This document shows positions 1-64,000 of a stretch of DNA of 64,000 nt, in pieces; the stretch's first letter is position 1, and the number at the start of each line of letters is the position of its first letter. The notes beneath the pieces were generated by a model, which searched no databases, was not told the origin of the DNA, and was given only the letters and a program-made list of their open reading frames with translations. Both the position numbers and the translations under genes were made by a program. The stretch covers positions 12,597-76,596 of the forward strand of contig CAJMRT010000003.1 of assembly GCA_905215855.1 (NCBI GenBank). Reading direction: 5' to 3'. This DNA comes from an uncultured bacterium (GTDB taxonomy: Bacteria; Bacillota; Clostridia; Oscillospirales; Acutalibacteraceae).

Positions 1-3
1 CTG

Positions 4-912
4 TTGAGTGCAGTGGTAATTATGCTCGGAATAAACAAGGGCATTGAGCGACTGAGCAAATTTTTGATGCCTGTTCTGCTTGTTCTGACAGTCGGAATTT
101 CAATCTACACACTCACGCTCCCGAACGCAATGGAGGGTGTTTCGTACTACCTCATTCCCGACTTCAGCAAACTGTCAATTTGGACATTTGCGGCAGCACT
201 CGGTCAGCTGTTCTTCTCAATGAGCATTGCAATGGGAATTATGGTAACCTACGGTTCATACACAAAAGATGAGGTAAACCTCACAAAGTCGGTTAACCAA
301 ATTGAGATTTTTGACACAGCCGTTGCGCTTCTTGCAGGTCTTATGGTAGTTCCTGCGGTTTATGTATTCAGCGGTGAAGAAGGTCTTGGTGCAAGCGGTC
401 CCGGACTTATGTTCATCACACTTCCAAAGGTATTCAACGAAATGCCTGCCGGCGGAATCATCGGATTTTTGTTCTTTGTTCTTGTATTCTTTGCAGCTAT
501 CACAAGCTCAATCTCCGTAATGGAAGCAATTGTTTCTTCGCTTATGGACAAGTTCAAGCTTACACGAATCAAGTCCTGTCTTATAGTTATCGGCATCTGC
601 CTTATTATGGGTATTCCGTCATCACTCGGCAACGGTGTATGGTCAAATGTTAAGATTCTCGGAATGGACTTCCTTACATTCTTTGACTTCCTGAGCAACA
701 GCATTATTATGCCGATTGTCGCACTTTGCACTTGTATTCTCATCGGCTGGGTTATCAAGCCAAAGACTATTGCAGACGAAATCACAAGGAACGGCGAGCG
801 TTTCAGCAGAAGGGCTTTGTTTGATGTTATGATTAAATATATAGCTCCAATCTGCCTTGTGTTCATCTTAATTTCCTACACACTTGCGCAGTTCGGCATT
901 ATTTCACTTTAA
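4..912 (+). CDS. Sodium-dependent transporter of the NSS/SNF family, 3' portion. The reading frame is open to the window start, so the N-terminus is missing.
   Basis: Multi-TM protein with typical NSS C-terminal half motifs (GLGASGPGLMFITLP, FFVLVFFAAITSSIS). The frame is open from base 1. Confidence 0.7.
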   Translation: MSAVVIMLGINKGIERLSKFLMPVLLVLTVGISIYTLTLPNAMEGVSYYLIPDFSKLSIWTFAAALGQLFFSMSIAMGIMVTYGSYTKDEVNLTKSVNQIEIFDTAVALLAGLMVVPAVYVFSGEEGLGASGPGLMFITLPKVFNEMPAGGIIGFLFFVLVFFAAITSSISVMEAIVSSLMDKFKLTRIKSCLIVIGICLIMGIPSSLGNGVWSNVKILGMDFLTFFDFLSNSIIMPIVALCTCILIGWVIKPKTIADEITRNGERFSRRALFDVMIKYIAPICLVFILISYTLAQFGIISL

Positions 913-1107
913 CCCGACACTCTAACACGATTATTTATGAATTCAGACAGTAATATCACCGAAATGAATCCTAAATAATTGTCTTTAAATGAAACATACA
1001 ACAATTAACTATTCTCCGTTTATACCATGAACTCTTGAAATTATATGCAATAATTGGTATAATTACAGTTACAGCTCATTTGCTGAATTTTAGGGAGGAC
1101 AAATACT

Positions 1108-3054
1108 ATGTGTCAGAAAAAACCATTTTACATTACAACGCCTATTTATTATCCGTCAGGCAATCCCCACATCGGTCATTGCTACACCACCGTTGCGTGC
1201 GATTCCATCGCCCGTTACAGACGAATGCAGGGATATGATGTTATGTTCCTTACGGGTACGGATGAACACGGTCTTAAAATTGAACAGAAGGCTGCCGAAA
1301 AGGGTGTTACTCCCAAAGAGTATGTTGACGAAATTGTAAAAACCTTTAAAGGTTTATGGAAATTTATGGACATAAGCTATGACAGATATATCCGCACAAC
1401 AGACGATTACCACATTGAAACGGTTCAGAAAATTTTTAAGGAGCTGTATGACAAGGGCTACATCTACAAGGGCGAATACAAGGGCAAATACTGCACCCCC
1501 TGTGAAAGCTTCTGGACAGAAAGCCAGCTTATTGACGGCAAATGTCCCGAATGCGGACGAGAGGTTACAGAGGCAAAGGAGGAGGCATATTTCTTTAAGA
1601 TGTCACCTTTTGCCGACAGAATTGAAAAGCTCCTCACGGAAACAGACTATTTACAGCCAAAGACAAGAGCGGTTGAGCTTGTAAACAACTTTATCAAGCC
1701 GGGACTTGAAGACCTTTGCGTATCGAGAACAACCTTCAAATGGGGCATTCCAGTTACATTTGACGAAAAGCATATTGTTTATGTTTGGATTGACGCACTT
1801 TCAAACTATATCTCCGCTCTCGGCTACAAGAATGAAAAATTTGACGAATTTGACAAATACTGGCCTGCCGATGTTCATATGGTAGCAAAGGACATCATGC
1901 GTTTTCACGCTATCATCTGGCCTGCAATGCTTATGGCTCTTGACCTTCCGCTTCCAAAGCATCTTGCCGTTCACGGCTGGATTACTTTCAACGGACAGAA
2001 GATGTCAAAGTCACTCGGCAATGTTGTTGATCCGTTTGTACTCGGCGAGCGTTACGGTGCTGACGCAATCCGTTATCACATTATGCGTGAAATGGCTCTC
2101 GGTGCAGACAGCTCATTCTCAAACGAAATTATGATTAACCGTATCAATTCCGACCTTGCAAACGGTCTTGGCAACCTTGTTTCAAGAACAGTTGCAATGG
2201 TTCAGAAATATTTCGGCGGCACACTTCCCACAGAGCGTGAGAACGGCGAATTTGACGATGAGCTTATCGAAATCGCAACATCGCTCCGTGCAAAGGTTGA
2301 CGATTTCATGGACAAAACTCAGCTCCAGAACGCACTTGCCGAAATCTTCAAGCTTGTTTCCCGTGCAAACAAGTACATTGACGAAACTGCTCCGTGGGTT
2401 ATTGCCAAGGACGAAACAAAGAAAGCAAGACTTGCAACCGTTCTCTACAATCTTCTTGAGGCAATCCGTATTGCCTGCACCCTCCTTTCGGCATTTATGC
2501 CAACAACAATGCCAAAGGCTCTTGAGCAGATTGGTGCGTGTGAAAAGTGTGCAAGCTACGAAAACTGCGACAAGTTCGGCGTTCTTCCTGCTGATGTCAC
2601 AGTTCACAAGGGAGATGCACTCTTCCCACGAATTGATGTTGAAAAGGAAATTGAAGAACTCAACAGCATCATCAAGAACAACGAGGGCGAAAGCGAGGAA
2701 ACAAAGGCGCTCCGTGAAGAGCTTGAAGGTGTTGCACAGATTGGCATTGATGATTTTGCAAAGGTTGACCTCCGTGTGTGTGAGGTTAAGACCTGCGAAC
2801 CCGTTAAAAAGAGCAAAAAGCTTTTACAGTTCACAATTTTTGACGGTGTAAAGGACAGAACCGTTGTCAGTGGTATTGCAAACTACTACAAGCCCGAGGA
2901 GCTTATCGGCAAGAAGATTATTCTTGTTCAGAACCTCAAGCCTGCAAAGCTTTGCGGTGTTGAAAGCTGCGGTATGATTCTTTCTGCAGTTCACGGCGAT
3001 GATTTAAAGGTTGTTTTTGTTGACAATATGCCTGTCGGCTCAAAAATCTGTTAA
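1108..3054 (+). CDS. metG: Methionyl-tRNA synthetase with a C-terminal tRNA-binding (EMAP/Trbp111-like) domain
   Basis: Class I aaRS HIGH motif (NPHIGH) and KMSKS motif. Zn-knuckle CPECG. C-terminal OB-fold tail (...LVQNLKPAKLCGVESCGMILSA). Length 648 aa. Confidence 0.95.
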   Translation: MCQKKPFYITTPIYYPSGNPHIGHCYTTVACDSIARYRRMQGYDVMFLTGTDEHGLKIEQKAAEKGVTPKEYVDEIVKTFKGLWKFMDISYDRYIRTTDDYHIETVQKIFKELYDKGYIYKGEYKGKYCTPCESFWTESQLIDGKCPECGREVTEAKEEAYFFKMSPFADRIEKLLTETDYLQPKTRAVELVNNFIKPGLEDLCVSRTTFKWGIPVTFDEKHIVYVWIDALSNYISALGYKNEKFDEFDKYWPADVHMVAKDIMRFHAIIWPAMLMALDLPLPKHLAVHGWITFNGQKMSKSLGNVVDPFVLGERYGADAIRYHIMREMALGADSSFSNEIMINRINSDLANGLGNLVSRTVAMVQKYFGGTLPTERENGEFDDELIEIATSLRAKVDDFMDKTQLQNALAEIFKLVSRANKYIDETAPWVIAKDETKKARLATVLYNLLEAIRIACTLLSAFMPTTMPKALEQIGACEKCASYENCDKFGVLPADVTVHKGDALFPRIDVEKEIEELNSIIKNNEGESEETKALREELEGVAQIGIDDFAKVDLRVCEVKTCEPVKKSKKLLQFTIFDGVKDRTVVSGIANYYKPEELIGKKIILVQNLKPAKLCGVESCGMILSAVHGDDLKVVFVDNMPVGSKIC

Positions 3055-3138
3055 TTTATGTTCGTGCAGACAGTTTGATAAATTAAAAACTATCTATGCC
3101 CGAGCGTAACACGACAATTATCCGTACAATATTTCAAT

Positions 3139-3186
3139 GTGGGACTGTTGCAAATTTTACTCATTTGCAACAGCCCCACTTTTCTT
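3139..3186 (+). terminator. Rho-independent terminator of metG
   Basis: 16-bp stem (gtgggactgttgcaaa / tttgcaacagccccac, 1 mismatch), 9-nt loop, then TTTTCTT. It overlaps the nominal ATG of track ORF 3137. Confidence 0.75.
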
Positions 3187-3214
3187 GACAAAGCCTCATA
3201 CCTATTATTATAAT
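3185..3214 (+). promoter_or_regulatory. Sigma-A type promoter (TTGACA-18-TATAAT) driving the accessory insertion
   Basis: Perfect -35 TTGACA at 3185-3190 and perfect -10 TATAAT at 3209-3214 with an 18-nt spacer. It sits immediately after the metG terminator and upstream of RBS AGGAGAG and ATG 3251. Confidence 0.55.
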
Positions 3215-3250
3215 GATGATGACCATGAACTCCCATTCCCAGGAGAGAAA

Positions 3251-3727
3251 ATGTCCCCGGATGGTGGTAATAACCGGTATGTTTACACAATTTACGGTGT
3301 GAACAATCCGAGAGTTATTTTTAATAACAACACTACTGATCCTGCAACCAGACAACAACATCCCGGTATTAATCAACCTGGAATTGAAATAACAGAAGAT
3401 GAAATGTGGGTAGTAAATGAAACTGCATATAGCAAAAAACCACAGGGAATTACTGTTCATTTTTATCGTCCTTCTGATTGGGAATATTGGGACACAAGAA
3501 TTTACTTCTATGAAGATAATAATATTCTGATGGAATGGCCTGGTACGCTGATGAATAGTCAAATGTACGATAATTGGTTAGCCTATACGATATATGGTAT
3601 AGACAATCCTAAAGTAATATTTAATGATTCTCAAAATAAGCAGATACCAGGAGTATTACAAGAAGGTCACTTAGTAACACGGGATGTGTGGTATAAAGAT
3701 GGTATATGGTCAACATATAAACCGTAA
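3251..3727 (+). CDS. Hypothetical protein with a CBM25/CBM26-like starch-binding module flanked by a repeated YTIYG(V/I)(N/D)NP(R/K)VIFN motif. No signal peptide, so it is likely a fragment of a multi-module amylase.
   Basis: The start is re-placed at Met39 of the track ORF (RBS aggagag). Internal repeat NRYVYTIYGVNNPRVIFNN / NWLAYTIYGIDNPKVIFND. The core ITVHFYRPSDWEYWDTRIYFY...EWPGTLM resembles starch-binding beta-sandwich modules. This family assignment is from memory. Confidence 0.35.
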   Translation: MSPDGGNNRYVYTIYGVNNPRVIFNNNTTDPATRQQHPGINQPGIEITEDEMWVVNETAYSKKPQGITVHFYRPSDWEYWDTRIYFYEDNNILMEWPGTLMNSQMYDNWLAYTIYGIDNPKVIFNDSQNKQIPGVLQEGHLVTRDVWYKDGIWSTYKP

Positions 3728-3811
3728 TATACTTTGATAAGCAATCGGATGACAAAGTCTTTTGCTATGTCATCCGATTACAATATACTATAACAAAAAG
3801 AGTGATAGTGT

Positions 3812-4699
3812 ATGAATAAAAAAACTAAAATTATATTGATAATTGTATTAATTGTAGCATTTATAGCATTAATAATACTTTTGCTTCATCCTTGGAAGAG
3901 TAACAAATCAGATGGTACGGAGTATTATATGTCAAAAAAATATAACTATTGGTTTGAGGTGGATAATGGTCAAGCAACTTTGATTAAATATACGGGTGAA
4001 GAGTATCATGTTAAGCTTCCGTCAAGTGTTTATGGAGTTCCAGTTACAAAGTTAGGTGAGTATGAGGTGCTTAATCTTTCAGGAGCAGCTAAAAGGGGAA
4101 TATTCGAAGACAGTAATGTGTCAGAAGTGAGTATCCCTGAAGGTGTAACGGAAATATGTAATGATGCATTTTATTCTTCAGGTCTCTGTGAAGTGAATAT
4201 ACCTTCCAGCGTTAGAGTAGTCGGGACAAGGGCGTTTGCTTTTTGTAAGTATTTAAGGTCTGTGGAATTTGAAACAGGAATAAAAACAATAAGTGAATCA
4301 ATGTTTAGTAATTGTAAAAACCTGCGTTTTATCGAATTGCCAAGTAGTGTAGAAAAGATAGAAGGTGATGCCTTTGCAGAATGTGCGTTACAAAAAATAG
4401 ATTTACCTGAAAACATAAATACAATTGAATCTTATGCATTTAGGGAGTGTGATTCTCTAACATTTGTTACTATACCACCAAAAGTAACATCTATTAATAG
4501 TGGGACGTTTTATAGCTGCGACTTTTTAGAAAAAGTAAATATTCATGATGAAGTTAAATATATAGCTAATGATGCCTTTGACAGATGTGATAAACTTACA
4601 ATCTGCGGAATAAAGGGCTCATATGCCGAGCAATATGCAAACGAACACAATATACCTTTTGAAGAATTAGATGCAACTATTGAGTTTCTAAACAAGTGA
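3812..4699 (+). CDS. BspA-type leucine-rich-repeat (LRR_5-like) surface protein with an N-terminal TM/signal anchor
   Basis: N-terminal hydrophobic segment. Repeated units of the form xxCxxLxxIxIPxxVxxIxxxAFxxC. C-terminal tail CDKLTICGIKGSYAEQYANEHNIPFEEL. Confidence 0.6.
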   Translation: MNKKTKIILIIVLIVAFIALIILLLHPWKSNKSDGTEYYMSKKYNYWFEVDNGQATLIKYTGEEYHVKLPSSVYGVPVTKLGEYEVLNLSGAAKRGIFEDSNVSEVSIPEGVTEICNDAFYSSGLCEVNIPSSVRVVGTRAFAFCKYLRSVEFETGIKTISESMFSNCKNLRFIELPSSVEKIEGDAFAECALQKIDLPENINTIESYAFRECDSLTFVTIPPKVTSINSGTFYSCDFLEKVNIHDEVKYIANDAFDRCDKLTICGIKGSYAEQYANEHNIPFEELDATIEFLNK

Positions 4700-5157
4700 G
4701 TAACTGTTTGTTGATATTATTTTGCATTATAGGGTTACCATGTATATACTATGGTGATGAAATAGAGTTAGATGGGAGAGTTGATGAAAAAGAAGGATGC
4801 AGATACCCTATGGATTGGGAACATAACTATGAAGATAATTCTATATACAATTTGTATAAAAAGCTATGTGTTATTAGAAAAGAAGAGGAATTAATTGATG
4901 GTGGGTTTAAAATTGTTCATATGTCAGATGAGATATTCTCATTTGCTAGATTTTCGGATAAAAGAGTTTATTTTGTAATTTGTACACAGAATAATACTTC
5001 AACTTCAGTTAATATAAATGTAGGTGTTTTTGGAATTTGTGAAATAAACAAAATAAATAACTTATTGAATAATGAGATTCATTATGAGTTTAACAAAAGC
5101 ATATTGTCAATCCAGGTTGTACCGAATGAATCATATCTCTTTTTTATAGACATATAG
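4696..5157 (+). pseudogene. C-terminal remnant of a GH13 alpha-amylase/neopullulanase-type enzyme (conserved region VII plus C-domain only)
   Basis: GLPCIYYGDEIELDG matches the conserved GH13 'G-P-x-IYYGDE(I/L)G' region. It is only 153 aa, has no catalytic N-terminal regions, and abuts the LRR gene stop. Confidence 0.5.
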
Positions 5158-5175
5158 AGAATTTTATAAAGTTAG

Positions 5176-6099
5176 GTGATTGTAATGAAAAAATTCTTAT
5201 GTATAAATATTAGCGTTATTTTGTTGTTTTTGTTTGCCTTGAGTGGTTGTAGTGAAAACATAGAGATTGCTGAGGATAATATATATAACTTCATAAACTA
5301 TCAAAATGAAGAAGTATACGACATAGAGCAAATAGAGTTAAGTAATAGTTTGAGTAAAAGTTGTATCTCGTATAAATTTACATATATTTCTGATGGTTAT
5401 CAAGTAAAAGCTTATATATCTATTCCTCTGAGTCTTGTTGAAAATCAATCGCTAGGAAAGTGTATATTATATAACAGAGGAGGAAATAGCAAAATCGGTT
5501 TGCTTGGTGATGAAGATACCGCAAAACTTTGTGTATTGACAAATAGGATTATTGTTGCATCGCAATATAGAGGAGCAGATGGCGGAAGTGGTAAAGATGA
5601 GTTTGGTGGTAAAGATCTTAATGATGTTATAAAACTAATTGATTTGTGTGAAACACATTTTGACTTTATTAGCATGAAAGATTTTTGTGTTGCGGGTGTT
5701 TCTCGTGGTGGTATGATGACTTATATGACTGCCAAGCAGGATAATAGAGTTAAAGGAATTATAGCCATATCTGCTGTTAGTGATTTGTTTCAATCTTACG
5801 AAGCTCGTGAAGATATGCAAAAATTACTTTACAACTATATTGGGACAACTCCTGAGCAAAACCCAGAAGAATATGAAAAAAGATCAGCTATTTATTGGAC
5901 AGAAGAAATTACTGTACCTGTTTTGATTATTCATAGCAAATATGATGAACAAGTTTCTTTTTCACAAGCAGAAGATTTGTATAAAAAATTAAAACAAAAT
6001 AATAAACATATATATTTTAGTGTGCGTGATGATAATATACATGGCTTAAGTGATGGTGATCTCGAAGTAATACTAGATTGGCTTGATACAAATATTTAA
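5176..6099 (+). CDS. Lipoprotein, alpha/beta-hydrolase fold (S9 peptidase / dienelactone-hydrolase-like)
   Basis: Lipobox LSGC. Nucleophile elbow GVSRGG (GxSxG). ~300 aa with an acid/His region near the C-terminus (DDNIHG). Confidence 0.55.
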   Translation: MIVMKKFLCINISVILLFLFALSGCSENIEIAEDNIYNFINYQNEEVYDIEQIELSNSLSKSCISYKFTYISDGYQVKAYISIPLSLVENQSLGKCILYNRGGNSKIGLLGDEDTAKLCVLTNRIIVASQYRGADGGSGKDEFGGKDLNDVIKLIDLCETHFDFISMKDFCVAGVSRGGMMTYMTAKQDNRVKGIIAISAVSDLFQSYEAREDMQKLLYNYIGTTPEQNPEEYEKRSAIYWTEEITVPVLIIHSKYDEQVSFSQAEDLYKKLKQNNKHIYFSVRDDNIHGLSDGDLEVILDWLDTNI

Positions 6100-6152
6100 G
6101 TATATAGGGCTAAAGTATATAGGGCTAAGTTAACGAAAAGGATGTTAAATAA

Positions 6153-6452
6153 GTGTTTTTTGATGTTGATAAAAATAAATATGTAATGCAAATTGACTCG
6201 ACAGATAGATTAATCAATAAGATACCTAAAATTGAGGCTCATCTAAAAGGAATTCGTCACAAAGCATTTTCTGTATTAATATTTAATAATGATGATAAAA
6301 TGTTGATTCAAAAGAGAGCAAAAGAGAAGTATCATTCTGGCGGATTATGGTCTAATGCGTGTTGTGGTCATCAAATTACTCAGGATTTATTATACGAAGC
6401 CCAAAAACGTTTGTTTGAAGAATTAGATACAACATATGAGCCTACAGACTAG
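6153..6452 (+). pseudogene. idi: Truncated isopentenyl-diphosphate delta-isomerase (type 1, Nudix-like) N-terminal fragment
   Basis: HKAFSVLIFNNDDKMLIQKRAKEKYHSGGLWSNACCGH matches the IDI-1 signature (hRAFSVFlFn...LLlQrRa.KithPGlWtNtcCsHP). It is only 99 aa against ~175 aa for the intact enzyme. Confidence 0.5.
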
Positions 6453-6542
6453 AAAGTAGTAGTTGTTAAAAATCAGCGGAACATAGATGATATTGCATAT
6501 TCCGCTGATATTATTTTATAATATTTATTTTACCAAGGTGAT

Positions 6543-7409
6543 ATGATGAAAAAAATAAAAAAATATAAACTACCTATCGGGATATTGTGCGTAGTGTTAG
6601 TGATATTTATATTGTTGCAAATCTTTTCAAGTGAACATTGGTGGTTTGGGTACACATATGAAACCGATGGATATACAAATAAATCGGCAACAATTGTAAA
6701 GATAAACTACCCGTCAGAGAAAGTTGTAATTCCTTCAACAATATTTTTCCATAAAGTAAATGCTTTAGGCGGATATATTACAGGATATAATTTGTGGGGT
6801 GCGGAAAGAAAAGGAATGTTTGAGGATAACGACATAGTAAAGGAGATTGTTGTTTCTGAAGGGATAGAGTATACATTTAACCGATGTTTTTACAATTGTA
6901 CTTCATTAGAAAGCATACAACTCCCAAGTACTATAAAACAATTCTCTTTTACGAATTGTGAAAGTCTGAAAAATGTTAATTTTAATGGTGATGTAAAAGA
7001 AATTGAAAGTTTATCATTTTCAGGCTGTTCTTCATTAGAAACGCTTGTAATTCCGGATAATATTGCTGATCGTGGAATAGCATACGGTGCTTTTTCCGGT
7101 TGCACATCACTAAAAAGTATAAATATTCCCGATAATATTACTGCAATACAACAATATACATTTAGTAATTGCATATCCTTAAAACAGTTAGTTTTGTCTA
7201 AAAATATTAAGAGCATTGAATGGGGTGCTTTTGAAAACTGCACCTTGCTGGAGAAAATTATCATTTACGATAAGGCAGAAGATATTGCGGATAATGCCTT
7301 TGAAGGTTGCGATAAGCTCACAATTTATGGAATAAAGGGTAGTTATGCAGAACAGTATGCAAACAAACATGACATATCATTTGAAGAATTGAATAACATA
7401 GTTGACTAA
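6543..7409 (+). CDS. BspA-type leucine-rich-repeat surface protein, paralog of 3812..4699
   Basis: N-terminal TM. LRR_5-like repeats (NCxSLxxIxIPxxI). Tail CDKLTIYGIKGSYAEQYANKHDISFEEL is near-identical to the paralog tail. Confidence 0.6.
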   Translation: MMKKIKKYKLPIGILCVVLVIFILLQIFSSEHWWFGYTYETDGYTNKSATIVKINYPSEKVVIPSTIFFHKVNALGGYITGYNLWGAERKGMFEDNDIVKEIVVSEGIEYTFNRCFYNCTSLESIQLPSTIKQFSFTNCESLKNVNFNGDVKEIESLSFSGCSSLETLVIPDNIADRGIAYGAFSGCTSLKSINIPDNITAIQQYTFSNCISLKQLVLSKNIKSIEWGAFENCTLLEKIIIYDKAEDIADNAFEGCDKLTIYGIKGSYAEQYANKHDISFEELNNIVD

Positions 7410-7510
7410 TTATATTTGCGGAGATTAAATAAAGTCAAATTTTAGAATTTAAATGCCGACAAGTTATAGCTTTTAATGCTATTGCCTGATACTTTTAGGG
7501 AGATATACCG

Positions 7511-8284
7511 ATGTCACTTTACAACAACATTTTCGATGCACACGCACATTATGACGACAAATGGTTTGACGATGACCGTTTTGAGCTTTTGGAAAACATT
7601 CACACAAAGGGTGTGTGCGGAATTGTCAACAATGCGGTTGACCTTGAAACGGCAAAAACCTGCATTGAATATGCCGAAAAATATGATTTTATGTATGCCG
7701 CAGTCGGATTTCATCCCGAAAACCTCGAAAATATTCCGAACAATTATCTTGAACAGCTTGCACAGCTTTCAAAACATAAAAAGGTTGTCGCAATCGGCGA
7801 AACAGGTCTTGATTATCATTGGGATATTCCGAAAGACTTGCAAAAGCGTGTTTTTGAGGAACAGATCAGGCTTTCTCTTGACCTTGAAATGCCGCTTATA
7901 GTTCACGACCGTGAGGCTCACGGTGATGTGTACGACCTTCTGAGAAAATACAAACCGAATGCGCTGGTTCATTGCTTTTCGGGCAGTGTTGAGCTTATGC
8001 GTGAAGCGGTTCGCATGGGAATGTACATCAGCCTCGGCGGTGTTGTTACATTCAAAAATGCCCGTCACAGCCTTGAAGTTGCTTCGGAAATTCCGCTTGA
8101 CAGACTTCTGCTCGAAACCGATGCCCCATATATGGCACCGGTGCCGTTCCGTGGCAAGCGTTGCGACAGCTCTATGATTGTCTATGCCGCAGAAAAAATC
8201 GCATCTCTGCGTAATATGAGCATTTCGGAACTCCTGCAAATCACCTGCGACAACGCAAAACGATTTTACAATATTGATGATTGA
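7511..8284 (+). CDS. tatD: TatD-family metal-dependent hydrolase/DNase
   Basis: N-terminal FDAHAHYDD, internal GETGLDYHWD, C-terminal LLETDAPYMAP: the canonical TatD/YabD motifs. This is the usual downstream neighbour of metG in Firmicutes. Confidence 0.9.
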   Translation: MSLYNNIFDAHAHYDDKWFDDDRFELLENIHTKGVCGIVNNAVDLETAKTCIEYAEKYDFMYAAVGFHPENLENIPNNYLEQLAQLSKHKKVVAIGETGLDYHWDIPKDLQKRVFEEQIRLSLDLEMPLIVHDREAHGDVYDLLRKYKPNALVHCFSGSVELMREAVRMGMYISLGGVVTFKNARHSLEVASEIPLDRLLLETDAPYMAPVPFRGKRCDSSMIVYAAEKIASLRNMSISELLQITCDNAKRFYNIDD

Positions 8285-8290
8285 TTCATA

Positions 8291-8340
8291 AAAAAAGACA
8301 CGGTCGGAATCCTTATTCGGAAATCCGACCGTGTTTTACA
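8291..8340. terminator. Bidirectional intrinsic terminator between convergent tatD and the 8396..9226 gene
   Basis: 11-bp stem acacggtcgga / tccgaccgtgt with an A-run 5' and a T-rich 3' side. Confidence 0.6.
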
Positions 8341-8395
8341 TTCACAAATTTTTAACTATTCACTTTTACCTACATTTGGCATATTGCCAAATGTA

Positions 8396-9226
8396 TCATT
8401 CTTCGCTTGCTTTTCTGCGCATATTTTTGTGCAGGAAGAAGAGTCCTATTGAAATGATGAGGAAAACCACAGAACAGATTGCAAGTGCGATAAGCACGCT
8501 GTTCATACTCTGAACAAAGAGGTTGTAGAAAGCTCTTGACTCAATATTGATTTTGCTCACATAGCCTGTTGAAAACAAAACAGCAGGGATAATTCCCACC
8601 GTGATAAATGTTCCGGATGTTGCGTAACAGATATATCTGACCGCCCTGTGCTTCCAACGGTTTGCAAAGATGATAATCACACAAAGGATTGCGGCAAAAA
8701 CTACCAGTCCGCCTATTAGAAGCGGCATCATATCTTTCAAGGCCGTGAGATACGGCGAAAGCATTGAAAACATCGGTATTCTGAGATTCGCCTCATAAAC
8801 AGACGCAGCTTTATTTATAAGATATTCCCTGCTGTTACTGCTTGCAACCTTAACATTATTTTTCTTTATGTAGCTGTCAAGCTCTGAATTAAAACGCTGA
8901 CGAAAGGCAACCGTGCTGATTTTTGCCGAGCCGCCGTTATAATAGCTTTCAAGGTAATCCTCTGTATCGTCATGAATTGTTACAGTTTCAACCACATTAC
9001 CAAAAAAGCTTTCTTTAAGACCCGACGCGTAACCGAGGTCAACAAGCTCTCTTGTTATTTCGTCCTTTTTGTCGGTAAAATAATTGGTTGTGTTCATATT
9101 GTCGAGAATATACGAGGGATTCAGAATCGTGGCTTCAAGCATCACCGAAATTGAAAGCAGAAGCAACACAAATGACAAAACAAACGAAAGCAAGCAGAAA
9201 ACAATACCTCTTATCTTAGAATGCAT
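8396..9226 (-). CDS. Hypothetical integral membrane protein (one N-terminal TM, three or four C-terminal TMs). Last gene of the sortase operon.
   Basis: Hydrophobicity pattern only. No recognisable catalytic motif. Confidence 0.4.
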   Translation of the reverse strand: MHSKIRGIVFCLLSFVLSFVLLLLSISVMLEATILNPSYILDNMNTTNYFTDKKDEITRELVDLGYASGLKESFFGNVVETVTIHDDTEDYLESYYNGGSAKISTVAFRQRFNSELDSYIKKNNVKVASSNSREYLINKAASVYEANLRIPMFSMLSPYLTALKDMMPLLIGGLVVFAAILCVIIIFANRWKHRAVRYICYATSGTFITVGIIPAVLFSTGYVSKINIESRAFYNLFVQSMNSVLIALAICSVVFLIISIGLFFLHKNMRRKASEE

Positions 9227-9227
9227 A

Positions 9228-9953
9228 TCAGTTGCCCCCCTTATCTATCTGGGTTCCCGACACAAGCTTTGCATACACGAAAAATCTTTTTGATGTGAGT
9301 CCTAATTCATCAAAGGGATAACAGGTGTACATTATCAGATTTTCGTAATCAGCAGAAAGGTCGTAGGCGCTGCTGTCGTTAGCACTTTTTACGGCTGTAT
9401 CGGTAATTTCATACACATAGTTACCATAGCTTGTCTTAATTTCAACCCTTTGACCAACCTGAGCATTTTTCAAACCGTTAAAATAGGTATTGTTATGACC
9501 TGCAACAAGAATTGTTCCTCCGTAACCGGGTACAAAACTGCCTGCGTAAATGCCTACGCCGTTTCTCAAAGCAACATCACCGTCGCCAAAGAACAGATTT
9601 GCATCAACATTGCAGTCGCTTATTATGAGTTCACCGAACAGATTGCCATAGTCTGGATACTGAACGGAATCTTTTTTTACATATGATTTTTCCTTACCGT
9701 CAGAATCTTTCTTGGTCACGGTAGGAACAGTTGCGTTTTCTGACACGGGCACAAAAATATTATCGTACTCTGTCGAATAATTCTTTTCATTATCCGAAAA
9801 GAACATACCCATAGCCGAAATTATCGGAGAAAATGACGGAATAAACGCCAAATACAGCACCAGATATGTTACCAGACAAAATATAATGGGAAGAATTATA
9901 AAACCCTTCCCATTCTTTGATCTATGACCGTGTCTGACTTTTTTATCAGACAT
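9228..9953 (-). CDS. Sortase-family transpeptidase (class B-like by size, ~240 aa, single N-terminal TM)
   Basis: N-terminal TM. Catalytic His in ILVAGHNNTYF, the TLxTC motif as LIMYTCYPF, and a downstream Arg (TSKRFF). Confidence 0.6.
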   Translation of the reverse strand: MSDKKVRHGHRSKNGKGFIILPIIFCLVTYLVLYLAFIPSFSPIISAMGMFFSDNEKNYSTEYDNIFVPVSENATVPTVTKKDSDGKEKSYVKKDSVQYPDYGNLFGELIISDCNVDANLFFGDGDVALRNGVGIYAGSFVPGYGGTILVAGHNNTYFNGLKNAQVGQRVEIKTSYGNYVYEITDTAVKSANDSSAYDLSADYENLIMYTCYPFDELGLTSKRFFVYAKLVSGTQIDKGGN

Positions 9954-9958
9954 TTAAA

Positions 9959-10549
9959 TCAAGCTCTTTCTTTCTTAGTTTTTACAAGGTAGAAAGCTCC
10001 GCCTGCTACCATAATGAGTGCTACTGCAGAAACTGCTGCAACGCCGCTGAAATCAGCTGCAACACCTGTTGTCTTGATTGTGCTGCCGTCTTTAACCTGT
10101 CCAACCTTTGAAAGAGTAGGAACAGCTGAAAATGCAACCTTGCCGTTTGCGTCATAAATTGTAAGAGTCTTTGTTGATGTGTCATATGACATTGTCATAC
10201 CAAGAACACCTACGCCCTCCTTGCCGTAAGCAAGAAGTGTCTGCTTCTGAGCAAATGTGAGATCTGCGATGCTAGATGCGCCTGAGTTTTCAAGGAAGCT
10301 CTCGCCCTTCTTGAGTACAGCGATAATCTGTGATGACTCATCTGCTGTCATGTCAATTGTGTTAAAGTAGTTCTCAGCCTGGTTTACAAACTCGCTCGGA
10401 ATAACCATCTCTGAGCCATTCATCTTAACAGATGTTTTGAGTTCGTCAAGAACAGCCTGCTCACTGTCATTGATGCCTGCTGCAAAAGCAGTAAAGGCTG
10501 TTGCTGCAACAAGGATGAGTGCTACTAACATTGCTGATAATTTTTTCAT
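9959..10549 (-). CDS. Secreted small protein with a cell-wall-sorting-signal-like C-terminus. Candidate substrate of the adjacent sortase.
   Basis: Signal peptide MKKLSAMLVALILVAATAFTAFA. C-terminus ...STIKTTGVAADFSGVAAVSAVALIMVAGGAFYLVKTKKERA is a (non-canonical KTTG) motif, hydrophobic stretch and basic tail. Confidence 0.45.
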   Translation of the reverse strand: MKKLSAMLVALILVAATAFTAFAAGINDSEQAVLDELKTSVKMNGSEMVIPSEFVNQAENYFNTIDMTADESSQIIAVLKKGESFLENSGASSIADLTFAQKQTLLAYGKEGVGVLGMTMSYDTSTKTLTIYDANGKVAFSAVPTLSKVGQVKDGSTIKTTGVAADFSGVAAVSAVALIMVAGGAFYLVKTKKERA

Positions 10550-11220
10550 AGTTCATACCACCTTGTATTTTATTTTGTTTTCATCAGCAAGAAGCTTCAC
10601 GGATTCATTGGCATAATACGCATCTGCAAGCCGAAAACTGCAGGGAGCACAATGGAAAACTTCACCATTTAACTTCTTTGTACAGTATTATACACCACAT
10701 TTCGCATTTTGTAAAGCATTTCATTATAAATATTTGTTATATTCGGAAAAATTACAATCCTTTTGTCAAATCAGGTATTTTCATTGTGCATTATGCCGTT
10801 CCGAATCAATTAAGTACTGTGTCACACCGTGTCGGTTTCGTCTGGACTTTGTATTTTTATCCGTCTTTGCACATCATTTTTGCATAAAATATACATACTG
10901 GTTTGTAAATTACTCTTTGAACAAATATCCGTGCAGCGGCTCTGCCTGCATATTATTACAGTAATTGCTTTCTTATCATGACATATTGTGACATACTAGT
11001 ATATGAGTAGAAATTTTATCGGTTATTTACCTTATTTTTGTTTATTTTTTTCGCAAATTTTGCCTGAGCTTTATTTCAGCTCGTTATTTATGTACTTATC
11101 GGCTAACTGTAACAAAATAATCATATATTTTATGTATGTTTTGTACACATAAAAAATCAGAGTAATTGCATATTCTGCAAAAAAAGACATCTTTTTTCTT
11201 TATTGAAACCTTTGTTCATA

Positions 11221-11249
11221 TTGATTTTTTTACTGATTTAAAATATAAT
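11221..11249 (+). promoter_or_regulatory. Sigma-A promoter (TTGATT-17-TATAAT) for the capsule/EPS operon
   Basis: -35 ttgatt at 11221-11226, 17-nt spacer, -10 tataat at 11244-11249. Followed by RBS aggagtg and ATG 11259. Confidence 0.5.
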
Positions 11250-11258
11250 AGGAGTGTC

Positions 11259-11366
11259 ATGTTTAAAAGTATTTTGTGCTTTTGTGCCGTTTTTTGCCTG
11301 CAGTACTTTTGTGTTGACTGTGGCATTATCTCGTCATATGCGTACAAAAGCCGAGAAGAGGAGTAA
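11259..11366 (+). CDS. Small Cys-rich ORF (35 aa, MFKSILCFCAVFCLQYFCVDCGIISSYAYKSREEE) directly upstream of the CPS operon. Possibly a leader peptide or small membrane protein.
   Basis: Strong RBS and promoter. Five Cys in a hydrophobic 25-aa stretch. The stop is 4 nt before the wzz start. Confidence 0.3.
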   Translation: MFKSILCFCAVFCLQYFCVDCGIISSYAYKSREEE

Positions 11367-11370
11367 TTTA

Positions 11371-12093
11371 ATGGAGATAACATTCAAGGACATAACGAGA
11401 ATAATAAAGAAAAACTTGGCTTTTATTGCAGTGCTTTCTCTTTTGTGCGCTACAGTATCTTTCTTTATTACAACCTTTTTTATTCCGAAAACCTACACCT
11501 CAAGTGTAAAGCTATATGTTGAAACCAACTACAAGAGCCAGTCGGCATACGAGGATTACCAGAGTGTAAACTATGCAAAGAATCTTGTGCTTACATATAT
11601 TGAGCTTCTTGATTCAAACTCATTCTACAATCAGATTTCCGAAGCGCTCAACGAAAAGTACACAGCGTCACAGCTTAAATCTATGATTAAGTTTGAGAGC
11701 ATTGAAGATACCGAGGTATTTAAGGCTCTTGTAAATTCGAGCAGTCCTACCGAATCAAAAAGAATAGGCGACGCAATTGCGAAGATTGCACCAAAGACGA
11801 TTGCAAATGTAAAGGACAACGCAAAGCTTAAAATTGTTGACAAGGCAACTCTTCCAAAAGCTCCTGCTTCACCGAGTGTATCCAAAAATGTGATTATCGC
11901 ATTTGCGGCAGGTCTTATCATTGCTTTGATTATTTCATTCGTCCGTGACTTCCTTGATGTCAAAATCAAGTACAACGAAGAGATGACAACCGTTCTTGAC
12001 CTTCCGCTGCTTGCCGCTATTCCCGACTTTGAATATTTTTCGAATCAAAAGGCAGCCGAAAAGAAGTACGGCAACTATGAATCGGGTTATTAA
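11371..12093 (+). CDS. cpsC: Polysaccharide chain-length determinant (Wzz/CpsC/YveK family)
   Basis: N-terminal TM, periplasmic-type domain, second TM near the C-terminus (NVIIAFAAGLIIALIISFV). RBS gaagaggag. It sits next to the BY-kinase gene. Confidence 0.8.
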   Translation: MEITFKDITRIIKKNLAFIAVLSLLCATVSFFITTFFIPKTYTSSVKLYVETNYKSQSAYEDYQSVNYAKNLVLTYIELLDSNSFYNQISEALNEKYTASQLKSMIKFESIEDTEVFKALVNSSSPTESKRIGDAIAKIAPKTIANVKDNAKLKIVDKATLPKAPASPSVSKNVIIAFAAGLIIALIISFVRDFLDVKIKYNEEMTTVLDLPLLAAIPDFEYFSNQKAAEKKYGNYESGY

Positions 12094-12114
12094 TGTTAAA
12101 GGAGTGAAGCTGCA

Positions 12115-12828
12115 ATGAAAAAGACTAAAATCGACCGTTCAATCGACACCGAGGCACTCGGCTTTCAGGTTCGTGAATCATACAAAACAGCCAGAACAAA
12201 CATCGCATACTCAATCTTTAAAAAGGGCTGCAAAAAGGTAGCGTTTACCTCGTCAACAAAGGGCGAGGGCAAAACGGTAACATCAATCAATGTTGCGTCT
12301 GCGCTTGCTCAGCAGGTTGGCACAAAGGTTATCGTTGTTGAATGTGACCTTCGCCGTCCGAGAGTCAACACCGCACTCAAAATCTCACCTACCCCCGGCA
12401 TTACAAATTACCTTAACGAGGAATGTTCTCTTAAAGAGGTCACCAAGGATACAAAGATTGAAAACCTCAAAGCTATTACCTACGGAGCTATTCCGCCAAA
12501 CCCGTCGGAGCTTCTTGCAAGTGAAGCTATGGCAGAGCTTATAAAAACCCTTGAAAAGGATTATGACTATATTATTTTTGACACACCGCCAATCGGCGTT
12601 GTTATTGACGCTCTCCCCATTATGAAGGCATCTGACGGTGTTGTTATTGTTGCAAGAAACAATTCAACGACATACCCCGAGCTTGAAAGGACGGTTGAGG
12701 TTATTAAAAGAACCAACGCAAAAATTCTCGGTGTTATTCTTAACCGTGTAAAGCCTCACGAAACCCGCAAGGGCAAGGGCTACTACTCAAGATACGGCGG
12801 ATATTACAAAACAAAAACAAAAGACTGA
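12115..12828 (+). CDS. cpsD: Tyrosine-protein kinase (BY-kinase, CpsD/CapB/YveL family)
   Basis: Walker A TSSTKGEGKT. Walker A' and Walker B (IIFDTPP). C-terminal Tyr-rich tail KGYYSRYGGYYKTK. Confidence 0.85.
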   Translation: MKKTKIDRSIDTEALGFQVRESYKTARTNIAYSIFKKGCKKVAFTSSTKGEGKTVTSINVASALAQQVGTKVIVVECDLRRPRVNTALKISPTPGITNYLNEECSLKEVTKDTKIENLKAITYGAIPPNPSELLASEAMAELIKTLEKDYDYIIFDTPPIGVVIDALPIMKASDGVVIVARNNSTTYPELERTVEVIKRTNAKILGVILNRVKPHETRKGKGYYSRYGGYYKTKTKD

Positions 12829-12886
12829 TAACAAGCCGCCTGCGTAAGCATAAACTAACAGGCTCGTCCTGTCCACGGAGGGGAAA

Positions 12887-13561
12887 ATGGAATCCGCAAA
12901 AAGCAAAAGTATAAATAAAAGTGCGTCACCAAGTGGACACGCAATTAAAAAAAAGCCTGTTTATGATTTTTTCAAACGGATTTTTGACATTGTATGTTCA
13001 CTCATCGCTTTAATAATCCTTTCACCTGTATTTCTCATTATGGCAATTCTTGTTAAAACAACAAGCGAGGGTCCTGCATTCTTTGCACACAAGCGTGTCG
13101 GAAAGAACGGCAAGGAAATTAAAATCTACAAATTCAGAAGTATGGTGACAAATGCCGAGGAACTTATCAAACAGTTCACCCCTGAACAAAAGGCTGAATA
13201 CGAAAAGAACTTCAAACTTGAAAATGACCCGAGAATCACAAAAGTTGGAAAATTTATGAGAAAAACAAGTCTTGATGAGTTGCCGCAGCTTTTGAACATT
13301 CTTAAAGGTGACATTTCAATCGTCGGTCCAAGACCCGTTACGGAGGTTGAAACCGAAATTTACGGCAACTACCGTGATATGCTTTTGAGCGTAAAACCCG
13401 GTCTTACAGGTTTTTGGGCAGCAAACGGCAGAAGTGACACTACATACACACGCAGAAGAGCAATGGAAATTTACTATGTAAAGAACCGCTCTTTGTGGCT
13501 CGACATTAAAATTATTTTCAAAACTTTCGCCTCTGTATTCAAGGGCGAAGGTGCAGTTTAA
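12887..13561 (+). CDS. Initiating undecaprenyl-phosphate sugar-1-phosphate transferase (small 'bacterial sugar transferase' family, PglC/WcaJ C-domain type)
   Basis: Single TM followed by the conserved KRVGKNGKEIKIYKFRSM ... LPQLLNILKGDISIVGPRP motifs. Confidence 0.85.
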   Translation: MESAKSKSINKSASPSGHAIKKKPVYDFFKRIFDIVCSLIALIILSPVFLIMAILVKTTSEGPAFFAHKRVGKNGKEIKIYKFRSMVTNAEELIKQFTPEQKAEYEKNFKLENDPRITKVGKFMRKTSLDELPQLLNILKGDISIVGPRPVTEVETEIYGNYRDMLLSVKPGLTGFWAANGRSDTTYTRRRAMEIYYVKNRSLWLDIKIIFKTFASVFKGEGAV

Positions 13562-13573
13562 GGAGGTACTGTG

Positions 13574-14353
13574 ATGAAAGCTGTTATACTTGCAGGTGGT
13601 TTTGGAACGAGAATTTCCGAGGAATCACAGTTTAAACCGAAGCCTATGGTTGAAATAGGCGGAATGCCGATTATGTGGCACATTATGAAGCTTTATTCCC
13701 ACTACGGAATTAACGAATTTGTTATATGTGCAGGCTACAAACAGCATGTAATCAAGGAATGGTTTGCCGACTACTTCCTTCACACCTCCGACATCACCTT
13801 TGATTTTACACAGGATGACAAGATAATCGTTCACAACAAGAGAGCGGAACAGTGGAAAGTTACTGTTGTTGATACAGGACTTCACACAATGACAGGCGGC
13901 AGACTCAAAAGAGTTCGTGAGTTCATCGGTGACGAACCGTTCTTTATGACCTACGGTGACGGTGTTTCCGATGTTGATATAAACGCTCTGCTCGAATTTC
14001 ACAAGAAGAACGGAAAGCTTGCCACTATGTCTGCGGTAAAGCCTGACAGCCGTTTCGGCGTGCTTGATTTATCCGAGAACAGCGAAGTCAAGGCATTTCG
14101 TGAAAAGAGTGCCGTTGATTCAGGCTGGATTAACGCAGGCTTTATGGTGCTTGAACCGAAAGTGCTTGACTATGTCAAGGATGATACAATAATGTTTGAG
14201 CGTGAACCGATGGAACAGCTTGCAAGCGAGGGTCAGCTTATGTGCTACAAGCACAACGGCTTCTGGCAGTGTATGGACACATTGCGTGACAAAGAAAGAC
14301 TCGAAAAGCTATGGACTGAAAATAAAGCTCCGTGGAAAGTGTGGGAAGATTGA
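13574..14353 (+). CDS. rfbF: Glucose-1-phosphate cytidylyltransferase
   Basis: MKAVILAGGFGTRISEESQFKPKPMVEIGGMPIMWHIMKLY is the hallmark N-terminus of DdhA/RfbF. The ATG at 13574 is preferred over the GTG at 13571. Confidence 0.85.
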   Translation: MKAVILAGGFGTRISEESQFKPKPMVEIGGMPIMWHIMKLYSHYGINEFVICAGYKQHVIKEWFADYFLHTSDITFDFTQDDKIIVHNKRAEQWKVTVVDTGLHTMTGGRLKRVREFIGDEPFFMTYGDGVSDVDINALLEFHKKNGKLATMSAVKPDSRFGVLDLSENSEVKAFREKSAVDSGWINAGFMVLEPKVLDYVKDDTIMFEREPMEQLASEGQLMCYKHNGFWQCMDTLRDKERLEKLWTENKAPWKVWED

Positions 14354-15405
14354 TGCTTGACTTCTATAAAGGCAAAAAGGTGTTTGTAACAGGACACACA
14401 GGTTTCAAAGGCAGTTGGCTCTGCAAAATTCTCGCAAATGCAGGTGCAGAGGTTACCGGCTATTCGCTTAAACCGCCCACAAATCCAAACCTTTTTGAAA
14501 TTGCAAATATTAAAAATGACATAAATTCCGTAATCGGAGATATAAGAAATTGCGATTCACTTAAAAAGGCATTTGATGAGGCACAGCCTGAGATTGTACT
14601 TCATCTTGCCGCACAGCCGATTGTGCGTGACAGCTACAAAATGCCTGCATATACATATGAAACAAATGTTATGGGAACGGTCAACATTCTTGAATGTGTA
14701 AGACAGACTGACTGCGTAAAATCGTTCCTTAATGTCACAACCGACAAGGTTTATGAAAACAAGGAATGGCAGTGGGGTTACCGTGAAAACGAACCTCTTG
14801 ACGGCTTTGACCCATACTCAAACAGCAAAAGCTGTTCCGAGCTTGTGACACACAGCTACAAAAATTCATTTTTTGCAGACGGCAGAACAGCCATTTCCAC
14901 AGCAAGAGCGGGTAATGTTATCGGCGGCGGTGATTTTGCAAATGACCGAATTATTCCCGACTGCGTTCGTGCCTTGGAAAAGGGCGAGGATATTATCGTA
15001 AGAAATCCTTTCTCAACAAGACCGTATCAGCATGTGCTTGAACCGCTTTTTGCGTATCTTATGATTGCAAAGGCTCAGTATGAAGATATTAATTTTGCCG
15101 ACTACTACAATGTAGGTCCCGATGAATGTGACTGCGTAACAACAGGAGAGCTTGTTGACTTGTTCGTAAAGTACGCGGGAAACATAAAGTGGATCAATAA
15201 GAGCGAGAAAAATGCCGTGCATGAGGCAAACTTCCTCAAACTTGATTGTTCAAAACTCAAGTCTGTTTTTGGTTGGACACCGCATTGGCATGTTGACAAG
15301 GCTGTTGAAAAAACAGTTGAATGGTCACGCTGTTATATGAACGGCGACGATGTTCGCAGTTGTATGGACGAACAGATAAATGATTTTCTTAAAAGCAGAA
15401 TTTAA
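14353..15405 (+). CDS. rfbG: CDP-glucose 4,6-dehydratase
   Basis: FYKGKKVFVTGHTGFKGSWL plus a YxxxK SDR active site. The start overlaps the rfbF stop (TGATG), which suggests translational coupling. Confidence 0.8.
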   Translation: MLDFYKGKKVFVTGHTGFKGSWLCKILANAGAEVTGYSLKPPTNPNLFEIANIKNDINSVIGDIRNCDSLKKAFDEAQPEIVLHLAAQPIVRDSYKMPAYTYETNVMGTVNILECVRQTDCVKSFLNVTTDKVYENKEWQWGYRENEPLDGFDPYSNSKSCSELVTHSYKNSFFADGRTAISTARAGNVIGGGDFANDRIIPDCVRALEKGEDIIVRNPFSTRPYQHVLEPLFAYLMIAKAQYEDINFADYYNVGPDECDCVTTGELVDLFVKYAGNIKWINKSEKNAVHEANFLKLDCSKLKSVFGWTPHWHVDKAVEKTVEWSRCYMNGDDVRSCMDEQINDFLKSRI

Positions 15406-15438
15406 GTTTACAACGAATGATATAAAAGAGGTTAATCT

Positions 15439-16359
15439 ATGAAAAAAGCAATTGTAACAGGAGCAAACGGTTTTGTCGGTTCAAATGTCTGCAAAAAACT
15501 TTGTGCTGACGGTGTAAAGGTTTTTGCCGTTGTAAAGGATGAAAACGAAAAAATCGAAAATATCAAAGACCTTAACGGCATTGAAATCGTGTATTGCGAG
15601 CTTGATGAGATTGAAACCTTGGCTGAAAAAATTTCCGACAGAGATGTCGATGTTTTCTACCATTTTGCATGGGTAGGCTCAGCCGGTCCGCTCAGATGCG
15701 ATGAAAACATTCAGCTTCAGAATGCACTCTGGACAGCAAGAACACTCAGAACAGCAGACAAAATGCAGTGCAAAAAGTTTGTCAATGCGGGTTCTATTAT
15801 GGAAAAGGAAACCTACACTGCTGTTTACACTCAGGAAAGCAAACCGGGTTTGCCCTACATTTACGGTGCGGGCAAGCTTATTGCAAGAGCAATCTGCAAA
15901 CCTATTGCAAACAGCCTTTCAATTGACCTTTGTTGGGCAGTTATTACAAACGCTTACGGTGCAGGCGAGGTATCACCTCGTTTTGTAAACTCAACAATCC
16001 GCAAGATTATTGCAGGCGAACCGCTACAGTTTACCGCTGCAACACAAAACTATGACTTCATCTACATTGATGATGTTGCAAAAGCATTTGAGGCTATCGG
16101 AGAATACGGTATAGCAAACAAGGAATACACTATCGGCAGCGGTAATGCAAGACCGCTCAAGGAATTTATCCTTGAAATGCAGCAGGAGCTTGCCCCCGAA
16201 GCAAAGCCGATTTTCGGCGATGTTCCTTTTACGGGAGTAAATATGCCGCTTGAGGCTTTTGATACAACAGATATTGAAACAGATTGTCATTTCAAACCCG
16301 AAATTTCATTTGCAAAGGGTGCAAGAATGACTATGGACTGGATTAAATCAGTTGACTAA
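15439..16359 (+). CDS. NAD(P)-dependent sugar-nucleotide epimerase/reductase (extended SDR). Likely the 4-ketoreductase of the CDP-6-deoxyhexose pathway.
   Basis: GANGFVGSNVCKKL Rossmann motif, ~300 aa. Position between ddhB and the RmlC-like gene. Confidence 0.6.
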   Translation: MKKAIVTGANGFVGSNVCKKLCADGVKVFAVVKDENEKIENIKDLNGIEIVYCELDEIETLAEKISDRDVDVFYHFAWVGSAGPLRCDENIQLQNALWTARTLRTADKMQCKKFVNAGSIMEKETYTAVYTQESKPGLPYIYGAGKLIARAICKPIANSLSIDLCWAVITNAYGAGEVSPRFVNSTIRKIIAGEPLQFTAATQNYDFIYIDDVAKAFEAIGEYGIANKEYTIGSGNARPLKEFILEMQQELAPEAKPIFGDVPFTGVNMPLEAFDTTDIETDCHFKPEISFAKGARMTMDWIKSVD

Positions 16360-16447
16360 GACAACACAAAGGGCGAAATGTAACTTTCGCCCTTTCTATG
16401 TGTAAGGGTATTGCTTACATATAAAGATTTTTAAAGGAGAGAGAACG

Positions 16448-17020
16448 ATGATTCAGAAGTTTGAATTTTGCAACACAGATTTTGAAGGCGCATATCTTAT
16501 CAAGCCGTTTTGTGCAACAGATGTAAGAGGTGCATTTATAAAGGATTATTCCAAGGAAGTTTTCGAGGCAAACGGTCTTAAACATGACCTTGCGGAGGTT
16601 TTCTACACTGTATCACACAAGGGTGTAATCCGAGCACTTCACTTTCAGAGAGTTCACGAGCAGGCAAAGCTTGTAAGATGTATCAAGGGCAAAGTTTTTG
16701 ATGTTATCGTTGACCTCCGCCCCGAATCACCGACATTCAAAAAGTGGCAGGGCTTTTACCTTTCAGAGGAAAATATGAACGAACTCTATGTTCCCGAGCA
16801 TTTTGCACACGGCTATCTCGTTCTTGAACCGTCAGTTGTTTCATACAAATGCGGCGAAAAATTCTACGGTGAATATGACGACGGCATTATGTATAACGAC
16901 CCCGATTTTGGCGTTGAATGGCCGTTTGATGAAATCGGCGGAGAAGAAAACCTTATTCTCGCCGACAAGGACAAAAATCTTCAGACATTCAAGGAGTTTG
17001 AAGAAAAGTATCTTAAATAA
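16448..17020 (+). CDS. RmlC-like cupin sugar-nucleotide 3,5- (or 5-/3-) epimerase
   Basis: ~190 aa with the RmlC-family pattern (FIKDYS..., ALHFQR, HFAHGYLVLE). Confidence 0.7.
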   Translation: MIQKFEFCNTDFEGAYLIKPFCATDVRGAFIKDYSKEVFEANGLKHDLAEVFYTVSHKGVIRALHFQRVHEQAKLVRCIKGKVFDVIVDLRPESPTFKKWQGFYLSEENMNELYVPEHFAHGYLVLEPSVVSYKCGEKFYGEYDDGIMYNDPDFGVEWPFDEIGGEENLILADKDKNLQTFKEFEEKYLK

Positions 17021-17047
17021 TCAAAAATTCACCTACGGAGGGTCACA

Positions 17048-18055
17048 ATGAATGTAGTATATTCAAGCTCTGACAGCTATGCACCTATTGCGGGTGTGTC
17101 AATAATGTCGCTCCTGCACAACAACACAGATGCCGATGAAATAAATATTTATATGATTGACAACAGCATTTCCGATGAGAATAAAAAAAGATTTCAAAAT
17201 ATGACTGAAAAGTTCGGCAGAAAAATCGCCTTTATCCCTCAGCCTGACCTTAACAAGGCGGCAGGGGTTGATATAGAGGTTGGCAGATGGAATATCAGCA
17301 CATTTTTCAGACTTTTCCTATGCACAATTCTTCCCGATGACCTTGACCGCTGTATATATCTTGATTGTGACACGGTTGTCCGTCATTCTTTAAAGGATTT
17401 CTGGGAAACCGACCTCGGCGACAAAGTTGTTGCCGCAGTTGACGACTGCCGCAGTGACCGTTATAAAACCGAACTGAATCTTCCGTGCGACAGCACTTAT
17501 ACAAATAACGGTGTTTTGCTGATTGACCTTAAAAGCTGGAGAGAAATGAATGTTGAAAAGGATTTTCTCGACTTCATTATTGCACACAACGGCGACATCA
17601 CCTATGTTGATCAGGGCGTTCTCAACGGTGTGCTTGCCCAAAAGAACCTTGTAAAGGTTGTTCACACTAAGTATGATGCAATGACAGTTTTCTTTGATTT
17701 TAATTTCAAAGACCTTATGAAGGTGCGCCGTCCGGAACATCACCTCAGCGAACAGGAATATATTGAGGCTGTAACAGACCCGTATATCATTCACTACACT
17801 TCATGTTTCCTCTCGGGCACACGCCCATGGAATGAAAACAACAATCACCCGTTTGTGGGCGATTATCTTAAATATAAGGCTATGTCACCATGGAAAGATT
17901 TTCCGCAGTATCCCGATGACAGAAAGAAATCCAAAAAACTTATGACAAGTGTGTGCAATGCAATGCCAAAAGGTATGATGATTGCAGGTATTTCACTTGT
18001 ACACTCAAAGCTGTACCCAATGGTACGCTCACTTAAAGGAAAAAGGCAGGGCTAA
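17048..18055 (+). CDS. Glycosyltransferase family 8 (RfaJ/GspA-like retaining glycosyltransferase)
   Basis: N-terminal NVVYSSSDSYAPIAGVSIMSL, the DxD motif in IYLDCDTVV, and a HxxxxK-type C-terminal region. Confidence 0.75.
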   Translation: MNVVYSSSDSYAPIAGVSIMSLLHNNTDADEINIYMIDNSISDENKKRFQNMTEKFGRKIAFIPQPDLNKAAGVDIEVGRWNISTFFRLFLCTILPDDLDRCIYLDCDTVVRHSLKDFWETDLGDKVVAAVDDCRSDRYKTELNLPCDSTYTNNGVLLIDLKSWREMNVEKDFLDFIIAHNGDITYVDQGVLNGVLAQKNLVKVVHTKYDAMTVFFDFNFKDLMKVRRPEHHLSEQEYIEAVTDPYIIHYTSCFLSGTRPWNENNNHPFVGDYLKYKAMSPWKDFPQYPDDRKKSKKLMTSVCNAMPKGMMIAGISLVHSKLYPMVRSLKGKRQG

Positions 18056-18057
18056 CA

Positions 18058-19305
18058 ATGAAAATTCTGCTTGTTAATAAATACCACTATGTAAAAGGCG
18101 GCAGTGAAACCTACTATTTCGGTCTTGCCGACCTTCTCACAAAGCTTGGTCACGAAGTAATTTACTTTTCAATGGCAGACATTAACAACAAACCATGTGA
18201 ACAGGAAAAATACTTTGTTTCAAATGTCGATTTTAATTCTAATATTTCCACGCTTCAGAAAGTAAAGGCAGGTTTTCGCGTTCTCTATTCTTTTGAGGCG
18301 AAAAAAAATATTTCTGCTCTCATTGAACAAGAACATCCTGATATTGTTCATATTAACCTTGTTCACCGTCACATCACCCTTTCGATTGTTCGAGCAATAA
18401 AAAAATACAACATACCAATAGTGTTCACAATTCACGACCTTAACTGTGTATGTCCCAACCACGAAATGCTTGTAAACGGCCATGTATGTGAAAAATGCCT
18501 GCACGGCAGATATTCAAATTGCATAAAAAATAAATGTGTAAAAGGTTCAACTGCAAAAAGTACTCTTGCGGCTATTGAGGCAACAAACTATAAACGAATG
18601 AAAATATATGACGACATAGACTTGTACATCACGCCGTCATATTTTTACAAAAAGAAGCTTGAAGAATCCGGTATTATCCACAGCGAAATTATCCATATAA
18701 AAAACTTTCTGCCTACCGATACTGTTTATTCCGACAATAATCCCGACAACGGTTATCTGTTATACTTTGGCAGAATTTCCGAGGAAAAGGGTGTGCTGAC
18801 GCTCGTTAAGGCTGTTGAGAAGCTCGAGAACAATATTCCGCTCATCATTCTCGGCACAGGTCCTATTGAAGATGAAATCAAGGAATATATAAAAGCACAT
18901 AACCTTGGAAACAGAATCAAAGCATTAGGCTTCAAGTCCGGTGACGAGCTTAAAAAGTATGTTGCAGAAGCGAAATGCGTCATTCTTCCCAGTGAGTGGT
19001 ACGAAAACGGGCCCTATACAATTATGGAAGCAATGTCACAGGGAAAACCTGTTATCGTAACAAATTACGGCGGACTTCCTGAAATTGTAGAAGATGGAAA
19101 AACAGGCTTTATCTGCTCACCGTTTGACAGTGATGACCTTAAAAACTCAATTAAAAAAGTCTGCTCGCTTTCTGATGCTGAATACAAAGCAATGAGCAGT
19201 TGTGCCGTTGAGAAAGCAAAAATCGAATTTTCTCCGGTAACCTATGCGCAGAAACTCACACAAAAATATAATGAGATTATAAATAATCACAAAAAGAAAG
19301 GCTGA
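18058..19305 (+). CDS. Glycosyltransferase family 4 (GT-B, 'group 1')
   Basis: N-terminal GT4-like domain (KILLVNKYHYVKGGSETY). C-terminal EX7E region (PSEWYENGPYTIMEAMSQGKPVI). Confidence 0.75.
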   Translation: MKILLVNKYHYVKGGSETYYFGLADLLTKLGHEVIYFSMADINNKPCEQEKYFVSNVDFNSNISTLQKVKAGFRVLYSFEAKKNISALIEQEHPDIVHINLVHRHITLSIVRAIKKYNIPIVFTIHDLNCVCPNHEMLVNGHVCEKCLHGRYSNCIKNKCVKGSTAKSTLAAIEATNYKRMKIYDDIDLYITPSYFYKKKLEESGIIHSEIIHIKNFLPTDTVYSDNNPDNGYLLYFGRISEEKGVLTLVKAVEKLENNIPLIILGTGPIEDEIKEYIKAHNLGNRIKALGFKSGDELKKYVAEAKCVILPSEWYENGPYTIMEAMSQGKPVIVTNYGGLPEIVEDGKTGFICSPFDSDDLKNSIKKVCSLSDAEYKAMSSCAVEKAKIEFSPVTYAQKLTQKYNEIINNHKKKG

Positions 19306-19309
19306 TACC

Positions 19310-19386
19310 ATGAAAAAACTTGGCCTTTGCGCTTGCTACAACCACAAAAACTACGGCAGCCAGCTTCAAAACTATGCTTTAAAATT
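19310..19386 (+). pseudogene. Out-of-frame remnant of a polysaccharide pyruvyl-transferase 5' end (MKKLGLCACYNHKNYGSQLQNYAL...)
   Basis: The first ~25 codons match the conserved N-terminus of the pyruvyl transferases at 19815 and 23275 (Y..NYGs.LQaYA). The frame then runs into a short unrelated tail and a different frame encodes the acetyltransferase. Confidence 0.4.
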
Positions 19387-19809
19387 ATGTTTGGAAAGAG
19401 ATTTTCTGTCGGCAAAAATACAACATTCCGCAAAAATTTTGGCATTTATCTTGAAAAAGGTGCGTCAATAAAGATAGGAAACGATTGTTTTTTCAATCGT
19501 GGTTGTTCCATTAACTGCCTCGAAAGTGTAGAAATCGGAGATCACACTATCTTTGGCGAAAATGTAAAAATCTATGATCAGAATCATAAATTCAGAGACA
19601 GAACAAAACTTATCCGTGAACAGGGATATTCAAAAAGTCGTGTAAAAATCGGCAGCAATTGCTGGATTTGCACAAACGCTGTAATACTCAAAGGTGTTGA
19701 AATCGGCGACAATTGCGTAATCGGTGCAGGCTGCATAATTTATCATGATATTCCTGCAAATTCCGTTGTCAAGAGCAACGGTGGAATTACTGTTGAAAGT
19801 TTAGGTTAA
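19387..19809 (+). CDS. Hexapeptide-repeat (left-handed beta-helix) O-acetyltransferase (WbbJ/Mac-like)
   Basis: Repeated [LIV]G-x4 hexapeptides (IGDHTIFGENVKIYD; IGSNCWICTNAVILKGVEIGDNCVIGAGCIIY). The start is re-placed at the internal Met (MFGKRF). Confidence 0.7.
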   Translation: MFGKRFSVGKNTTFRKNFGIYLEKGASIKIGNDCFFNRGCSINCLESVEIGDHTIFGENVKIYDQNHKFRDRTKLIREQGYSKSRVKIGSNCWICTNAVILKGVEIGDNCVIGAGCIIYHDIPANSVVKSNGGITVESLG

Positions 19810-19814
19810 TTATT

Positions 19815-20933
19815 ATGGACAAAAAGAAAACCGTTGCATATCTTACAAGACATGCAGTGTCAAACTACGGCTCTGTTCTTCAGGCATATGCCACCCAAAC
19901 CGCACTTGAAAAGCTTGGATGCAATGCAGTTTGCATTGACTATTACAGAACAGATGAAAAAACAGAAAACATTGTAGATACAAGACTCAAAAGCGTCAGT
20001 GCAAAGTGGAACAAAAATGCACTGACCCGCATTGTTTTTAAAGCCACACAAAAGCCTGTCTACAAGTTTGCCGACAAGCGTTTTAAGGAATACAGAAAGA
20101 TTGTCAAGGTAACAGACAGAGAGTTCAACAGCGAAGAAGAGCTTAAAAACGATATTCCAAAGGCTGATATATATATGACCGGCAGTGATCAGGTATGGAA
20201 CACTGTTGTCTGCGGTAAAATTGATCCGGTATATTTTCTGTCTTTTCTGCCAAAAGAGGCAAAAAAAATTGCATATGCCGCAAGTTTTGGCGGAGCAAGC
20301 GTTGCAGACAGTGATAAAGAAAATATAAAAAATTGGCTTGAACAATATGATGAAGTCACAATCCGTGAAAACAGCGGTGTAAAGATTGCGTCTGAACTCG
20401 GAATAAATGCAAAACAAGTGCTTGACCCCACCTTTTTACTTGATAAAAATGAATGGGAAAAGATTATTCCGAACCGCAGCTGTAATGAAAAATATGTGCT
20501 TGTTTATCAGCTTCACCCAAACAAGCAATTTGATACATATGCAAAAAAATTTGCAAAGAAAAAAGGCTTGAAACTTTACAGAATAAGCCACTGTTTCCAC
20601 CACTTTGTACGCAGCGGTAAATTTATTTGCTGTCCTTCAATCGGAGAATTTTTGTGGTACATAAAAAATGCAGAATATTTTCTTACCGATTCATTTCACG
20701 GCACAGCTTTTTCAATCGGCTTGAACACTCAATTTGTTGATGTGCTGCCTAAAAGTTACAGTGAAAGAATTTCAAGTATTCTTCAACTTATCGGCTATGA
20801 AAACCGCATATTAAAAAGCTACAGTAACTTTGATATTGCAAATGAAAAGATTGATTTTAACATTGTAAATGAAAAGATTTCGGAAGAAAGAGCAAAATCA
20901 TTTGCCATTTTGAAATCTATGATAGGTGATTAA
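19815..20933 (+). CDS. Polysaccharide pyruvyl transferase (CsaB/WcaK family)
   Basis: N-terminal VAYLTRHAVSNYGSVLQAYAT, ~370 aa, C-terminal DSFHG motif (LTDSFHGTAFSIG). Confidence 0.75.
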   Translation: MDKKKTVAYLTRHAVSNYGSVLQAYATQTALEKLGCNAVCIDYYRTDEKTENIVDTRLKSVSAKWNKNALTRIVFKATQKPVYKFADKRFKEYRKIVKVTDREFNSEEELKNDIPKADIYMTGSDQVWNTVVCGKIDPVYFLSFLPKEAKKIAYAASFGGASVADSDKENIKNWLEQYDEVTIRENSGVKIASELGINAKQVLDPTFLLDKNEWEKIIPNRSCNEKYVLVYQLHPNKQFDTYAKKFAKKKGLKLYRISHCFHHFVRSGKFICCPSIGEFLWYIKNAEYFLTDSFHGTAFSIGLNTQFVDVLPKSYSERISSILQLIGYENRILKSYSNFDIANEKIDFNIVNEKISEERAKSFAILKSMIGD

Positions 20934-20935
20934 CA

Positions 20936-22099
20936 GTGAACAATATAATGCAGCTCGGCAAAGGCTGTTGCGGCTGTTCCGGTTGCGAACAGATTTGTCC
21001 CAAAAATTGTATATCTATGCAAAAAGACAATGAGGGCTTTTTCTATCCCGTTGTTGACGAAGATGTGTGTGTTGATTGCGGTGCGTGTGTAAAGCACTGC
21101 CCAATGATTACAGATGCTCCGAGATGCAGCGAGCCAAAGGTCTATGCAGCAAAATACAAAGACCGTGAAAGTACATTCAAAAGTACATCCGGCGGACTTT
21201 TCATACCTATTGCAAAAAACATACTGTCTGACGGCGGAATAGTATTTGGATGTGCGTATGATGAAAACCTTGTTGCAAAGCATATTGCTGTAGAAAGCGA
21301 AAATGAGCTTTGCAGATTACAAAGTTCAAAATATGTTCAGAGCGATACAAGAGGAATTTACGAACAGGTAAAATCAGCACTCAAAAGCGGCAGACAGGTT
21401 CTTTTCAGCGGTACAGGCTGTCAGGTTGCGGGTCTTAAAACCTATCTTTCAAGAGATTATGATAATCTTCTGACCGTTGACATCGTGTGTCACGGCGTTC
21501 CGAGTCCCGAACTTTTTAAGAACTATATAGACTATATGGGCAAAAAGCTGGGCGGAAGTCTTACATCATACAATTTTAGAAGCAAGGAAAAGCGTGGCTG
21601 GGATTTGTATTACAAAGCAGATAACGGCAAAAAAAGCAAATCGGATTATGGCTTTTTCGACTCATACTACAGTGCCTTTTTGTACTGTAAAACCTACCGT
21701 GAAAGCTGTTATGAATGTAAATTTGCCAACAAAAACCGTGTTGGCGACATTACCCTTGCCGACTACTGGGGAATTCAGAAGGCTCACCCTGAATTTTATG
21801 ATGAGAACGGTGTTTCACTTGTTCTTGTCAACACCGAAAAGGGAAATAAATGCCTTACTAATATTAAAGATAAGCTTGACATAATTGAGTCTGACTATGA
21901 TAAAGCATCTGTTATGAATTCAAATCTTGTACATCCCTCAAAACGACCAAGTTGCAGGGATTCAATTTATGACGGTTTTGACTGCGGCAACTTTGAAACA
22001 TATGCAAAAACTAAGCTTGCTTTTAAAATAAATCCAAAAACCAAAATCAAAAAAATGATTCCTCTCGGAGTAAAAAGGTTTCTGAGAAAATTACGCTGA
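20936..22099 (+). CDS. Coenzyme F420 hydrogenase/dehydrogenase beta-subunit-like protein with an N-terminal 2x[4Fe-4S] ferredoxin domain
   Basis: CCGCSGCEQICP and CVDCGACVKHCP cluster motifs followed by an FrhB-type domain (ST/SGG, CHGVPSP). It pairs with the pyruvyl transferase. Confidence 0.7.
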   Translation: MNNIMQLGKGCCGCSGCEQICPKNCISMQKDNEGFFYPVVDEDVCVDCGACVKHCPMITDAPRCSEPKVYAAKYKDRESTFKSTSGGLFIPIAKNILSDGGIVFGCAYDENLVAKHIAVESENELCRLQSSKYVQSDTRGIYEQVKSALKSGRQVLFSGTGCQVAGLKTYLSRDYDNLLTVDIVCHGVPSPELFKNYIDYMGKKLGGSLTSYNFRSKEKRGWDLYYKADNGKKSKSDYGFFDSYYSAFLYCKTYRESCYECKFANKNRVGDITLADYWGIQKAHPEFYDENGVSLVLVNTEKGNKCLTNIKDKLDIIESDYDKASVMNSNLVHPSKRPSCRDSIYDGFDCGNFETYAKTKLAFKINPKTKIKKMIPLGVKRFLRKLR

Positions 22100-22119
22100 T
22101 AAAGGAAGGAAAACCGATA

Positions 22120-23256
22120 ATGAGGGTACTGCAAATTGCTGTTGGAATAAACGGCGGAGGTGTCGGCGCTGTATTATTAAACTACTACAGCCATATGGAT
22201 CATAATGATGTGAAATTTGATATTATTATCGACGACCTTCCATCGGTGAAAAACGGCAGCCTTAATGAAGCTGCCTTTAAGCAGATGGGCTGCAATATTT
22301 TCCGTGTCACACCAAAGTCCGTTAATCTGAAAGAGAATATCCGACAGGTAAGTGAAATAATGAAAAGCGGCAATTATGATGTGTTACATTCAAATATGGA
22401 AGAATGGTCGGCACTGTACTGCCGTCTGGCAAAAAGGCACGGTATAAACACACGCATTGCTCATGCACATCTTGCGTATGTAAACACACCGAGCCTGATT
22501 AAAAAAATGTATAACCGTGTTTTGAAAACAGGTTTAAAACATTACGCGACTGACTTTTTTGCTTGCAGTCGTGATGCGGGAAAATACCTTTTTGGAGATT
22601 CTATTCTTAAAAAAGATAATTTTAAAGTTCTTCCAAACGCAATAGAAACAAACAAATACATTTATAATTGCGAAACAAGGAACAGAATAAGAAAAGAATT
22701 CGGAATCAGCGATAATACATTTGTGGTAGGATTTGTCGGAAGATTATATTATCAAAAAAATCCCGAGCGTATGCTCAGAATTTTTAATGAAATCTGCAAA
22801 AAGCACAGTGATTCTCGACTTATTGTTGTCGGTGATTATAAATGCTATCCAAAATTTTCAGGACTTACGGATTATGCTGTCAAAAACGGCATTTACGATA
22901 AAATCACCTACACAGGTTTGCGTCAAGATGTTCCCGATGTTATGCAGGCATTTGATGCGTTTGTTCTCCCCTCTCGTTACGAAGGTTTCGGAATAGTGTA
23001 CATAGAGGCTCAGGCGGCAGGACTTATGACATTCGGAACGGCAAAGGTAGTTCCCGAAGAAGTCAACTGTACAAAACTTATGAACTTTATTGATTCAAAG
23101 AAAACTGACAAAGAATGGGCAGAAATTATTCTGAATAAAAGCTTAAACTATACAAGGGAAGATCTGTCAACTGAAATTCAGAATTGCGGTTTTGAAATTG
23201 CCATTGAAGCAAAAAAAATGCAGAAATTTTATATTGAAAAAGCAAACAGACAATAA
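22120..23256 (+). CDS. Glycosyltransferase family 4
   Basis: C-terminal GT-B domain with EX7E (PSRYEGFGIVYIEAQAAGLMTF). ~380 aa. Confidence 0.7.
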   Translation: MRVLQIAVGINGGGVGAVLLNYYSHMDHNDVKFDIIIDDLPSVKNGSLNEAAFKQMGCNIFRVTPKSVNLKENIRQVSEIMKSGNYDVLHSNMEEWSALYCRLAKRHGINTRIAHAHLAYVNTPSLIKKMYNRVLKTGLKHYATDFFACSRDAGKYLFGDSILKKDNFKVLPNAIETNKYIYNCETRNRIRKEFGISDNTFVVGFVGRLYYQKNPERMLRIFNEICKKHSDSRLIVVGDYKCYPKFSGLTDYAVKNGIYDKITYTGLRQDVPDVMQAFDAFVLPSRYEGFGIVYIEAQAAGLMTFGTAKVVPEEVNCTKLMNFIDSKKTDKEWAEIILNKSLNYTREDLSTEIQNCGFEIAIEAKKMQKFYIEKANRQ

Positions 23257-23274
23257 ATATCGGAGGCAGTATAA

Positions 23275-25620
23275 ATGATAGGTCTGGCAACTCCATACAA
23301 AACTCAAAATTACGGCACAAAATTGCAGGCCTATGCCATGCAGACAATTTTCTCTGAAATGGGATATGATACTGAAGTTATCAGTTATATGCATATTTCA
23401 AGCAAAAAAGATAAAATTCTAACTCTGCTTTCACCCAAAAAGCTCAGAGAAAAAGCCAAGTATAAGAAAGCAGCAAAGAATGCTGTCAGCAATGCCGCTT
23501 ATACAGAATGCGTTTCTCTCAGAAACAACAAGTTCAATGAATTTGTCAACAACAATCTGCGTACAACACGCAACTTTGTAAGTCTTGATTCATTGAAAGA
23601 ATATTCTAAAAGATACGATGCGGTTATATGCGGAAGCGATCAGATATGGCTGCCTGTACATATAAGGCAGAATTATTATACACTTTCATTTGTTCCCAAA
23701 GGAACACGGAAAATTGCCTATGCCCCAAGTTTTGGCATAAGCACTGTAGAAAATTCTGATAAAAAACTCTACCAAAATGCAATCAATAATTTTGACTTTC
23801 TCTCATGCAGAGAGGAAAGCGGCTGCAAACTCATACATAATCTTACCGGTCGTGATGCTCAGCTTGTTCTTGATCCTACCCTTATGGTAAGCAAAAAAAA
23901 TTGGGATAAGATGAGCGGTGACACACCAATCGTGAATGGAAAATATATATTCTGCTATTTTCTTGGACAGAACCCCGAACACAGAAAGGCTGTAAAGAAA
24001 CTTGCAGAACAGACCGGCTTTAAAATTGTTTGTCTTCCGTATATTGAAGGATATACGGAAAGTGATGATAATTATGCAAATATTTCATTGTGTGACATAG
24101 GACCCGACGGCTTTATCAATTTGATAAAAAATGCTCAGTTTGTATGTACGGATTCATTTCACGGCAGTGTTTTTTCAACTATATTTGAGCGTCAGTATTT
24201 TGTTTTTGAGCGTTTTGCAAGCGGAACGAAAGGCTCAACCAACACCCGCCTTGAATCACTTTTAAAAAGTCTTAAGCTTGAGTACAGACACATTAAAGGC
24301 AGTGATGTTTCACCGGATTGGGACAAAAAGATTGCTAAACCTATTGACTATAACAAAACCAATGCACTTCTTGCCAATCTTAAAAACGAGTCATTCAACT
24401 ACATTTTAAAAGTACTTGACGGAATCCCGCCCAAAAAAGCAAAACATATTGAATTATTTGATAAGTTTGATTGTTGCGGATGTTCTGCTTGTGCCGATAA
24501 ATGTCCTACAAACAGTATTTCTATGAAGCCTGATGAAGAAGGATTTTTATATCCTGAAATTGACAAATCGAAATGCGTTGAATGTTCGGCTTGCATTAAA
24601 TCCTGCCCGATAAAACAGTTTCGCAAAAGTGAAAATGATTTTACTGCTTTTGCTGCTAAAAGTAATGATAAAGAAATCAGACACGAAAGCACATCAGGCG
24701 GTGTATTTACCCACCTTGCAAAAGCAATCATATCAAATGGCGGTGTTGTTGTAGGAGCTGCATTTGACGAAAGTTTCAATGTGAAGCACATTGTCATTGA
24801 AAATGAGGAAGATATAAAAAAATTCCGCAGTTCAAAATATGTGCAAAGTAATACTCAGGGTATCTATAAAAAAGTAAAAGAGCTTCTTAGTACAGAAAAA
24901 ACTGTTATGTTTTCGGGAACGCCCTGCCAAATAAGGGCATTAAAAAGCTTTCTCGGCAAAGATTACGATAATCTTATATTGGTTGACCTTTTCTGCCACG
25001 GAGTACCTTCTCCAAAAATATGGCAAAAATATCTTGATTTTACAAATCCCCAAAAAGAAAAAATTCAATCTGTTTCATTCAGAGATAAACGAATCAGTTG
25101 GGAAGACTATTCACTGACCGTCAAATATGACGGAACTGAAAAAAGTACATTTTGGAAAGATGACAGCTATGCCCGTGGCTTTGGTTTTTCATTATTTAAC
25201 CGTCCGTCATGCAGCAAATGCCGTCTTAAATCATTCCCGAGAGTAAGCGACATTACTCTTGGCGACTTGTGGCTTATCGAACAGATTTTTCCCGATTTTG
25301 ATGACCACAAAGGAACTTCTTTTGTTATCCTAAACAGTGATAAAGGCTGTAAGCTGTTTGAAAAAATTAAGAGTGAAATTACCTCTAAAGAAATTCCCAA
25401 AGATAAACTTAATCTCACCTATCCTGTAATGGGTTCTCCCACAAAAGCCCATCAGAATCGAAGCAAGTTTTTTGAACAGCTTGATACCATTCCGTTTGAC
25501 GAACTTATAAAAAAATACGCAACAGTAGACCGAAAACGAGAATACAAAATAAAACGAAATGAAGTTCTTAATAAAATGGGAGTCCTTCCATTACTTAAAA
25601 AGATAAAAAGAAAATTATGA
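23275..25620 (+). CDS. Fusion protein: N-terminal polysaccharide pyruvyl transferase plus C-terminal 2x[4Fe-4S] / F420-hydrogenase-beta-like domain
   Basis: Residues 1-~390 match the pyruvyl transferase (TQNYGTKLQAYAM ... TDSFHGSVFS). Residues ~400-781 carry CCGCSACADKCP / CVECSACIKSCP and an FrhB-like region (CHGVPSP). This reproduces gene pair 19815+20936 as one polypeptide. Confidence 0.75.
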   Translation: MIGLATPYKTQNYGTKLQAYAMQTIFSEMGYDTEVISYMHISSKKDKILTLLSPKKLREKAKYKKAAKNAVSNAAYTECVSLRNNKFNEFVNNNLRTTRNFVSLDSLKEYSKRYDAVICGSDQIWLPVHIRQNYYTLSFVPKGTRKIAYAPSFGISTVENSDKKLYQNAINNFDFLSCREESGCKLIHNLTGRDAQLVLDPTLMVSKKNWDKMSGDTPIVNGKYIFCYFLGQNPEHRKAVKKLAEQTGFKIVCLPYIEGYTESDDNYANISLCDIGPDGFINLIKNAQFVCTDSFHGSVFSTIFERQYFVFERFASGTKGSTNTRLESLLKSLKLEYRHIKGSDVSPDWDKKIAKPIDYNKTNALLANLKNESFNYILKVLDGIPPKKAKHIELFDKFDCCGCSACADKCPTNSISMKPDEEGFLYPEIDKSKCVECSACIKSCPIKQFRKSENDFTAFAAKSNDKEIRHESTSGGVFTHLAKAIISNGGVVVGAAFDESFNVKHIVIENEEDIKKFRSSKYVQSNTQGIYKKVKELLSTEKTVMFSGTPCQIRALKSFLGKDYDNLILVDLFCHGVPSPKIWQKYLDFTNPQKEKIQSVSFRDKRISWEDYSLTVKYDGTEKSTFWKDDSYARGFGFSLFNRPSCSKCRLKSFPRVSDITLGDLWLIEQIFPDFDDHKGTSFVILNSDKGCKLFEKIKSEITSKEIPKDKLNLTYPVMGSPTKAHQNRSKFFEQLDTIPFDELIKKYATVDRKREYKIKRNEVLNKMGVLPLLKKIKRKL

Positions 25621-25633
25621 CGGGAGAGTACTG

Positions 25634-26875
25634 ATGAAAAAACTAATGAATCAAAACTGGTTTATCGCCATAGTATTTATGGTTCTGTATAAACCTGCAA
25701 TATTTTCACAAATGGCTCAATATCAGACATTTGATAAAATTTCAAATGTGCTGAAGGTACTCATCATTGCCGTCCTTCTGGTGTGGGTTTGCCTCTTTTA
25801 TCAAAAATTTTCAATGTACTTTGTAATATTTTTGTTTTTCGAAGTTTGGAGGATACTGGCAACGATTTATTGTGACGGAAACTATTCTTCCTTGTTTCTG
25901 ACAATATTCAATTCTCTTGCAATTGTATTAGTTGTTGAAATGGGACTAAAAACTGACCCTGATGCACTGCTTGACGGTGCGACCTTTGTTTTGGGAATAT
26001 TCGTGTTAATTAACTTTATCACTGTACTTTTGTTTCCGCAAGGAATGTATGAGTTTAACACATACACAACAAACTACTTCCTTGGTTATAGAAATAATTC
26101 GATTATGCTTATTTTTCCTGCAATGATTTTTTCGGTTGTTCGTTCCCTCAGATTATATGACAGATTGACTGTATCTTCTGTCCTGATTTGTGCCGCATCA
26201 ACTGCGACAGTAATACTTGCATTTTCCGCAACCAGCGTTATCGGAATTACAATATTTATTCTGTTCCTTTTTCTGGCTCTCCTCAACTGGATGCCGAAGT
26301 TTCTTAACATTGTCACATATATTGCAATAAATATTGCTTACTTTTTCGGAGTAATTATTCTGCGAGTTCAAGAAGCCTTTGCGTTTATTATTGTTGATAT
26401 GCTTGGAAGGGATTTAACCTTCACAGGCCGTACCAGCATATGGGACAGTGCGCTTGAAGCATTTTACAAATCTCCTATATTTGGTGTCGGTGAAATTGAT
26501 AATCAGGCATCAAGAGATTTAATAGGTGCTACACATGCTCATAACTATTACCTGAATCTTTTGTACAAAAGCGGAGTCCCCGGATTTTTGCTTTTCTTTA
26601 CCATCCTTATTATTTGTGGTATTGCCTTATACAAAAATCGCAAAAACGGCAAGATTCCGTTTGTTGTGTCAGGCGCTCTTTGCGCATTTATGGTTATGCT
26701 GCAAAGTGAGGCTTATTACAACATATATTATTTCTTTTCAATTCTCACATTATCAACATTCATATCATATGCTCTTCCCCAAAAAGATTCTGAGGGAAAT
26801 TTCATATATAAAAATAAAAAACAGATAAAATCCAAAAAAGTAACGATTAAATTTAAGGATGTGACTCATACTTGA
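25634..26875 (+). CDS. wzy: Wzy-type polysaccharide polymerase / O-antigen-ligase-family membrane protein
   Basis: ~10 TM segments with a large loop containing ...ATHAHNYYLNLLYKSGVPG, typical of the Wzy_C/O-antigen ligase domain. Confidence 0.6.
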   Translation: MKKLMNQNWFIAIVFMVLYKPAIFSQMAQYQTFDKISNVLKVLIIAVLLVWVCLFYQKFSMYFVIFLFFEVWRILATIYCDGNYSSLFLTIFNSLAIVLVVEMGLKTDPDALLDGATFVLGIFVLINFITVLLFPQGMYEFNTYTTNYFLGYRNNSIMLIFPAMIFSVVRSLRLYDRLTVSSVLICAASTATVILAFSATSVIGITIFILFLFLALLNWMPKFLNIVTYIAINIAYFFGVIILRVQEAFAFIIVDMLGRDLTFTGRTSIWDSALEAFYKSPIFGVGEIDNQASRDLIGATHAHNYYLNLLYKSGVPGFLLFFTILIICGIALYKNRKNGKIPFVVSGALCAFMVMLQSEAYYNIYYFFSILTLSTFISYALPQKDSEGNFIYKNKKQIKSKKVTIKFKDVTHT

Positions 26876-28272
26876 GCAATGCAAGTAAGGAAAACGGTAA
26901 AAATATAAAGGCGAGTGCTTTTTACTTGGTGGGCAACCTATTCAACAAAGCTCTTGCGTTTTTTACAATACCTATATTCACAAGAATTCTTACAACATCT
27001 GAATACGGAATTTCGCAAACCTATTTATCTTGGGTCAGCATATTAACTCTTATTGTCGGACTTTCGCTTGGCAACTCAATCCGTACAGCGTATGTTGATT
27101 TTCACGATGACATTGAAGGTTATATGTCATCAATTTACGGTCTATCATTACTCAGTTTTCTTGCTTCATCAGCTTTAATCATTACAGGGATGCTAATTTG
27201 GGGAGATATTGACATAATTCTCGTCATATGCTGTCTTGTGCAATCATATTTTCAGTTTGTTGCAACTGCTATGACAACAAAATATATGATGAAAGTTGAT
27301 TACATAAGAAAAACCCTTTTGCTGGCACTTCCAAATTTGACGATTCAGGTTATTGCAATATTCACCATTATGAATATGCACGGCGATAAAAAATACTTCG
27401 GATATATTATCCCATACGCCGCAATATATATGGTGGTCGGAATATATTTTGTAATTTCGTCATTTATCCGAGGAAAAAAGCCTGTAAACAAATTATATTG
27501 GAAATATGCACTCACATATTCCCTGCCACTTATATTCCACGGCCTTTCACTTGTTCTTCTGTCAAGTTCCGACAGAATTATGATTACAAACCTATATAAC
27601 TCATCTGAAACCGGAGTTTATAGTCTGATTTATAATTTAAGTATGGTTGCCATGGCAGTCACCGCATCTCTTGAGGCTGTGTGGGTCCCATGGTTCACCC
27701 GAAAACTTATGACAGGTGAGAAATCAACCATTAACAAAAACATCACAAAATACCTTGAAATTGCCCTTGTAGTCATGCTGTGCCTTATGTTTGTTGCTCC
27801 GGAAATAGTAAAAATTATGGCAACAGAACAATATTACAGTGGTATATATATGATTCCGCCGCTTGTATTTGCTTCCTACGAAATGTATATGTACACCGTA
27901 TATGTAAATGTAGAGTATTACTATAAATCAACAAAATACATTGCTTTTAACACCATTGTAGCTGCGGTTACAAACATTGTGCTTAATTTCATTTTTGTTC
28001 CTTTATACGGTGGAATGGCAGCCTGCTTTACTACAGTTGCTTCTTATATGGTTTCATTTATAATGCACTCAAGACACTCACGCAAGCTTGACAAAGAGCT
28101 GTTTCCCCTTAAACAATTTGCTGTTCCAACCTTAATTTTTATCCTTGCAATTATTCTTGCCTACCTTTTAATGGAACTTTGGATCGCACGCTGGATAATT
28201 GCAATTGTTGGATTTATCTGTTATGCAGCGTATGCACTCTTAACAAAGAGATTTTCAAACTTCCTAAAATAA
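26872..28272 (+). CDS. wzx: Wzx-type oligosaccharide flippase (MOP/PST family)
   Basis: ~12-14 TM. N-terminal KASAFYLVGNLFNKALAFFTIPIFTRIL pattern. The start appears to be TTG, overlapping the wzy stop. Confidence 0.7.
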   Translation: MSNASKENGKNIKASAFYLVGNLFNKALAFFTIPIFTRILTTSEYGISQTYLSWVSILTLIVGLSLGNSIRTAYVDFHDDIEGYMSSIYGLSLLSFLASSALIITGMLIWGDIDIILVICCLVQSYFQFVATAMTTKYMMKVDYIRKTLLLALPNLTIQVIAIFTIMNMHGDKKYFGYIIPYAAIYMVVGIYFVISSFIRGKKPVNKLYWKYALTYSLPLIFHGLSLVLLSSSDRIMITNLYNSSETGVYSLIYNLSMVAMAVTASLEAVWVPWFTRKLMTGEKSTINKNITKYLEIALVVMLCLMFVAPEIVKIMATEQYYSGIYMIPPLVFASYEMYMYTVYVNVEYYYKSTKYIAFNTIVAAVTNIVLNFIFVPLYGGMAACFTTVASYMVSFIMHSRHSRKLDKELFPLKQFAVPTLIFILAIILAYLLMELWIARWIIAIVGFICYAAYALLTKRFSNFLK

Positions 28273-28298
28273 CAATTATAATTTAATCTTTACACAAC

Positions 28299-28340
28299 AA
28301 AAGGTCCGATGCCATCGAAATGACATCGAACCTTTTTAAA
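28299..28340. terminator. Bidirectional terminator between wzx (+) and the 719-aa repeat protein (-)
   Basis: Imperfect 12-bp stem ggtccgatgcca / tgacatcgaacc flanked by an A-run and TTTTT. Confidence 0.5.
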
Positions 28341-28376
28341 TTTTACTTTTGTTTGAAATCAATTGCGATTTAGCAA

Positions 28377-30536
28377 TTATTTCTCACCGAGATTCCAATA
28401 GCCAAGGAACATACCGTAACCATCAGTACTAGAACCCGTTACCTTTGAGTCGCATACAACAAATGTTTCACCATTGTGGTCTGCTGTTGTAAATGTACCC
28501 TTATTGTATGTTGCGCTATAACTACCGCTCTTAGCATTTAATACATTGTATCTGGGTGAAAGGAGCGTTCTAAAATCACCGTTACTGTTGCAGAATACAA
28601 CATTCTTAGCATTATCAATTGCCTCAATCTGATCACTGTTAAGTGTTACCGAGTATACAGAATACTTACCACCTACGAGAGCATTAGTTTTTAACGATGG
28701 AGTATACTTATCGTCTGTCTTCTTCATTTCAATCTTAGTAAGATCAGCCGGTGAGTTACTTGAACCATACGCAAGATATACTCCCTTGTTCATTGCCTTC
28801 TTGCCCTTTACAGGTGCCGGGAATACGCAGTAGAGTGTTGCTGTGCTTTCTACGATTTTAACTTCTGATGTTGACCAATATCCTGTGAATGTGCCGTAAC
28901 CCTCAATACTTGAACCGGTGCTAATACCGTCACAGATTACAAATGTGTTCTTTGCTCTGTCGGCAAGCTTAGCTTTTGTTTTTGTGTATTCTGATGAATA
29001 CTCTTTTCCGGCAGGAGCCTTCATTACGCTGTACTTGCCGTTGATGTAAGTTCTGTATGTACCTGAAGCATTCTCAAAGATTACATATGCTGATGCATCA
29101 ATTGCTGCCACCTGATCCTCTGTAAGAGTCACAGTATATACCGGATATGTACCTGATACAAGCTGACTAGTCTTTGAATCTACATCTACATATGTGCTTG
29201 TTCTTGTCATCTTGATCTTATTGAATGAACCAATCTTGTAATCATTACTGTATCCAATATATACACCCTGATTCCAACAGTTCTTCCACTTTGTTGATGC
29301 CGGTGCCACTGCGTATACTGTAGTACACTTTGTCCAGTATCCTGTATATGTGCCGTAACCGTCTATGCTTTTTCCTGTTGTTACTTCACCATTCATAATG
29401 AATGTGTAATCATTAAGATTTGCAAGAGATGTTTTAGCTGTGTTGTAATCTGCACTGTATGTTCCTGTCGGAGCTTTAAGAAGATTGTACTTTGAGCTTA
29501 CATATGTCTTATATGTATTTGAGTTGTTTACAAGTACTACATAGATTGCCTTGCTTACTGCCTCTGCCTGCTCTTTTGAAAGTGTTACAGTGTAGAGAGC
29601 ATATGTACCTGCTGTAAGCTTGTCTGTCTTTAAATCAGGTGTAAGGAAATCTGTTGTCTTTGTAAGCTGAATCTTTGTGAATGTGTCGATGGCATACTTA
29701 TTGCTGTATGCAAGATAGATACCGTCATCCCAACATTTCGGGCTTGATGCTGTCTTTGGTACAACAAAGTTAAGTGTTGTTTCGCCTACCGGCTGAGTTG
29801 GCTCAGTTGCAGGAACTGTTGTCGGTTCTGTAGCAGGCTGTGTGGGTTCTGTTACAGGAGCAGTTGTCGGCTCTTCTGTAGGCTCTGCTGTTGTTGGAGC
29901 TGTTGTGGGTTCTTCTGTAGTAGGTTCTGTTGTAGGCTCTTCACCCTGAACGAGTTTTGCCTCAGCAGTAAATGTAGCACCCTCTACTCTTTCTTCATCA
30001 TAATTGATGTAAGAAATGTCGATGTTCTTACCCTCAAAAAGCTCTTCATACGAATCAGCCACTGTACCGGTAAGAATCTGAACATCGAGGTCAACTGTTG
30101 TATTGCCGCTGCCTATAACATCAAATGTGAATGTACAATAAACGCTCTTCTGCTTGAAGTTGTAAAGGTCAAGACTTGTACAGTTGAAAGGTAATCTGCC
30201 ATCAAGTTTCTTATTCCAAACGATTGTGTCGCCGAATACAGGGAAAACTGTGCTTCTTGTGTTTGTTGAAGTAAGCTTAAGTACAGAGCTGTCATATGTG
30301 AGTGTGCTCTGTGTGTTAAGAATCATATTCTTAGCCTGAAGATTGTATGTAACAACAACCTGTTTTGTATTTGCATTATACTCATACGAAACAGGATCTG
30401 TTACATTTGATGTAACATTGATTTTGTTTGTAGAATCTGTTTCGGCAGCGCTTGCAGAGAATGGGAGAGCTGTGAACATACACAGTACCATCATAACCGC
30501 AAGAACCACAGAAAGCTTTTTCTGGATTTTTTTCAT
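28377..30536 (-). CDS. Secreted 719-aa protein. N-terminal ~200-aa domain, Pro/Thr/Glu-rich linker, then three tandem ~150-aa repeats of unknown function.
   Basis: Signal peptide MKKIQKKLSVVLAVMMVLCMFTALPFSASA. Linker (EPTT)n. Three repeats, each starting ...KCWDDGIYLAYSNKY / KNCWNQGVYIGYSNDY / KKAMNKGVYLAYGSSN and ending ...GYGT(Y/F)TGYW. No C-terminal anchor. Confidence 0.6.
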   Translation of the reverse strand: MKKIQKKLSVVLAVMMVLCMFTALPFSASAAETDSTNKINVTSNVTDPVSYEYNANTKQVVVTYNLQAKNMILNTQSTLTYDSSVLKLTSTNTRSTVFPVFGDTIVWNKKLDGRLPFNCTSLDLYNFKQKSVYCTFTFDVIGSGNTTVDLDVQILTGTVADSYEELFEGKNIDISYINYDEERVEGATFTAEAKLVQGEEPTTEPTTEEPTTAPTTAEPTEEPTTAPVTEPTQPATEPTTVPATEPTQPVGETTLNFVVPKTASSPKCWDDGIYLAYSNKYAIDTFTKIQLTKTTDFLTPDLKTDKLTAGTYALYTVTLSKEQAEAVSKAIYVVLVNNSNTYKTYVSSKYNLLKAPTGTYSADYNTAKTSLANLNDYTFIMNGEVTTGKSIDGYGTYTGYWTKCTTVYAVAPASTKWKNCWNQGVYIGYSNDYKIGSFNKIKMTRTSTYVDVDSKTSQLVSGTYPVYTVTLTEDQVAAIDASAYVIFENASGTYRTYINGKYSVMKAPAGKEYSSEYTKTKAKLADRAKNTFVICDGISTGSSIEGYGTFTGYWSTSEVKIVESTATLYCVFPAPVKGKKAMNKGVYLAYGSSNSPADLTKIEMKKTDDKYTPSLKTNALVGGKYSVYSVTLNSDQIEAIDNAKNVVFCNSNGDFRTLLSPRYNVLNAKSGSYSATYNKGTFTTADHNGETFVVCDSKVTGSSTDGYGMFLGYWNLGEK

Positions 30537-30850
30537 GCTAATTACTCCTTGAAAATAAAATACTTTAGTGTCACAAGTTGTGACTAACTTCCAAACCTCG
30601 GCATTTCAATCGCACCGAATTACCGAGCCTATTTAGAATTATAGCACAATAATGATGCACCTACAATAAAGGTGTTATTTTTTTAACGAAAATCTTTCTC
30701 TTTTAAATCTGTGCAAAATAACGGTAAATCTGCTATTTTACACAAATAAAAGTCCTGCTAATTGTGCATATCGTCTTATTTGGACTTTTTTTATAGAAAT
30801 ATAATTAGCAATAATATTATCATTTGCGATTTTCTTCGACAATGCTTTTG

Positions 30851-30889
30851 TAACAAAAAGTCCGTGTCAAGTATATTTTGACACGGACT
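30851..30889 (-). terminator. Rho-independent terminator of rpe
   Basis: Perfect 12-bp stem agtccgtgtcaa / ttgacacggact, 7-nt loop, followed on the minus strand by TTTTTGTT. Confidence 0.7.
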
Positions 30890-30927
30890 ATCTTGCTATT
30901 TGTGGTTAAATTTTGTCATTTGGTTTA

Positions 30928-31575
30928 TCAAAAAGATTTAAACAGTTCAATTGCCTTTGCAGGGTCAGCAGCTCTGAAAACAGCTGTACCCGCAACGCAT
31001 ACATCAACGCCTGCCTCGGCTGCCTGTTCAATTGTATCTCTGCCAATTCCGCCGTCAGCCTCAATCAGAATATTATCGAGACCTCTGCGTTCACACTCCT
31101 TCTTGATTTCTCTTACTTTCGGCATCATATCGGGCATAAAGCTTTGACCTCCGAATCCCGGTTCAACCGTCATAACAAGCACAAGGTCAAGCTTTTCAAG
31201 ATAAGGAAATACTGTCCACGCAGGAGTGTTAGGCTTTAAAACAAGACCGGACTTAATTCCTCTTGACTTTATTTTGTCAATTGTGCTGTCAATATCGGAA
31301 TCACACTCAACATGGAATGTGATAATATCAGCGCCTGCATCGGCAAAATCATCAATATACTTGAGCGGATTGCTTATCATAAGATGAACATCGAAAGGAC
31401 GGTTTGAAAACTTTCTGACTGCCTTGATAATCGGTGCACCAAAAGTTATATTAGGAACAAAGTGGCCGTCCATAACATCGAGATGCATCCAATCGGCACC
31501 TGCCTGATCCATTCTTTCTATTTCTTCACCCATTTTTGAAAAGTCACAAGATAAAAGTGACGGAGCTATTTTCAT
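30928..31575 (-). CDS. rpe: Ribulose-phosphate 3-epimerase
   Basis: MKIAPSLLSCDFSKMGEEI...DWMHLDVMDGHFVPNITFG and a C-terminal GADxxVAGTAVF, the canonical Rpe motifs. Confidence 0.9.
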   Translation of the reverse strand: MKIAPSLLSCDFSKMGEEIERMDQAGADWMHLDVMDGHFVPNITFGAPIIKAVRKFSNRPFDVHLMISNPLKYIDDFADAGADIITFHVECDSDIDSTIDKIKSRGIKSGLVLKPNTPAWTVFPYLEKLDLVLVMTVEPGFGGQSFMPDMMPKVREIKKECERRGLDNILIEADGGIGRDTIEQAAEAGVDVCVAGTAVFRAADPAKAIELFKSF

Positions 31576-31593
31576 ATTTATTTTACATCCTTT

Positions 31594-34266
31594 CTACGGT
31601 TTCTGAAGTGCAGGGGCAAACACAGCGGCAGCACCCCAGAACAACGCATAAATCAAGACTTCAAGTGAACCCATAACACCCACACCCGCATACAGTGAAA
31701 GGGTTGACGCCACAAGCAAGCCGAGAATTACGGCAATCAGCTGAATTATAATTGAAAGCGAAATATTGTGCTTAATTTTTACGCAGCCTGTAACGGCACG
31801 GGCAAGCGATGCAGCCTTACCGTTAGTAATGAGGTAAGAACGAGAGGTTTCTTCAACAGTGTCCTCTGCCTCTTTAAGAACATTTCCGAGTCCTGTCGGC
31901 AACACCTTGATACTGCGATAGAACAAATCGTAAAGATTTGCAATAAGGTCATTTGTAACATTATAATCGGTTGTTCTGATAAGGAAACTGATGCCGTTGG
32001 TTTCGGCTCTCTGCATTTCAGCCTTAAGCTGAGGGTCGGCGGTATATTTTGTAACGAACATTGCAACGAGTCTGCCCGCTCTCGAAAGATATGTAACCTG
32101 TCTGCCCTGAGAAGTATATTTCTCCTCATATTCCATATTCGGAACTTCAACGCTGTATTTTTCCATAAGGGTGCGTGAGCCGACAAGGATTCTCTCGCTG
32201 TTAATCCAGCCGACAAGACCGATTTCGTCCTCGTACAGCACACTTTCAACCTCGGGAAGAGTTTCGTTTGTTTCGGCAACAACCGAATCAAACGCATTTG
32301 CAATCGGGTTCTGAGCCTCTTTGAGAATGGCTATACCGCACAAAAGTGACTCGTCAATTGCGTACTCCTCAAAGGTTTTGATTCCCTCAAGTGAGATTGA
32401 TTCGGCAGGGAACAGCTCGGTTGCATCTATCATAATGGCAGTGCTGTCGCAGAACTGTTTTACAGACGGATAACCCGAAAGCATTGAACCGTAGGAAAGC
32501 AAAGTTTTGCAGAGCTTTCTCACAGGAGCATTGACCGACAAAAGCGTTGCCACAGGAACGGACACCGCCGTTACAAGGGCAAATGCACTCAACGCACCGG
32601 CAAATGACATTTTAACAATGCCGTACATAATTGCGATTATCACTGACGCAACCGTTGTTATCGGGGCAAGTTTTGATGCCAAATCCTCACTCGGATCGGG
32701 AGCGTAGGATATTTTCAGGAAGTTTGCAGGGAATTTTGTCTTATGCTGATATGCAATAATCGGACGGTCGGCAGCAGTACCGCTCATCATCTGTCTTGCA
32801 ACAGACTCGTTATTATAAATTTTTGACGCATACTTCTGACCCTTTGATGATACAAAGCAGAAATTATCCTTTACACGAAGAACCATCAGAAGTTTGCCGA
32901 CATTGTTCGCAAAGAATGCAACCAGCGGAATTACCGTATAATAATTTACATAGAAGCCGTTCAAATCGCCAAGGCAGAAGAATGATACTATTATCTGAAC
33001 CATTCCTGCCGCACCGGCAACAGCGACAGCCGTGTCGGAGTTGCCCTTTATACGGACAAGCGGCGAAAGTCCGCTCAGCATTGCCACACGATTAAGCACA
33101 AGTGATGCTGTCATAAGAACAAACAGCAGAATTGCGTATGCAGCGGGTGCAAACGGTATTGAGGAACAGATTGCACTCGGAAAAATTCTTGTCACAATTG
33201 TAAGCACAACAACTATAGCTGCAATTATTCCCGAAAGCAGACTTCTCATAAACAGCTTTCTTATATTAAGATTAAGCTCATAGAATATGCTCTTTTCGTC
33301 CTCTTCACCTGTATAATCCTCAACAGGCTTTGCGTTTTCCTCTTTAACGGTATCGCTGTCATCGGATTCATCTTTTGAAAAAATCCCTACAAGAGCAGAA
33401 ATCACCTTTTCACCGAGAGGACGATTGTCCTTGTGCTTTTGCTCAGCGGGAGCAGCCTCTTCATCGACAGCAGTCGGTTCAGGTCGAAGCACATGAGCTA
33501 TTACCGAAGGATTTTTTGAACGGACATACTCTTCATACTCGTTAGCGACAACCTCAGAAAATCTGCCTGCCTTAACATTAAGAATATTTCTGGGTTCATC
33601 GGGACGATAAACAGGAACTTTTGCAACCACTTTGCGTGGCGGTTTTTCGGTATTTGGAAACTGATGAACAGGGGTTTTAGAAGATTCGGGAGTTTCCTCC
33701 TTTTCCTCTTCCTTTTCTTCAGGTTTATCATCGGGAATATCAATATCTATCGTATTGTAACTTTTGATTTCAGCGTCCTCACGGAACTGTTCAACCTCGC
33801 CGAGTACTTCACCCGAAAATTCTGTATTTTCGTCATATTCAGGGGTGAGAGTTACTATCTTATTCTCTTCCTCTGCGGCTTTTTTCTTTGCCTCTTCATA
33901 CTCACGCTTAGCTTTTTCGGCTCTTTCGGCTGCCTTTTTTTCAGCTTCTGCTTTGAGCTGTTCGGGAGTTACAAGTTCATCGTCATTTCCGTCCATTATC
34001 AGCTCTGCCTGCATTGTGGCAGCCGTTTTATCTCCGACTATTGAATTTGAGGTATTAGGTTCGGATTCATCGAGCGGATTTGCATTTTTTAATCTTGGCT
34101 TTTTATCTGCATTGCTGAAAATTTCCTCAACCTTTGGTTTCGCACGGTACTTTTCAGCAGTTTGCTCCATTCGCTCCTGATCGGCAAGATAGTGGGTTTC
34201 TTCGAGTATGCTCTCAATTTCAAGCTCTTTGAGCCTGTCCTTATCCATATCAGCCAAAGCATTCAC
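31594..34266 (-). CDS. Large membrane protein: ~330-aa acidic/Lys-rich low-complexity N-terminus plus a C-terminal P-type-ATPase-like (E1-E2 fold) region with degenerate catalytic motifs
   Basis: The TM region and downstream cytoplasmic domain follow the P-type ATPase order. The motifs are altered: DKTGT becomes IDATE (the catalytic Asp may be retained), TGES becomes SGTAAD, M(I/V)TGD becomes IRTTD, GDGxNDxP becomes ITNGKAAS. A RLVAMFVTKYTADPQLKAEMQRAETNGISFLI segment resembles the conserved P-domain stretch. N-terminus (AERAEKAKREYEEAKKKAAEEENK). Confidence 0.4.
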   Translation of the reverse strand: MNALADMDKDRLKELEIESILEETHYLADQERMEQTAEKYRAKPKVEEIFSNADKKPRLKNANPLDESEPNTSNSIVGDKTAATMQAELIMDGNDDELVTPEQLKAEAEKKAAERAEKAKREYEEAKKKAAEEENKIVTLTPEYDENTEFSGEVLGEVEQFREDAEIKSYNTIDIDIPDDKPEEKEEEKEETPESSKTPVHQFPNTEKPPRKVVAKVPVYRPDEPRNILNVKAGRFSEVVANEYEEYVRSKNPSVIAHVLRPEPTAVDEEAAPAEQKHKDNRPLGEKVISALVGIFSKDESDDSDTVKEENAKPVEDYTGEEDEKSIFYELNLNIRKLFMRSLLSGIIAAIVVVLTIVTRIFPSAICSSIPFAPAAYAILLFVLMTASLVLNRVAMLSGLSPLVRIKGNSDTAVAVAGAAGMVQIIVSFFCLGDLNGFYVNYYTVIPLVAFFANNVGKLLMVLRVKDNFCFVSSKGQKYASKIYNNESVARQMMSGTAADRPIIAYQHKTKFPANFLKISYAPDPSEDLASKLAPITTVASVIIAIMYGIVKMSFAGALSAFALVTAVSVPVATLLSVNAPVRKLCKTLLSYGSMLSGYPSVKQFCDSTAIMIDATELFPAESISLEGIKTFEEYAIDESLLCGIAILKEAQNPIANAFDSVVAETNETLPEVESVLYEDEIGLVGWINSERILVGSRTLMEKYSVEVPNMEYEEKYTSQGRQVTYLSRAGRLVAMFVTKYTADPQLKAEMQRAETNGISFLIRTTDYNVTNDLIANLYDLFYRSIKVLPTGLGNVLKEAEDTVEETSRSYLITNGKAASLARAVTGCVKIKHNISLSIIIQLIAVILGLLVASTLSLYAGVGVMGSLEVLIYALFWGAAAVFAPALQKP

Positions 34267-34440
34267 TCCTTTATTTTTTCGTTCGAGTAGATAGTTTAGG
34301 TTTATCGGAAACTATGCCGCCCGAACGGTACTCTCTGTTTTTTTACAGTCTTTGTATGGGCGGATATTATCCGCCCGTTTTGATAAAACATTTTGTTTAA
34401 TCGCATATTTTTTGATATGAAGAAAGTTGTGTATTCCAAT

Positions 34441-34590
34441 GTAGGGGCGGAACCGTGTTCGCCCGTTCGTGTGCTTTGCACACGATTGAACGCAATGCGT
34501 TCAAATTTAAAACAATATTAATAATTATATTAAATTATTTTGATGAAACAGATAATCTCTTTAATGCGGGCGAACGAGGTTCGCCCCTAC
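34441..34590. repeat. MITE-like element bounded by inverted GC-rich hairpin repeats (GTAGGGGCGGAACCGTGTTCGCCC ... GGGCGAACGAGGTTCGCCCCTAC)
   Basis: ~150 bp. The terminal inverted repeats share GTAGGGGCG. Internal palindromes (gtgtgcTTTgcacac, ttgaacgcaatgcgttcaa). A homologous 149-bp copy is at 58165..58313 and a solo end at 44551..44572. Confidence 0.6.
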
Positions 34591-34644
34591 ATACATATAC
34601 TTTAATAAATTTTCCATTTTTCACTTTCAACTTTCAATTTGACA

Positions 34645-35406
34645 TTATCTGTTTTTCATCGCTTTGTACATCAAAATTCCTGCGGCAACTGATGCGTTAA
34701 GAGAATTTATCTGACCTTTCATCGGCAATGACACGATTACATCGCACTTTTCACGGACAAGTCTGGAAATGCCCTTGCCCTCGTTGCCGATGACAATTGC
34801 ACACGCACCCGAAAAATCACATTTATCGTAGTCCGTGCCGTCCATATCTGCACCGTAAACCCACACGCCTTTTTCTTTGAGTTCATCAAGCGTAACGGCA
34901 ATATTAGTCACCCTTGCAACACGCATATACTCAATTGCACCCGCAGACGCTTTTGCAACGGTGTAGCTCAAACTTGCACTTCTGCGTTTGGGAATAATAA
35001 TTCCGTGAACGCCTGCACATTCAGCAGTTCTGATGATTGCACCGAGGTTGTGAGGGTCTTCAACTTCATCAAGCACAACAACAAACGGTGCTTCGCCCTT
35101 GCTTTCAGCATATTCAAGAATTTCATCAACCGTTGAATAATCTTTTGCCGCCGCAAATGCTACAATGCCCTGATGAGTTGCGCCACCGCTAACATAGTCA
35201 AGCTTTGTGCGGTCAACTTCTTTTACAGGAATCTTTTTGTCACGGGCTTTTGCAAGTATTCCCACAATAGCCCCGCTCTTTTCGCCCTTTGCAACAAGGA
35301 TTTTGTCAATAGGGCGGTTACTGCGAACAGCCTCACTTACAGGATTTCGTCCTGCAATCACATCAGGCTTTTGTTCTGTATTTTCAAATTTTTCGTTTTT
35401 CATCAT
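34645..35406 (-). CDS. rlmB: 23S rRNA (guanosine-2'-O)-methyltransferase, SpoU/TrmH family (RlmB/YacO)
   Basis: N-terminal substrate-binding domain plus a SPOUT domain with DEVEDPHNLGAIIRTAE, VIGNEGKGIS and LNASVAAGILMY motifs. Confidence 0.85.
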   Translation of the reverse strand: MMKNEKFENTEQKPDVIAGRNPVSEAVRSNRPIDKILVAKGEKSGAIVGILAKARDKKIPVKEVDRTKLDYVSGGATHQGIVAFAAAKDYSTVDEILEYAESKGEAPFVVVLDEVEDPHNLGAIIRTAECAGVHGIIIPKRRSASLSYTVAKASAGAIEYMRVARVTNIAVTLDELKEKGVWVYGADMDGTDYDKCDFSGACAIVIGNEGKGISRLVREKCDVIVSLPMKGQINSLNASVAAGILMYKAMKNR

Positions 35407-35515
35407 AAATCAGCCTTATCCGGATTTTTTCGTGTCTGTATTGGACACACTTTTTTATTATTATGTTAATTATAACACAAAACAAAAAATTGTGAAATAC
35501 CTTTATCTTAAAAAC

Positions 35516-36106
35516 TCAAACTCTGTACAATGTATCAAGAGCAATCGCCCCCGAATCGATGTATTCGGGGATAATGCCGTACATTCCCATAGCCGTATCC
35601 TCAAAAATCACCATATGCGGAGGGAAAACCGTAAAACTGCAGTACACGGCAATCAACAGAAGCATCAAAAACACACACGGCAAAAACAAGGGTTCAAGCT
35701 TTTTGTCACTGTATTCAAGTTTTGCACTCAGAACAAAGGCACACAGGCATACTGCGACCGCACAAATAAACCTCGGCAGATTTGCGTTTTCAATGCCGAG
35801 TGCATAGATTAAAAGGTATGACAAAAGACAAAACGCACCGACAAACCAAATTGATATTATTCGTGACACGGCAAAGCGATGAAAACCCGACCGTTTGCCC
35901 ACTGCCTCAACAAGGCTCCAAATTAAGTACGACAGCATTACGATTTTTGTTTGTTCCCACATACTGTCGTTTACCGAGCCGAAAAAAATTCCCAGCAGTG
36001 CGCCGTTTGTGAGTGAATACAGATTTTTGAACACAATTATCATCAGAGGTACAATGACAATCCCCCATATCTGCATTTTTACGGTTTCTTTTTTCATAAA
36101 ACACAC
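35516..36106 (-). CDS. Hypothetical polytopic membrane protein (~6 TM)
   Basis: Hydrophobicity only. Confidence 0.35.
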   Translation of the reverse strand: MCFMKKETVKMQIWGIVIVPLMIIVFKNLYSLTNGALLGIFFGSVNDSMWEQTKIVMLSYLIWSLVEAVGKRSGFHRFAVSRIISIWFVGAFCLLSYLLIYALGIENANLPRFICAVAVCLCAFVLSAKLEYSDKKLEPLFLPCVFLMLLLIAVYCSFTVFPPHMVIFEDTAMGMYGIIPEYIDSGAIALDTLYRV

Positions 36107-36539
36107 CTCGCCGATGTATTCTATGAGTGTCGATTGTCAAATATTACCTTTTTCCGTTTTCAAAAACAGTAATGTTTGTTATTTCTTTTTACAAATTTGC
36201 AATTTATTTTTCCAATTTGGCACATATACATTCTGTATAATTCAACATTTTCAACAGCAATGTGGAAAACTATGTTGAAAGTGTTAAAAGTGGTGTTAAG
36301 AAAAGCCGATATTCCACGAAGTTTACAAACTTGTAACTTTTAACATCAAAAAACCGAGTTTTCCACATTTCTCATAAAGAATTTTAACATCAGTACTCTA
36401 TTACTAATTGTATAATCGGTGTGTCAAGGGTTATTTTTTATGTTTTTTCAACATTTTTATTTCGCAGAAAATGTCCGTGAAAATCAAAAAACAGGTACAC
36501 AACCGTGCACCTGCAAATTTCAAGGTTATTTATCATTTT

Positions 36540-37241
36540 TTAGTTTCTGAGCAGATGAATAGCCGTTTCGGCTTTCTCGATAATTCTCAAATCGTTATCA
36601 TATGAGCACATTTTTCGTGCCTGCTGCAAGTCAACCCAAATATAACTGTCAATTTCCTCTTCCTGAATCGTCACATTATCCGTAAATGCCTGTGCAAGGA
36701 AAAAGACAACCCTTTTGCGAATTTTACCGAAAGGACAGTATTCGCTGATTTCACGAAAGCCCTTTTCAATCACGACATCAAGACCTGTTTCCTCTTTAAT
36801 TTCACGGATAGCCGTCTGATGTTCGTTTTCGCCCTCTTCAATATGACCCTTCGGAAAGCTCCAATACCTACCGTTGCTGTTCTTAACAAGCAAAATTTTC
36901 GTGTTCTGCCTGCTCTTATAAAAGATAACCGCACCGCAAGACTTTTCGTAAAGACAAACAATGCTTTTCAGCTTGATATTTTTCAGTCTTGAAAGCACCT
37001 GTCGAAGCTCCGGTTCATAAAACACCTCACCAAATTGCGACACAATCGGACGCTCACCGCCCAAGCCGTCAAACTCAGCCACCGCAACAACAACGCCCTC
37101 AAAATACTCTGTAACAGGCTTGTGCGAAATAACATACGCACTCTTGTTTGATACCGAGCCGGAGGTGATTTGTGCCGAATAAAGCTTGTCGCTGATTTTT
37201 CCGAATACATTCACTTTTACATTGTCCGCTATCATCGGCAT
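36540..37241 (-). CDS. Nudix hydrolase with an ~100-aa N-terminal extension of unknown function
   Basis: Nudix box GHIEEGENEHQTAIREIKEETGL (GX5EX7REUXEEXGU) in the C-terminal half. The N-terminal 100 aa have no recognisable motif. Confidence 0.7.
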   Translation of the reverse strand: MPMIADNVKVNVFGKISDKLYSAQITSGSVSNKSAYVISHKPVTEYFEGVVVAVAEFDGLGGERPIVSQFGEVFYEPELRQVLSRLKNIKLKSIVCLYEKSCGAVIFYKSRQNTKILLVKNSNGRYWSFPKGHIEEGENEHQTAIREIKEETGLDVVIEKGFREISEYCPFGKIRKRVVFFLAQAFTDNVTIQEEEIDSYIWVDLQQARKMCSYDNDLRIIEKAETAIHLLRN

Positions 37242-37280
37242 ACACCTCCTTTTCGTAATAATTTTAAACTATTTGAACTA

Positions 37281-38582
37281 TCAGTTAAAAAGATTGCTCA
37301 TACTGTCAAGCTGAACCTGAGTGTTGGCACTCATTACGCCGTTCATAAACAGCACTTCGTCAATGCCGTTTGTCTTGCAGTAATCAACAAGATTCTGATT
37401 GAAATATCTAAAGTCGATAACATGAACTTCTTCGTAGTTATTTGTAAGGTACGGAACAAAAGCGTTGCCGTAGCTTTCCTTTACAACGGCAATCTTCTTG
37501 CCTGCTGTTGCATTTTCAGAACTTGACTTGAGAACAGTGAGAGCGTTATCACCCATAATGAACACACCGTATGTGTTTGCACCGCCCCCTGCAGCTTCAT
37601 AGTACGGACTTTCGTAGCTTGCCGAAGAACCGTCGGCTTGAGTAATATCCATTGTCACATTGTATGGTAGTTTCCAGTAACTTACCGTGTCGCTGTCAAG
37701 TCCGTCTGCCGAGTTTGTAAACGAGCCGGTAAAGCCGTTGATCTTCTGTTCCTCACAGTCGTCAAGTGAAAGAACAGGCAAATCATTTGTATCGGCAAAC
37801 GCTGTGTAGGCATAGTAAGAACCAAGACCTGTCCAGTGATGATCGCTCTTGAAGTAGATGTAATCCGTGTTATGCTCCGCAAGACGGTTGTAGCAGTTAA
37901 TCGGAGTTACCTTGTCCGAAAGAGCCGCATATGCAGCCTTGATGTTGTCAGCCTGTGAAGTTGACGGAGCATCGCTGTCCTTAAGTCTTTGCGGAAGTCC
38001 CATTTCTGTGTGGTTCGGAACAATCATATCATACACCTTTACGGAACTACCGAACTTGTCTGCAAAACCGTTGATTGTCTGTGCATAGTTCTGAGCTCTT
38101 GCGTCATCACTTCCGAACAACTCGTAGCCTGTCTTGTTCCACACATAAATACTGTATGCAAGAGTACCTTTAGTATTATTGTCCTTTATGTTAGGTGTCA
38201 TAAAGTAGGTTGGTGAAAGCTCATCCGCTGCATTGGCAGAATTATTGGCAGTTGTTGTAGCCTGAACAGCAGGTGCTGTCGTTCCGACTGTTCCTGTCGG
38301 AATTTTTGAAAGCGAGTCGTCCTTTGAACAGCCCTTTATAATAGATGACAAAATCAATATGATAACAAGCAAAATTACAATTGCACTTGTAACAATGATA
38401 ATTCTGTTTCTTGTTCTTCTCTTATTTTTTCTTCTGACAGGTCTTCTTGAGGAACGCTGAGAAGACGGCCTTGTGGCATAGCTTGCAGGACGGCGCTGCT
38501 GTCTGCGGCGATATTCGCGGCTGTCTATGCTGTCATCAAAATTATCAAGATCAAAATAATCGTAATCGTTTCGTCTGCTCAT
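37281..38582 (-). CDS. DHHW-family protein: cytoplasmic Arg/Ser-rich tail, one TM, large extracytoplasmic domain (AlgX/AlgJ-like SGNH-type putative polysaccharide O-acetyltransferase or esterase)
   Basis: Literal DHHW motif (YIYFKSDHHWTGLGSYYAY). N-terminal RRRQQRRPASYATRPSSQRSSRRPVRRKNKRRTRNR, then TM IIIVTSAIVILLVIILILSSII. The start is re-placed at MSRRNDY with RBS GGGAGAG. Confidence 0.65.
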   Translation of the reverse strand: MSRRNDYDYFDLDNFDDSIDSREYRRRQQRRPASYATRPSSQRSSRRPVRRKNKRRTRNRIIIVTSAIVILLVIILILSSIIKGCSKDDSLSKIPTGTVGTTAPAVQATTTANNSANAADELSPTYFMTPNIKDNNTKGTLAYSIYVWNKTGYELFGSDDARAQNYAQTINGFADKFGSSVKVYDMIVPNHTEMGLPQRLKDSDAPSTSQADNIKAAYAALSDKVTPINCYNRLAEHNTDYIYFKSDHHWTGLGSYYAYTAFADTNDLPVLSLDDCEEQKINGFTGSFTNSADGLDSDTVSYWKLPYNVTMDITQADGSSASYESPYYEAAGGGANTYGVFIMGDNALTVLKSSSENATAGKKIAVVKESYGNAFVPYLTNNYEEVHVIDFRYFNQNLVDYCKTNGIDEVLFMNGVMSANTQVQLDSMSNLFN

Positions 38583-38929
38583 AGTGTTCTCTCCCAACTC
38601 TCCCGAATGAAGAATAATTATATAAAGCTGCCGGTTACTCACGGCAAATATTGTATTTAAGTCTGCCTCAGCCACGCTTTGGTTGTATGGGACATTATCA
38701 CTTAGATTATACAACAGAAAGTCATTAAAAACAATACAAAAAGCACAAAAAATACAATTTTCGGGGATAAACCTCACTCATCGAAAAGTCTTTTTAAAAA
38801 ATTTATTGGGACAAATAAAACAAAATTGCAAATATGCCGTTAATTTTCTTGAACATATAGGCAATTCGTGATAAAATTATATGGCATAGAGTTTTTAAAA
38901 ACCTTATCATTTGAAAAGGAGCATATACT

Positions 38930-40114
38930 ATGGAATACAAGTTTTCCGACAGGGTTTCAAACCTCAAGCCAAGCGCTATAAGAGAAATCTTTAAATATGC
39001 GGCTGACCCGAGTGTTGTTTCACTTTCGGCAGGCAACCCTTCCCCCGATGCTTTTCCCGCAAAAGAGATTGCGGAAATCTCGGCAAAGGTTCTTGCAGAA
39101 GACCCTATTTCGGTTTTGCAGTACAGTGTTTCGGAGGGTTACACTCCGCTTAGAAAACACCTTATGGAATATATGAAAAAGGAGCACAATACAGGCTCTG
39201 ACAATGACGATATTCTCATCACAACGGGTGCACAGCAGATTATGGATTTGTGTTCAAAGGCTCTTGTAAACGAGGGCGAGGTTGTTATCTGCGAAGCACC
39301 GTCATTCATCGGTTCGCTCAACACATTCAGAAGCTATAACGCAAAGCTCGTAGGAGTTCCCGTTGAGCCTGACGGTATGAATACCGAAAAACTCGAAGAG
39401 GCTTTAAAAGCCAATCCGAACGCAAAGCTTATTTACACAATCCCGAATTTTCAAAATCCGTCAGGTGTTACAATGAGCCTTGAAAAGCGTAAGAAAGTTT
39501 ATGAGCTTGCCAAAAAATACGGCGTTCTCATCATTGAGGACAACCCGTACGGCGATTTGCGTTACAGCGGCGAATATGTTCCGAACATAAAAAGCCTTGA
39601 TACTGACGGCATTGTAATCTATGCAGGCTCGTTCTCAAAGGTAATTTCACCGGGTATGCGTGTTGCCTACACAATTGCACCAAAGCCGATTTTCCAAAAG
39701 CTTGTTGTGTGCAAGCAGGGCAACGATGTTCACACTAATATTTGGTCGCAGTATGTATGCGATGAATTTATCACAAAGTACGACTTCAACGCTCACCTTG
39801 CAAAGCTGCGTGAAATCTACACAAAGAAAGCAAGCTTCTGTATGGAGCTTCTCGACAAATACTGCGCACCGAAAATCACATATCACAAAATTGACGGCGG
39901 TCTTTTCATATGGTGCGACTTGCCAGAAGAAATTGATATGCCGAATTTCTGCAAGGAACTCGTTCTCAAAAAGGTTTGCGTAGTTCCGGGCAATGCATTT
40001 TTAACAGACGAAAACGAAACATGTCACAGTTTCAGAATAAACTTTTCAACACCGACTGACGAACAGCTTGAAAGAGGAATTAAAATCCTCGGCGAGTATG
40101 CAAACAGTCTTTAA
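38930..40114 (+). CDS. PLP-dependent aminotransferase, class I/II fold (aspartate/aromatic/2-aminoadipate aminotransferase-like)
   Basis: N-terminal ...SNLKPSAIREI. PLP-Lys region AGSFSKVISPGMRVAY. ~394 aa. Confidence 0.75.
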   Translation: MEYKFSDRVSNLKPSAIREIFKYAADPSVVSLSAGNPSPDAFPAKEIAEISAKVLAEDPISVLQYSVSEGYTPLRKHLMEYMKKEHNTGSDNDDILITTGAQQIMDLCSKALVNEGEVVICEAPSFIGSLNTFRSYNAKLVGVPVEPDGMNTEKLEEALKANPNAKLIYTIPNFQNPSGVTMSLEKRKKVYELAKKYGVLIIEDNPYGDLRYSGEYVPNIKSLDTDGIVIYAGSFSKVISPGMRVAYTIAPKPIFQKLVVCKQGNDVHTNIWSQYVCDEFITKYDFNAHLAKLREIYTKKASFCMELLDKYCAPKITYHKIDGGLFIWCDLPEEIDMPNFCKELVLKKVCVVPGNAFLTDENETCHSFRINFSTPTDEQLERGIKILGEYANSL

Positions 40115-40129
40115 TCACGGAGGACAATT

Positions 40130-41128
40130 ATGGAAAATCAGACAAAAAAAGAGGTTGTATTCAGTGCAATACAGCCCAGCGGAACAATTACACTCGGCAA
40201 CTATCTCGGTGCAGTTCGCAACTGGGTTACAATGCAGAACGAATACGACTGCATTTACGCTCTTGCAGATTTGCACACAATCACAGTAAGACAGACTCCT
40301 GCCGTTATGCGTAAAAACATAATTGACGCTTATGCTTCAATTATGGCTTGCGGCATTGATGTTGAAAAGAGTCTTTTCTTCATTCAGAGCCATGTTCACA
40401 CTCACGCAGAGCTTGCATGGGCGCTCAGCTGTTACACACAGTTCGGCGAACTTTCAAGAATGACACAGTTCAAGGACAAGTCTGCAAAGCATGCTGACAA
40501 CATTAACGCAGGTCTTTTCACATATCCTGTACTTATGGCTGCCGACATTCTTCTTTATCAGGCAGACAAAGTGCCTGTTGGTGCAGACCAGAAACAGCAC
40601 ATTGAAATCACAAGAAACATTGCAGAGCGTTTTAACGGTCTTTACGGCAATGTGTTCAAGATTCCGGACGGTTTCATTCCAAAGAACGGTGCAAGAGTTA
40701 TGAGCCTTCAGGACCCGACAAGAAAGATGAGTAAGTCAGACGAAAATGTAAACGGCTGTGTACATCTTCTTGACACACCTGAAGTTATTATGAAAAAATT
40801 CAAGAGAGCCGTTACAGACAGCGAAGCTAAGGTTCGTTATGCAGAGGGTAAAGACGGTGTAAACAACCTTATGGCTATTTACAGTGCAGTTACAGGTCTT
40901 TCATATGAGCAGATTGAAAGAGATTTTGACGGCAAGGGTTACGGCGACTTCAAGACTGCGGTAGGCGAGGCAGTTGTTGAAGAACTCCGTCCTATCCGTG
41001 AACGCTATGAAAAGCTTGTTGCAGACAAGGCATATCTCGAAAGTTGTTACAGAAAAGCAGATGAAATTGCTCTTAAAATCAGCAGCCGTACAATGGGCAA
41101 GGTTATGAAGAAAATCGGTTTCATTTAA
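40130..41128 (+). CDS. trpS: Tryptophanyl-tRNA synthetase
   Basis: Class I HIGH-type region (TITLGNYLGAVRNW), KMSKS motif, 332 aa. Confidence 0.9.
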   Translation: MENQTKKEVVFSAIQPSGTITLGNYLGAVRNWVTMQNEYDCIYALADLHTITVRQTPAVMRKNIIDAYASIMACGIDVEKSLFFIQSHVHTHAELAWALSCYTQFGELSRMTQFKDKSAKHADNINAGLFTYPVLMAADILLYQADKVPVGADQKQHIEITRNIAERFNGLYGNVFKIPDGFIPKNGARVMSLQDPTRKMSKSDENVNGCVHLLDTPEVIMKKFKRAVTDSEAKVRYAEGKDGVNNLMAIYSAVTGLSYEQIERDFDGKGYGDFKTAVGEAVVEELRPIRERYEKLVADKAYLESCYRKADEIALKISSRTMGKVMKKIGFI

Positions 41129-41145
41129 TCGGGAGAAGTTATTTT

Positions 41146-42357
41146 ATGACAAAAATCGAAAGCAAAGCGATTGACTTTATCAAGAAAAATATTCTTCTGT
41201 TTCTGCTTGCTGCTGTTACAATTTTGGCTGTTTTTATCAGAATTTGCGGAGGAATAGATTATAAAAGCGATGATTTCAACAGCTTTCTATATCCGTGGTG
41301 GCGCATAATCAAGCAGAGTGATTTTACAGGACTTGCCACTCAGGTGGGCAACTACAACATTCCGTATCAGGTAATAATTTACTTGATGACATTGTTGCCG
41401 TTCAGTGCATTGCAGTCGTACAAAATCGTATCAATAATCTTTGACTTTGTGCTTGCGTTCTCTTCGGCGGCACTTGTGTATTCGTTTGTAAAAAGCAACG
41501 CAAAGTTAAAGGCGGCAATCACTTACTCTGCCGTACTTCTTTCGACAACGGTAATTTTTAACTCATCATTTTGGGCACAGTGCGATTCGATTTACACATC
41601 GTTTATAATTCTGGCAATCCTGTTTTTGCACAAGGACAAGCCGATTGCAGCATTTGTATTCATCGGCATTGCATTTGCATTCAAACTGCAAACCGTGTTC
41701 ATCATTCCCGTTTTGCTCTATTACTGGATTTCGACAAAGAAAATCTCAATTTTGCATTTCTTTATTATTCCCGCAGTTGATGTTATAATGTGCCTGCCTG
41801 CAATTATTATGGGCAGACCGTTTATAGACATTATCACAATCTATGCGGAACAGACTGATTACGGAAAGTTGATTCAGATGAACTGCCCGAACTTCTATGC
41901 ACTTATGTGCGAGGGCAACGATATGACATATTACTATCTGTTCAAGCAGTTCTCGGTTCTCCTCACAATTGCCGTTCTCGGAATTATGATGTGCGTCATC
42001 ATCTGTAAAAAGGTTGATTTAAGGAATATGGAAACATTCCTCCTCACCTCTGCGTGGACTGTGTTCACCTGCATTATGTTCCTTTCGTCAATGCACGAAC
42101 GCTACGGTTATCTGCTTGACATCATTTTAATTGTCTATGCGGTTATAAGTGCAAAACACCTGTGGATTCCGATTGTGTCAACGCTTATAAGCCTGAGAGG
42201 CTATTGCTACTATCTGTTCTCCTACGAGCTTGTAAGCCTCAAGGTGACCGCAATCATCTGCACCGCACTTTATGTTTATATAACATTCCTGCTCGTAAAA
42301 ACAATTTTCAAAATTAAATCCTCTGATAAATTGCCAAAAGAGTCGATTTTAAATTGA
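41146..42357 (+). CDS. Polytopic membrane protein, GT-C-fold glycosyltransferase-like (DUF2029/GT87-like). Putative.
   Basis: ~11 TM with an early extracytoplasmic loop containing D-rich YKSDDFNSFLYPWW. Resembles mannosyl/arabinosyl-transferase-type GT-C proteins. Assignment is by pattern only. Confidence 0.35.
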   Translation: MTKIESKAIDFIKKNILLFLLAAVTILAVFIRICGGIDYKSDDFNSFLYPWWRIIKQSDFTGLATQVGNYNIPYQVIIYLMTLLPFSALQSYKIVSIIFDFVLAFSSAALVYSFVKSNAKLKAAITYSAVLLSTTVIFNSSFWAQCDSIYTSFIILAILFLHKDKPIAAFVFIGIAFAFKLQTVFIIPVLLYYWISTKKISILHFFIIPAVDVIMCLPAIIMGRPFIDIITIYAEQTDYGKLIQMNCPNFYALMCEGNDMTYYYLFKQFSVLLTIAVLGIMMCVIICKKVDLRNMETFLLTSAWTVFTCIMFLSSMHERYGYLLDIILIVYAVISAKHLWIPIVSTLISLRGYCYYLFSYELVSLKVTAIICTALYVYITFLLVKTIFKIKSSDKLPKESILN

Positions 42358-42380
42358 CATTTTTAATATTTAACAGACTA

Positions 42381-42427
42381 AACAAAATCCGAAACCCTTT
42401 GAAATAGGTTTCGGATTTTGCTTTTTG
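42381..42427. terminator. Bidirectional intrinsic terminator between convergent genes
   Basis: Perfect 12/13-bp stem aaatccgaaacc / ggtttcggattt with an A-run upstream and a T-run downstream. Confidence 0.75.
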
Positions 42428-42444
42428 TATGATTATAAAATAAA

Positions 42445-44238
42445 TTACTTCTTGCTTTCAAGCCACATATCAAGGGCTTTTTCGTAGACATCAATGCTTG
42501 TGATTCCGAGATTCATAATGAATGTGTGATATTCCTTTGCGTCAAAGCTTGAGCCAAGCTCGCTTTCGGCTGTTTCACGCATATCAATCATCTTGAGGTA
42601 GCCTACGGTATAGGGGAGAAAATAACCCGGATTTGAACGGGCAAGGTCATACGCCTCTTTTGTTGCGGCTGTAACGCTCTCATTGTCAGCCGAACCGAGT
42701 GCCGTTGACATATACTCCTTGACTTTATCGTAATCCCAGCCGTTGTAGTTCACACCGACATCGACCATGGAGTAAAGAATATAGCCGAGAATATCATTTG
42801 CGTAGATAAGCTTCTTAATGCCATCGCTCGTATCAAGGTAATCAAGCGTACATTTCGAGGCATACTGCGCCCAACCCTCGGTTGCGCCCATAAAGTTTAA
42901 AATCTTGCGTACATTCGGGATATCCTTGTTTGCATTTGATGCGGTAAACTGATAAAGATGACCCGGATAGCCTTCGTGGGCAAGGGTTGTGTACATCTGA
43001 GTCATACCCTTATTTGCAAAATCGGGATTTATCTTGATAATATTAACGCTTGTATCGTCAATTCGTCCCTGAACATAGTACGCTCCCACATTGTCGCTCT
43101 TTGCGGAATCGCTCATATAATCTGCCGTGTAAGAGGTTGTAACTGGAGTCGGAAAGTCCTCCTCGATATTCTCAATCAAAAATTCAAGTACCTCATCGGC
43201 GTCCTTAAAGTCGGGTTTGTAGTCCTGAAATTTGCTCAAGTCATCCTGCGAAACATTGCTCATGCTCATTCCAACCTTTGTAAAGCTGTTTGTAAGGTAT
43301 GACTTAAGCTCCTCGGGAGTCATACTGCTGCTTGTTTTGTCTTTGACAATTGCCGAATAATACTTTTTGCCGATTTTGCCGTAACCGCAAAGACCTTCTT
43401 CGTTTTTGCCTGATTTTTTTAGACTTTCAAGTGCTGAATTTGCTGATTTCAAAGCAGGGATGTAGTATTCTTCAAAATACTTTTTGTTGGTTTCGACAAC
43501 AGTCTTTTCCTCGGAATCGCTAAGACCGAGTGACTTTATTCTCGACTCAAACTCGTCAACAAGCACGGACTTGTCATTCTTAATATGCTTTTCGCACTCG
43601 TCAATTGACTGCTGTGCAATATCTTCAGCCATAAAGTAGCCGTCCTCAGCCTGTTTCCTTGTGAACTCAATACACTCGTCCATATAGCGTTTTGTGTCCT
43701 TCAAAACAGCGAGGTAGAGGTCTGTATCGTCTTTTTCATAGAAAGTGAACTCTGACAAAGTTGTAAAGAGGTTTGTAATAATTCCCGACTGCGGTGCAAA
43801 AATACTCTGCAATTCTGTTGTTCCCTCATATGAAAGCTGAATTTCAAAGTAGCTTTCAAGGGTGTCATAGGTCTGCTTTTGAGAAGAAGTAAGTCCCGAA
43901 CGGTCAAACTCCTCCAAATCCGTTTTTGCCTCTTTCAGTTTATCAAGGGATTCTTTTGTATCTTTATCGGACACATGACCAAGGGTATAGTCCTCCTCGT
44001 CATATTTCAGACCGTAGTCCGACGGATTTGAAATATCAAAATGTGCGGTAAGAGCATCATCCTCAAGTTCTTCCGAAAACAAACCGTCACAATATTTATC
44101 AAACTGAATTTGTGCATCCGTTTTGGTTGGTTCTGTGTCAGAGTCAAAGTCACAGGCACAGACAGAAAATGCCATAACGGCACACAACATAACAGCAAGC
44201 GTACCCTTGAGTGACTTTTTATTTATAATTTTCTTCAT
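42445..44238 (-). CDS. DUF885-family lipoprotein (putative metallopeptidase-like)
   Basis: Lipobox (LCAVMAFSVCAC). Conserved HEGYPGHLYQ motif near the C-terminus, typical of DUF885. The start is re-placed at MKKIINKK. Confidence 0.6.
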   Translation of the reverse strand: MKKIINKKSLKGTLAVMLCAVMAFSVCACDFDSDTEPTKTDAQIQFDKYCDGLFSEELEDDALTAHFDISNPSDYGLKYDEEDYTLGHVSDKDTKESLDKLKEAKTDLEEFDRSGLTSSQKQTYDTLESYFEIQLSYEGTTELQSIFAPQSGIITNLFTTLSEFTFYEKDDTDLYLAVLKDTKRYMDECIEFTRKQAEDGYFMAEDIAQQSIDECEKHIKNDKSVLVDEFESRIKSLGLSDSEEKTVVETNKKYFEEYYIPALKSANSALESLKKSGKNEEGLCGYGKIGKKYYSAIVKDKTSSSMTPEELKSYLTNSFTKVGMSMSNVSQDDLSKFQDYKPDFKDADEVLEFLIENIEEDFPTPVTTSYTADYMSDSAKSDNVGAYYVQGRIDDTSVNIIKINPDFANKGMTQMYTTLAHEGYPGHLYQFTASNANKDIPNVRKILNFMGATEGWAQYASKCTLDYLDTSDGIKKLIYANDILGYILYSMVDVGVNYNGWDYDKVKEYMSTALGSADNESVTAATKEAYDLARSNPGYFLPYTVGYLKMIDMRETAESELGSSFDAKEYHTFIMNLGITSIDVYEKALDMWLESKK

Positions 44239-44550
44239 TTTGTCCTCCGTAAAGATTGTTGTTTTCCAAAGTATAACATATTGTTGTCTGTTATTCAATG
44301 ATTATTTTTCATTTTACCCTTTTCCGCAGTAACCGTGGCAACGCTCAAAAGGCATTGCCGTTCTTTTTCAACAATTGTTGAAAACTATGTGGAAAATGTG
44401 TATAATAATTAACCCAGTCCAATTGCATTTTTGTAAATTGTAACCATTTGTAATTATTTGTAATTTTCTCAAAGAATTAAAAGCCTGCATAGAGAACTGT
44501 ATAACAAAAGCTGTGTATATATTCGGCTTGTTTTTGCAAACAAACCGATT

Positions 44551-44572
44551 GGCGAACACGGTTCGCCCCTAC
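44551..44572. repeat. Solo copy of the GTAGGGGCGAACCGTGTTCGCC hairpin repeat (inverted orientation)
   Basis: 22/22 identity, as reverse complement, to 58165..58186. Confidence 0.6.
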
Positions 44573-44582
44573 AAATAAAACG

Positions 44583-45926
44583 CTAACTAACTTTTCTCTT
44601 TTTCAAATAATAACCAACACCGAATGCGTCAGCCAAGAACCAACCTATGGGGATGGAGAGCCATATTCCGATAACGCCGATTAGGGGTATTCCTGACAAA
44701 ACAAGTGACAGCAGAACTCTTGTGCCGAGTGAAATCACAGTCAGCATGACTGACATAAACGGCTTGTTTACGGCACGATAGTAGCCGTACAGCATAAATA
44801 AGATTCCTATACCGATGTAGCACGCACCCTCAATTCGCAGATACTGCGAGCCGATTTCAATTGTCTGCACATTTGAGCTGTCAACAAAAATGCTCATTAA
44901 AGCACCCGAAAGGCTGAAAACAATTACGCTGACAACTGCGCTGAAAATTGCAACGCTTATCACGGCTTGTTTTATTCCCGACTTTATTCGGTCAATTTTC
45001 CCAGCACCGAAGTTTTGTGCAACAAAAACCGAAAATGCGTTTCCGAAGTCCTGCAACGGCATATAGGCGATTGTGTCAATCTTTACGGCAACCGCAAAAG
45101 CCGCCATAACAACTGCGCCAAAGCTGTTGACAATTCCCTGAACAACGAGTATGCCGAAGTTCATAACCGACTGTTGCAGACAGGTGAAGCCCGACAGCGA
45201 CAAAATATTTTTGAATTTTGCTCTGTCAAAATGCAGATCGGATTTTCTCACCCTGTATTCGGGACAGGCAAAGAGGAAGTACAGCAAAAGTCCTACTCCC
45301 GAAATGTACTGTGAAATCACGGTTGCAACCGCCGCACCGACAATTCCCATATCGAGCGAAATCACAAAATACAGGTCAAGTCCGACATTAAGTACAACCG
45401 ACACCGCAAGGAAAACAAGCGGTAAAAACGAGTTGCCCACGGCACGCAAAAGATTTGATATGTAATTGTAAAGAAATGTGGCAAAAAATCCGATAAATAC
45501 CCATAAAAGGTATGATTTAATATCACCGACAATTTCGGGCGGAACGCACAAAAGCGTTATTATAGGATCTATAAAAATATAAATGAGCGCCGTTATCAAC
45601 AGCGTGAGCGAGCCTATAAAAACCGATGACATAAAGATTCCGCCACGGATCTCGTCATTTCGTTTTCGACCGAAAGCCATTGACACAAACGCACCCGTAC
45701 CGAGCGAAAGTCCGATTATAACCGAATTGAGAAAGGTCAAAAGTGTATATGACGAGCCGACTGCCGCAAGGGCATTGTCGCCAACATATTTTCCGACCAC
45801 CCATGTATCGGCAAGGTTGTAAAACTGCTGAAACACATTGCCGAGCATAAGCGGTACTGCAAAAGACCACAGGCCGCCTGTTATACTGCCTGTGGTCAAA
45901 TCTCTGTTTTTATTTAGTTTTATCAC
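44583..45926 (-). CDS. MATE-family multidrug/oligosaccharide efflux transporter
   Basis: 12 TM, 447 aa, N-terminal ...LMLGNVFQQFYNLADTWVVGKYVGDNALAAVG, typical of MatE. Confidence 0.8.
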   Translation of the reverse strand: MIKLNKNRDLTTGSITGGLWSFAVPLMLGNVFQQFYNLADTWVVGKYVGDNALAAVGSSYTLLTFLNSVIIGLSLGTGAFVSMAFGRKRNDEIRGGIFMSSVFIGSLTLLITALIYIFIDPIITLLCVPPEIVGDIKSYLLWVFIGFFATFLYNYISNLLRAVGNSFLPLVFLAVSVVLNVGLDLYFVISLDMGIVGAAVATVISQYISGVGLLLYFLFACPEYRVRKSDLHFDRAKFKNILSLSGFTCLQQSVMNFGILVVQGIVNSFGAVVMAAFAVAVKIDTIAYMPLQDFGNAFSVFVAQNFGAGKIDRIKSGIKQAVISVAIFSAVVSVIVFSLSGALMSIFVDSSNVQTIEIGSQYLRIEGACYIGIGILFMLYGYYRAVNKPFMSVMLTVISLGTRVLLSLVLSGIPLIGVIGIWLSIPIGWFLADAFGVGYYLKKRKVS

Positions 45927-45959
45927 AAAATCATTCCGTTGCGACCGCAGATTCTGCGG

Positions 45960-46385
45960 TCATATTTTTTTGTTAAATTCACTTCCGCATTTCGGACAGC
46001 GAACAGTATGATTGCCTTTTTTGTTGCGAACACGAAGCTGCGCCTTGCACACGGGACACTTGATATAACGGTAGTCCTTGCGGTCACGAATTTTCTTGAA
46101 GGTCAGTTTGAACCAACCTGTTACCGCATTGTAAATCGGAAGAAATTTTCTGTTTTCGGCACTTCTTGCAACAATGTTGCGTGAGAACATACGAAAACAG
46201 ATAAGCACGATAATCAAGAGCATTATTCCGTCAATGATGTATCTTGCAACACGGTTCCACACAAAAATATTCACGAACCACAGTATGAGCAACAGCACCC
46301 AGAGTGCATTGTTGAGCTTATCCGTGCCGTATCTGCCCTGCATAAAATTGGCGAATCTGTTAAATAATCCTCGCATAAAGTTCAT
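45960..46385 (-). CDS. Small membrane protein with a C-terminal zinc-ribbon (CPVC...CPKC)
   Basis: Two TM segments then KCPVCKAQLRVRNKKGNHTVRCPKCGSEF. Co-oriented with, and 33 bp upstream of, the MATE gene. Confidence 0.45.
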   Translation of the reverse strand: MNFMRGLFNRFANFMQGRYGTDKLNNALWVLLLILWFVNIFVWNRVARYIIDGIMLLIIVLICFRMFSRNIVARSAENRKFLPIYNAVTGWFKLTFKKIRDRKDYRYIKCPVCKAQLRVRNKKGNHTVRCPKCGSEFNKKI

Positions 46386-46485
46386 CCTTTCCGCAAAAAG
46401 CGGTAATTACAAAAATCATCCTTCCACCATTTTATCACAGGCAGGGCGTACATTCAATAAACATTTGACGATATATGTCACTAAA

Positions 46486-48900
46486 TCAGCCGAGAACGAG
46501 CTTTGCCGTGTCAACGCTTTCTTTTGCGTCACGACAGTAGTAGTCAGCGCCGATTTTCATAGCGTAGTCCTTTGTAAGAACCGCACCGCCGACAAATATT
46601 GTACATCTGCTTGAGCCGTCGGGATTCTGAAGTTCCTTACATTCTCTTACAAGCCTTATTGTGTCTTCCATACTCTTGAGGGTTGTTGTCATAAGAGCCG
46701 AAAGTCCTATCATCGTAATATTCTGTTCAACGGCAGTATCAACAATAAGCTGAGGGTCAACATCACGACCGAGGTCAACAACTGTGTAGCCGTAGTTATC
46801 AAGAAGAACCTTTACAATGTTCTTACCGATATCGTGAATGTCGCCCTTTACGGTTGCAACGATAATTTTACCCTTGCTTACGGGAGTTCCGCTTGTCTTT
46901 GTGAGGTGCTTTTTGATTACATCAAAGCACTCCTGAGCTGTGTTTGCGCTTTGGATAAGCTGTGGAAGGAAGATTTTATTCTTTTCAAAATCTTCACCCA
47001 CTCTGTCAAGTGCAGGGATAAGCATTTCGTTTACAACCTGCATTGCATCGGTTGTTTCAAGAAGCTTTGCGGTTGCGGCTGCACCTTCGTTTTTAAGTCC
47101 GTTATAAACAGCCGCAAAAATATCAACATTGCTGTCTGCCTTTTTAACGGGAGCGGCAGGAACAGCATCGTTATATGCGTTGATAAATTCAAGCGAGTTC
47201 TTGTCAATGCCGTTAAGCACACGGAATGCTCTTACAGCGCCTGTCATCGATTCAACATTTGGGTTGATAATCGGCAAATCAAGTCCCTGTTCCATAGCCA
47301 TTGTAAGGAAAGTTCTGTTGACAAGCTCACGGTTCGGAAGTCCGAAAGAAATGTTTGATACACCGAGGCAGGTTTTACAGCCGAGTTCCGTTTTTACTCT
47401 GTGCAGAGCCTCAAGAGTCTGACGGCAAGCCGCCTGTTCTGCGGAAACCGTAAGAGTAAGGCAGTCGATATATACATCTTTTCTGTCAATGCCGACAGCC
47501 TCGGCTCTTTCAACAATTCGTTTTGCAATCTCAAATCTGCCCTCGGCGGTTTTCGGGATACCGTTTTCGTCAAGCGCAAGTCCGACAACAGACGCACCGT
47601 ACTTTTTGACAAGAGGAAGAACCGTTGCAAGGCTCTGTTCCTCACCGTTTACGGAGTTCAGAATCGGTTTGCCGTTGTAGTAGCGGAGTCCTGCCTCAAT
47701 AACCTCGGGCTTCGTGGAGTCAATCTGGAGCGGAACATCACACACACTCTGAATAGCCTTGAGAACACGCACCATCATCTTTTTTTCGTCAATTTCGGGA
47801 TGACCTACATTGACATCAAGAATTTCCGCACCGCCCTGAACCTGACTGAGAGCCTGAGTGAGAATATAGTCAATATTATTTTCAACAAGAGCCTGCTTGA
47901 ACAGCTTTTTGCCTGTGGGGTTAATTCTTTCGCCGATAATTCTCGGACCGTTGATTTCGACAACCGTCGTTGAACTGCAAACGGTTGTGTCAACGCTCTT
48001 TGTCTGAGGCTGATATTCTCTGTCGGCAACCTCTGACTTAATTTTTGCAATATAATCGGGATTCGTTCCGCAGCATCCGCCGATAACCTTAACACCGTAT
48101 TTGAGGAGCGAACAAACGCACTCGGCAAATTTGTCGGGCATAATGTTGTACTCATTGCTGTTAGGATCGGGCAAGCCTGCGTTAGCCTTGATTACAAGGG
48201 GAAGATTTGTGTATTTCGACATCTCGGAAACAACGGGTTCAAGCTCGTCCGGACCGAGTGAACAGTTGACACCGAGAGCGTCAACACCGAGTCCCGTAAG
48301 AGTGACAGCCGCACAGGAAGGCGATACACCCGTAAATGTTCGTCCGTTTCTCTCAAAGGTCATTGTTGTGAGGATAGGCTTGTCGCAGTTTTCTTTTGCG
48401 GCAAGGACTGCGGCTTTAAGCTCGTAAAGGTCGGTCATTGTTTCAAAAACTATGACATCGGCATCTTTACCGGCAAGAATCTGCTGTTTGTAATACTCGT
48501 AAGCCTCGTCAAATTTCATTGAACCGGCAGGTTCAAGCAACTGACCTATCGGACCGATATCAAGGGCAACAAGAGCGTCTGTACCCTTAACGGCTTTTCT
48601 CGCAATCTTAACACCGGCACCGATGATTTCTTCAACGCTGTAACCGCTGCCCTGAAGCTTGTAGGCATTTGCACCGAAGGTGTTTGCGTACACAATGTCA
48701 GATCCGGCATCAATATACCTCCTGTGAAAGCTCTCGATAAGCTCGGGGTGAGTAATGTTCAGCACCTCAGGCACATGGTCATACTTCACACCGCTTTTCT
48801 GAATGAGAGTTCCTGTTGCACCGTCAAGCAGAATAAAATTCTTTTGGTTGAGATATTCACTAAAGTTTGAAAAATTCTTAAACACCACAATGTTCCCCAT
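46486..48900 (-). CDS. metH: Cobalamin-dependent methionine synthase, short (~800 aa) form lacking the AdoMet reactivation domain
   Basis: Homocysteine-binding domain (LLDGATGT, GGCCGT), pterin-binding domain, B12-binding cap and Rossmann with GDIHDIGKNIV (DxHxxG). Confidence 0.85.
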   Translation of the reverse strand: MGNIVVFKNFSNFSEYLNQKNFILLDGATGTLIQKSGVKYDHVPEVLNITHPELIESFHRRYIDAGSDIVYANTFGANAYKLQGSGYSVEEIIGAGVKIARKAVKGTDALVALDIGPIGQLLEPAGSMKFDEAYEYYKQQILAGKDADVIVFETMTDLYELKAAVLAAKENCDKPILTTMTFERNGRTFTGVSPSCAAVTLTGLGVDALGVNCSLGPDELEPVVSEMSKYTNLPLVIKANAGLPDPNSNEYNIMPDKFAECVCSLLKYGVKVIGGCCGTNPDYIAKIKSEVADREYQPQTKSVDTTVCSSTTVVEINGPRIIGERINPTGKKLFKQALVENNIDYILTQALSQVQGGAEILDVNVGHPEIDEKKMMVRVLKAIQSVCDVPLQIDSTKPEVIEAGLRYYNGKPILNSVNGEEQSLATVLPLVKKYGASVVGLALDENGIPKTAEGRFEIAKRIVERAEAVGIDRKDVYIDCLTLTVSAEQAACRQTLEALHRVKTELGCKTCLGVSNISFGLPNRELVNRTFLTMAMEQGLDLPIINPNVESMTGAVRAFRVLNGIDKNSLEFINAYNDAVPAAPVKKADSNVDIFAAVYNGLKNEGAAATAKLLETTDAMQVVNEMLIPALDRVGEDFEKNKIFLPQLIQSANTAQECFDVIKKHLTKTSGTPVSKGKIIVATVKGDIHDIGKNIVKVLLDNYGYTVVDLGRDVDPQLIVDTAVEQNITMIGLSALMTTTLKSMEDTIRLVRECKELQNPDGSSRCTIFVGGAVLTKDYAMKIGADYYCRDAKESVDTAKLVLG

Positions 48901-49522
48901 TTCTTCTGAAGCGACATTTGCCTTTCATACTGCAAATTGCACACCCTCGTTTTCTTCGTTCAATCGGATTGTCTGAAATTCCGAGAACCGCCGTAACCGA
49001 CTTTGACGGCACAAGCAGACAGCTGTCGCCTGTTGTAAGACCTATTTTTCTCGGAGCGTCAAGTATTCTCAGATACTCCTTCTGCATCTCAATAGGATAG
49101 TCCCCGTAGCCGGGACTGAAACGGAAAGTCATATACTTTCCACTGTATTTTTCGGCAAGGATTTCGTCAACCTTTTGACACACCTGTTCAACGGCAACGC
49201 TTGCAAAGCTGTCAAGCACAACCGCCCTTGCCATATCCGCAATCTGACTTATGCGGATAAGTTTGTCAATTTCAGCACCGATTGTCGCACACATCATAAC
49301 GGCTGTGTGGCAGCCCTCAAGGTGCTTTTTTATATCATTGCCGAGTAAAATATCGTCAAACGGAGCTTTGCGTTCAACATAGAGAAATCTCGGCTCAGCT
49401 GTTTTCAATATTTCTTTTTCGCATTCATCCATCAGCACATCCATGCGGTAATTAAGGCTGATTCCTGCACCGCCGAGGTAGCGTATAGCCTCTTTGCGGT
49501 TTAATCTGTCAAGCGTTATCAT
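48878..49522 (-). CDS. Stand-alone methionine-synthase activation (AdoMet-binding, Met_synt_B12-like) domain protein
   Basis: 214 aa, located between metF and metH. Conserved-looking region MMCATIGAE...DSFASVAVEQ...RFSPGYGDYP. Assignment is by context and pattern. Confidence 0.5.
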   Translation of the reverse strand: MITLDRLNRKEAIRYLGGAGISLNYRMDVLMDECEKEILKTAEPRFLYVERKAPFDDILLGNDIKKHLEGCHTAVMMCATIGAEIDKLIRISQIADMARAVVLDSFASVAVEQVCQKVDEILAEKYSGKYMTFRFSPGYGDYPIEMQKEYLRILDAPRKIGLTTGDSCLLVPSKSVTAVLGISDNPIERRKRGCAICSMKGKCRFRRNGEHCGV

Positions 49523-50379
49523 AAAAGACTTGACACCGCCTCCGTAATTTTTCTTGCAACATACGGGTTGTTCATTGTGTAGAGGTGGATACCGTCAACA
49601 CCGTGTGCGATAAGGTCAACAATCTGGTCAACCGCATATGCAATGCCTGCGTCACGCAAAGCCTCGGGCCTTGTATCATACTTCTGCATAATCTTTGCAA
49701 ATTTTGCAGGAAGGCTTGCACCGCACATCGAAACCATTCTTTCAATCTGACTTTTGCTTGTTACAGGCATAATACCTGCCTCAATCGGAACATTCACGCC
49801 TGCAATCTTCGCTCTTTCAAGAAAACGATAGTAAACGGAGTTGTCAAAGAAAAGCTGTGAAATAAGGTGGCTTGCACCCGACTCAACCTTTTTGCGAAGG
49901 TTGTGAATGTCCTCAACCTCATCGGCTGCCTCGCTGTGAACCTCGGGATAACAAGCGCCGGCAAGGTCAAAATCACCCTGTGACGCAATGTATCTGCACA
50001 AATCGCTTGCATAAGTGAAATCCTTCTGCGGTTCAACACCTTCAACCCTGTCACCACGGAGTGCAAGAATATTCTCAATGCCGTTCTCCTTAAAGAGCGC
50101 AAGGTTGCGGTCAATATCAGCCTTTGTGCTGTTAATGCAGGTGAGGTGTGCCACGGATTCAACTCCGAAATCTCTCTTGATTTTTGATGCGATTTCGCAG
50201 GTGCGATTTTTTGAGCCGTTACCGCCTGCACCGTATGTTACGCTGATAAAATCAGGCTTTAAAGCCGAAATTTCTTCAAGCTTGCCGTAAACCGATTCAA
50301 TCGGAGAGGTCTTTTTAGGCGGAAATACTTCAAAAGAAAAAACTGTTTTTCCGCTGTTAAATAAATTGCTTATTTTCAT
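49519..50379 (-). CDS. metF: 5,10-methylenetetrahydrofolate reductase
   Basis: FSFEVFPPKK...SVTYGAGG N-terminal signature, 286 aa. Confidence 0.85.
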   Translation of the reverse strand: MKISNLFNSGKTVFSFEVFPPKKTSPIESVYGKLEEISALKPDFISVTYGAGGNGSKNRTCEIASKIKRDFGVESVAHLTCINSTKADIDRNLALFKENGIENILALRGDRVEGVEPQKDFTYASDLCRYIASQGDFDLAGACYPEVHSEAADEVEDIHNLRKKVESGASHLISQLFFDNSVYYRFLERAKIAGVNVPIEAGIMPVTSKSQIERMVSMCGASLPAKFAKIMQKYDTRPEALRDAGIAYAVDQIVDLIAHGVDGIHLYTMNNPYVARKITEAVSSLL

Positions 50380-50418
50380 ATATAAACACCTCGGTAATGG
50401 TTTTGTTAAACTTGATTA

Positions 50419-50447
50419 ATTATAGCATAAATGATTTTTGCATACAA
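50419..50447 (-). promoter_or_regulatory. Sigma-A promoter (TTGTAT-17-TATAAT, TGc extended -10) for metF-metH
   Basis: Minus-strand sequence ttgtat gcaaaaatcatttatgc tataat. Only ~30 nt of leader remain before the metF ATG. Confidence 0.45.
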
Positions 50448-50593
50448 TACTGTTTTGGTGGGTTTTGTCGTTTAAGGCTATCATTTTTTTGGAGGTTTGG
50501 GTATAAGCGAAAATTATATCAAAGAGTTTTATAATAATTATAATTTTGTTAACAAACAGAGTATACATTTACTTTCATAATAAAACAAAAATT

Positions 50594-50632
50594 GCATCAA
50601 TGCCGTATTCGGGCATCTGATGCAATTCCTTT
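50594..50632 (-). terminator. Intrinsic terminator downstream of mgtE
   Basis: Minus-strand hairpin ttgcatcagatgccc-gaatac-ggcattgatgcaa followed by TTTTTGTTTT. Lies ~75 nt after the mgtE stop. Confidence 0.6.
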
Positions 50633-50705
50633 ATCCGAGTATCTTCTCGAATAGATAGCGGTGGCACACCACCGACCTCAATTTTCAACTTTCAATTTAA
50701 AAAAA

Positions 50706-52076
50706 TCACAACTGCAAAACTAACTTTGCAACGCCGAAATAGATAAGCAATGATAGCGAGTCGCAGACTGTTGAAATGAGCGGATTCGCCATAACGGCAG
50801 GGTCAAAGCCCCCCCTGCTTGCCAAAAGAGGCAAGCTGCTGCCGACAAGCTTTGCCATAATAATTGTGCCGACAAGCGTAAGCGAAATTACAAGGGCAAT
50901 CATAAACGCGTTTTCCTGACCGTTGAGGTCAAACAAAAGCAGCTTTACAAAGTTTGCCGCCGCAAGCGTAATACCACAGAGGATTGACACCCTAAATTCT
51001 TTCCACAACACAAGAAAAATGCTTTTGAACTGAATTTCGCCGAGCGACAACGCACGGATTACCGAAACCGATGCCTGAGAACCTGCGTTACCGCCCGAAC
51101 CCGTAATCATCGGGATAAACGATGAGAGAATCAGCACATTTGCAAGCACAGCCTCAAATGATGAGATAATCGCACTTGTAAAGGTTGCCGAAAGCATAAG
51201 TATGAGCAGCCACGGCGCTCTTTTTCTGTACAGTCCGAAAACGCTTGTTTTCATATACGGTTTGTCAGACGGCAATACGGCTGCCATCTTTTCAATATCT
51301 TCGGTAGCCTCTTCCTGAATGACATCAATAGCATCGTCGATTGTTACAATACCGACAAGTCGGTTTTCGTTATCGACGACCGGAAGAGCAAGAAAGTTAT
51401 AGTTTGAGAACATCTGAGCAACCTGCTCCTGGTCGTCAAGAGTAGTTACCGAGATAACATTTTCCTCCATAATCGACTTTACAAGCTCGTCATCCTCAGC
51501 AAGCAAAAGGTCTTTTACGGTGGTGATACCGATAAGCTTGTTGTTGGCATCGGTCACATAGCAAGTGTAGATTGTTTCCTTGTCAACACCTGTTCTTCTG
51601 ATTCTTTTAATAGCCATTTCTGCCGTCATATCGGGACGAAGCACAATGAACTCGGTTGTCATAATCGAGCCTGCACTGTCCTCTGGATACTTTAAAAGCT
51701 CGTTAATCTGCTTTCTCATATCCTTGTCGGCCTGTCTTAAAATACGCTTTACAACATTGGCAGGCATTTCCTCGATAAGGTCAACGGCGTCATCGACAAA
51801 TAACTCATCGACTACTTCTTTCAGTTCGCTGTCGCTGAAGCCGTGGATAAGGAATTCCTGAGTTTCGTCATCCATTTCGACAAATGTTTCCGCCGCAAGC
51901 TCTTTTGGCAGAATACGAAACAGAATCGGCATTTTTTCATCCTGTAGGTTTTCAAAAACCGCCGCAATGTCATACGGTTTCATCGTAACCAGAATGTCAC
52001 GCAAGGTGCTGAACTTTTTGTCATCAAGCAGCACTTTGATAGTTTCAGTAAGGGTTACATTAACCTGTTCCATCAT
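50706..52076 (-). CDS. mgtE: Magnesium transporter MgtE
   Basis: MgtE N-domain, tandem CBS pair and a C-terminal 5-TM domain with ...GNAGSQ... 456 aa. Confidence 0.9.
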   Translation of the reverse strand: MMEQVNVTLTETIKVLLDDKKFSTLRDILVTMKPYDIAAVFENLQDEKMPILFRILPKELAAETFVEMDDETQEFLIHGFSDSELKEVVDELFVDDAVDLIEEMPANVVKRILRQADKDMRKQINELLKYPEDSAGSIMTTEFIVLRPDMTAEMAIKRIRRTGVDKETIYTCYVTDANNKLIGITTVKDLLLAEDDELVKSIMEENVISVTTLDDQEQVAQMFSNYNFLALPVVDNENRLVGIVTIDDAIDVIQEEATEDIEKMAAVLPSDKPYMKTSVFGLYRKRAPWLLILMLSATFTSAIISSFEAVLANVLILSSFIPMITGSGGNAGSQASVSVIRALSLGEIQFKSIFLVLWKEFRVSILCGITLAAANFVKLLLFDLNGQENAFMIALVISLTLVGTIIMAKLVGSSLPLLASRGGFDPAVMANPLISTVCDSLSLLIYFGVAKLVLQL

Positions 52077-52089
52077 CTTTTCCTCCTTT

Positions 52090-52300
52090 TTAATTCAATT
52101 GGAAGTAAAGACGGTGTCACCCTAAGTATTAAATTAAATCAATTCAAATCAAAATAAAAATACAAAGCAAAATCAATAAAACAAAATGAACGCACAAGCG
52201 CACATTTTGCTGCAACTTCGCCCGGGTACAGCGCCTTTATTACCGTCTGCGTCCATTAAGTTTTCACCTCATTCGCATAAAATTCGGGCAAAGCCCATAT
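52090..52300 (-). promoter_or_regulatory. Long (~230 nt) mgtE 5' leader. Candidate Mg2+-responsive (M-box-like) regulatory RNA. Unverified.
   Basis: The leader begins downstream of the TTGACA-17-TAAAAT promoter. It contains AGGUGA...AUGGA...ACG...GCGCUG..CCCGGGCG elements loosely resembling M-box core segments. Not alignable with confidence by eye. Confidence 0.2.
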
Positions 52301-52306
52301 ATATCT

Positions 52307-52335
52307 ATTTTATTCTTTTTTGTGTGCTATGTCAA
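52307..52335 (-). promoter_or_regulatory. Sigma-A promoter for mgtE (TTGACA-17-TAAAAT)
   Basis: Minus-strand sequence ttgaca tagcacacaaaaaagaa taaaat. Confidence 0.5.
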
Positions 52336-52420
52336 CGGATTTACACATTAAAAATGCACTTTTCAAATATTTTACAAGCAGCTTACAATCAGCTTTTTAC
52401 ACCGCATTATTTAATATTCC

Positions 52421-52449
52421 TTGCATTTTGCGCGCTATCAATGTATAAT
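52421..52449 (+). promoter_or_regulatory. Sigma-A promoter (TTGCAT-17-TATAAT), divergent from mgtE
   Basis: -35 52421-52426, 17-nt spacer, -10 52444-52449. Followed by RBS aggag and ATG 52490. Confidence 0.5.
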
Positions 52450-52489
52450 TGGTACTGTAATAAAAACAAATGATAGGAGTTTGCCCATT

Positions 52490-53137
52490 ATGTCAGATAT
52501 GGTAAAAAAATATGTCCCTTATGCGGTGATAATTTTCGTTGTTTATATGCTTTTGCCGCTTGTTTTTCTTCCTGCGGCAATGCAGAAGTTCTCACCTATT
52601 GCCTATGATTGTGTGTTCCCCCTTACAGCAATCGGATGTGCGGCTCATTACTGTTCAAAGTACGGACTTGACTTTCTCTTTGCACTCATTGCACCGATTA
52701 TTTATCTTCCGAGTATGCTCATTTACAACGGCGGATTTTCTTCAAGCACACTTTCAACAAACCTTATTCTTCTCGTTGTTTATCTTGTTGCAGGAATCTT
52801 CGGACTTTTCCTCGGTGACCTTGCATTCGGTGACAAGCGCCGTCAGAAAGAAAAGGCTGAACAGGAAGAAACAGAGGAGATGCTTCTTGAGGCAAGACGC
52901 CGTGAGAAGAAAGAGCTTGAAACTATGACAAAATCAAGCAGAAAACCCGAAAGAAATCCTCACAAACAGGAACGCAAACCGTCAAAGCCTGCACGCAGAC
53001 CTGCTCCCGCACCGCAGAGAACAGTCAAAGACGATACCGATGACTTTGACTACGATAAGTACCTTTCTGACATCGACAGAAAGCAAGACCCGAACGAAAG
53101 CGAAATTGACGATATTCTCAACGAATACGGTCACTAA
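52490..53137 (+). CDS. Small membrane protein (4 TM) with a highly charged, basic/acidic C-terminal tail
   Basis: TM-rich N-terminal 130 aa. C-terminal tail RRQKEKAEQEETEE...RKPERNPHKQERKPSKPARRPAPAPQ...DDFDYDKYL. The start is re-placed at MSDMVKK. Confidence 0.4.
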   Translation: MSDMVKKYVPYAVIIFVVYMLLPLVFLPAAMQKFSPIAYDCVFPLTAIGCAAHYCSKYGLDFLFALIAPIIYLPSMLIYNGGFSSSTLSTNLILLVVYLVAGIFGLFLGDLAFGDKRRQKEKAEQEETEEMLLEARRREKKELETMTKSSRKPERNPHKQERKPSKPARRPAPAPQRTVKDDTDDFDYDKYLSDIDRKQDPNESEIDDILNEYGH

Positions 53138-53172
53138 TCCAAACGACAATAAATTAAAATGTAAAATTAAAG

Positions 53173-53222
53173 TCGGAAAGACAGACTGCATATGCAGGTA
53201 AATGTCTTTCCGACTTTTTGTT
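53173..53222. terminator. Bidirectional terminator (perfect 13-bp stem agtcggaaagaca / tgtctttccgact)
   Basis: The loop contains a nested palindrome ctgcatatgcag. T-run TTTTTGTTTG follows on the plus strand. Confidence 0.75.
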
Positions 53223-53247
53223 TGTGTATTATCTGACAGTTCGGATT

Positions 53248-54129
53248 TTAGCTGTATGCTTCCACAATATATTTCTGAACAAGTGTGGCGTCAAGAATAT
53301 TGATAACGCCGTCATTATTTACATCGGACACATATATGCCGAAGTCATCAAGTGCGGCAGCTCCGAGTATATATTTTTGAATCTCGGTAACATCCATAAT
53401 ATTAACCCACCAGTCGCCGTTTGCGTTGCCCATGGTCAGCTTATCAATATAGGTACCTGTTGTACCACCGCCACCGCCCGACGCTGTATCGGTTTCATAT
53501 CCATAGCTTGTGGCATAGACCGTATCATGTCCTAGCTTGCGGCTGAGGTAAAATTCAACATATCCGTCCTTGTTCGGAGCACAGGCTGTCATAAAGCCGC
53601 CGCTCTCAATTATGAGATATGAATAATAGGTAACCTTGCCGGAACGCTGAGTTTTGTAGTTGAACTCCCATTTGCCGTTGTAGCTGTCCCTCTTGGTAGT
53701 GCCTTTTTCCGAAAAGGTCTTAGGGTCGAGGTCATGGAGCTTTACTCTGACTTTTACATATTTTCCCGAAAGGTCTGTTCTGAACAGATTTCTGTATGAC
53801 GAACTTCCGCCGCCACCGCCGTTAGTTAAATAAATGACATTGTATTTATCGGTTTTTGAAAAGTTATAAGCTTTTACCTTGTTCACAAGCGGCACAAAAT
53901 CTATCTTTGTAAGTCCGCCTTTTTCTTTTCTGAATTCCGCATAAACACTGTCGTTGGAATCAAGATTAAATGCAGTTGCCCCAAGCTGACCGTCCGCAAG
54001 TGTAAAGGATTTTCCGACATCTGTAACAGCCTTAACCTTTACAGCTGAATTTGCCGTAACAACAGATGTTAATGCCAGCACACCGCAAAGTGCCGTTGCG
54101 GTAATTTTTTTGATAATATTTTTCTTCAT
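53248..54129 (-). CDS. Secreted dockerin-containing protein of unknown function (paralog 1 of 3)
   Basis: Signal peptide MKKNIIKKITATALCGVLALTSVVTANSA (start at internal Met with RBS AGGGAGAG). A Gly-rich GGGGG segment. C-terminal type-I dockerin duplicated Ca-binding segments GNANGDWWVNIMDVTEIQKYIL and DVNNDGVINILDATLVQKYIV. Confidence 0.7.
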   Translation of the reverse strand: MKKNIIKKITATALCGVLALTSVVTANSAVKVKAVTDVGKSFTLADGQLGATAFNLDSNDSVYAEFRKEKGGLTKIDFVPLVNKVKAYNFSKTDKYNVIYLTNGGGGGSSSYRNLFRTDLSGKYVKVRVKLHDLDPKTFSEKGTTKRDSYNGKWEFNYKTQRSGKVTYYSYLIIESGGFMTACAPNKDGYVEFYLSRKLGHDTVYATSYGYETDTASGGGGGTTGTYIDKLTMGNANGDWWVNIMDVTEIQKYILGAAALDDFGIYVSDVNNDGVINILDATLVQKYIVEAYS

Positions 54130-54209
54130 TGTTCTCTCCCTATAAATCAAGATTTATGATTTGTCGCTTACAATATATTTTTGAATAAGAGTTGCGTCAA
54201 CAACATTGA
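54080..54209. repeat. ~130-bp direct repeat (copy 1) spanning a dockerin-gene junction. Identical to 55019..55148.
   Basis: Exact string caccgcaaagtgccgttgcggtaatttttttgataatatttttcttcattgttctctccctataaatcaagatttatgatttgtcgcttacaatatatttttgaataagagttgcgtcaacaacattga in both places. Confidence 0.85.
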
Positions 54210-55068
54210 TTTTACCGTCATGGTTTACATCGCTGTTAAAAAGCTGAGTCTTGCCGAATTTTACAATACCTACAACATATTTCTGAACAGATGTTGCATC
54301 TACAACCGTAATGTTTCCGTCTGGATATGCATCACCGCAAGTCAGGCAGTTCAATTTGCCACCAATCGTTGTTTTACACTCTGCGCCGTTTTTAAGTCTG
54401 CAATATTTATAAGCCATAAGGCCCGTATCCTCGCCAAGCTGTCTTGAAATATAAAACTCCGCATAGCCGTTCTTATCAGGGACAAAAGATGTTACCGCAC
54501 CTCCGCTGACAAAATATGCGCCCGAGGTTGCATAGCAAGGTTTGCCGCTGCTGTCTGTACCGAAATCCTCATATGTAAAGTCAAAATTCTTGTATGTGCC
54601 ATCGCTGAGTTTTCCGGTCATTGTGCCATCATCATTAAAGCCATCAGGAAAATAGTCGGAGAGTTTAATCCTTATCTTAACATATTCTCCGCCTGTTGAA
54701 TCATAATTGAATTTCATACCCGTATCACCAAAATAACGATTATCCGCTGTTATCATATGGCGAGTAAATTCCTGATTTTTCGGGAGATTTACAAACTTCG
54801 GTGCATCAATACAGTCCTTAAACATCACGCTGTACTTTTGATAATCCGTTGATATGAACATTGCCCCGAAATTCTTTGCCGTATTTTCGGTATATCCCGT
54901 TGTTGTAACAAAAAGCTGATTGTTTGAAATTTTCTGCGTTGTACCTGTAACTTCAAAGTCCTTGCGATCTTCATACTCGCTTACCGCACCTGTCGTAAGA
55001 ACCGAACCGACGGTAAGCACACCGCAAAGTGCCGTTGCGGTAATTTTTTTGATAATATTTTTCTTCAT
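54154..55068 (-). CDS. Secreted dockerin-containing protein of unknown function (paralog 2 of 3)
   Basis: Same signal peptide. Shared core (FVPDKNGYAEFYISRQLGEDTG). Dockerin repeats DGNITVVDATSVQKYVV and DVNHDGKINVVDATLIQKYIV. Confidence 0.7.
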   Translation of the reverse strand: MKKNIIKKITATALCGVLTVGSVLTTGAVSEYEDRKDFEVTGTTQKISNNQLFVTTTGYTENTAKNFGAMFISTDYQKYSVMFKDCIDAPKFVNLPKNQEFTRHMITADNRYFGDTGMKFNYDSTGGEYVKIRIKLSDYFPDGFNDDGTMTGKLSDGTYKNFDFTYEDFGTDSSGKPCYATSGAYFVSGGAVTSFVPDKNGYAEFYISRQLGEDTGLMAYKYCRLKNGAECKTTIGGKLNCLTCGDAYPDGNITVVDATSVQKYVVGIVKFGKTQLFNSDVNHDGKINVVDATLIQKYIVSDKS

Positions 55069-55148
55069 TGTTCTCTCCCTATAAATCAAGATTTATGATT
55101 TGTCGCTTACAATATATTTTTGAATAAGAGTTGCGTCAACAACATTGA
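55019..55148. repeat. ~130-bp direct repeat (copy 2) spanning a dockerin-gene junction
   Basis: Identical to 54080..54209. A diverged third copy lies at ~55976..56030. Confidence 0.85.
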
Positions 55149-56010
55149 CAGCACCGTCCGAATTCACATCACCGTTAAAAAGCTGAAGCTTACTCAATTT
55201 ATTTTCATTTACAACATACTTTTGAATTGCGGTTGCATCAGATACGGAAACCATCTCGTCGTCGTCTGTATTGCCGCAGATAAAGTTACTCAGCAAAGCA
55301 CTTGTTACGCCTTCATCACCCAACACACCGTTTTTCAGTACGCTTTCACAGGTTATCATTAACTCTACATCATCACCGATATTTCTTGAAACATAGATTT
55401 CCGCATAACCGTTTTTATCGGGTACAAACGAAGTAATCGCTCCGCCGCTGTGTGCATACGCACCCGATGATTCGTACAACAGCATACCTCTGTTGTCCTT
55501 TCCGTAATCATAGTAATTATAATCGTAAGTTCTTAACACACCGTTGTTCAGCGGTGCTGTAAAAGTACCGTCAGAATTGAAATACCCATTAAAATCAGAC
55601 AGTTTCACTTTCACCTTGACATATTTTCCGCCTGTTGTGTCAAATGTATGACAGGCAAAACTATTTCCGAAACCGTAGTTGTATTCATTTGCCATAAATC
55701 TTGAAAACTTCCTACCCTTAGGCAGCTGTATATATCTCGGATATTTCTCACAGCTTTTAAACTTCAATTTAAATTCGTTTTCCTGTTCGTCCTTGAATAA
55801 AACGCCGTACAGTCTTGAGGTTTTGCTCGTGTAACCTGTAGTTGTTACGAACAGCTGATTATTATTTATCTGCTGTGTTTCGCCTGTAACCTCAAACCTC
55901 TCCTGAGATTTTTCGACACTTTTCGGGGCAGCACTTACAGCAAATGCCGAGCCTGCCGCAAGCACACCGCAAAGTGCCGTTGCGGTGATTTTTTTGATTA
56001 CATTTTTCAT
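55093..56010 (-). CDS. Secreted dockerin-containing protein of unknown function (paralog 3 of 3)
   Basis: Signal peptide MKNVIKKITATALCGVLAAGSAFA (RBS GGAGGG). Shared core (FVPDKNGYAEIYVSRNIGDD). Dockerin repeats DDDEMVSVSDATAIQKYVV and DVNSDGAVNVVDATLIQKYIV. Confidence 0.7.
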   Translation of the reverse strand: MKNVIKKITATALCGVLAAGSAFAVSAAPKSVEKSQERFEVTGETQQINNNQLFVTTTGYTSKTSRLYGVLFKDEQENEFKLKFKSCEKYPRYIQLPKGRKFSRFMANEYNYGFGNSFACHTFDTTGGKYVKVKVKLSDFNGYFNSDGTFTAPLNNGVLRTYDYNYYDYGKDNRGMLLYESSGAYAHSGGAITSFVPDKNGYAEIYVSRNIGDDVELMITCESVLKNGVLGDEGVTSALLSNFICGNTDDDEMVSVSDATAIQKYVVNENKLSKLQLFNGDVNSDGAVNVVDATLIQKYIVSDKS

Positions 56011-56251
56011 TGTTTTACCCTCCGTATTTGCAGACATTACCGCAAATTTGTTCATACTTGTTTGAGTTTATCAATATATTATCCTTAAGTCAATAGCCGC
56101 AAATAAAATTTGGCATATACGGCAATATATGCGTATTTTTCCCAATGTTAATTATTACAAATGACAGACAAAATACTCGGAAATTTCTGTTTTTAACACA
56201 TTAGTTTTTAACAAAAAAAACAGACTGTACCGTAATACAGTCTGCTGTAAA

Positions 56252-57061
56252 TTATGACGCACGCTCACAGATTACATAGTAACGGTCAAAACCACCGTTT
56301 CCGTCACTTATGCAGGTGAACATTGTGAGCAAATCTTTGCCATTTTTAATATAGCAATCTTCCGATTCATTTGGCTTATTCACCTTTGTTTCAACAACTT
56401 TGTAATCTATGGTGTCCCAATAATTTGTGATTGACACCTTATCGCCCATTTTCAGATTACGCAGATTATCAAAGAAAATTCTTCCGACATATCCCGTGTG
56501 ACCTGCAAGAACAGTGTTCGTATTATTGCCACCAATCGGCAATGAGGTTGCACTCATATGTGCCGCACCGTAACTCATATTAGCACTGTTAGCACCGAGA
56601 TAAATCGGCAGTCGCATACCGATTGTTTTGGCAGAAACATATCCGTAAATACCGTCACTTATGCCGTAGTTGCTGAGATTTATCGCAGCCTGAGAGTAAG
56701 TATCGTTGCGGAACAGTTCATACTGACTGCTTTCAAGCTTTTTATTGTAGGCAACGCTGTCCTTAAAAAGTCGGTCAAGGTCAACTTTAAACACAACAGG
56801 CTGTTTTGAAGTACGCTTGCCGTCCTTGTCAACCTTGTATCCCTCTTTGTCAACCTTTCCGTCCCTGACGGCTTCTTCAAAAGAGCCATCCTCAACCTCT
56901 TCAACACGAATATCAAAGCTATCGGCCTCACCGTTTGAAATTTGTGTTCCCACAAAATTTGATATGGGAGGAAATGCCACAAGACCTATTCCGACAACAA
57001 GCATAACGATTGCAACAACTGTCAGTATCTTTTTAAGCATCTGCATCACCGCCCGAATCAT
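56252..57061 (-). CDS. Class C (pilus-assembly type) sortase
   Basis: N-terminal TM. Catalytic His in TVLAGHTGYVG. TLxTC as LLTMFTCISD. Conserved Arg after it. The start is ambiguous (M1, M6 or M8); it overlaps the end of the upstream sortase gene. Confidence 0.65.
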   Translation of the reverse strand: MIRAVMQMLKKILTVVAIVMLVVGIGLVAFPPISNFVGTQISNGEADSFDIRVEEVEDGSFEEAVRDGKVDKEGYKVDKDGKRTSKQPVVFKVDLDRLFKDSVAYNKKLESSQYELFRNDTYSQAAINLSNYGISDGIYGYVSAKTIGMRLPIYLGANSANMSYGAAHMSATSLPIGGNNTNTVLAGHTGYVGRIFFDNLRNLKMGDKVSITNYWDTIDYKVVETKVNKPNESEDCYIKNGKDLLTMFTCISDGNGGFDRYYVICERAS

Positions 57062-57977
57062 CAGAATTTTCGTCAGCAGAATCAGCTTTTAACCTCTTTG
57101 CTCCGACCGATTTCTTCTTTTTGCGTTTAAGCAGGAAGATAACAACGAACACAACAAGTGCAACAAAGCCGACGATTATTCCGGCTGCAACTGCATACGG
57201 AATCTTGTATCCGAGGAAGAATATGTAACCATTATCAAATTTTGCAAGTGAAACACCTGTTTCAACATATTTTGTGTCATCGTATGCAACATGCTTGCCA
57301 CGCACAAGAAGTCTGTGCGTATTCACACCGTAAGGCGTACAGGTCAAAAGCGTTACAAGGTCCTCGCCGTCAACAATTCTAAGTGAGTTAATCTCTGACG
57401 GCAGAACAACCTCAATTTGATCAACCTCATATTTCAGCGTTCTGTCGAGAATATGAACATAAAATTCATCGCCTACTTTCATATCGGTGAGGTAATCGAA
57501 AAATGTTTCGCCCGGATAACCCGAATGTGCCGAAATTACCGCATGGGTACTTTTTCCGCCTACAGGAAGTGATGTATTTTGCAGATGACCTGCACCTTTT
57601 GAAAGAATTTCTTCGCTTGTACCGTGATAAATCGGCAGATAAACATTGATTTTCGGAATATCTATGTAACCGATAAGTCCGTCCTCGTCAACGCTGAGCG
57701 TGTGTTCATATCGCTCACCGATTTTCTGAAAAGCCTTTTCGTCAAACGGGTCGGTGATAATCATATTGTTTGACAGGCTGTTATTATACTTTGTCGCCTC
57801 TTCAAACATTTTCTGAGTTTTCTCACTCGGCATCTGAGCAACCTTGTTGGTATATTCCTTAACACTGCTTCGACTGACATAGTTATTGATTGCCGAACTG
57901 ACAAGAGGGTAACTCATTATGCCGATTCCTGCAACAAATATTAAAACTATAAGTAAAATTGCCAGCTTTCGTTTCAT
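57033..57977 (-). CDS. Class C sortase with an N-terminal signal/TM and a C-terminal TM anchor
   Basis: His in AVISAHSGYPG. TLxTC as LVTLLTCTPYG. Conserved RLLVRGK. C-terminal hydrophobic segment AVAAGIIVGFVALVVFVVIFLL plus KRKKKK, typical of class C sortases. The start is re-placed at MKRKLAIL (RBS aaggaaa). Confidence 0.7.
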   Translation of the reverse strand: MKRKLAILLIVLIFVAGIGIMSYPLVSSAINNYVSRSSVKEYTNKVAQMPSEKTQKMFEEATKYNNSLSNNMIITDPFDEKAFQKIGERYEHTLSVDEDGLIGYIDIPKINVYLPIYHGTSEEILSKGAGHLQNTSLPVGGKSTHAVISAHSGYPGETFFDYLTDMKVGDEFYVHILDRTLKYEVDQIEVVLPSEINSLRIVDGEDLVTLLTCTPYGVNTHRLLVRGKHVAYDDTKYVETGVSLAKFDNGYIFFLGYKIPYAVAAGIIVGFVALVVFVVIFLLKRKKKKSVGAKRLKADSADENSDDSGGDADA

Positions 57978-58074
57978 AAAATTTTCCTTTTCTGCGTGTT
58001 TTTGTTCCGTTATTATTATACTATATTTTGCCGTGCAGGGCAATATATCGACAGCACAGCGATTTGTGCGAACA

Positions 58075-58097
58075 GTAGGGGCGGTCATTGGCCGCCC
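58075..58097. repeat. GC-rich hairpin repeat GTAGGGGCGGTCATTGGCCGCCC (REP-like family member)
   Basis: Near-identical, as reverse complement, to 58291..58313 (gtaggggcgttcattggacgccc). Confidence 0.55.
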
Positions 58098-58164
58098 GCA
58101 AGTAAAGACATAAACATTGTGATAGAAATAAACTATATAAATATCACAAAATTACTGCTATTTT

Positions 58165-58313
58165 GTAGGGGCGAACCGTGTTCGCCCGTTCGTGTGCATT
58201 GCACACGATTGCACGCATTGCGTGCAAAATTGAATACACAATTTATGTTATATCAAAACCTATGTGTATGAACATAATATTTCATCAAGCGGGCGTCCAA
58301 TGAACGCCCCTAC
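58165..58313. repeat. MITE-like element, homolog of 34441..34590 (inverted GTAGGGGCG...CGCCCCTAC termini, 149 bp)
   Basis: The left 60 nt are ~90% identical to the 34441 copy, including the gtgtgcattgcacac and tgcacgcattgcgtgca palindromes. Sits in the pilin-sortase intergenic region. Confidence 0.6.
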
Positions 58314-58417
58314 AGATTATACACTGCTTTTATTGTATAAAAAGCTATGTGTATAAACATATAAATTCATCAAGCGGCGGATAATATCCGCATCTACGGC
58401 TCTTCTGTAAATAGAAC

Positions 58418-58439
58418 GGGGATGCGTTGCCGCATCCCC
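58418..58439 (-). promoter_or_regulatory. Stem-loop immediately 3' of the pilin gene and 5' of the sortase genes. Candidate intra-operon attenuator.
   Basis: ggggatgcg-ttgc-cgcatcccc perfect 9-bp GC-rich stem ~50 nt after the pilin stop, with no strong U-tract. Confidence 0.35.
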
Positions 58440-58487
58440 TGAAAATTACATATATCACAGATTTTAAGATAAAAGATATTCGATTAA

Positions 58488-59906
58488 TTATTTAGCTGCT
58501 TTCTTTCTCTTAAGAACAAAGAGGAGAACGCCTGCACAAGCGATAAGTGCTGCACCGCCAATATAGAACATCATTGTACCCATACCACCTGTTGAAGGAA
58601 CTGTTACAGGATAATCAGGAACTTCTACCTGATTTACTTCGCTTGGATTACCGTCAACTGTAACTGTGATAACACCTGTTGTGCTAATATCAACTGTGTA
58701 CTCAGAAGAGTTGAGGTTGTAACCTGCAGGAGCTTTTGTCTCCTTAACCTTGTATGTACCTGCACCAAGCTTTTCAAATGTAACATGACCGCTTTCGTCT
58801 GTTATCTTAGTGCCAATCACTTTGCCCTCTTTATTCTTCAGCTCAAATGTTGCATTGCCAAGACCTTTCTTGTCAGCTGTTGTGCCATCATACTTGAATA
58901 CAGGAAGGTCGAATGTGTAAACATTTACTGTTCCACCAGACTTTGAAGCCTGACCGTATGTGTTTGTGTATGTAAGACTGTCGCTGTTGCTGTTGTCTGT
59001 TGCAGTGTTGCCCGAAACAGCTGTATCCTTAAGAATTGCTGTAAGTGTTACAGTAACATTTGAACTTGCATAGAAGTTATTACTGCCTTCTTCACCTTCA
59101 GCTTTTTCAGCATTAGCAAGATAAGCTGATGTAAGAGAAATCTTAATATCTGACTGTGATGAAGCATCTACTGTGTAATCTGAAGTTGAAAGTTTAGTGT
59201 TGCCAACCATAACTTCTGTTACAGCAGGAGTGTCAAAGCTATCTGAAAGGTTATCGTGGATTGTATACTCGGTAAGCGGAACTTCCTTAGAACCTGTAAC
59301 TGAAGCTGTGAGCTTAAATGTTACAGTGTCGCCTGCAGAAGCAGTTGTGTGCTTAGAATCGATGTCGCCACCAACGATTTCCTTAGAAACTTTAACTTGA
59401 CCTATGTTAATCTTGAGTTCGATTGGAGCTTCTGCTGAACCCTGAGTTGTCTTTGTGCCCTCAGGAAGAGCAAAGAGAGCACCGCCCTTTTCCCTTACGC
59501 TTGTTTCAGCAGGCTGGCCTGTAACCTTAACATAGTAAACACCTGCATCATTTGTACCGAAGTTGTAAACATCTTCGTCAGAAGTAAATTCATGGTTACC
59601 CTTGCTGTCTGCATCTGTAAATGTTGCACTTTCACAAGCAGCGAGAAGAGCCTCACCGTCATTACCCTTTGCACTATTCCAAGTTGTAAGAGCTGTTTTA
59701 ACAGCGTCGCCGCCCTTAATGTCAGTATATTCGCCTGTTGTTGTGTTAATTTTTGCTACCTTATAAACATTTACTTTAAAGCCGTTCTTGCCCTTGATAA
59801 ATGCGTTATAAGTATAGCTTTCTGCTGCACTTGCTGAGAATGGAATCATGAGAGCGATCATCATTACTGCAAGAACAGCTGCAAAGATTTTCTTTGTAGT
59901 TTTCAT
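58488..59906 (-). CDS. Backbone (major) pilin subunit of a sortase-assembled pilus
   Basis: Signal peptide. E-box YKVKETKAPAGY (consensus YxLxETxAPxGY). CnaB/Ig-like Thr/Ser-rich beta domains. C-terminal sorting signal VPSTG plus hydrophobic segment plus KRKKAAK. Strong RBS aaaggagaaag. Confidence 0.7.
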   Translation of the reverse strand: MKTTKKIFAAVLAVMMIALMIPFSASAAESYTYNAFIKGKNGFKVNVYKVAKINTTTGEYTDIKGGDAVKTALTTWNSAKGNDGEALLAACESATFTDADSKGNHEFTSDEDVYNFGTNDAGVYYVKVTGQPAETSVREKGGALFALPEGTKTTQGSAEAPIELKINIGQVKVSKEIVGGDIDSKHTTASAGDTVTFKLTASVTGSKEVPLTEYTIHDNLSDSFDTPAVTEVMVGNTKLSTSDYTVDASSQSDIKISLTSAYLANAEKAEGEEGSNNFYASSNVTVTLTAILKDTAVSGNTATDNSNSDSLTYTNTYGQASKSGGTVNVYTFDLPVFKYDGTTADKKGLGNATFELKNKEGKVIGTKITDESGHVTFEKLGAGTYKVKETKAPAGYNLNSSEYTVDISTTGVITVTVDGNPSEVNQVEVPDYPVTVPSTGGMGTMMFYIGGAALIACAGVLLFVLKRKKAAK

Positions 59907-59990
59907 TTTAACTTTCTCCTTTGTGTTTGATTTAATATATGTAATTATATTCTAACCGAATGGTTAAACAAAGTTGAGGTGGCTGCATGG

Positions 59991-60016
59991 CGGACACCGG
60001 CTAATAACGGTGTCCG
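59991..60016 (-). promoter_or_regulatory. Perfect 9-bp stem-loop between the adhesin and pilin genes
   Basis: cggacaccg-gctaataa-cggtgtccg with no U-tract. Possible RNA processing or attenuation site. Confidence 0.3.
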
Positions 60017-60082
60017 TAGCAGTCAAAGAGGTTTTCTATGAAAGAAACAAATGATTTTAAATCATTGTCTTTGATAGTGAGT

Positions 60083-63000
60083 TTATTTTCTGTATCTTGT
60101 TCTGCGTTTTTTACGGCTGATTCTGTCATAGATTGTATAGCTCATAAGCAATGTGCCTGCAATGCCCACAACAGCAATACCGCCGATTACAAAACCGTTC
60201 ATACCCGCACCGCTTGCCTGTGGCATTGTAAGCGGATAGTTGTTTACTGTGCCTGCCTTGATATGATAAATCATCTTGCCGTCGCTGTCGGGAAGATACT
60301 TGAATCCGACACCGCCGATTGCAAATTCAGCCTCTTCGCCTGATTCACACTGCCGTGCATACGGAACAGTAAAGAAGTGCTTTTCCGTACTCAGGTTATA
60401 ACCCGGTGCTGCCTTTGTTTCAACAAAGCAGTAAAGCTGATGTTCGCTTGTATCATCTGTATCCTGTCCTTTGAAAATACGAAGATTTTCAAACTTCACA
60501 ATACCGTTGTTGTCAATTGTCTTTGCCTCAACAAGATTATCGGCAGTCAACTCATCAGTCGGTGTGTTGAGCTTGTAGAGTGAAAACTCAACCTGACCTG
60601 CCATATTCTTGAATGTTGTACCGTCTGAGCCTGCCTTTGAAATTTCAATAGAACCCTTGTGGTAGTTGACAAATTTTACATTATCCGCAGGATTTGCAAT
60701 TTCGTTTGTTTCGCTGACTGCATCCTGTGCTGTAGAATAATATTTGACGCTTGCTGTGTTTGGAGCAGTTGTTCTGTCAACTGAAACTACAGCATAATAC
60801 TTTGCAGTATCAAAAGTATATGTATCACCGCCGAGATTTTTCTCAGCAATCTGATAGTAGAACTTATCTACTGTAGCACTTGCATTAACACTTGCACCGC
60901 CGTTTGCCTCAACAGGCTCGGCAGCCTGTGCCTTTGCCTTTGCCAAAGACCTTGTGGTTAACGGAGCCGCTCCCCACGAGCCGCCTCCCTTATCCCATGC
61001 ACCGTCGGCAATTGTATAGCATCTGTTTGTATCTGTTGCTGAAGGAATATCGAGGTCATTTGTCTGATTCCATTTTGTATCCCAGCCGTTTGTTAAGTTG
61101 GTCGGATCCATTCTGCAGAATATAAGACCTTTCCAAGTACCTGACGGAATTTCAGCCTGATAATAGCCGTCGCCGTCATCATCTGTCATTGATACCCATT
61201 GCTCCTGCTTTGGACTTGTAGAATCATTAAAGAAATAAATTGCAAATCTTGCACTATCTGTTATCCAATTTGAATTTGGTTTCAAGTAAACTGTGTTCTG
61301 ATTTACAGGGGTTGTGGTCGGAGCTGCTGTTGTCGGCTGAACAGTTGGCTTTGCAGTTGTCGGAGCAACTGTAGGCTGATCTGTTACCGGCTGAGTTGTT
61401 GTAGGAGTGTCAACTCCTCTGTACTCATACTCGAGTGCATCAAATGTGATTTTATCGCCGAAGTTGTTCTTTGTCTGCAAGAGTTTTGACTCTGTAAAAG
61501 CAGAACCGCTCTTCTTCATTTCTGTAAGTGTAAACTCAAATGTGTTGACATCAGGTATTTCGCCGTCAAGCGTCTTTGCCGCACTGAGTGTTACATGAGC
61601 ATTTGATTTATCAATTTCTCTGTTTACAAATCTTGCAACAGCACCCGAATCATTAACTTTTCCTGTTTCGCCTGTCGAAGTTACTGTGTAATCTGAGTTT
61701 GCTTCCTCAACAATCTTATACTTTGTACCGACAGGGATATTTGGGAACACTGCTGTTTCTCCGCCCTTGAGAGCAAATGTGCCGTTACTTGCAACATACT
61801 CTGTTGAACCTATTGTATATTCAAGCGGATATTGCTTATAAGTTTTTCCACCGTCAAATGAAAGGTATACAGTAAAGTTATATTTTTCATTTGTAATAGG
61901 ATTGCCGTCTTTGTCAAAAGCTGCCTTTGTTACATTAAGGTCTGCAAGCTTAGGAGTGTTTACAAAATCCACTTTATAGTCTGTTGCGTGTTTTTCGTTT
62001 ACTTCATTCTTGAAGAGGAAGTTTGCCGACGTACCGCTTCCGTTTGCTTTCTGAATTCCGTTCTTAACATCTGTTACCGAATATGTTGATGATGAGTACT
62101 TTATAAATGAATTAGCCATATTCTCGGAAACTGTCAGCCAGTTGCCTACATTGGTAATGTTTGTGAATGAAGAACTGTTGCCGTCCTTCATTGCATAGGA
62201 ACCGTTAGCGTCTGAAGTTTTAGAAGATGTTGAACCGGTTTTATCTGTGTAAAGATATTCTTTATAGCTGAGAGCAGAATTACCGCTGTTTGCAGTGCCG
62301 TTGTTAACATTAGTAAATGTGAAAGTGTCAGCTGCTGAAACTGCATCTTTGATACCATCGTTCACATTAACTGTGTTTACAGTCTTTGTTGTTGTAAGTT
62401 TGTTATCAACAGGAGTGAACGAGAACTCAACCTGAAGGTTTGACTCAATAAGACCACGCTCCATATAGAACATCTGGAGTTTGTGAACAGTATTCTTTGT
62501 ACTGCCATTCATTACATCTGAAAGTGAGTAAACACTTGATGCACTTGTGACTGATTTTGAGTTAAGACCTGTTGCATATGTTGTTGAATTCTTTGCAAAG
62601 TTAAGTGTACATGATGCGTCCTTATGGTCACCGCCAAGGTCAACAACAAGTTTGCCGTCAATGTAAATCCACACATCATCGTCACCTGTGAATGTGAATG
62701 TTACCTCCTGATCGTCAATCTTACCGCCTTCGGGAACAGTAAAGTCAACTGACAATGCCATACCAAAACCGTAGTTAAGGTCATTTCTTACATCTTCACC
62801 TGTGTGGTTGATTGTGTTGTTGTTAAAAGGGAAGAAGCCGTAACCGCTTTTGCCTGAGTTAAACCACAGCTTACCGTCATGAATAGCCTTTGAAGTATCA
62901 CTGCCGCCATACATAAGTGTAAGTGAGTCACTTGTAACACCGTTTAAGTTGTTTGTGCTTGAGCCTGTGTTTGCGTTTTTAAGATAAATGCTGTTTACAG

Positions 63001-64000
63001 GATTTGCATGAGAACTTACTGTACTTGACTGATAGCTGTACTTTTTAGTATTACTGTCATATGTAAACGGAAGAGCCGCATTGACTTTCTTACCATACGA
63101 GCTGTTCTGACCTGAACCTGTTTTTGAAAGAAAGCTGTCACTAAAGAACGGTGCAGCCACTGTACCGCTGTTACCGTTCTTCATCATCATCAAGCTGCCG
63201 TCACTGCCAAGGTTTCTTGAAACAACACCCTGATACGACCACGACCATGACTTCGGTTCGGCAGACTTTGCCAGTTCGTTTGTATTATTTACATTGACAT
63301 CGGCTGTATTACTGTCATGCCAAACTGCCTTTGAGTTATTCGGTGCGGCATCATAACCGTACAGACTGCCCTTCTTTGCATCATATGTATCTTTTCTGCC
63401 TGTTTCAGATTCAGTACCTGTATTGAAGTTGCCGTAGTAAAGAGGTTTCTTTACATTGTTATCCTCATAATACTGACTGAGATAGCTGTTAAAATTATCA
63501 AACGGATACCATGTTGCGGAGTTACCGGCTGTTTCTACATTGCCCCACTGAGTGCTGAGTTCCTGATCATCGAGATAATCATAATACGAACACGAAGCAA
63601 GGTACATACTGTCAGGAAAACTGCTGTCAATCTTTGCGTCATATTCAAAGTTATCTTCAACAACGGTTTCGCTGTATTCGCTCCAAGTACCGTTGTTATA
63701 AATCATATTCGAAGATGAAGGAATTGTAATATCACCTATTTGGGCACCGTTGCCGTCACTAAAGATAATGTTCTCTGCATTTGCGTCAACTGTTATCTTA
63801 TAGACATTATGCTTAACATTCTGCACCTTGTCCATAGCGGTACCGGGCCAATTGCCTGAGTACTTAGTGGACGAAGTCCATGTATAAGCATACACACTTC
63901 CCCAACCGTTGGTATTCATATAGTACAGGGTTTTGCTTTCGGCAGCAGCAACCTTTCCTAAATTCATACCCGACACTGCACACACTGATAACATCATTGT
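60083..64000 (-). CDS. Very large (>1300 aa) cell-surface adhesin / candidate pilus tip or ancillary pilin. The 5' end lies beyond the window.
   Basis: E-box-like YCFVETKAAPGYNL. Pro/Thr linker TTQPVTDQPTVAPTTAKPTVQPTTAAPTTTP. Multiple Ig/CnaB-like beta domains. C-terminal ...YPLTMPQASGAG plus hydrophobic segment plus RKKRRTRYRK (non-canonical sorting signal). The frame is open to base 64000. Confidence 0.6.
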   Translation of the reverse strand, partial: TMMLSVCAVSGMNLGKVAAAESKTLYYMNTNGWGSVYAYTWTSSTKYSGNWPGTAMDKVQNVKHNVYKITVDANAENIIFSDGNGAQIGDITIPSSSNMIYNNGTWSEYSETVVEDNFEYDAKIDSSFPDSMYLASCSYYDYLDDQELSTQWGNVETAGNSATWYPFDNFNSYLSQYYEDNNVKKPLYYGNFNTGTESETGRKDTYDAKKGSLYGYDAAPNNSKAVWHDSNTADVNVNNTNELAKSAEPKSWSWSYQGVVSRNLGSDGSLMMMKNGNSGTVAAPFFSDSFLSKTGSGQNSSYGKKVNAALPFTYDSNTKKYSYQSSTVSSHANPVNSIYLKNANTGSSTNNLNGVTSDSLTLMYGGSDTSKAIHDGKLWFNSGKSGYGFFPFNNNTINHTGEDVRNDLNYGFGMALSVDFTVPEGGKIDDQEVTFTFTGDDDVWIYIDGKLVVDLGGDHKDASCTLNFAKNSTTYATGLNSKSVTSASSVYSLSDVMNGSTKNTVHKLQMFYMERGLIESNLQVEFSFTPVDNKLTTTKTVNTVNVNDGIKDAVSAADTFTFTNVNNGTANSGNSALSYKEYLYTDKTGSTSSKTSDANGSYAMKDGNSSSFTNITNVGNWLTVSENMANSFIKYSSSTYSVTDVKNGIQKANGSGTSANFLFKNEVNEKHATDYKVDFVNTPKLADLNVTKAAFDKDGNPITNEKYNFTVYLSFDGGKTYKQYPLEYTIGSTEYVASNGTFALKGGETAVFPNIPVGTKYKIVEEANSDYTVTSTGETGKVNDSGAVARFVNREIDKSNAHVTLSAAKTLDGEIPDVNTFEFTLTEMKKSGSAFTESKLLQTKNNFGDKITFDALEYEYRGVDTPTTTQPVTDQPTVAPTTAKPTVQPTTAAPTTTPVNQNTVYLKPNSNWITDSARFAIYFFNDSTSPKQEQWVSMTDDDGDGYYQAEIPSGTWKGLIFCRMDPTNLTNGWDTKWNQTNDLDIPSATDTNRCYTIADGAWDKGGGSWGAAPLTTRSLAKAKAQAAEPVEANGGASVNASATVDKFYYQIAEKNLGGDTYTFDTAKYYAVVSVDRTTAPNTASVKYYSTAQDAVSETNEIANPADNVKFVNYHKGSIEISKAGSDGTTFKNMAGQVEFSLYKLNTPTDELTADNLVEAKTIDNNGIVKFENLRIFKGQDTDDTSEHQLYCFVETKAAPGYNLSTEKHFFTVPYARQCESGEEAEFAIGGVGFKYLPDSDGKMIYHIKAGTVNNYPLTMPQASGAGMNGFVIGGIAVVGIAGTLLMSYTIYDRISRKKRRTRYRK

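Follow-up and report, generated by a model that had tools for sequence, protein, structure and literature searches.

What separates metG from tatD in this genome, and where did the separating DNA come from? In the window, that is, the whole 64,000-nucleotide stretch that was analysed, the core genes metG (methionyl-tRNA synthetase; 1108-3054, + strand; Pfam tRNA-synt_1g, E 2e-115) and tatD (TatD-family hydrolase; 7511-8284, + strand; Pfam TatD_DNase, E 3e-81) flank an AT-rich block on its left and right, respectively. The host is Ruminococcus bromii, and protein-cluster members bearing that name include WP_303827916.1 and WP_303807166.1. The alignment to strains without the block breaks at 3143/7489, thereby placing its borders at 3144-7488 (+ strand); these 4,345 bp stand where the native metG terminator has lost 16 nt, and the tatD ribosome-binding site is kept directly after the right junction. 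The low GC described in the first-pass annotation was borne out by the composition check. GC was 0.316 in the block as compared to 0.408 in the remaining window, 0.27-0.35 in 500-bp windows across 3251-7500 as compared to 0.42-0.48 in metG and tatD, and GC3 was 0.20-0.33 in the block genes as compared to 0.45-0.47 in metG/tatD. No other stretch of this size in the 64 kb is as low, the runner-up being at 0.356.

The block is carried by only some strains. Among 22 R. bromii contigs examined that encode an identical MetG, tatD lies mostly 155-288 bp downstream and the block is present in 2; the identical MetG protein thus occurs both with and without the island among conspecific contigs. It was absent from all 24 contigs examined with an identical TatD, a protein listed in 266 collection blocks. 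The exact hydrolase of the block was found at metG-tatD in 22/22 contigs, and so was the exact second LRR protein. The carriers form a minority lineage, represented by at least 22 contigs that stem from several independent samples; the block is therefore a real strain-variable insertion. As first proposed, it is an accessory AT-rich insertion splitting metG and tatD. The accompanying claim that the two genes are normally adjacent holds within R. bromii, where they are adjacent in every examined contig lacking the block, but not in general: among 80 relatives tatD lies less than 500 bp from metG in only 16 and 1-6 kb downstream in 13, and the rest have none in the available downstream DNA. No tatD was seen downstream of metG in L002 and L003, the two closest species representatives with 10 kb of downstream sequence. 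In some assemblies contigs break inside the island, a hint that bears on whether island strains keep the cas9-side copy (duplication) or have lost it (relocation).

By Pfam, the block has two genes for BspA-type LRR proteins, one for an S9/alpha-beta-hydrolase lipoprotein and three remnants of genes, all on the + strand; together with the PDB match, this upheld the original gene list, including the three remnants (CBM26, GH13 C-terminal and idi). LRR1 (3812-4699; LRR_5, 199 bits, E 2e-59) and LRR2 (6543-7409; LRR_5, 128 bits) are both intact, have an N-terminal membrane anchor and are 36% identical. LRR1 homologues, present on hundreds of contigs, carry the name R. bromii LRR protein, and the LRR2 DNA is 96-97% identical to LRR2 of the source locus described below. 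The intact hydrolase (5176-6099; Peptidase_S9, 80.7 bits) has a lipobox (LSGC) and all of the GxSxGG, Asp and His motifs, and shares 301-302 of 304 residues with proteins named R. bromii prolyl oligopeptidase family peptidase. Pfam detected neither a recombinase nor a transposase domain in the proteins of the block, no tRNA lies near it and Rfam gave no match nearby.

The CBM26 remnant (3197-3727, within an ORF at 3137/3251-3727; Pfam CBM26, E 8.6e-24) is the 3' end of a gene for a 1,897-aa wall-associated protein with PG_binding_1, GlyHyd-like, Big_2 and CBM26 domains, and matches the end of that gene, intact in L114, at 97% identity. It had been read as a starch-binding-module fragment. A fragment it is, but its reading as an amylase relic is not supported, as the 1,897-aa parent is intact in L114 and at three other loci. 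The L099 copy has an additional stop and a 1-nt deletion. The GH13 C-terminal remnant (4726-5157), of the neopullulanase/maltodextrin-glucosidase type, matched residues 475-555 of 605 of maltodextrin glucosidase MalZ (PDB phmmer, E 1e-12; Pfam borderline), and is joined to the LRR1 downstream sequence at 4723/4724. The third remnant (6153-6452) is the N-terminal part of idi (type 1 IPP isomerase, NUDIX), intact in L106 (188 aa), fused to the tail of an LRR gene at a 13-nt microhomology, TTTGAAGAATTAG (6414-6426). An inverted-repeat hairpin (6469-6512, + strand) follows the fusion.

A longer version of the same DNA lies elsewhere in the species. Window positions 3177-7488 form one 4,312-bp alignment block to loci L120-L127 at 98.3-98.4% identity with one or two gaps, 52-59 positions being different. 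In these loci the module sits upstream of cas9 at a distance of about 2.3 kb. It contains the six genes of the block, its three remnants are cut at the same points, and it extends beyond both ends of the island. Conspecific strains show 96-99% identity in the metG/tatD flanks, the same range as between block and module. The module beside cas9 is flanked by a 35-nt direct repeat and neighboured by prophage lysis genes, IS remnants and serine recombinases; the variable cargo next to it also includes a McrBC/RT island and phage capsid remnants, and catalogues list some of these contigs as viral. We consider it probable that the block at 3144-7488 is a copy, at a second site, of 4.3 kb that had already been assembled in this hypervariable surface-protein region of R. 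bromii, which is usually found upstream of cas9.

Both junctions of the copy fall within terminator hairpins. On the left, a chimeric inverted repeat (3139-3183, + strand; -23.5 kcal/mol, z -6.6) is composed of GTGGG from the native metG terminator, a 33-nt filler, and CAC and TTTT from the incoming module, where empty sites have GTGGGCGGTCAATGACCGCCCAT. The empty site reads GTGGG[CGGTCAATGACCGCCC]ATACTTTTAGGGAG and the filled site GTGGG[33-nt filler + module]ATACTTTTAGGGAG. The palindromic filler, ACTGTTGCAAATTTTACTCATTTGCAACAGCCC (3144-3176, + strand), occurs among 127 loci only in the metG-tatD islands, and rebuilds a metG terminator together with its flanking bases. It is missing from the source module and collection scans returned nothing relevant; it may derive from a donor context, or from a recipient-site terminator allele, outside the loci seen. 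On the right, the LRR2 terminator is truncated (7453-7488, + strand), its descending stem and T-run being gone, and the hairpin of -23.7 kcal/mol (z -8.7) in the source is reduced to -9.1 kcal/mol (z -0.6) in the window. Because this terminator is lost, transcription of the island probably reads into tatD. No target duplication, integrase or tRNA was found at the insertion. A 6-nt ACTTTT is present at both ends of the insert and could represent a short target duplication or a microhomology, a reading that leaves the 16 missing nt unexplained.

Immediately 3' of the left hairpin stands a predicted sigma-70-type promoter, TTGACA-18-TATAAT (3185-3214, + strand), with a 12/12 match to consensus, the best in the region. 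Its -35 box is within the junction sequence, and its -10 box is inside the CBM26 coding remnant. The -35 box is present in all truncated modules and missing from the intact 1,897-aa gene; the sequence that contains this TTGACA begins about 45-65 nt after a 3' remnant of Transposase_mut (IS256-family) and recurs at other places as a 35-nt unit. The consensus match claimed earlier holds, but the promoter is not the block's own: as predicted from sequence, it is a junction promoter brought in with the module and not made at metG-tatD. For IS256, hybrid promoters have been described that combine a -35 box from the IS end with a -10 box supplied by the neighbouring DNA. The arrangement seen here is similar in having its -35 box near a Transposase_mut remnant and its -10 box in truncated CBM26 coding sequence, but differs in that no intact IS copy was recovered and the 35-nt unit is a putative IS terminus.

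The history of the block would comprise four steps, each visible in other genomes. The starting point would be an array of small membrane-anchored LRR_5 genes (LRR1, LRRx and LRR2) downstream of the 1,897-aa wall protein ending in CBM26 modules; L114, L116, L117 and L119 have the order intact 1,897-aa gene, LRR1, 96-aa ORF, LRRx, LRR2. Truncation of the 1,897-aa gene beside an IS256-family remnant would then have left the CBM26 tail and the TTGACA/TATAAT junction promoter. Subsequently, LRRx appears to have been swapped for the GH13-remnant/hydrolase/idi segment, which is related to a locus beside a D-alanylation-like operon (4853-6426 shows 97-98.9% identity to L106-L113); the junctions of this step were aligned base by base, and the idi/LRRx-tail microhomology would be its right-hand joint. 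Finally, in one lineage, an internal 4,312-bp piece of the module would have been joined to DNA within the metG terminator, costing that terminator 16 nt and cutting the LRR2 terminator. The joining was probably by illegitimate recombination at hairpins, of the end-joining or template-switch type, rather than by transposition or site-specific integration. Locus L099 shares its junction and filler with the window; rightwards from about 4000 the two are identical, and leftwards they diverge by 2-6%. This recombinant carrier indicates spread by homologous exchange. An empty-site strain (L081) has zero mismatches across 2.5 kb of the left flank. Later movement of the allele between strains would thus have been by homologous recombination in the flanks.

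The first-pass annotation had taken the block for a surface-protein island gained from a distant low-GC donor and decayed in place between metG and tatD. The low GC and GC3, the three remnants and the carriage by only some strains all fit such an origin. However, many R. bromii genomes have, at another locus, a counterpart of the whole block with 98.3-98.4% identity and the same remnant break points, the parts of the block trace to intact R. bromii genes, and the R. bromii accessory surface-protein loci with these genes all have a GC of 0.27-0.35, so that low GC is native to such loci. As the source module has the same remnants, decay predates the arrival of the copy at metG-tatD. A foreign island is thus very unlikely and already largely refuted; the LRR and hydrolase genes themselves may be of ancient foreign origin, which would be a separate event. 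More improbable still is an ancestral block at metG-tatD that most R. bromii strains have lost by deletion. Presence and absence alone give no direction of change, and the spacer of empty sites is indel-prone, with three lengths, but empty sites have a complete native terminator of which only 5 nt are left at the filled site. The ends of the block lie within the LRR2 terminator and within junction sequence, both of which continue at the cas9-side locus, and metG and tatD are adjacent in outgroup species (gaps of 115 bp in L004 and 52 bp in L005). The carriers are a minority with one identical junction and filler, which points to a single event. A chimeric contig joining the cas9-side module to metG-tatD has a next to negligible probability. 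Near-identical sequence does exist at other loci and some assemblies break inside the block, but the same junctions are seen at 100% identity, with both flanks spanned, in several independent samples and with different assemblers, and the 52-59 differences distinguish block from cas9-side copies.

Of somewhat greater weight, though still unlikely, is a mobilisable cassette moved by phage packaging or by an element-encoded enzyme in trans (an IS256-family transposase, a serine recombinase, or a hairpin-targeting HUH or intron-like system), with terminator hairpins as preferred target. The 35-nt direct repeat brackets the cas9-side module, L129 has a hybrid junction of both repeat copies, and the module is adjoined by prophage lysis genes as well as by serine recombinases and remnants of Transposase_mut, so a dedicated mechanism of mobilisation may have acted in trans; moreover, both junctions of the island in the window sit in hairpins and the left neighbours of the module vary between genomes. 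However, the ends of the island do not match the 35-nt repeats, its left end being 13 nt within the left repeat and its right end about 330 nt short of the right one, 16 nt of target are gone with no target duplication, and a single second-site insertion was found. The module also stays by cas9 in all loci with differing left neighbours, as expected if elements insert next to a module that itself does not move.

The second-site copy most closely resembles strain-specific genomic islets, which are small, lack mobility genes, are fixed through illegitimate recombination and spread via homology in their flanks. Like these, the 4.3-kb block is compositionally distinct, is carried by a minority of strains, has neither integrase, tRNA, target duplication nor long homology at its junctions, and has a recombinant carrier in L099. 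It differs in that its source can be identified within the same species, being a longer and nearly identical copy elsewhere on the chromosome, and in that the 33-nt palindromic filler restores the disrupted terminator. The source module, lying between mobile-element cargo and cas9, resembles prophage- and CRISPR-cas-side variable regions that carry morons or defence genes, but the window copy is wholly outside such a neighbourhood; PADLOC gave no match in the module, and PHROG only generic LRR and esterase matches.

LRR proteins are known cell-surface components of R. bromii, whose amylosome includes the LRR/dockerin protein CBL14720.1 (PMC4611034). LRR1 and LRR2 resemble this protein and BspA of Tannerella forsythia in scoring far above the LRR_5 gathering threshold, but they are short (288-295 aa), have an N-terminal membrane anchor and belong to a tandem, recombining paralogue array; no dockerin, Big_2 or sortase motif was found in either by Pfam. 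LRR1, the hydrolase and LRR2 would be the functional cargo of the block, namely surface/adhesion proteins and a lipoprotein esterase/peptidase. Substitutions were too sparse for dN/dS to be informative. The locus is a case of ordinary gene shuffling within R. bromii, and not of a foreign island decaying in place.

GC content was 0.27-0.35 in 500-bp windows over positions 3251-7500, as compared to 0.42-0.48 in metG (1108-3054) and tatD (7511-8284), which lie to the left and right of the block, respectively. Over the block as a whole (3144-7488) GC was 0.316, as against 0.408 for the remainder of the window, and the lowest value of any other 4.3-kb stretch in the 64 kb was 0.356. GC3 was 0.20-0.33 in the six coding units of the block and 0.45-0.47 in metG and tatD. 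The block thus deviated from its flanks in GC as well as in codon usage, in agreement with the AT-rich insertion described in the first-pass annotation. Other accessory loci of Ruminococcus bromii are likewise low in GC. Another low-GC stretch (about 0.29) of the window, at 10500-11500, is seemingly intergenic and lies upstream of a Wzz-like gene at 11254.

The Pfam matches agreed with the annotated gene list of two BspA-type LRR proteins, a lipoprotein hydrolase and three gene remnants. In order, the block carries a CBM26 remnant ending at 3727, LRR1 (3812-4699; LRR_5, 199.3 bits), a GH13 remnant (4696-5157; a weak Alpha-amylase match), a Peptidase_S9 hydrolase (5176-6099; 80.7 bits), a NUDIX fragment representing an idi remnant (6153-6452) and LRR2 (6543-7409; LRR_5, 128 bits), the gathering cut-offs being 27.7 bits for LRR_5 (PF13306) and 22.6 bits for Peptidase_S9. 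The remaining ORFs are antisense shadows within these six genes. In the Pfam search, none of the six plus-strand products matched an integrase, transposase or other mobility gene. No tRNA was found in window 1-12000, and the Rfam scan was also empty. PADLOC gave no match for the module, and PHROGs matches were confined to generic LRR and esterase families.

LRR1 and LRR2 share 36% protein identity, and the translation of each opens with a basic start followed by a hydrophobic stretch, which fits a signal-anchor or membrane anchor. The hydrolase displays a Ser motif GVSRGG (GxSxGG) and the Asp/His motifs HSKYDEQV and DDNIHG, and also matches esterase families. Inspection of its translation revealed a lipobox, LSGC, in the sequence MKKFLCINISVILLFLFALSGCSEN, in accordance with the L-[AS]-[GA]-C pattern, and the protein is therefore predicted to be a bacterial lipoprotein with a signal peptide. 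The idi remnant, of 99 codons, covers NUDIX profile positions 2-56 of 134, while its intact homologue has 188 aa; the copy in the window has no complete NUDIX fold and is missing the C-terminal region with the catalytic Glu. The GH13 remnant corresponds approximately to residues 475-555 of a 605-aa maltodextrin glucosidase (E 1e-12), with a Pfam match spanning profile positions 334-363 only, and it is devoid of the catalytic (beta/alpha)8 domain with its Asp-Glu-Asp triad. The amylosome includes LRR/dockerin proteins (PMC4611034). The R. bromii genome and amylosome literature examined makes no mention of this locus.

The block is an insertion polymorphism within R. bromii and is carried by a minority lineage. 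Among contigs of human-gut assemblies encoding an identical MetG, tatD was mostly located 155-288 bp downstream and the block occurred in two, and none of the 24 identical-TatD contigs examined had it. When exact matches to the hydrolase or to LRR2 were examined instead, the block was present between metG and tatD in every contig (22/22 in each case), giving at least 22 block-bearing contigs from several independent samples; SRR31716205, SRR23175422 and ERZ917203 are among the samples with carriers. RefSeq names the near-identical proteins Ruminococcus bromii. The flanks of the empty-site strains, in which the block is missing, were 96-99% identical to those of the window, and the metG-tatD gap was 115 and 52 bp in two related species (L004 and L005). 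The identical-protein look-ups, the flank identity and these small gaps together establish a real insertion polymorphism within the species. The adjacency of metG and tatD, which the first-pass annotation had considered normal, held for most R. bromii contigs sharing the window's MetG or TatD, but only in part across the wider family: among 80 relatives, tatD was within 500 bp in 16, a further 13 had it 1-6 kb downstream, and in the rest it was not in the available downstream DNA. GTDB species representatives could not settle presence or absence, since their MetG was at best 89% identical and even the nearest of them showed little conserved gene order at metG.

The empty spacer itself occurs in three lengths, of 155 bp (L081, 11948-12102), 288 bp (L082, 11948-12235) and 246 bp (L088, 9755-10000), at sites corresponding to window 3055-3143. 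The variants differ by small GC-rich hairpin elements, one being CGGCGAGTCGCCG just past the metG stop and the other GTAGGGGCGGATATTATCCGCCCGCAAG together with about 130 nt of AT-rich sequence. Even where no island is present, the spacer is a hot spot for indels. To the right of tatD, window 8395-12000 harbours two surface ORFs, a sortase and the start of a Wzz/tyrosine-kinase/sugar-transferase polysaccharide cluster. In the conspecific contigs L088, L090-L092, L095 and L096, the metG and tatD of which are 96-97% identical, this region is only 82% identical and represents a highly divergent sortase/exopolysaccharide allele.

Relatives of the block in R. bromii were found by three look-ups. A search for hydrolase homologues recovered a locus beside a D-alanylation-like operon, with the order hydrolase, idi, AMP-binding, carrier-protein and MBOAT genes, which was 97-98.9% identical to window 4853-6426 and in L106 carries an intact idi of 188 aa. 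The search with LRR1 showed that most R. bromii genomes have an array in the order 1,897-aa protein (with PG_binding_1, GlyHyd-like, Big_2 and CBM26 domains), LRR1, a 96-aa ORF, LRRx (336 aa) and LRR2, to which window 3194-4723 and 6541-7483 were 96-98% identical. The query of the third look-up was an LRR1 allele ending ...EFLNK, as in the window, which is on record in 121 collection blocks. In the LRR1-bearing loci L120-L127, about 2.3 kb upstream of cas9, window 3177-7488 aligned as a single 4,312-bp block of 98.3-98.4% identity with the same order of CBM26 remnant, LRR1, GH13 remnant, hydrolase, idi remnant and LRR2. The source sequence in L120-L127 runs on past both ends of the block, and so the block in the window represents an internal piece of the cas9-side module at a second site. 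On these alignments, the block appears to be a second-site copy of R. bromii's own, already mosaic, surface-protein module.

These results bear on the earlier reading of the block as a horizontally acquired, partly decayed island. Like a classical genomic island, the block occurs in a subset of strains while close relatives lack it, and it differs from the host core in GC and codon usage. However, it has no integrase, transposase or other mobility gene, does not lie at a tRNA or tmRNA, lacks att repeats and a target duplication, and its donor is not outside the species. Foreign acquisition is contradicted by the collinear identity to the R. bromii module and by the naming of the relatives of its proteins as R. 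bromii. Low-GC L106 was considered as a foreign donor and rejected, since the same locus occurs on contigs of 0.8-2.1 Mb and its near-identical proteins are named R. bromii. Decay in place fared no better: as the same six units make up the cas9-side module, the CBM26, GH13 and idi pieces were already remnants on arrival between metG and tatD. Some assemblies break inside the block, and L102 is a 1,472-nt contig covering only window 4643-6114; the breaks and this contig hint at a second, near-identical copy in the same sample, possibly the cas9-side one.

Several neighbouring contexts were also recorded. In L103 and L104 (about 7000-14000), a third hydrolase context, 91% identical to window 5120-6340, lies between a SUF operon and PadR/two-component genes in 7 kb of low-GC DNA (0.27-0.33) surrounded by DNA of 0.40-0.48 GC, and GH13 and idi survive beside the hydrolase as short pieces only. 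Defence-type genes adjoin both source loci: L110 (5200-8050) encodes a caspase-like peptidase, a pair of ThsB-type TIR proteins and one prokaryotic STING/CAP12 protein, and L118 and L124 (700-6900) encode McrBC together with a reverse transcriptase and TnpV. A 5-kb stretch of L108 (3000-8000; GC 0.46-0.53) with hardly any called genes, beside an IS/hydrolase locus, is possibly an rRNA operon.

The joints within the source module could be followed in other genomes. The CBM26 remnant corresponds to the final ~530 nt of the 1,897-aa gene; where that gene is truncated, its upstream coding sequence has given way to about 20 nt of unrelated DNA (CACTTTTCTTGACAAAG). CACTTTTCTTGACAAAG comes after the 3' end of a C-terminal remnant of a Transposase_mut (IS256-family) gene, which covers profile positions 298-377 of 379 and ends about 45-65 nt before the junction. 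The TTGACA-18-TATAAT element at 3185-3214 matches the consensus at 12/12 positions and directly follows a strong hairpin; the first-pass annotation had placed it right after the metG terminator as the block's own promoter. Its -35 TTGACA is supplied by the replacement sequence and is lacking in the intact 1,897-aa gene, and its -10 TATAAT derives from YYN codons in the CBM26 frame. The element is thus a predicted junction promoter which was made at the source junction and travels with the module. It may be a hybrid promoter of the IS256-family kind, in which the -35 lies within a terminal repeat of the element: here the Transposase_mut remnant is close by and the 35-nt unit recurs, and an intact IS copy with a defined terminus was not recovered. 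At the A/B joint (4723/4724), DNA downstream of LRR1 is joined to the GH13 remnant, which is longer there than in the D-alanylation-side locus. At the idi joint, the window tracks intact idi through TTTGAAGAATTAG (6414-6426, coding FEEL) and beyond it resembles the LRRx tail (GATACAACA..., coding DTT...). This is a microhomology-mediated joint, at which the remainder of idi and the greater part of LRRx were lost.

The arrays vary in further ways. In L130 (8377-11400) and L131 (862-3660), both on contigs catalogued as viral in IMG/VR, LRR1 is missing and the CBM26 remnant runs into a second CBM26-tail fragment and LRRx, a structure as expected if two CBM26-tail copies had recombined. Many LRR1-cluster alleles (P0273, P0275, P0290, P0293 and others) end in DTTIQSVN, the LRRx tail, and not in DATIEFLN. 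Over ~110-200 nt at their 3' ends, the three LRR paralogues share 75-87% DNA identity, as compared to only about 36% overall for the proteins, which suggests gene conversion at the 3' ends.

Homology to the empty sites ends at 3143 and restarts at 7489. The empty site reads ...CAATGTGGG[CGGTCAATGACCGCCC]ATACTTTTAGGGAGATATACCGATG, in which the metG terminator (-19.5 kcal/mol) is followed immediately by the tatD ribosome-binding site, and the filled site reads ...CAATGTGGG[ACTGTTGCAAATTTTACTCATTTGCAACAGCCC + CACTTTTCTTGACAAAG ... GCTATTGCCTG]ATACTTTTAGGGAG..., with a loss of 16 nt of target. The left end falls within the metG terminator, where a 33-nt palindromic filler (3144-3176) lies between recipient GTGGG and donor CACTTTT and forms with the flanking bases a new hairpin (GTGGGACTGTTGCAAAT...ATTTGCAACAGCCCCAC; -23.5 kcal/mol) followed by a T-run. 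The right end falls within the LRR2 terminator (source ...ATTACCTG|TCGGCATTATTTTT; hairpin -23.7 kcal/mol), only the ascending half of which is kept in the window (-9.1 kcal/mol, no better than shuffled sequence). Since metG retains a terminator and LRR2 does not, transcription from the block probably reads into tatD. The filler was seen only in metG-tatD islands, that of the divergent carrier L099 included, which points to a single event. It was not found in the rest of the window, in L120 or in any other non-island locus; a metagenome scan returned one unrelated contig of 45% GC and a viral scan returned nothing.

With both junctions in hairpins, target bases lost and filler DNA added, we infer that the block would have been joined into the metG terminator by illegitimate recombination, and not by transposition or site-specific integration. 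A target-site duplication was rejected, as only the 6-nt ACTTTT is common to both ends and the 16 nt of target are missing. We also weighed a mobilisable cassette, in which the LRR/hydrolase module would be excised at 35-nt sites by an enzyme acting in trans and re-inserted at terminator hairpins, leaving the filler as a footprint. A 35-nt direct repeat, AAAA[A/T]AACTT[A/G]CACACTTTTCTTGACAAAGCCTCA, does bracket the module upstream of cas9 (L120, 8236-8270 and 12860-12894; copies also in L115, L121-L127, L130 and L131), the left copy coming after the IS256-family transposase remnant and the right copy truncating a phage scaffold-like ORF. Moreover, in L129 (3586-3760) the upstream flank of the right copy is joined to the CBM26 remnant downstream of the left copy, as would be expected of a tandem duplication or a circle junction. 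However, the boundaries of the island do not coincide with the 35-nt repeats of the source locus, and for this reason we regard such a dedicated recombination system as very improbable.

Once in place, the inserted block seems to have been subject to ordinary exchange between strains. L099 has the same junction and is mosaic. From about 4000 to 8325 it does not differ from the window; to the left of this, its metG diverges by about 2.5%, and its CBM26 remnant diverges in patches and contains one additional stop codon and a deletion of 1 nt. Empty-site L081 showed zero mismatches to the window over 2.5 kb of left flank. Both observations are consistent with homologous recombination having carried the block allele between strains or eliminated it, and with a CBM26 remnant that may be free to decay. 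As compared to the cas9-side copies, the GH13/hydrolase/idi core differs at about 0.4% of codons, while the ends and spacers differ by 4-8%, an unevenness that looks recombinational. In LRR1, the hydrolase and LRR2, synonymous changes equalled or exceeded non-synonymous ones between island and cas9-side copies, with too few substitutions for an informative dN/dS.

The block is best classed as a strain-specific islet, a known class, apparently created by illegitimate recombination, and not as a new kind of system. In the human gut, R. bromii is a keystone species for the breakdown of resistant starch, and to our knowledge its strain-level surface variation has been little described. A conserved gene pair may be split by a low-GC block that is not foreign; here the block is apparently a relocated copy of the organism's own hypervariable region, every 'decay' step of which is traceable in other genomes, and this cautions against GC-based calls of horizontal transfer. 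The locus also offers a well-resolved and datable candidate case of illegitimate recombination at terminator hairpins. For R. bromii itself, the comparisons suggest continuing shuffling, and presumably selection, of small, putatively membrane-anchored LRR proteins and a predicted lipoprotein hydrolase within gut populations.

What the first reader, a model, noticed from the sequence alone, without database searches (positions are those of the whole stretch)
19815..25620. Pyruvyl transferase and FrhB-like 4Fe-4S protein occur as a split pair and again as a single fused 781-aa gene in the same locus
Genes 19815..20933 (pyruvyl transferase) and 20936..22099 (2x[4Fe-4S] plus F420-hydrogenase-beta-like domain) sit 3 bp apart. 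Gene 23275..25620 encodes the same two domains, in the same order, as one polypeptide. This is Rosetta-stone-style evidence that the domains act together. The role of the redox-like FrhB domain alongside a polysaccharide pyruvyl transferase in a non-methanogen is not known to me and is not determinable from sequence.
Basis: partly seen in the sequence, partly recalled or inferred. Interest (0 to 1): 0.7.

Follow-up and report, generated by a model that had tools for sequence, protein, structure and literature searches.

The report
Paired pyruvyl-transferase/Fe-S flavoprotein glycan-modifying modules
A capsule/exopolysaccharide gene cluster of the gut bacterium Ruminococcus bromii carries two copies, one split and one fused, of a very widespread but uncharacterised enzyme pair that most likely attaches lactic-acid ethers rather than ordinary pyruvate ketals to sugars.

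Summary
Gene 19815-20933 is a PF04230 pyruvyl transferase (PvT). Gene 20936-22099 has 2x[4Fe-4S] plus FrhB_N/C domains. Gene 23275-25620 is an end-to-end fusion of the same two modules: 30% identity (E 6e-37) to the PvT and 38% (E 5e-85) to the FrhB-like protein.

The window is Ruminococcus bromii, and the genes lie in a Wzx/Wzy polysaccharide operon (11254-28272).

The pairing is general:
- At least 120 database clusters encode full-length 765-801 aa fusions.
- The genome scan found at least 598 FrhB-like loci. Of the best 80, 61 have a PvT within 6 kb, and 51 of those are adjacent or fused. In a slot-based recount, 49 of 59 were adjacent against 21 expected.
- Fusion arose in several separate clades.

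No open paper assigns a function.

My proposal is a MurA/MurB-like two-step route built from non-homologous enzymes. The PvT puts an enolpyruvyl ether from PEP on a lipid-linked sugar. The Fe-S flavoprotein, probably fed by ferredoxin, reduces it to a lactyl (1-carboxyethyl) ether.

Support for this:
- Characterised ketal PvTs work without a partner.
- FrhB relatives such as HCAR act on non-F420 substrates.
- In Klebsiella, the three lactyl-ether capsule types I could identify (K22, K37, K66) have a PvT gene, no pyruvate, and a type-specific reductase gene. In K66 that gene is annotated 'F420 hydrogenase'.

The functional coupling is near certain. The lactyl-ether chemistry is about 50% likely.

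The parts
11254..12093 (+). Wzz-type chain-length determinant; first gene of the polysaccharide operon
   Evidence: Pfam Wzz, E 2.2e-10
12115..12828 (+). CpsD/CapB-like P-loop (tyrosine-kinase type) ATPase
   Evidence: Pfam AAA_31/ParA/CbiA
12887..13561 (+). Initiating polyprenyl-phosphate sugar-phosphate transferase (short WbaP/EPS_sugtrans type)
   Evidence: Pfam Bac_transf, E 6.7e-69; NCBIfam WbaP/EPS_sugtrans
13571..17020 (+). Four genes for a CDP-6-deoxyhexose: glucose-1-P cytidylyltransferase (13571-14353), CDP-glucose 4,6-dehydratase (14332-15405), SDR epimerase/reductase (15439-16359), RmlC-like 3,5-epimerase (16448-17020)
   Evidence: NCBIfam TIGR02623 at 415 bits (cut-off 300), TIGR02622 at 454 bits (cut-off 278), TIGR01221 at 176 bits (cut-off 156); Pfam
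17048..19305 (+). Two glycosyltransferases: GT8 (17048-18055) and GT4 (18058-19305)
   Evidence: Pfam Glyco_transf_8, E 3.5e-38; Glycos_transf_1, E 2.3e-38
19327..19809 (+). Hexapeptide-repeat O-acetyltransferase (gene callers use a later start, giving 140 aa)
   Evidence: Pfam Hexapep; NCBIfam WbbJ/WcaF-like, below cut-off
19815..20933 (+). Split module, part 1: polysaccharide pyruvyl transferase family protein (372 aa). Proposed PEP-dependent enolpyruvyl transferase.
   Evidence: PF04230, E 5.5e-40; 30% identical to the fused N-half
20936..22099 (+). Split module, part 2: 2x[4Fe-4S] ferredoxin domain (about 20960-21109) plus FrhB-like flavin/Fe-S domain (387 aa). Translationally coupled to the PvT gene. 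Proposed enol-ether reductase.
   Evidence: Pfam Fer4_7, FrhB_FdhB_N and FrhB_FdhB_C; 12 invariant Cys and an SGG motif; junction sequence
22120..23256 (+). GT4 glycosyltransferase between the two modules
   Evidence: Pfam Glycos_transf_1, E 6.8e-24
23275..24423 (+). Fused gene, PvT domain (residues 1-383)
   Evidence: PF04230, E 4.4e-38, residues 12-310; GT-B fold with a match to yeast Pvg1p 5ax7
24442..25620 (+). Fused gene, 2x[4Fe-4S] plus FrhB-like domain (residues 390-781), ending in a basic helical tail
   Evidence: Pfam; 38% identical to the split protein; fold matches to FrhB/FdhB-type subunits and HCAR; model pLDDT 90.8, pTM 0.89
25634..26875 (+). Wzy-type repeat-unit polymerase
   Evidence: Pfam Wzy_C, E 8.3e-19
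26872..28272 (+). Wzx-type flippase; last gene of the operon
   Evidence: Pfam Polysacc_synt, E 9e-19

Best explanation
The region is part of a Wzx/Wzy-dependent capsule/exopolysaccharide operon (11254-28272) of Ruminococcus bromii. The operon encodes one initiating transferase and three glycosyltransferases, which fits a repeat unit of about four sugars. It also encodes an O-acetyltransferase and two copies of a conserved two-enzyme tailoring module.

Each module combines a PS_pyruv_trans-family transferase with a soluble protein carrying three Fe-S clusters and an FrhB-type flavin domain. One module is two translationally coupled genes. The other is a single 781-aa fusion.

Shown: the two families form a physically and functionally coupled unit that is conserved across phyla. 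The two copies here are old paralogues from different clades, so they probably act on different sugars or positions.

Inferred mechanism:
1. The PvT transfers the enolpyruvyl group of PEP to a hydroxyl of the undecaprenyl-PP-linked repeat unit on the cytoplasmic face of the membrane.
2. The enol ether does not cyclise to a pyruvate ketal. It passes to the FrhB-like partner.
3. The partner's flavin receives electrons through the Fe-S chain from reduced ferredoxin (not F420) and reduces the C=C bond. The product is a lactyl (1-carboxyethyl) ether.

This is the logic of MurA/MurB carried out by unrelated protein families.
For: Coupling:
- Fusion and split pair occur in one locus.
- At least 120 database clusters (90% identity) encode full-length fusions of 765-801 aa.
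- The genome scan found at least 598 FrhB-like loci. Of the best 80, 61 have a PvT within 6 kb: 7 fused, 44 adjacent on the same strand, 10 nearby.
- In a separate recount that places genes in slots, 49 of 59 PvT-containing loci were adjacent or fused against 21.2 expected under random placement. None of 200,000 simulations reached 49.
- Fused forms lie in several clades of the tree.
- Independent RefSeq annotation shows the same pairing on plasmids of Pseudobutyrivibrio and Desulfotalea.
- The fused protein models as one compact body, pTM 0.89.

Redox competence:
- Twelve invariant Cys in three 4-Cys groups, plus the SGG and GT(G/P)CQ motifs shared with FrhB-type proteins.
- Fold matches to FrhB, FdhB and F420-reducing Fwd/CODH subunits, and to Arabidopsis HCAR, which is named for a non-F420 substrate. 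That HCAR and BciB use ferredoxin is from my own knowledge.

Chemistry:
- Recombinant CsaB, WcfO and Pvg1p make ketals from PEP with no partner, and CsaB and WcfO need lipid-PP-linked acceptors (PMC6801904). The partner therefore adds something.
- Among 79 Klebsiella capsule types, four have a PvT gene but no pyruvate: K8, K22, K37 and K66 (PMC4616057).
- K22 and K37 uniquely also have a 'nitroreductase', and K66 uniquely has a 'coenzyme F420 hydrogenase'.
- K22 and K37 carry 4-O-(1-carboxyethyl)-GlcA and K66 carries beta-Glcp-O-lactyl.
- In Campylobacter, a 234-Da sugar proposed to be glucolactilic acid (my arithmetic: hexose + 72) is reported in species whose pgl operon has a pyruvyl transferase gene (bioRxiv 10.64898/2026.05.23.727390).
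Against: - There is no biochemical or genetic test of any member, and no polysaccharide structure was found for R. bromii.
- I could not retrieve the Klebsiella K66 gene, so its homology to this family rests on its published BLAST name.
- The K66 assignment was read from a tab-delimited table by column position.
- K8 has a PvT without pyruvate and without a reductase.
- 19 of 80 FrhB-like loci have no PvT within 6 kb, so the family is not restricted to this role.
- Some loci have more PvT genes than FrhB-like genes.
- The electron donor, the flavin and the stage of action are inferred.
- I could not inspect model coordinates, so the geometry between the two active sites is unknown.
Confidence: 0.5

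Rival explanations
1. The module makes a different pyruvate-derived or redox-tailored substituent. The FrhB-like protein might further transform a pyruvate ketal or enol ether by reductive ring opening, decarboxylation, or formation of longer hydroxy-acid ethers. Or it might reduce or oxidise the acceptor sugar itself before or after pyruvylation.
For: The evidence shows only that a redox-capable Fe-S flavoprotein is coupled to the PvT. Other ether-linked hydroxy acids occur in bacterial glycans, such as 2,4-dihydroxypentanoic acid ethers (PMC10609480). FrhB-like proteins without a PvT sit in other polysaccharide loci, so they may have other glycan substrates.
Against: The Klebsiella correlation points specifically to the simple lactyl ether. 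Reduction of an enol ether is the shortest chemical path and has the MurB precedent.
Confidence: 0.25
2. The module makes ordinary pyruvate ketals. The FrhB-like part is then an accessory, such as a scaffold, a redox sensor that gates pyruvylation, or a helper needed for particular ketal ring types or stereochemistry.
For: The PvT halves score strongly on PF04230, whose characterised members are ketal-forming. Databases name the fusions simply 'polysaccharide pyruvyl transferase family protein'.
Against: Three unrelated ketal PvTs work alone in vitro. All 12 Cys and the flavin motifs are strictly conserved across phyla, which argues for catalysis. Klebsiella K66, K22 and K37 have the PvT-plus-reductase gene set but no pyruvate ketal.
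Confidence: 0.15
3. The FrhB-like genes are F420-linked energy-metabolism genes, as their database names suggest, and lie next to PvT genes by chance or as operon hitch-hikers.
For: Only the family name and weak sub-threshold NCBIfam hits to FpoF and FrhB (54.9 bits against a cut-off of 475).
Against: All NCBIfam F420 models are far below cut-off. No hydrogenase or dehydrogenase partner genes are in the operon. Adjacency and repeated fusion are far beyond chance. The hosts are gut Bacillota and Bacteroidota, which are not known to make F420 (my own knowledge).
Confidence: 0.02

Closest known systems
Ketal pyruvyltransferases of PF04230 (P. alvei CsaB, B. fragilis WcfO, S. pombe Pvg1p; also WcaK, GumL, ExoV by annotation)
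   Same: Same Pfam family and same GT-B-like fold, with a Foldseek match to Pvg1p 5ax7. Same genomic setting in Wzx/Wzy loci. PEP as donor and a lipid-PP-linked acceptor are presumed.
   Different: The characterised enzymes act alone and give cyclic ketals. Here the PvT is obligatorily paired or fused with an Fe-S flavoprotein. Sequence similarity to solved PvTs is marginal (profile against 5ax7, E 0.92). The 2019 sequence-space survey took only proteins of 250-600 aa, so the fusions were excluded.
MurA/MurB (UDP-GlcNAc enolpyruvyl transferase plus FAD-dependent enolpyruvyl reductase), which make the lactyl ether of muramic acid
   Same: The proposed reaction logic is the same: enolpyruvyl transfer from PEP to a sugar hydroxyl, then flavin-mediated reduction of the enol ether to a lactyl ether.
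   Different: There is no homology. Pfam found PS_pyruv_trans and FrhB/Fer4 domains only, with no EPSP-synthase-fold or MurB-type domains. The acceptor is presumably a lipid-linked oligosaccharide rather than a nucleotide sugar, and electrons presumably come through Fe-S clusters rather than NADPH.
FrhB/FdhB/FpoF family (PF04422/PF04432), including the plant and cyanobacterial members HCAR and BciB
   Same: Domain hits above the Pfam cut-offs. Fold matches to 8rja_E, 8riu_B, 7bkb_E, 4ci0_C, 6qii_B and HCAR 5dqr. N-terminal 2x[4Fe-4S] extension as in the FpoF/Fsr-type proteins.
   Different: All NCBIfam equivalog models for F420 enzymes are far below cut-off. The host is not expected to contain F420. 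The partner is a glycan transferase, not a hydrogenase or dehydrogenase. The substrate is unknown.
Klebsiella capsule loci K66 (wcqF PvT + HG203 'coenzyme F420 hydrogenase') and K22/K37 (wclZ PvT + HG127 'nitroreductase')
   Same: A PvT gene lies alongside a flavoprotein reductase gene in a Wzx/Wzy capsule locus. Their capsules carry O-lactyl sugars and no pyruvate.
   Different: The authors listed these as unexplained mismatches and proposed no pathway. K22 and K37 use a different reductase family. I could not obtain the sequences, so homology of HG203 to the window protein is not verified.
Glucolactilic-acid genes of Shigella boydii 17, S. dysenteriae 3 and E. coli O124 (wfeP and a partner)
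   Same: Two cluster-encoded genes are reported to be required for a lactyl-ether glucose. O164 lacks the lactyl group because of a frameshift in wfeP (PMC7685785; title of Senchenkova 2006).
   Different: The protein families of those genes are not stated in any text I could read. That review assumes modification at the UDP-sugar level. A blastn search of complete E. coli genomes with the window pair found nothing, as expected at this divergence.

Membership tests
Polysaccharide pyruvyl transferase family (PF04230) | Significant match to the family profile over most of its length | tested here: met
   138.5 and 132.2 bits against a cut-off of 25.3, profile positions 1-274/275 of 280
Polysaccharide pyruvyl transferase family (PF04230) | Two-Rossmann-domain (GT-B-like) fold as in Pvg1p | tested here: met
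   Fused-protein model, pLDDT 90.8. Foldseek hits to GT-B enzymes and Pvg1p 5ax7, E 1.5e-5.
Polysaccharide pyruvyl transferase family (PF04230) | Forms a cyclic pyruvate ketal from PEP | not testable with these tools
   No structure of the R. bromii polysaccharide was found. Indirect evidence from Klebsiella suggests PvTs partnered with a reductase do not yield ketals.
CsaB equivalog (TIGR03609) | Score above the NCBIfam cut-off | tested here: not met
   21.6 bits against a cut-off of 213.1
FrhB/FdhB family (PF04422 + PF04432) | Both family domains present above the gathering score | tested here: met
   Fused: 40.6 and 96.7 bits. Split: 22.9 and 82.2 bits. Cut-offs are 22 and 23.3.
FrhB/FdhB family (PF04422 + PF04432) | Fe-S ligands and flavin-binding glycine motif conserved | tested here: met
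   Invariant C162, C185, C258, C261 and S85-G86-G87. The GG and GTxCQ motifs align with 8rja_E.
F420-dependent enzymes (FrhB, FpoF, FdhB equivalogs) | Equivalog-level score, a hydrogenase/dehydrogenase partner, and use of F420 | tested here: not met
   Best is FpoF at 54.9 bits against a cut-off of 475, and frhB at 30.1 against 331.5. No partner subunits in the operon. F420 use itself is not testable here.
MurA/MurB lactyl-ether pathway | MurA (EPSP-synthase fold) and MurB (FAD_binding_4/MurB_C) domains | tested here: not met
   Neither domain was found in any of the three proteins. The resemblance is in proposed mechanism only.
Wzx/Wzy-dependent polysaccharide gene cluster | Initiating phosphoglycosyl transferase, glycosyltransferases, Wzy polymerase, Wzx flippase and chain-length regulators on one strand | tested here: met
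   All genes from 11254 to 28272 are on the + strand with short gaps.

The most novel reading that the evidence does not exclude
PS_pyruv_trans plus FrhB-like pairs and fusions are the missing, widespread biosynthetic machinery for ether-linked lactic acid (glycolactilic acids) in bacterial capsules, O-antigens and exopolysaccharides. They would be a probably ferredoxin-driven, non-homologous analogue of MurA/MurB acting on lipid-linked glycans. Nitroreductase-type partners would be an alternative reductase, as in Klebsiella K22/K37. If so, thousands of genes now named 'coenzyme F420 hydrogenase beta subunit' in gut Bacillota and Bacteroidota are glycan enol-ether reductases, and lactyl ethers are common on gut-commensal surfaces.
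Probability: 0.45. Interest if true: 0.7.

Novelty: new variant of a known kind. Interest (0 to 1): 0.55.

Why it matters
Lactyl (1-carboxyethyl) ethers are recurring charged epitopes of capsules and O-antigens in Shigella, E. coli, Klebsiella and Proteus. From memory, they also occur in Butyrivibrio and cyanobacterial exopolysaccharides. Apart from muramic acid, their enzymology is essentially undescribed in the literature I could search.

A simple genomic marker (PvT next to or fused with an FrhB-like protein) would predict these epitopes from sequence. It would correct a very common misannotation ('F420 hydrogenase beta subunit' in organisms not known to make F420). It would also point to a link between anaerobic ferredoxin pools and surface-glycan chemistry in abundant gut bacteria such as R. 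bromii.

The hypothesis can be tested directly with one knockout and a mass or NMR measurement.

Tried and rejected
- Literature. No open paper links FrhB-like proteins with pyruvyl transferases or assigns a function. The 'wfeP' and 'lactyl' searches were swamped by unrelated text. Liu 2008 (Shigella O antigens) is not held. The supplements of DebRoy 2016 and Iguchi 2015 give only accessions or nothing.
- Enterobacterial homologues. I used the Desulfotalea protein as query to try to reach Klebsiella or E. coli homologues, and none appeared among the best 120. blastn of the split pair against 5,426 complete E. coli genomes found no match. Homology to K66 HG203 and to the E. coli/Shigella glucolactilic-acid genes therefore remains untested.
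- Solved pyruvyl transferases. Single-sequence and profile searches of PDB sequences were uninformative. Conservation of the PEP-binding residues could not be judged.
- F420/energy-metabolism reading: rejected (and context).
- Recent duplication of the module within the locus: rejected. The two copies are only 30-38% identical and fall in different deep clades.
- Rfam scan of the window: nothing. The promoter/terminator scan gave no clear internal terminator on the + strand.


Full report
**1. Observation**

The three ORFs are present exactly as described. Pfam identifies them as follows:
- 19815-20933 (372 aa) is a polysaccharide pyruvyl transferase (PvT; PF04230, E 5.5e-40).
- 20936-22099 (387 aa) is a 2x[4Fe-4S] ferredoxin domain followed by FrhB_FdhB_N and FrhB_FdhB_C.
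- 23275-25620 (781 aa) has PS_pyruv_trans at residues 12-310, Fer4 at 400-445, FrhB_N at 459-527 and FrhB_C at 542-703.

The fused protein aligns end to end with the split pair. Its N-half is 30% identical to the PvT (E 6e-37). Its C-half is 38% identical to the FrhB-like protein (E 5e-85). About six residues bridge the two parts.

The split genes are translationally coupled: TAA, two nucleotides, then GTG, with GGTGA upstream. Homologues begin MNNI..LGK. This favours the GTG at 20936 over the ATG at 20948 used by automatic gene callers.

**2. Context**

Exact-sequence look-ups assign the window to Ruminococcus bromii. The identical locus occurs on at least 23 metagenome contigs.

Genes 11254-28272 form one + strand Wzx/Wzy polysaccharide operon. 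In order they encode:
- a Wzz-like protein and a CpsD-like ATPase;
- an initiating phosphoglycosyl transferase;
- a four-gene CDP-6-deoxyhexose pathway;
- GT8 and GT4 glycosyltransferases and an O-acetyltransferase;
- PvT, the FrhB-like protein, a GT4 and the PvT-FrhB fusion;
- Wzy and Wzx.

No hydrogenase, formate dehydrogenase or other F420-type partner is present. All NCBIfam F420-enzyme models score far below their cut-offs. The best is FpoF at 54.9 bits against 475.

**3. How general is the pairing?**

- Searching with the fusion returned 750 proteins at E <= 1e-10. The best 120 database clusters are all full-length fusions of 765-801 aa carrying both Pfam domains. The named ones are from Lachnospiraceae, Erysipelotrichaceae and Faecalicatena.
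- The stand-alone FrhB-like family is very large: 7,994 of 8,000 scored candidates reached E <= 1e-10.
- A scan of one genome per species found at least 598 loci. The best 80 come from Bacillota, Bacteroidota, Fibrobacterota, Spirochaetota, Chloroflexota and Elusimicrobiota.
- I searched those 80 loci with HMMs built here. 61 contain a PvT within 6 kb: 7 fused, 36 adjacent in the order PvT then FrhB, 8 adjacent in the reverse order and 10 nearby.
- In a separate recount that assigns genes to slots, 49 of 59 PvT-containing loci were adjacent or fused. Random placement of the PvT among the locus's gene slots predicts 21.2, and none of 200,000 simulations reached 49.
- Ten loci carry two FrhB-like genes with two or more PvTs, like the window. 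Several have one FrhB-like gene flanked by two PvTs.
- RefSeq annotation independently shows the pairing on a Pseudobutyrivibrio xylanivorans plasmid and a Desulfotalea psychrophila plasmid.
- A rough neighbour-joining tree puts the window's two FrhB-like copies in different deep clades and puts fused proteins in at least three separate places.
- Ruminococcus MAGs L007 and L020 have two tandem split pairs. The second pair belongs to the clade that is otherwise fused.

Fusion and fission have therefore happened repeatedly. This is classic evidence for an obligate functional partnership.

The 19 loci without a PvT form clades of their own. Examples are Phascolarctobacterium, next to DUF6125 or BrxA genes, and Sphaerochaeta. 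Others sit among other polysaccharide genes.

**4. What the proteins look like**

Fourteen diverse FrhB-like sequences share 12 invariant cysteines:
- two CxxCxxCxxxCP ferredoxin motifs;
- a further set, C162, C185, C258 and C261.

They also share an SGG motif and a GT(G/P)CQ motif. Both motifs align with the FrhB-type subunit 8rja_E.

AlphaFold2, run with 121 sequences, models the fusion with mean pLDDT 90.8 and pTM 0.89. That indicates a defined mutual arrangement of the two halves.

Foldseek gives these matches:
- The C-half matches the FrhB-type subunits of F420-reducing formylmethanofuran dehydrogenase and CO dehydrogenase, FdhB and FrhB itself.
- The C-half also matches Arabidopsis 7-hydroxymethyl chlorophyll a reductase (HCAR), whose name shows a non-F420 substrate.
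- The N-half matches GT-B enzymes, including the yeast pyruvyltransferase Pvg1p.

From my own knowledge, HCAR and the related 8-vinyl reductase BciB take electrons from ferredoxin, and BciB reduces a C=C bond. That is a useful precedent.

The basic helical C-terminal tail (residues 753-780, lower pLDDT) may help membrane association. This is inference.

**5. What is known**

The main review of glycan pyruvylation never mentions F420 or FrhB. Its sequence networks were limited to proteins of 250-600 aa, which excludes the fusions. It reports that recombinant CsaB, WcfO and Pvg1p each form 4,6-ketals from PEP on their own, and that CsaB and WcfO require lipid-PP-linked acceptors. A redox partner is therefore not needed for ketal formation.

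The most telling published data are two tables that nobody appears to have combined.
- Pan et al. (PMC4616057) found that, of 79 Klebsiella capsule types, four have a PvT gene although the capsule has no pyruvate: K8, K22, K37 and K66.
- The same study found a 'nitroreductase' only in K22 and K37 (HG127, listed next to PvT wclZ). It found a 'coenzyme F420 hydrogenase' only in K66 (HG203, listed next to PvT wcqF).
- K22 contains 4-O-[(S)-1-carboxyethyl]-glucuronic acid. The paper's title calls it 'another glycan' with this sugar, which I take to refer to K37.
- The sugar table of PMC6856556 lists beta-D-GlcpA-O-lac for K37 and beta-D-Glcp-O-lac for K66.

So the three lactyl-ether capsule types I could identify are the types that combine a PvT with a type-specific flavoprotein reductase. 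In K66 that reductase carries the name that databases give to the family studied here.

Other published hints:
- In Campylobacter, a 234-Da sugar proposed to be glucolactilic acid is reported in species whose pgl operon contains a PvT gene. By my arithmetic, 234 is hexose + 72, whereas a ketal would add 70.
- In E. coli, O164 differs from O124 only by loss of the lactyl group, through a frameshift in wfeP.
- A 2006 paper reports 'two new genes' for glucolactilic acid synthesis. I could not read which families they belong to.

**6. Proposed mechanism**

Steps marked 'inferred' are not shown by any result here.
1. Inferred from family membership and from CsaB/WcfO: the PvT uses PEP to place an enolpyruvyl group on a hydroxyl of the undecaprenyl-PP-linked repeat unit.
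2. Inferred: the enol ether does not undergo intramolecular ketalisation. It is handed to the tightly associated or fused FrhB-like protein.
3. Inferred: electrons from reduced ferredoxin, which I expect to be abundant in this anaerobe, pass through the two ferredoxin-type clusters and the third cluster to the flavin. The flavin reduces the C=C bond to give a 1-carboxyethyl ether.
4. Two modules from different clades would decorate two different sugars or positions of a repeat unit that is probably a tetrasaccharide (one initiating transferase and three glycosyltransferases) and is also O-acetylated.

This works like MurA/MurB, but the proteins are not members of those families.

**7. Rivals**

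- A different redox tailoring of the pyruvyl group or of the sugar cannot be excluded (0.25).
- An accessory role in ordinary ketal formation is less likely (0.15), given the strict conservation of the cofactor ligands and the Klebsiella data.
- F420-linked energy metabolism or chance adjacency is effectively excluded (0.02).

**8. Limits**

- No experiment exists for any member of this family.
- The K66 gene could not be retrieved. Searches aimed at enterobacterial homologues failed.
- The K66 sugar assignment was read from table columns.
- K8 is an unexplained exception.
- One quarter of the sampled FrhB-like loci lack a nearby PvT.

**9. Verdict**

The finding is real and its interpretation is sound, but it is not peculiar to this locus. 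It is one instance of a very common, misnamed and functionally uncharacterised two-component module.

Its value lies in the testable hypothesis that the module makes lactyl ethers. I rate it a new variant of a known kind: MurA/MurB-like logic added to pyruvyl-transferase tailoring. Interest is 0.55.

Noticed in passing
window 3812-7409: Low-GC island (GC 0.315-0.337 against about 0.41, with GC skew up to +0.29). It encodes two BspA-type leucine-rich-repeat proteins (3812-4699, 6543-7409), an S9-family peptidase/esterase (5176-6099) and a 153-aa ORF with no family. It looks like acquired surface-protein genes.
   Followed up: partly
window 3137-3727: Small protein with two CBM26 starch-binding modules, next to methionyl-tRNA synthetase. 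This fits the starch-degrading lifestyle of R. bromii.
   Followed up: no
window 13571-17020: The operon makes a CDP-activated 6-deoxyhexose: a cytidylyltransferase and CDP-glucose 4,6-dehydratase above equivalog cut-offs, combined with an RmlC-type 3,5-epimerase and an SDR. This suggests an unusual L-configured 6-deoxy sugar rather than dTDP-rhamnose.
   Followed up: partly
window 28377-30536 (-) and 31594-34266 (-): Two large ORFs (719 and 890 aa) just downstream of the operon have no Pfam or NCBIfam match. The first varies between strains: 719, 716, or split into 561 + 106 aa in other contigs.
   Followed up: no
L033, L036, L038, L050, L054, L064 (Phascolarctobacterium and similar); L055, L068, L074 (Sphaerochaeta): Distinct clades of FrhB-like proteins have no PvT within 6 kb. 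In Phascolarctobacterium the downstream neighbours include DUF6125 and BrxA genes. These subfamilies probably have a different partner or substrate.
   Followed up: partly
L052 4872-8400; L067 4814-8332; L045; L084: A single FrhB-like gene flanked on both sides by PvT genes, suggesting that one reductase can serve two transferases.
   Followed up: no
L087 (Pseudobutyrivibrio xylanivorans plasmid pNP95) 4699-8158: The PvT upstream of the FrhB-like gene is annotated as two overlapping CDS, a probable frameshift. A radical SAM gene sits immediately upstream, and two GH99-like genes and a further PvT follow.
   Followed up: no
window 20936 vs 20948: Metagenome gene callers start the FrhB-like gene at the ATG at 20948 (383 aa). 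The conserved N-terminus of homologues and a GGTGA ribosome-binding site support the GTG at 20936, two bases after the PvT stop codon.
   Followed up: yes

Follow-up and report, generated by a model that had tools for sequence, protein, structure and literature searches.

Within the 64,000 nucleotides of bacterial DNA analysed here (referred to as the window), GC-rich palindromic units recur between genes, which raises the question of what kind of element they are and which enzyme, if any, may have spread them. A sequence-only reading of the same DNA had already pointed to such recurrent units, and their recurrence was confirmed by counting. The 9-mer GTAGGGGCG has six exact matches in the window (34441+, 34582-, 44564-, 58075+, 58165+ and 58305-) compared with 0.12 ± 0.36 expected from 100 dinucleotide-preserving shuffles, none of which contained six, and every copy heads a GC-rich hairpin of 22–25 nt. 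A CRISPR array was ruled out, as the copies are irregularly spaced and lie in both orientations.

The hairpins were located by a script-based search of the window sequence. Their consensus is GTAG followed by GGGCGAAC, a 3-nt loop, GTTCGCCC and a G, so that GTAG stands directly at the foot of a GC-rich 8-bp stem made of GGGCG and three variable bases. Four of the units, called REPs in the following, form the ends of two composites. Composite A has GTAGGGGCG(G)AACCGTGTTCGCCCG with a 1-nt bulge at its left end (34441–34465, plus strand) and GTAGGGGCGAACCTCGTTCGCCCG, with an 8-bp stem and a 3-nt loop, at its right end (34567–34590, minus strand), and composite B starts with GTAGGGGCGAACCGTGTTCGCCCG (58165–58188, plus strand) and ends with a unit of the GGGCGTTC stem subtype, which reads GTAGGGGCGTTCATTGGACGCCCG on the minus strand and contains one T.G pair (58290–58313). 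Two further REPs are solo units, namely GTAGGGGCGAACCGTGTTCGCC on the minus strand (44551–44572) and GTAGGGGCGGTCATTGGCCGCCCG, with one T.G pair in its stem, on the plus strand (58075–58098). The solo REP at 44551 and the left end of composite B are identical at 25 of 25 positions, and variant stems occur at 58075 (GGGCGGTC/GGCCGCCC) and on the minus strand at 58290–58313 (GGGCGTTC/GGACGCCC).

The sequence-only reading had missed two degenerate units and a tandem duplicate. One of the degenerate units, GTATGGGCGGATATTATCCGCCCG, was found by the hairpin search at 34354–34377 (plus strand) and has the GGGCGGAT stem subtype, which recurs 12 times in other genomes among the matches listed; it begins with GTAT in the window, and other strains read CCGCCCCTAC with an intact GTAG. 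The other, GCGGCGGATAATATCCGCATCTAC (58374–58397), closes the tandem duplicate of the right half of composite B (58319–58397), in which 58319–58377 is 80% identical to 58234–58292. The imperfections among the units of the window are thus a bulge, T.G pairs and a GTAT where GTAG would stand. With three intergenic loci in 64 kb, the density of REPs in the window looks modest.

A formal rule for such units was taken from Quentin et al. 2018 (PMC6006769), namely GT[AG]G placed 5' of the stem at a distance of 0–2 nt, a stem that is fully paired over 7 bp or more, a loop of 2–5 nt and at least three G/C among the first four stem bases. The units at 58165, 44551 and 34568 conform strictly to this rule compared with 0.02 expected in shuffles, and those at 34441, 58075 and 58290 depart from it by no more than a single bulge or T.G pair. 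The bulge of the 34441 unit is missing in other strains. GTAG directly precedes the stem in five of the six units and lies 1 nt before it in the unit at 44551.

The two inverted pairs proposed from the sequence were found as described, composite A spanning 150 bp (34441–34590) and composite B 149 bp (58165–58313), with the GTAG ends facing outward in both. Their left 67 nt are 88% identical, and this shared part consists of the REP and two further hairpins, H2 and H3, which account for the interior that had been called internally palindromic; an AT-rich spacer and the right REP follow. H2 has the form CGTGTGC-NNN-GCACACG in both composites, with the loop TTT in A (34468–34484, plus strand) and ATT in B (58191–58207, plus strand). 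H3 has the form TTG(A/C)ACGC-NNN-GCGT(T/G)CAA, being TTGAACGC-AAT-GCGTTCAA in A (34486–34504, plus strand) and TTGCACGC-ATT-GCGTGCAA in B (58209–58227, plus strand); a compensatory change from A/T to C/G sets the two copies apart. The AT-rich spacer of composite A (34505–34566) is weakly conserved relative to that of composite B. Each composite, when single-stranded, folds as one long hairpin in which one REP is paired to the other and H2 and H3 are enclosed, with -46.9 kcal/mol (z = -9.75) for the plus strand of A as DNA, -40.4 kcal/mol (z = -7.1) for the plus strand of B as DNA, and -73.3 kcal/mol (z = -9.75) for the minus strand of A as RNA. Inverted REP pairs that fold into a single hairpin, which is what defines a REPIN, are therefore present at 34441–34590 and 58165–58313. 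Target-site duplications, the check that had been suggested for a mobile element, were found neither beside composite A (CCAAT|...|ATACA) nor beside composite B (ATTTT|...|AGATT), nor at the other loci compared.

All three REP loci of the window are intergenic, with co-directional genes of the minus strand on either side and REP units 10–55 nt downstream of stop codons. Composite A is located between the genes for a SpoU/RlmB methyltransferase and an 890-aa protein, the 44551 locus between MatE and DUF885, where the solo REP lies 10 nt past the MatE stop codon, and composite B between a SpaA-type pilin gene and a sortase gene. The solo REP at 58075 is positioned upstream of a promoter-like site of the sortase gene and is antisense to transcription. 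A role as termination elements in the sense of intrinsic terminators, which had also been considered, did not hold up: no T-tract follows any REP unit, none of the units was called by a terminator scan of the window, and the sole minus-strand call was a separate hairpin at 58439–58418. A search of the whole window against Rfam at gathering thresholds gave no match, and promoter-like sites are not enriched. The RlmB protein beside composite A is WP_294369612.1, annotated as 'MULTISPECIES ... [Ruminococcus]', and other products encoded in the window are three tandem dockerin proteins, a giant protein bearing CBM26, and sortases. Among the GTDB loci compared, the best DNA match reached only 79%, to a Ruminococcus MAG, and names of protein clusters were used instead to identify the organism. 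From the RlmB name, the human-gut contigs described below and the dockerin, CBM26 and sortase genes, the host is a human-gut Ruminococcus that is probably similar to Ruminococcus bromii.

Copies beyond the window were sought both within the species and in other genomes, and the family proved to be widespread, so that the finding which would have spoken against it, a motif confined to these few sites, did not occur. In metagenome contigs, an exact scan for the core formed by REP, H2 and H3 recovered at least 120 stretches, all of them from human gut among the matches listed. The 400-nt distal flanks were clustered for 91 evaluable matches to this core and yielded, among the matches listed, eight left-flank clusters and 12 combinations of left and right flanks, which places the left half of the composite in at least eight distinct neighbourhoods of the same species. 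One contig of 2.21 Mb alone contains three matches. As regards the whole doublet as the replicated unit, it is these left 67 nt that recur, and the right halves are variable and recombine among the metagenome copies, their REP being of the GGGCGTCC, GGGCGGAT or GGGCGAAC type or missing. Some left REPs are cut off in or beside the loop, with differing upstream flanks. Metagenome contigs that carry the pilin gene terminate inside composite B, at the right-end REP (58290–58313), which is explained by a multi-copy repeat breaking short-read assemblies.

A strain alignment of locus A was built from ten contigs encoding an identical RlmB. The outer REP is present in all ten and the full composite in nine. 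In four of the ten strains, the outer (right-end) REP is swapped for a block that is about 116 nt longer and contains hairpins of its own as well as a degenerate GGGAGTTC...GGACGCCC REP. In one contig (L129), the sequence departs from the others immediately past the outer REP and continues as another head-to-head doublet, beyond which lie phage-like genes for amidase and holin. In addition, the H2 loop of composite A flips between AAA and TTT among strains, and the 1-nt bulge of its inner REP is polymorphic (indel at 34450). On the basis of these differences, the REPs are sites of rearrangement between strains. A general hypervariability of REPs among strains was also considered and was rejected, as the enrichment was mild and unconvincing in an alignment not chosen by REP sequence. 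The solo REP at 44551 was identical and fixed in all eight strain contigs examined, and the locus B contigs end within the repeat; no clean empty site was obtained.

In species-representative genomes, the 20-nt REP core GTAGGGGCGAACNNNGTTCGCCC was found in more than 120 stretches, mostly of gut Clostridia, which among the matches listed include Oscillospiraceae, Ruminococcus, Acutalibacteraceae and Christensenella. Coriobacteriia, Zoogloeaceae, Helicobacteraceae, Cyanobacteria, Omnitrophota, Gemmatimonadales and Nitrospinota were listed as further hosts. As 13 of the 20 core bases (GTAGGGGCG and CGCC) represent the foot typical of the subclass, only three stem positions are free, and sharing of the core across phyla is thus weaker evidence of common descent than it appears. 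By the rule of PMC6006769, the listed loci contain 366 GTAG REPs compared with eight in the shuffled control. GGGCGACC, GGGCGTTC and GGGCGGAT are among the companion stems there, and each of the three is present in the window too. When neighbouring units no more than 150 nt apart were counted in these loci, head-to-head pairs were the commonest arrangement (73), followed by head-to-tail (47), tail-to-tail (26) and overlapping or 'double foot' pairs (13). The head-to-head spacers in other genomes have modes at 2 nt and at 24–34 nt; the spacers of about 101 nt in the window composites are longer than usual and belong to the long end of the range.

A link to a candidate enzyme was provided by three of the 120 listed loci (L010, L112 and L114), in which the REP motif lies in frame within open reading frames that resemble those of REP-associated tyrosine transposases (RAYT or TnpAREP). 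The REP core of the window is identical to the in-frame REPs of these RAYT-like genes from other gut Clostridia. The first in-frame copy reads GTA GGG GCG AAC TGT GTT CGC CCG and is translated as VGANCVRP; the second is inverted, an example being GGG CGA CCA CAG GTC GCC CCT AC with the translation GRPQVAPT. The RAYT-like proteins were matched to the NCBIfam model REP_Tyr_transpos with E = 4e-19 and 2e-18, at scores of 66–69 bits that lie under the curated cutoff of 80. One of the two proteins matches Pfam Y1_Tnp and the other scores nothing in Pfam, and their sole match in the PDB is E. coli TnpAREP (4ER8, 5.8e-7). They have 175–183 aa and carry the motifs MPNH(L/I)H, IWQKS and YI(F/R/E/Y)xNP. 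Their genes are single and have housekeeping surroundings, one example being a position after rplL.

A search for homologues gave 2795 proteins, and VGANCVRP was present in 102 of the 120 best. In the variants VGATCGRP and VGASCARP, codons 4 and 6 are altered as reverse complements of each other (AAC/GTT, ACC/GGT and AGC/GCT), which shows that the hairpin is conserved and not the peptide. The third codon positions of the in-gene REPs are frozen and changes in the stem are compensatory. Among the genomic REPs, TGT and TGC are the most frequent loops (94 of 174) and coincide with the Cys codon of the in-gene copy. At the DNA level, the order in all seven RAYT-like genes analysed is REP1 (about residue 55), HUH motif (about residue 98) and inverted REP2 (about residue 112), so that the pair inside the gene is itself a head-to-head doublet around the segment that codes for HUH.

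REPs inside such a gene are not a discovery, and this claim was rejected, since they are a published hallmark of TnpAY1 subclass 2.4. This subclass, which corresponds to Group 4 of Bertels, was described by Quentin et al. (PMC6006769) by the motifs NH[IFV]H, WQ and YIxNNP and a length of about 194 aa; the REPs belonging to it are of the canonical long kind, with three G-C foot pairs, and of the double-foot kind, and REP insertions in tnpAREP that preserve the reading frame were called its 'remarkable and unique feature'. The proteins of the related Clostridia loci agree with this description in NH(L/I)H, WQ, YIxxNP, a length of about 175–183 aa and the in-frame REPs, and they qualify for subclass 2.4, with the L in HuH lying outside the printed [IFV]. 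They differ in the position of the insertions, which were reported as 'generally between HuH and Y' and are located here before HUH (about residue 55) and between HUH and Y (about residue 112). What differs from PMC6006769 is the host group and the placement of one in-gene REP before HUH and the other after it. Palindromic repeats that are tolerated in frame inside protein-coding genes are also known from the Rickettsia palindromic elements. Those are unrelated in sequence, and the in-frame copies described here differ from them in lying within the gene of the putative mobilising enzyme.

Several known systems resemble the family. GTAG-tagged REP families were described by Di Nocera et al. 2013 (PMC3733652) as head-to-head, tail-to-tail and head-to-tail dimers 20–100 bp apart, situated downstream of ORFs and between unidirectional genes, with REPs inside genes also reported. 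The REPs of the window share with these families and with the long REPs of subclass 2.4 the unpaired GTAG at the foot of a GC-rich hairpin, the three basal G-C pairs and a loop of 2–3 nt. They also share with the GTAG families the stem subfamilies with complementary changes, the extragenic occurrence as singles, as dimers of all three orientations and as clusters, and the position downstream of ORFs between co-directional genes. The host is different, being a gut Ruminococcus of the Clostridia: 'Firmicutes' and 'Clostridi' do not appear in the text of PMC3733652, the hosts in PMC3733652 and PMC6006769 are Proteobacteria, Cyanobacteria, Bacteroidetes and others, and the family of the window is not described there. 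With REPINs (Bertels & Rainey 2011, PMC3116915) and the BIMEs of E. coli, the composites have in common that two inverted REPs form one long hairpin. As in BIMEs, different REP subtypes are paired (Y and Z in E. coli), and the conserved module between the REPs recalls the internal motifs; differences lie in the spacer of about 101 nt with the extra hairpins H2 and H3 and in the variable right half. A REPtron, in which doublets of this kind flank a single-copy RAYT, was not observed for this species in the sequence searched. The ends of IS200/IS605 elements and PATEs are similar in their subterminal hairpins, the 5' guide tetranucleotide and the lack of target-site duplications, and by analogy a Y1 HUH enzyme acting on single-stranded DNA might be common to both. 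In contrast to IS200/IS605, there is no tnpA/tnpB cargo, the foot is the GTAG typical of REPs and the associated protein has Y...NP instead of Y...Q.

Taken together, there is good reason to regard the units as GTAG-tagged REPs, the composites as head-to-head doublets of the REPIN/BIME type and both as likely substrates of RAYTs of subclass 2.4. Of the earlier designation as a REP/MITE-type family, the REP part is thus retained (GTAG hairpins, extragenic, in multi-copy doublets), whereas the MITE part is not, given the lack of target-site duplications and the presence of solo units. By analogy to the enzymes of IS200/IS605 and TnpAREP, a RAYT with HUH/Y1 chemistry would bind the hairpin on single-stranded DNA, with GTAG serving as the guide, and would cut and join without creating target duplications; a Y1 HUH mechanism of this kind would account for the composites having no flanking direct repeats. 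The enzyme would be a TnpAY1 of subclass 2.4, whose genes contain the same REPs in frame. A RAYT-like protein of this subclass would be expected to bind and cut single-stranded GTAGGGGCGAAC...GTTCGCCCG, and binding and cleavage of the top and bottom strands of GTAGGGGCGAACTGTGTTCGCCCG would be expected to be strand-specific.

We infer by the same analogy that a RAYT in this genome might have made these copies or might still move them. That no transposase is nearby, as had been noted from the sequence, was corroborated by tblastn, in which two RAYT-like proteins found no match in the window. Nor did about 1.3 Mb of redundant sequence from the same species around the composites yield one, and when the search took in the window, 141 loci of the same species and 49 viral loci, no match was obtained outside L010, L112 and L114. 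Contigs fetched for two abundant clusters of homologues (P0005 and P0002) were short and could not be assigned to the species. The copies could thus be relics in a host without a RAYT, persisting by recombination, gene conversion and hairpin-driven template switching, a special case of the main explanation, from which it departs on present-day mobility. The many imperfect units, strain differences that resemble block swaps and loop flips and not clean insertions, and the fixation of the solo REP at 44551 are in line with such relics, but the RAYT search covered a small and biased part of the genome, and both the identity of two units at different loci over 25 of 25 positions and the spread of the composite over at least eight neighbourhoods fit fairly recent copying. 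On balance, relics are possible but somewhat unlikely. A classical MITE, derived by deletion from an insertion sequence with a DDE transposase and moved in trans, with the 24-bp ends as terminal inverted repeats, would likewise be about 150 bp long, non-coding and multi-copy with inverted termini. Such an origin is nevertheless highly improbable, because the target-site-duplication test failed at composites A and B and the other loci, solo, tail-to-tail and head-to-tail units are common, each end folds on itself as a GTAG hairpin identical to the REPs within Y1-transposase genes, and an insertion sequence with such ends was not seen.

Two further explanations place the function in RNA. Units situated 10–55 nt past the stop codons of co-directional genes and folding very stably as RNA might primarily be regulatory elements of the host, either intrinsic terminators or stabilisers of mRNA 3' ends. 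REPs of E. coli do stabilise upstream mRNA. Literature on this effect is also cited within PMC6006769. The missing T-tracts and the negative terminator scan argue against the terminator variant, and the doublets are symmetric, solo units occur in both orientations to transcription (with the one at 58075 being antisense), and the conserved unpaired GTAG would have no role in a terminator. Together with the negative Rfam search, this makes regulation improbable as an origin; it could be a secondary effect and not an alternative origin. A secondary role of the transcribed copies 3' of genes as mRNA 3'-end stabilisers is plausible from their position. The composite of about 150 bp might also be a small structured RNA gene or a cis-regulatory RNA, for which its strong fold, the compensatory change in H3 and the conserved left half could be quoted. 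Yet neither an Rfam family at gathering thresholds nor enriched promoter-like sites point to an RNA, the copies are dispersed over at least eight unrelated neighbourhoods with variable right halves, and palindromes fold equally on both strands, so that this explanation is extremely improbable. The reading as REPs and REPIN/BIME-type doublets that are substrates of RAYTs of subclass 2.4 is therefore preferred.

Within this preferred reading, the doublet inside the RAYT-like genes might itself be functional, either as a portable 'seed' for a new REP population or as a self-targeting switch, both of which are speculative and rather doubtful. If it were a seed, a horizontally transferred enzyme would found a new REP population and the REPs of the window would descend from such a seed, which would help to explain the occurrence of the core in Clostridia, Coriobacteriia, Proteobacteria, Cyanobacteria, Omnitrophota and Gemmatimonadota. 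If it were a switch, the enzyme could cut or excise its own catalytic segment. Independent of both, the in-frame REP pair is a natural case of a nucleic-acid hairpin that constrains a protein sequence, a phenomenon that has already been published.

The family of the window is an ordinary addition to a known class of REPs, given that REPs within the transposase gene have been published before. Its meaning lies in the host, as the picture of REPs, REPINs and RAYTs, obtained mainly from Proteobacteria and Cyanobacteria, is extended to abundant Clostridia of the human gut, here an organism probably similar to Ruminococcus bromii. The REPs of this family are break points of metagenome assemblies and the exact sites at which strains differ, and they mark junctions of rearrangement, one of which lies beside phage-like lysis genes.

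At the intergenic site between the SpoU/RlmB gene and the gene for an 890-aa protein, one strain of the same species (stretch L129, 3757-6762) departs from the window directly past the outer repetitive extragenic palindrome (REP) and continues into another head-to-head REP doublet with the stem GGGAGAAC. Past this doublet, genes for an Amidase_2 protein and a phage holin are found where the 890-aa gene would stand. As the divergence begins at the outer REP and the genes beyond it are phage-like, a rearrangement or prophage junction is located at the REP. The 890-aa ORF of the window (31594-34266, minus strand) and a 719-aa ORF (28377-30536, minus strand) with internal repeats of families D4 and D5 gave no Pfam match at E <= 0.001.

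Assembly breaks were also found at such elements. Contigs carrying the pilin gene of the window (58488-59906) end 173-196 nt past the pilin stop codon, i.e., within the composite repeat at 58165-58313; these contigs (L139-L141) are the matches listed, and nine further similar places exist beyond them. This composite repeat interrupts short-read assemblies.

Single-base differences were seen at orthologous loci of same-species human-gut contigs (L142-L261), in which the 9 nt GTAGGGGCG in the 5' arm of the left REP occur with many variants, such as GTAGCGGCG, GCAGGGGCG, GTCGGGGCG, GTGGGGGCG, GTAGGGGTG, and others, and the 30-nt flank beside this arm is nearly invariant. These contigs were retrieved by a pattern that fixed the 3' arm of the REP, and coverage was low in many of them; therefore, the variability of the 5' arm may be due to ascertainment bias or to hairpin-related sequencing errors. 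In an alignment chosen independently of the REP, enrichment of variants at the REP was only mild.

Among contigs classed as viral in IMG/VR, which could be prophage regions of Clostridia or miscalled host DNA, 49 stretches also contain the REP core, in some cases in four copies, and a search of these stretches by tblastn with proteins resembling REP-associated tyrosine transposases (RAYTs) found no RAYT-like gene. Tandem arrays built from REPs occur in other genomes: an Oscillospiraceae MAG (L118, 2799-3145) has six units of a roughly 65-nt repeat, and a Coriobacteriales MAG (L044, 1966-2930) has a 120-nt repeat of head-to-head REP doublets. At a further locus (L013), some 211 nt from the minus-strand start, an 18-nt microsatellite immediately follows a REP. 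Two closely spaced head-to-head REPs in L034 lie immediately upstream of a hairpin and a TATAAT-like region, and in L112 the same hairpin and TATAAT-like region (5585-5640) precede a RAYT-like gene. This hints at a REPtron-like layout, in which REPs might flank the RAYT-like gene besides lying within it.

In the window, the long ORFs change strand near 26000-28400: those up to about 28.3 kb are plus-strand ORFs, and those beyond are minus-strand ORFs. Cumulative GC skew, computed over the whole of 1-64000, has its maximum at about 24-26 kb. This pattern is that expected at converging replication forks and could mark the terminus region, or it could reflect no more than genes that converge locally.

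Three paralogous genes in tandem, encoding 300-320 aa each (53248-56055, minus strand), form the repeat families D1-D3 with a period of 939-945 bp, and each ends with a type I dockerin domain. They adjoin the genes of a SpaA pilin, of two sortases, and of a 1304-aa protein, homologues of which carry CBM26. This neighbourhood resembles an R. bromii-type cluster of amylosome or pilus surface proteins.
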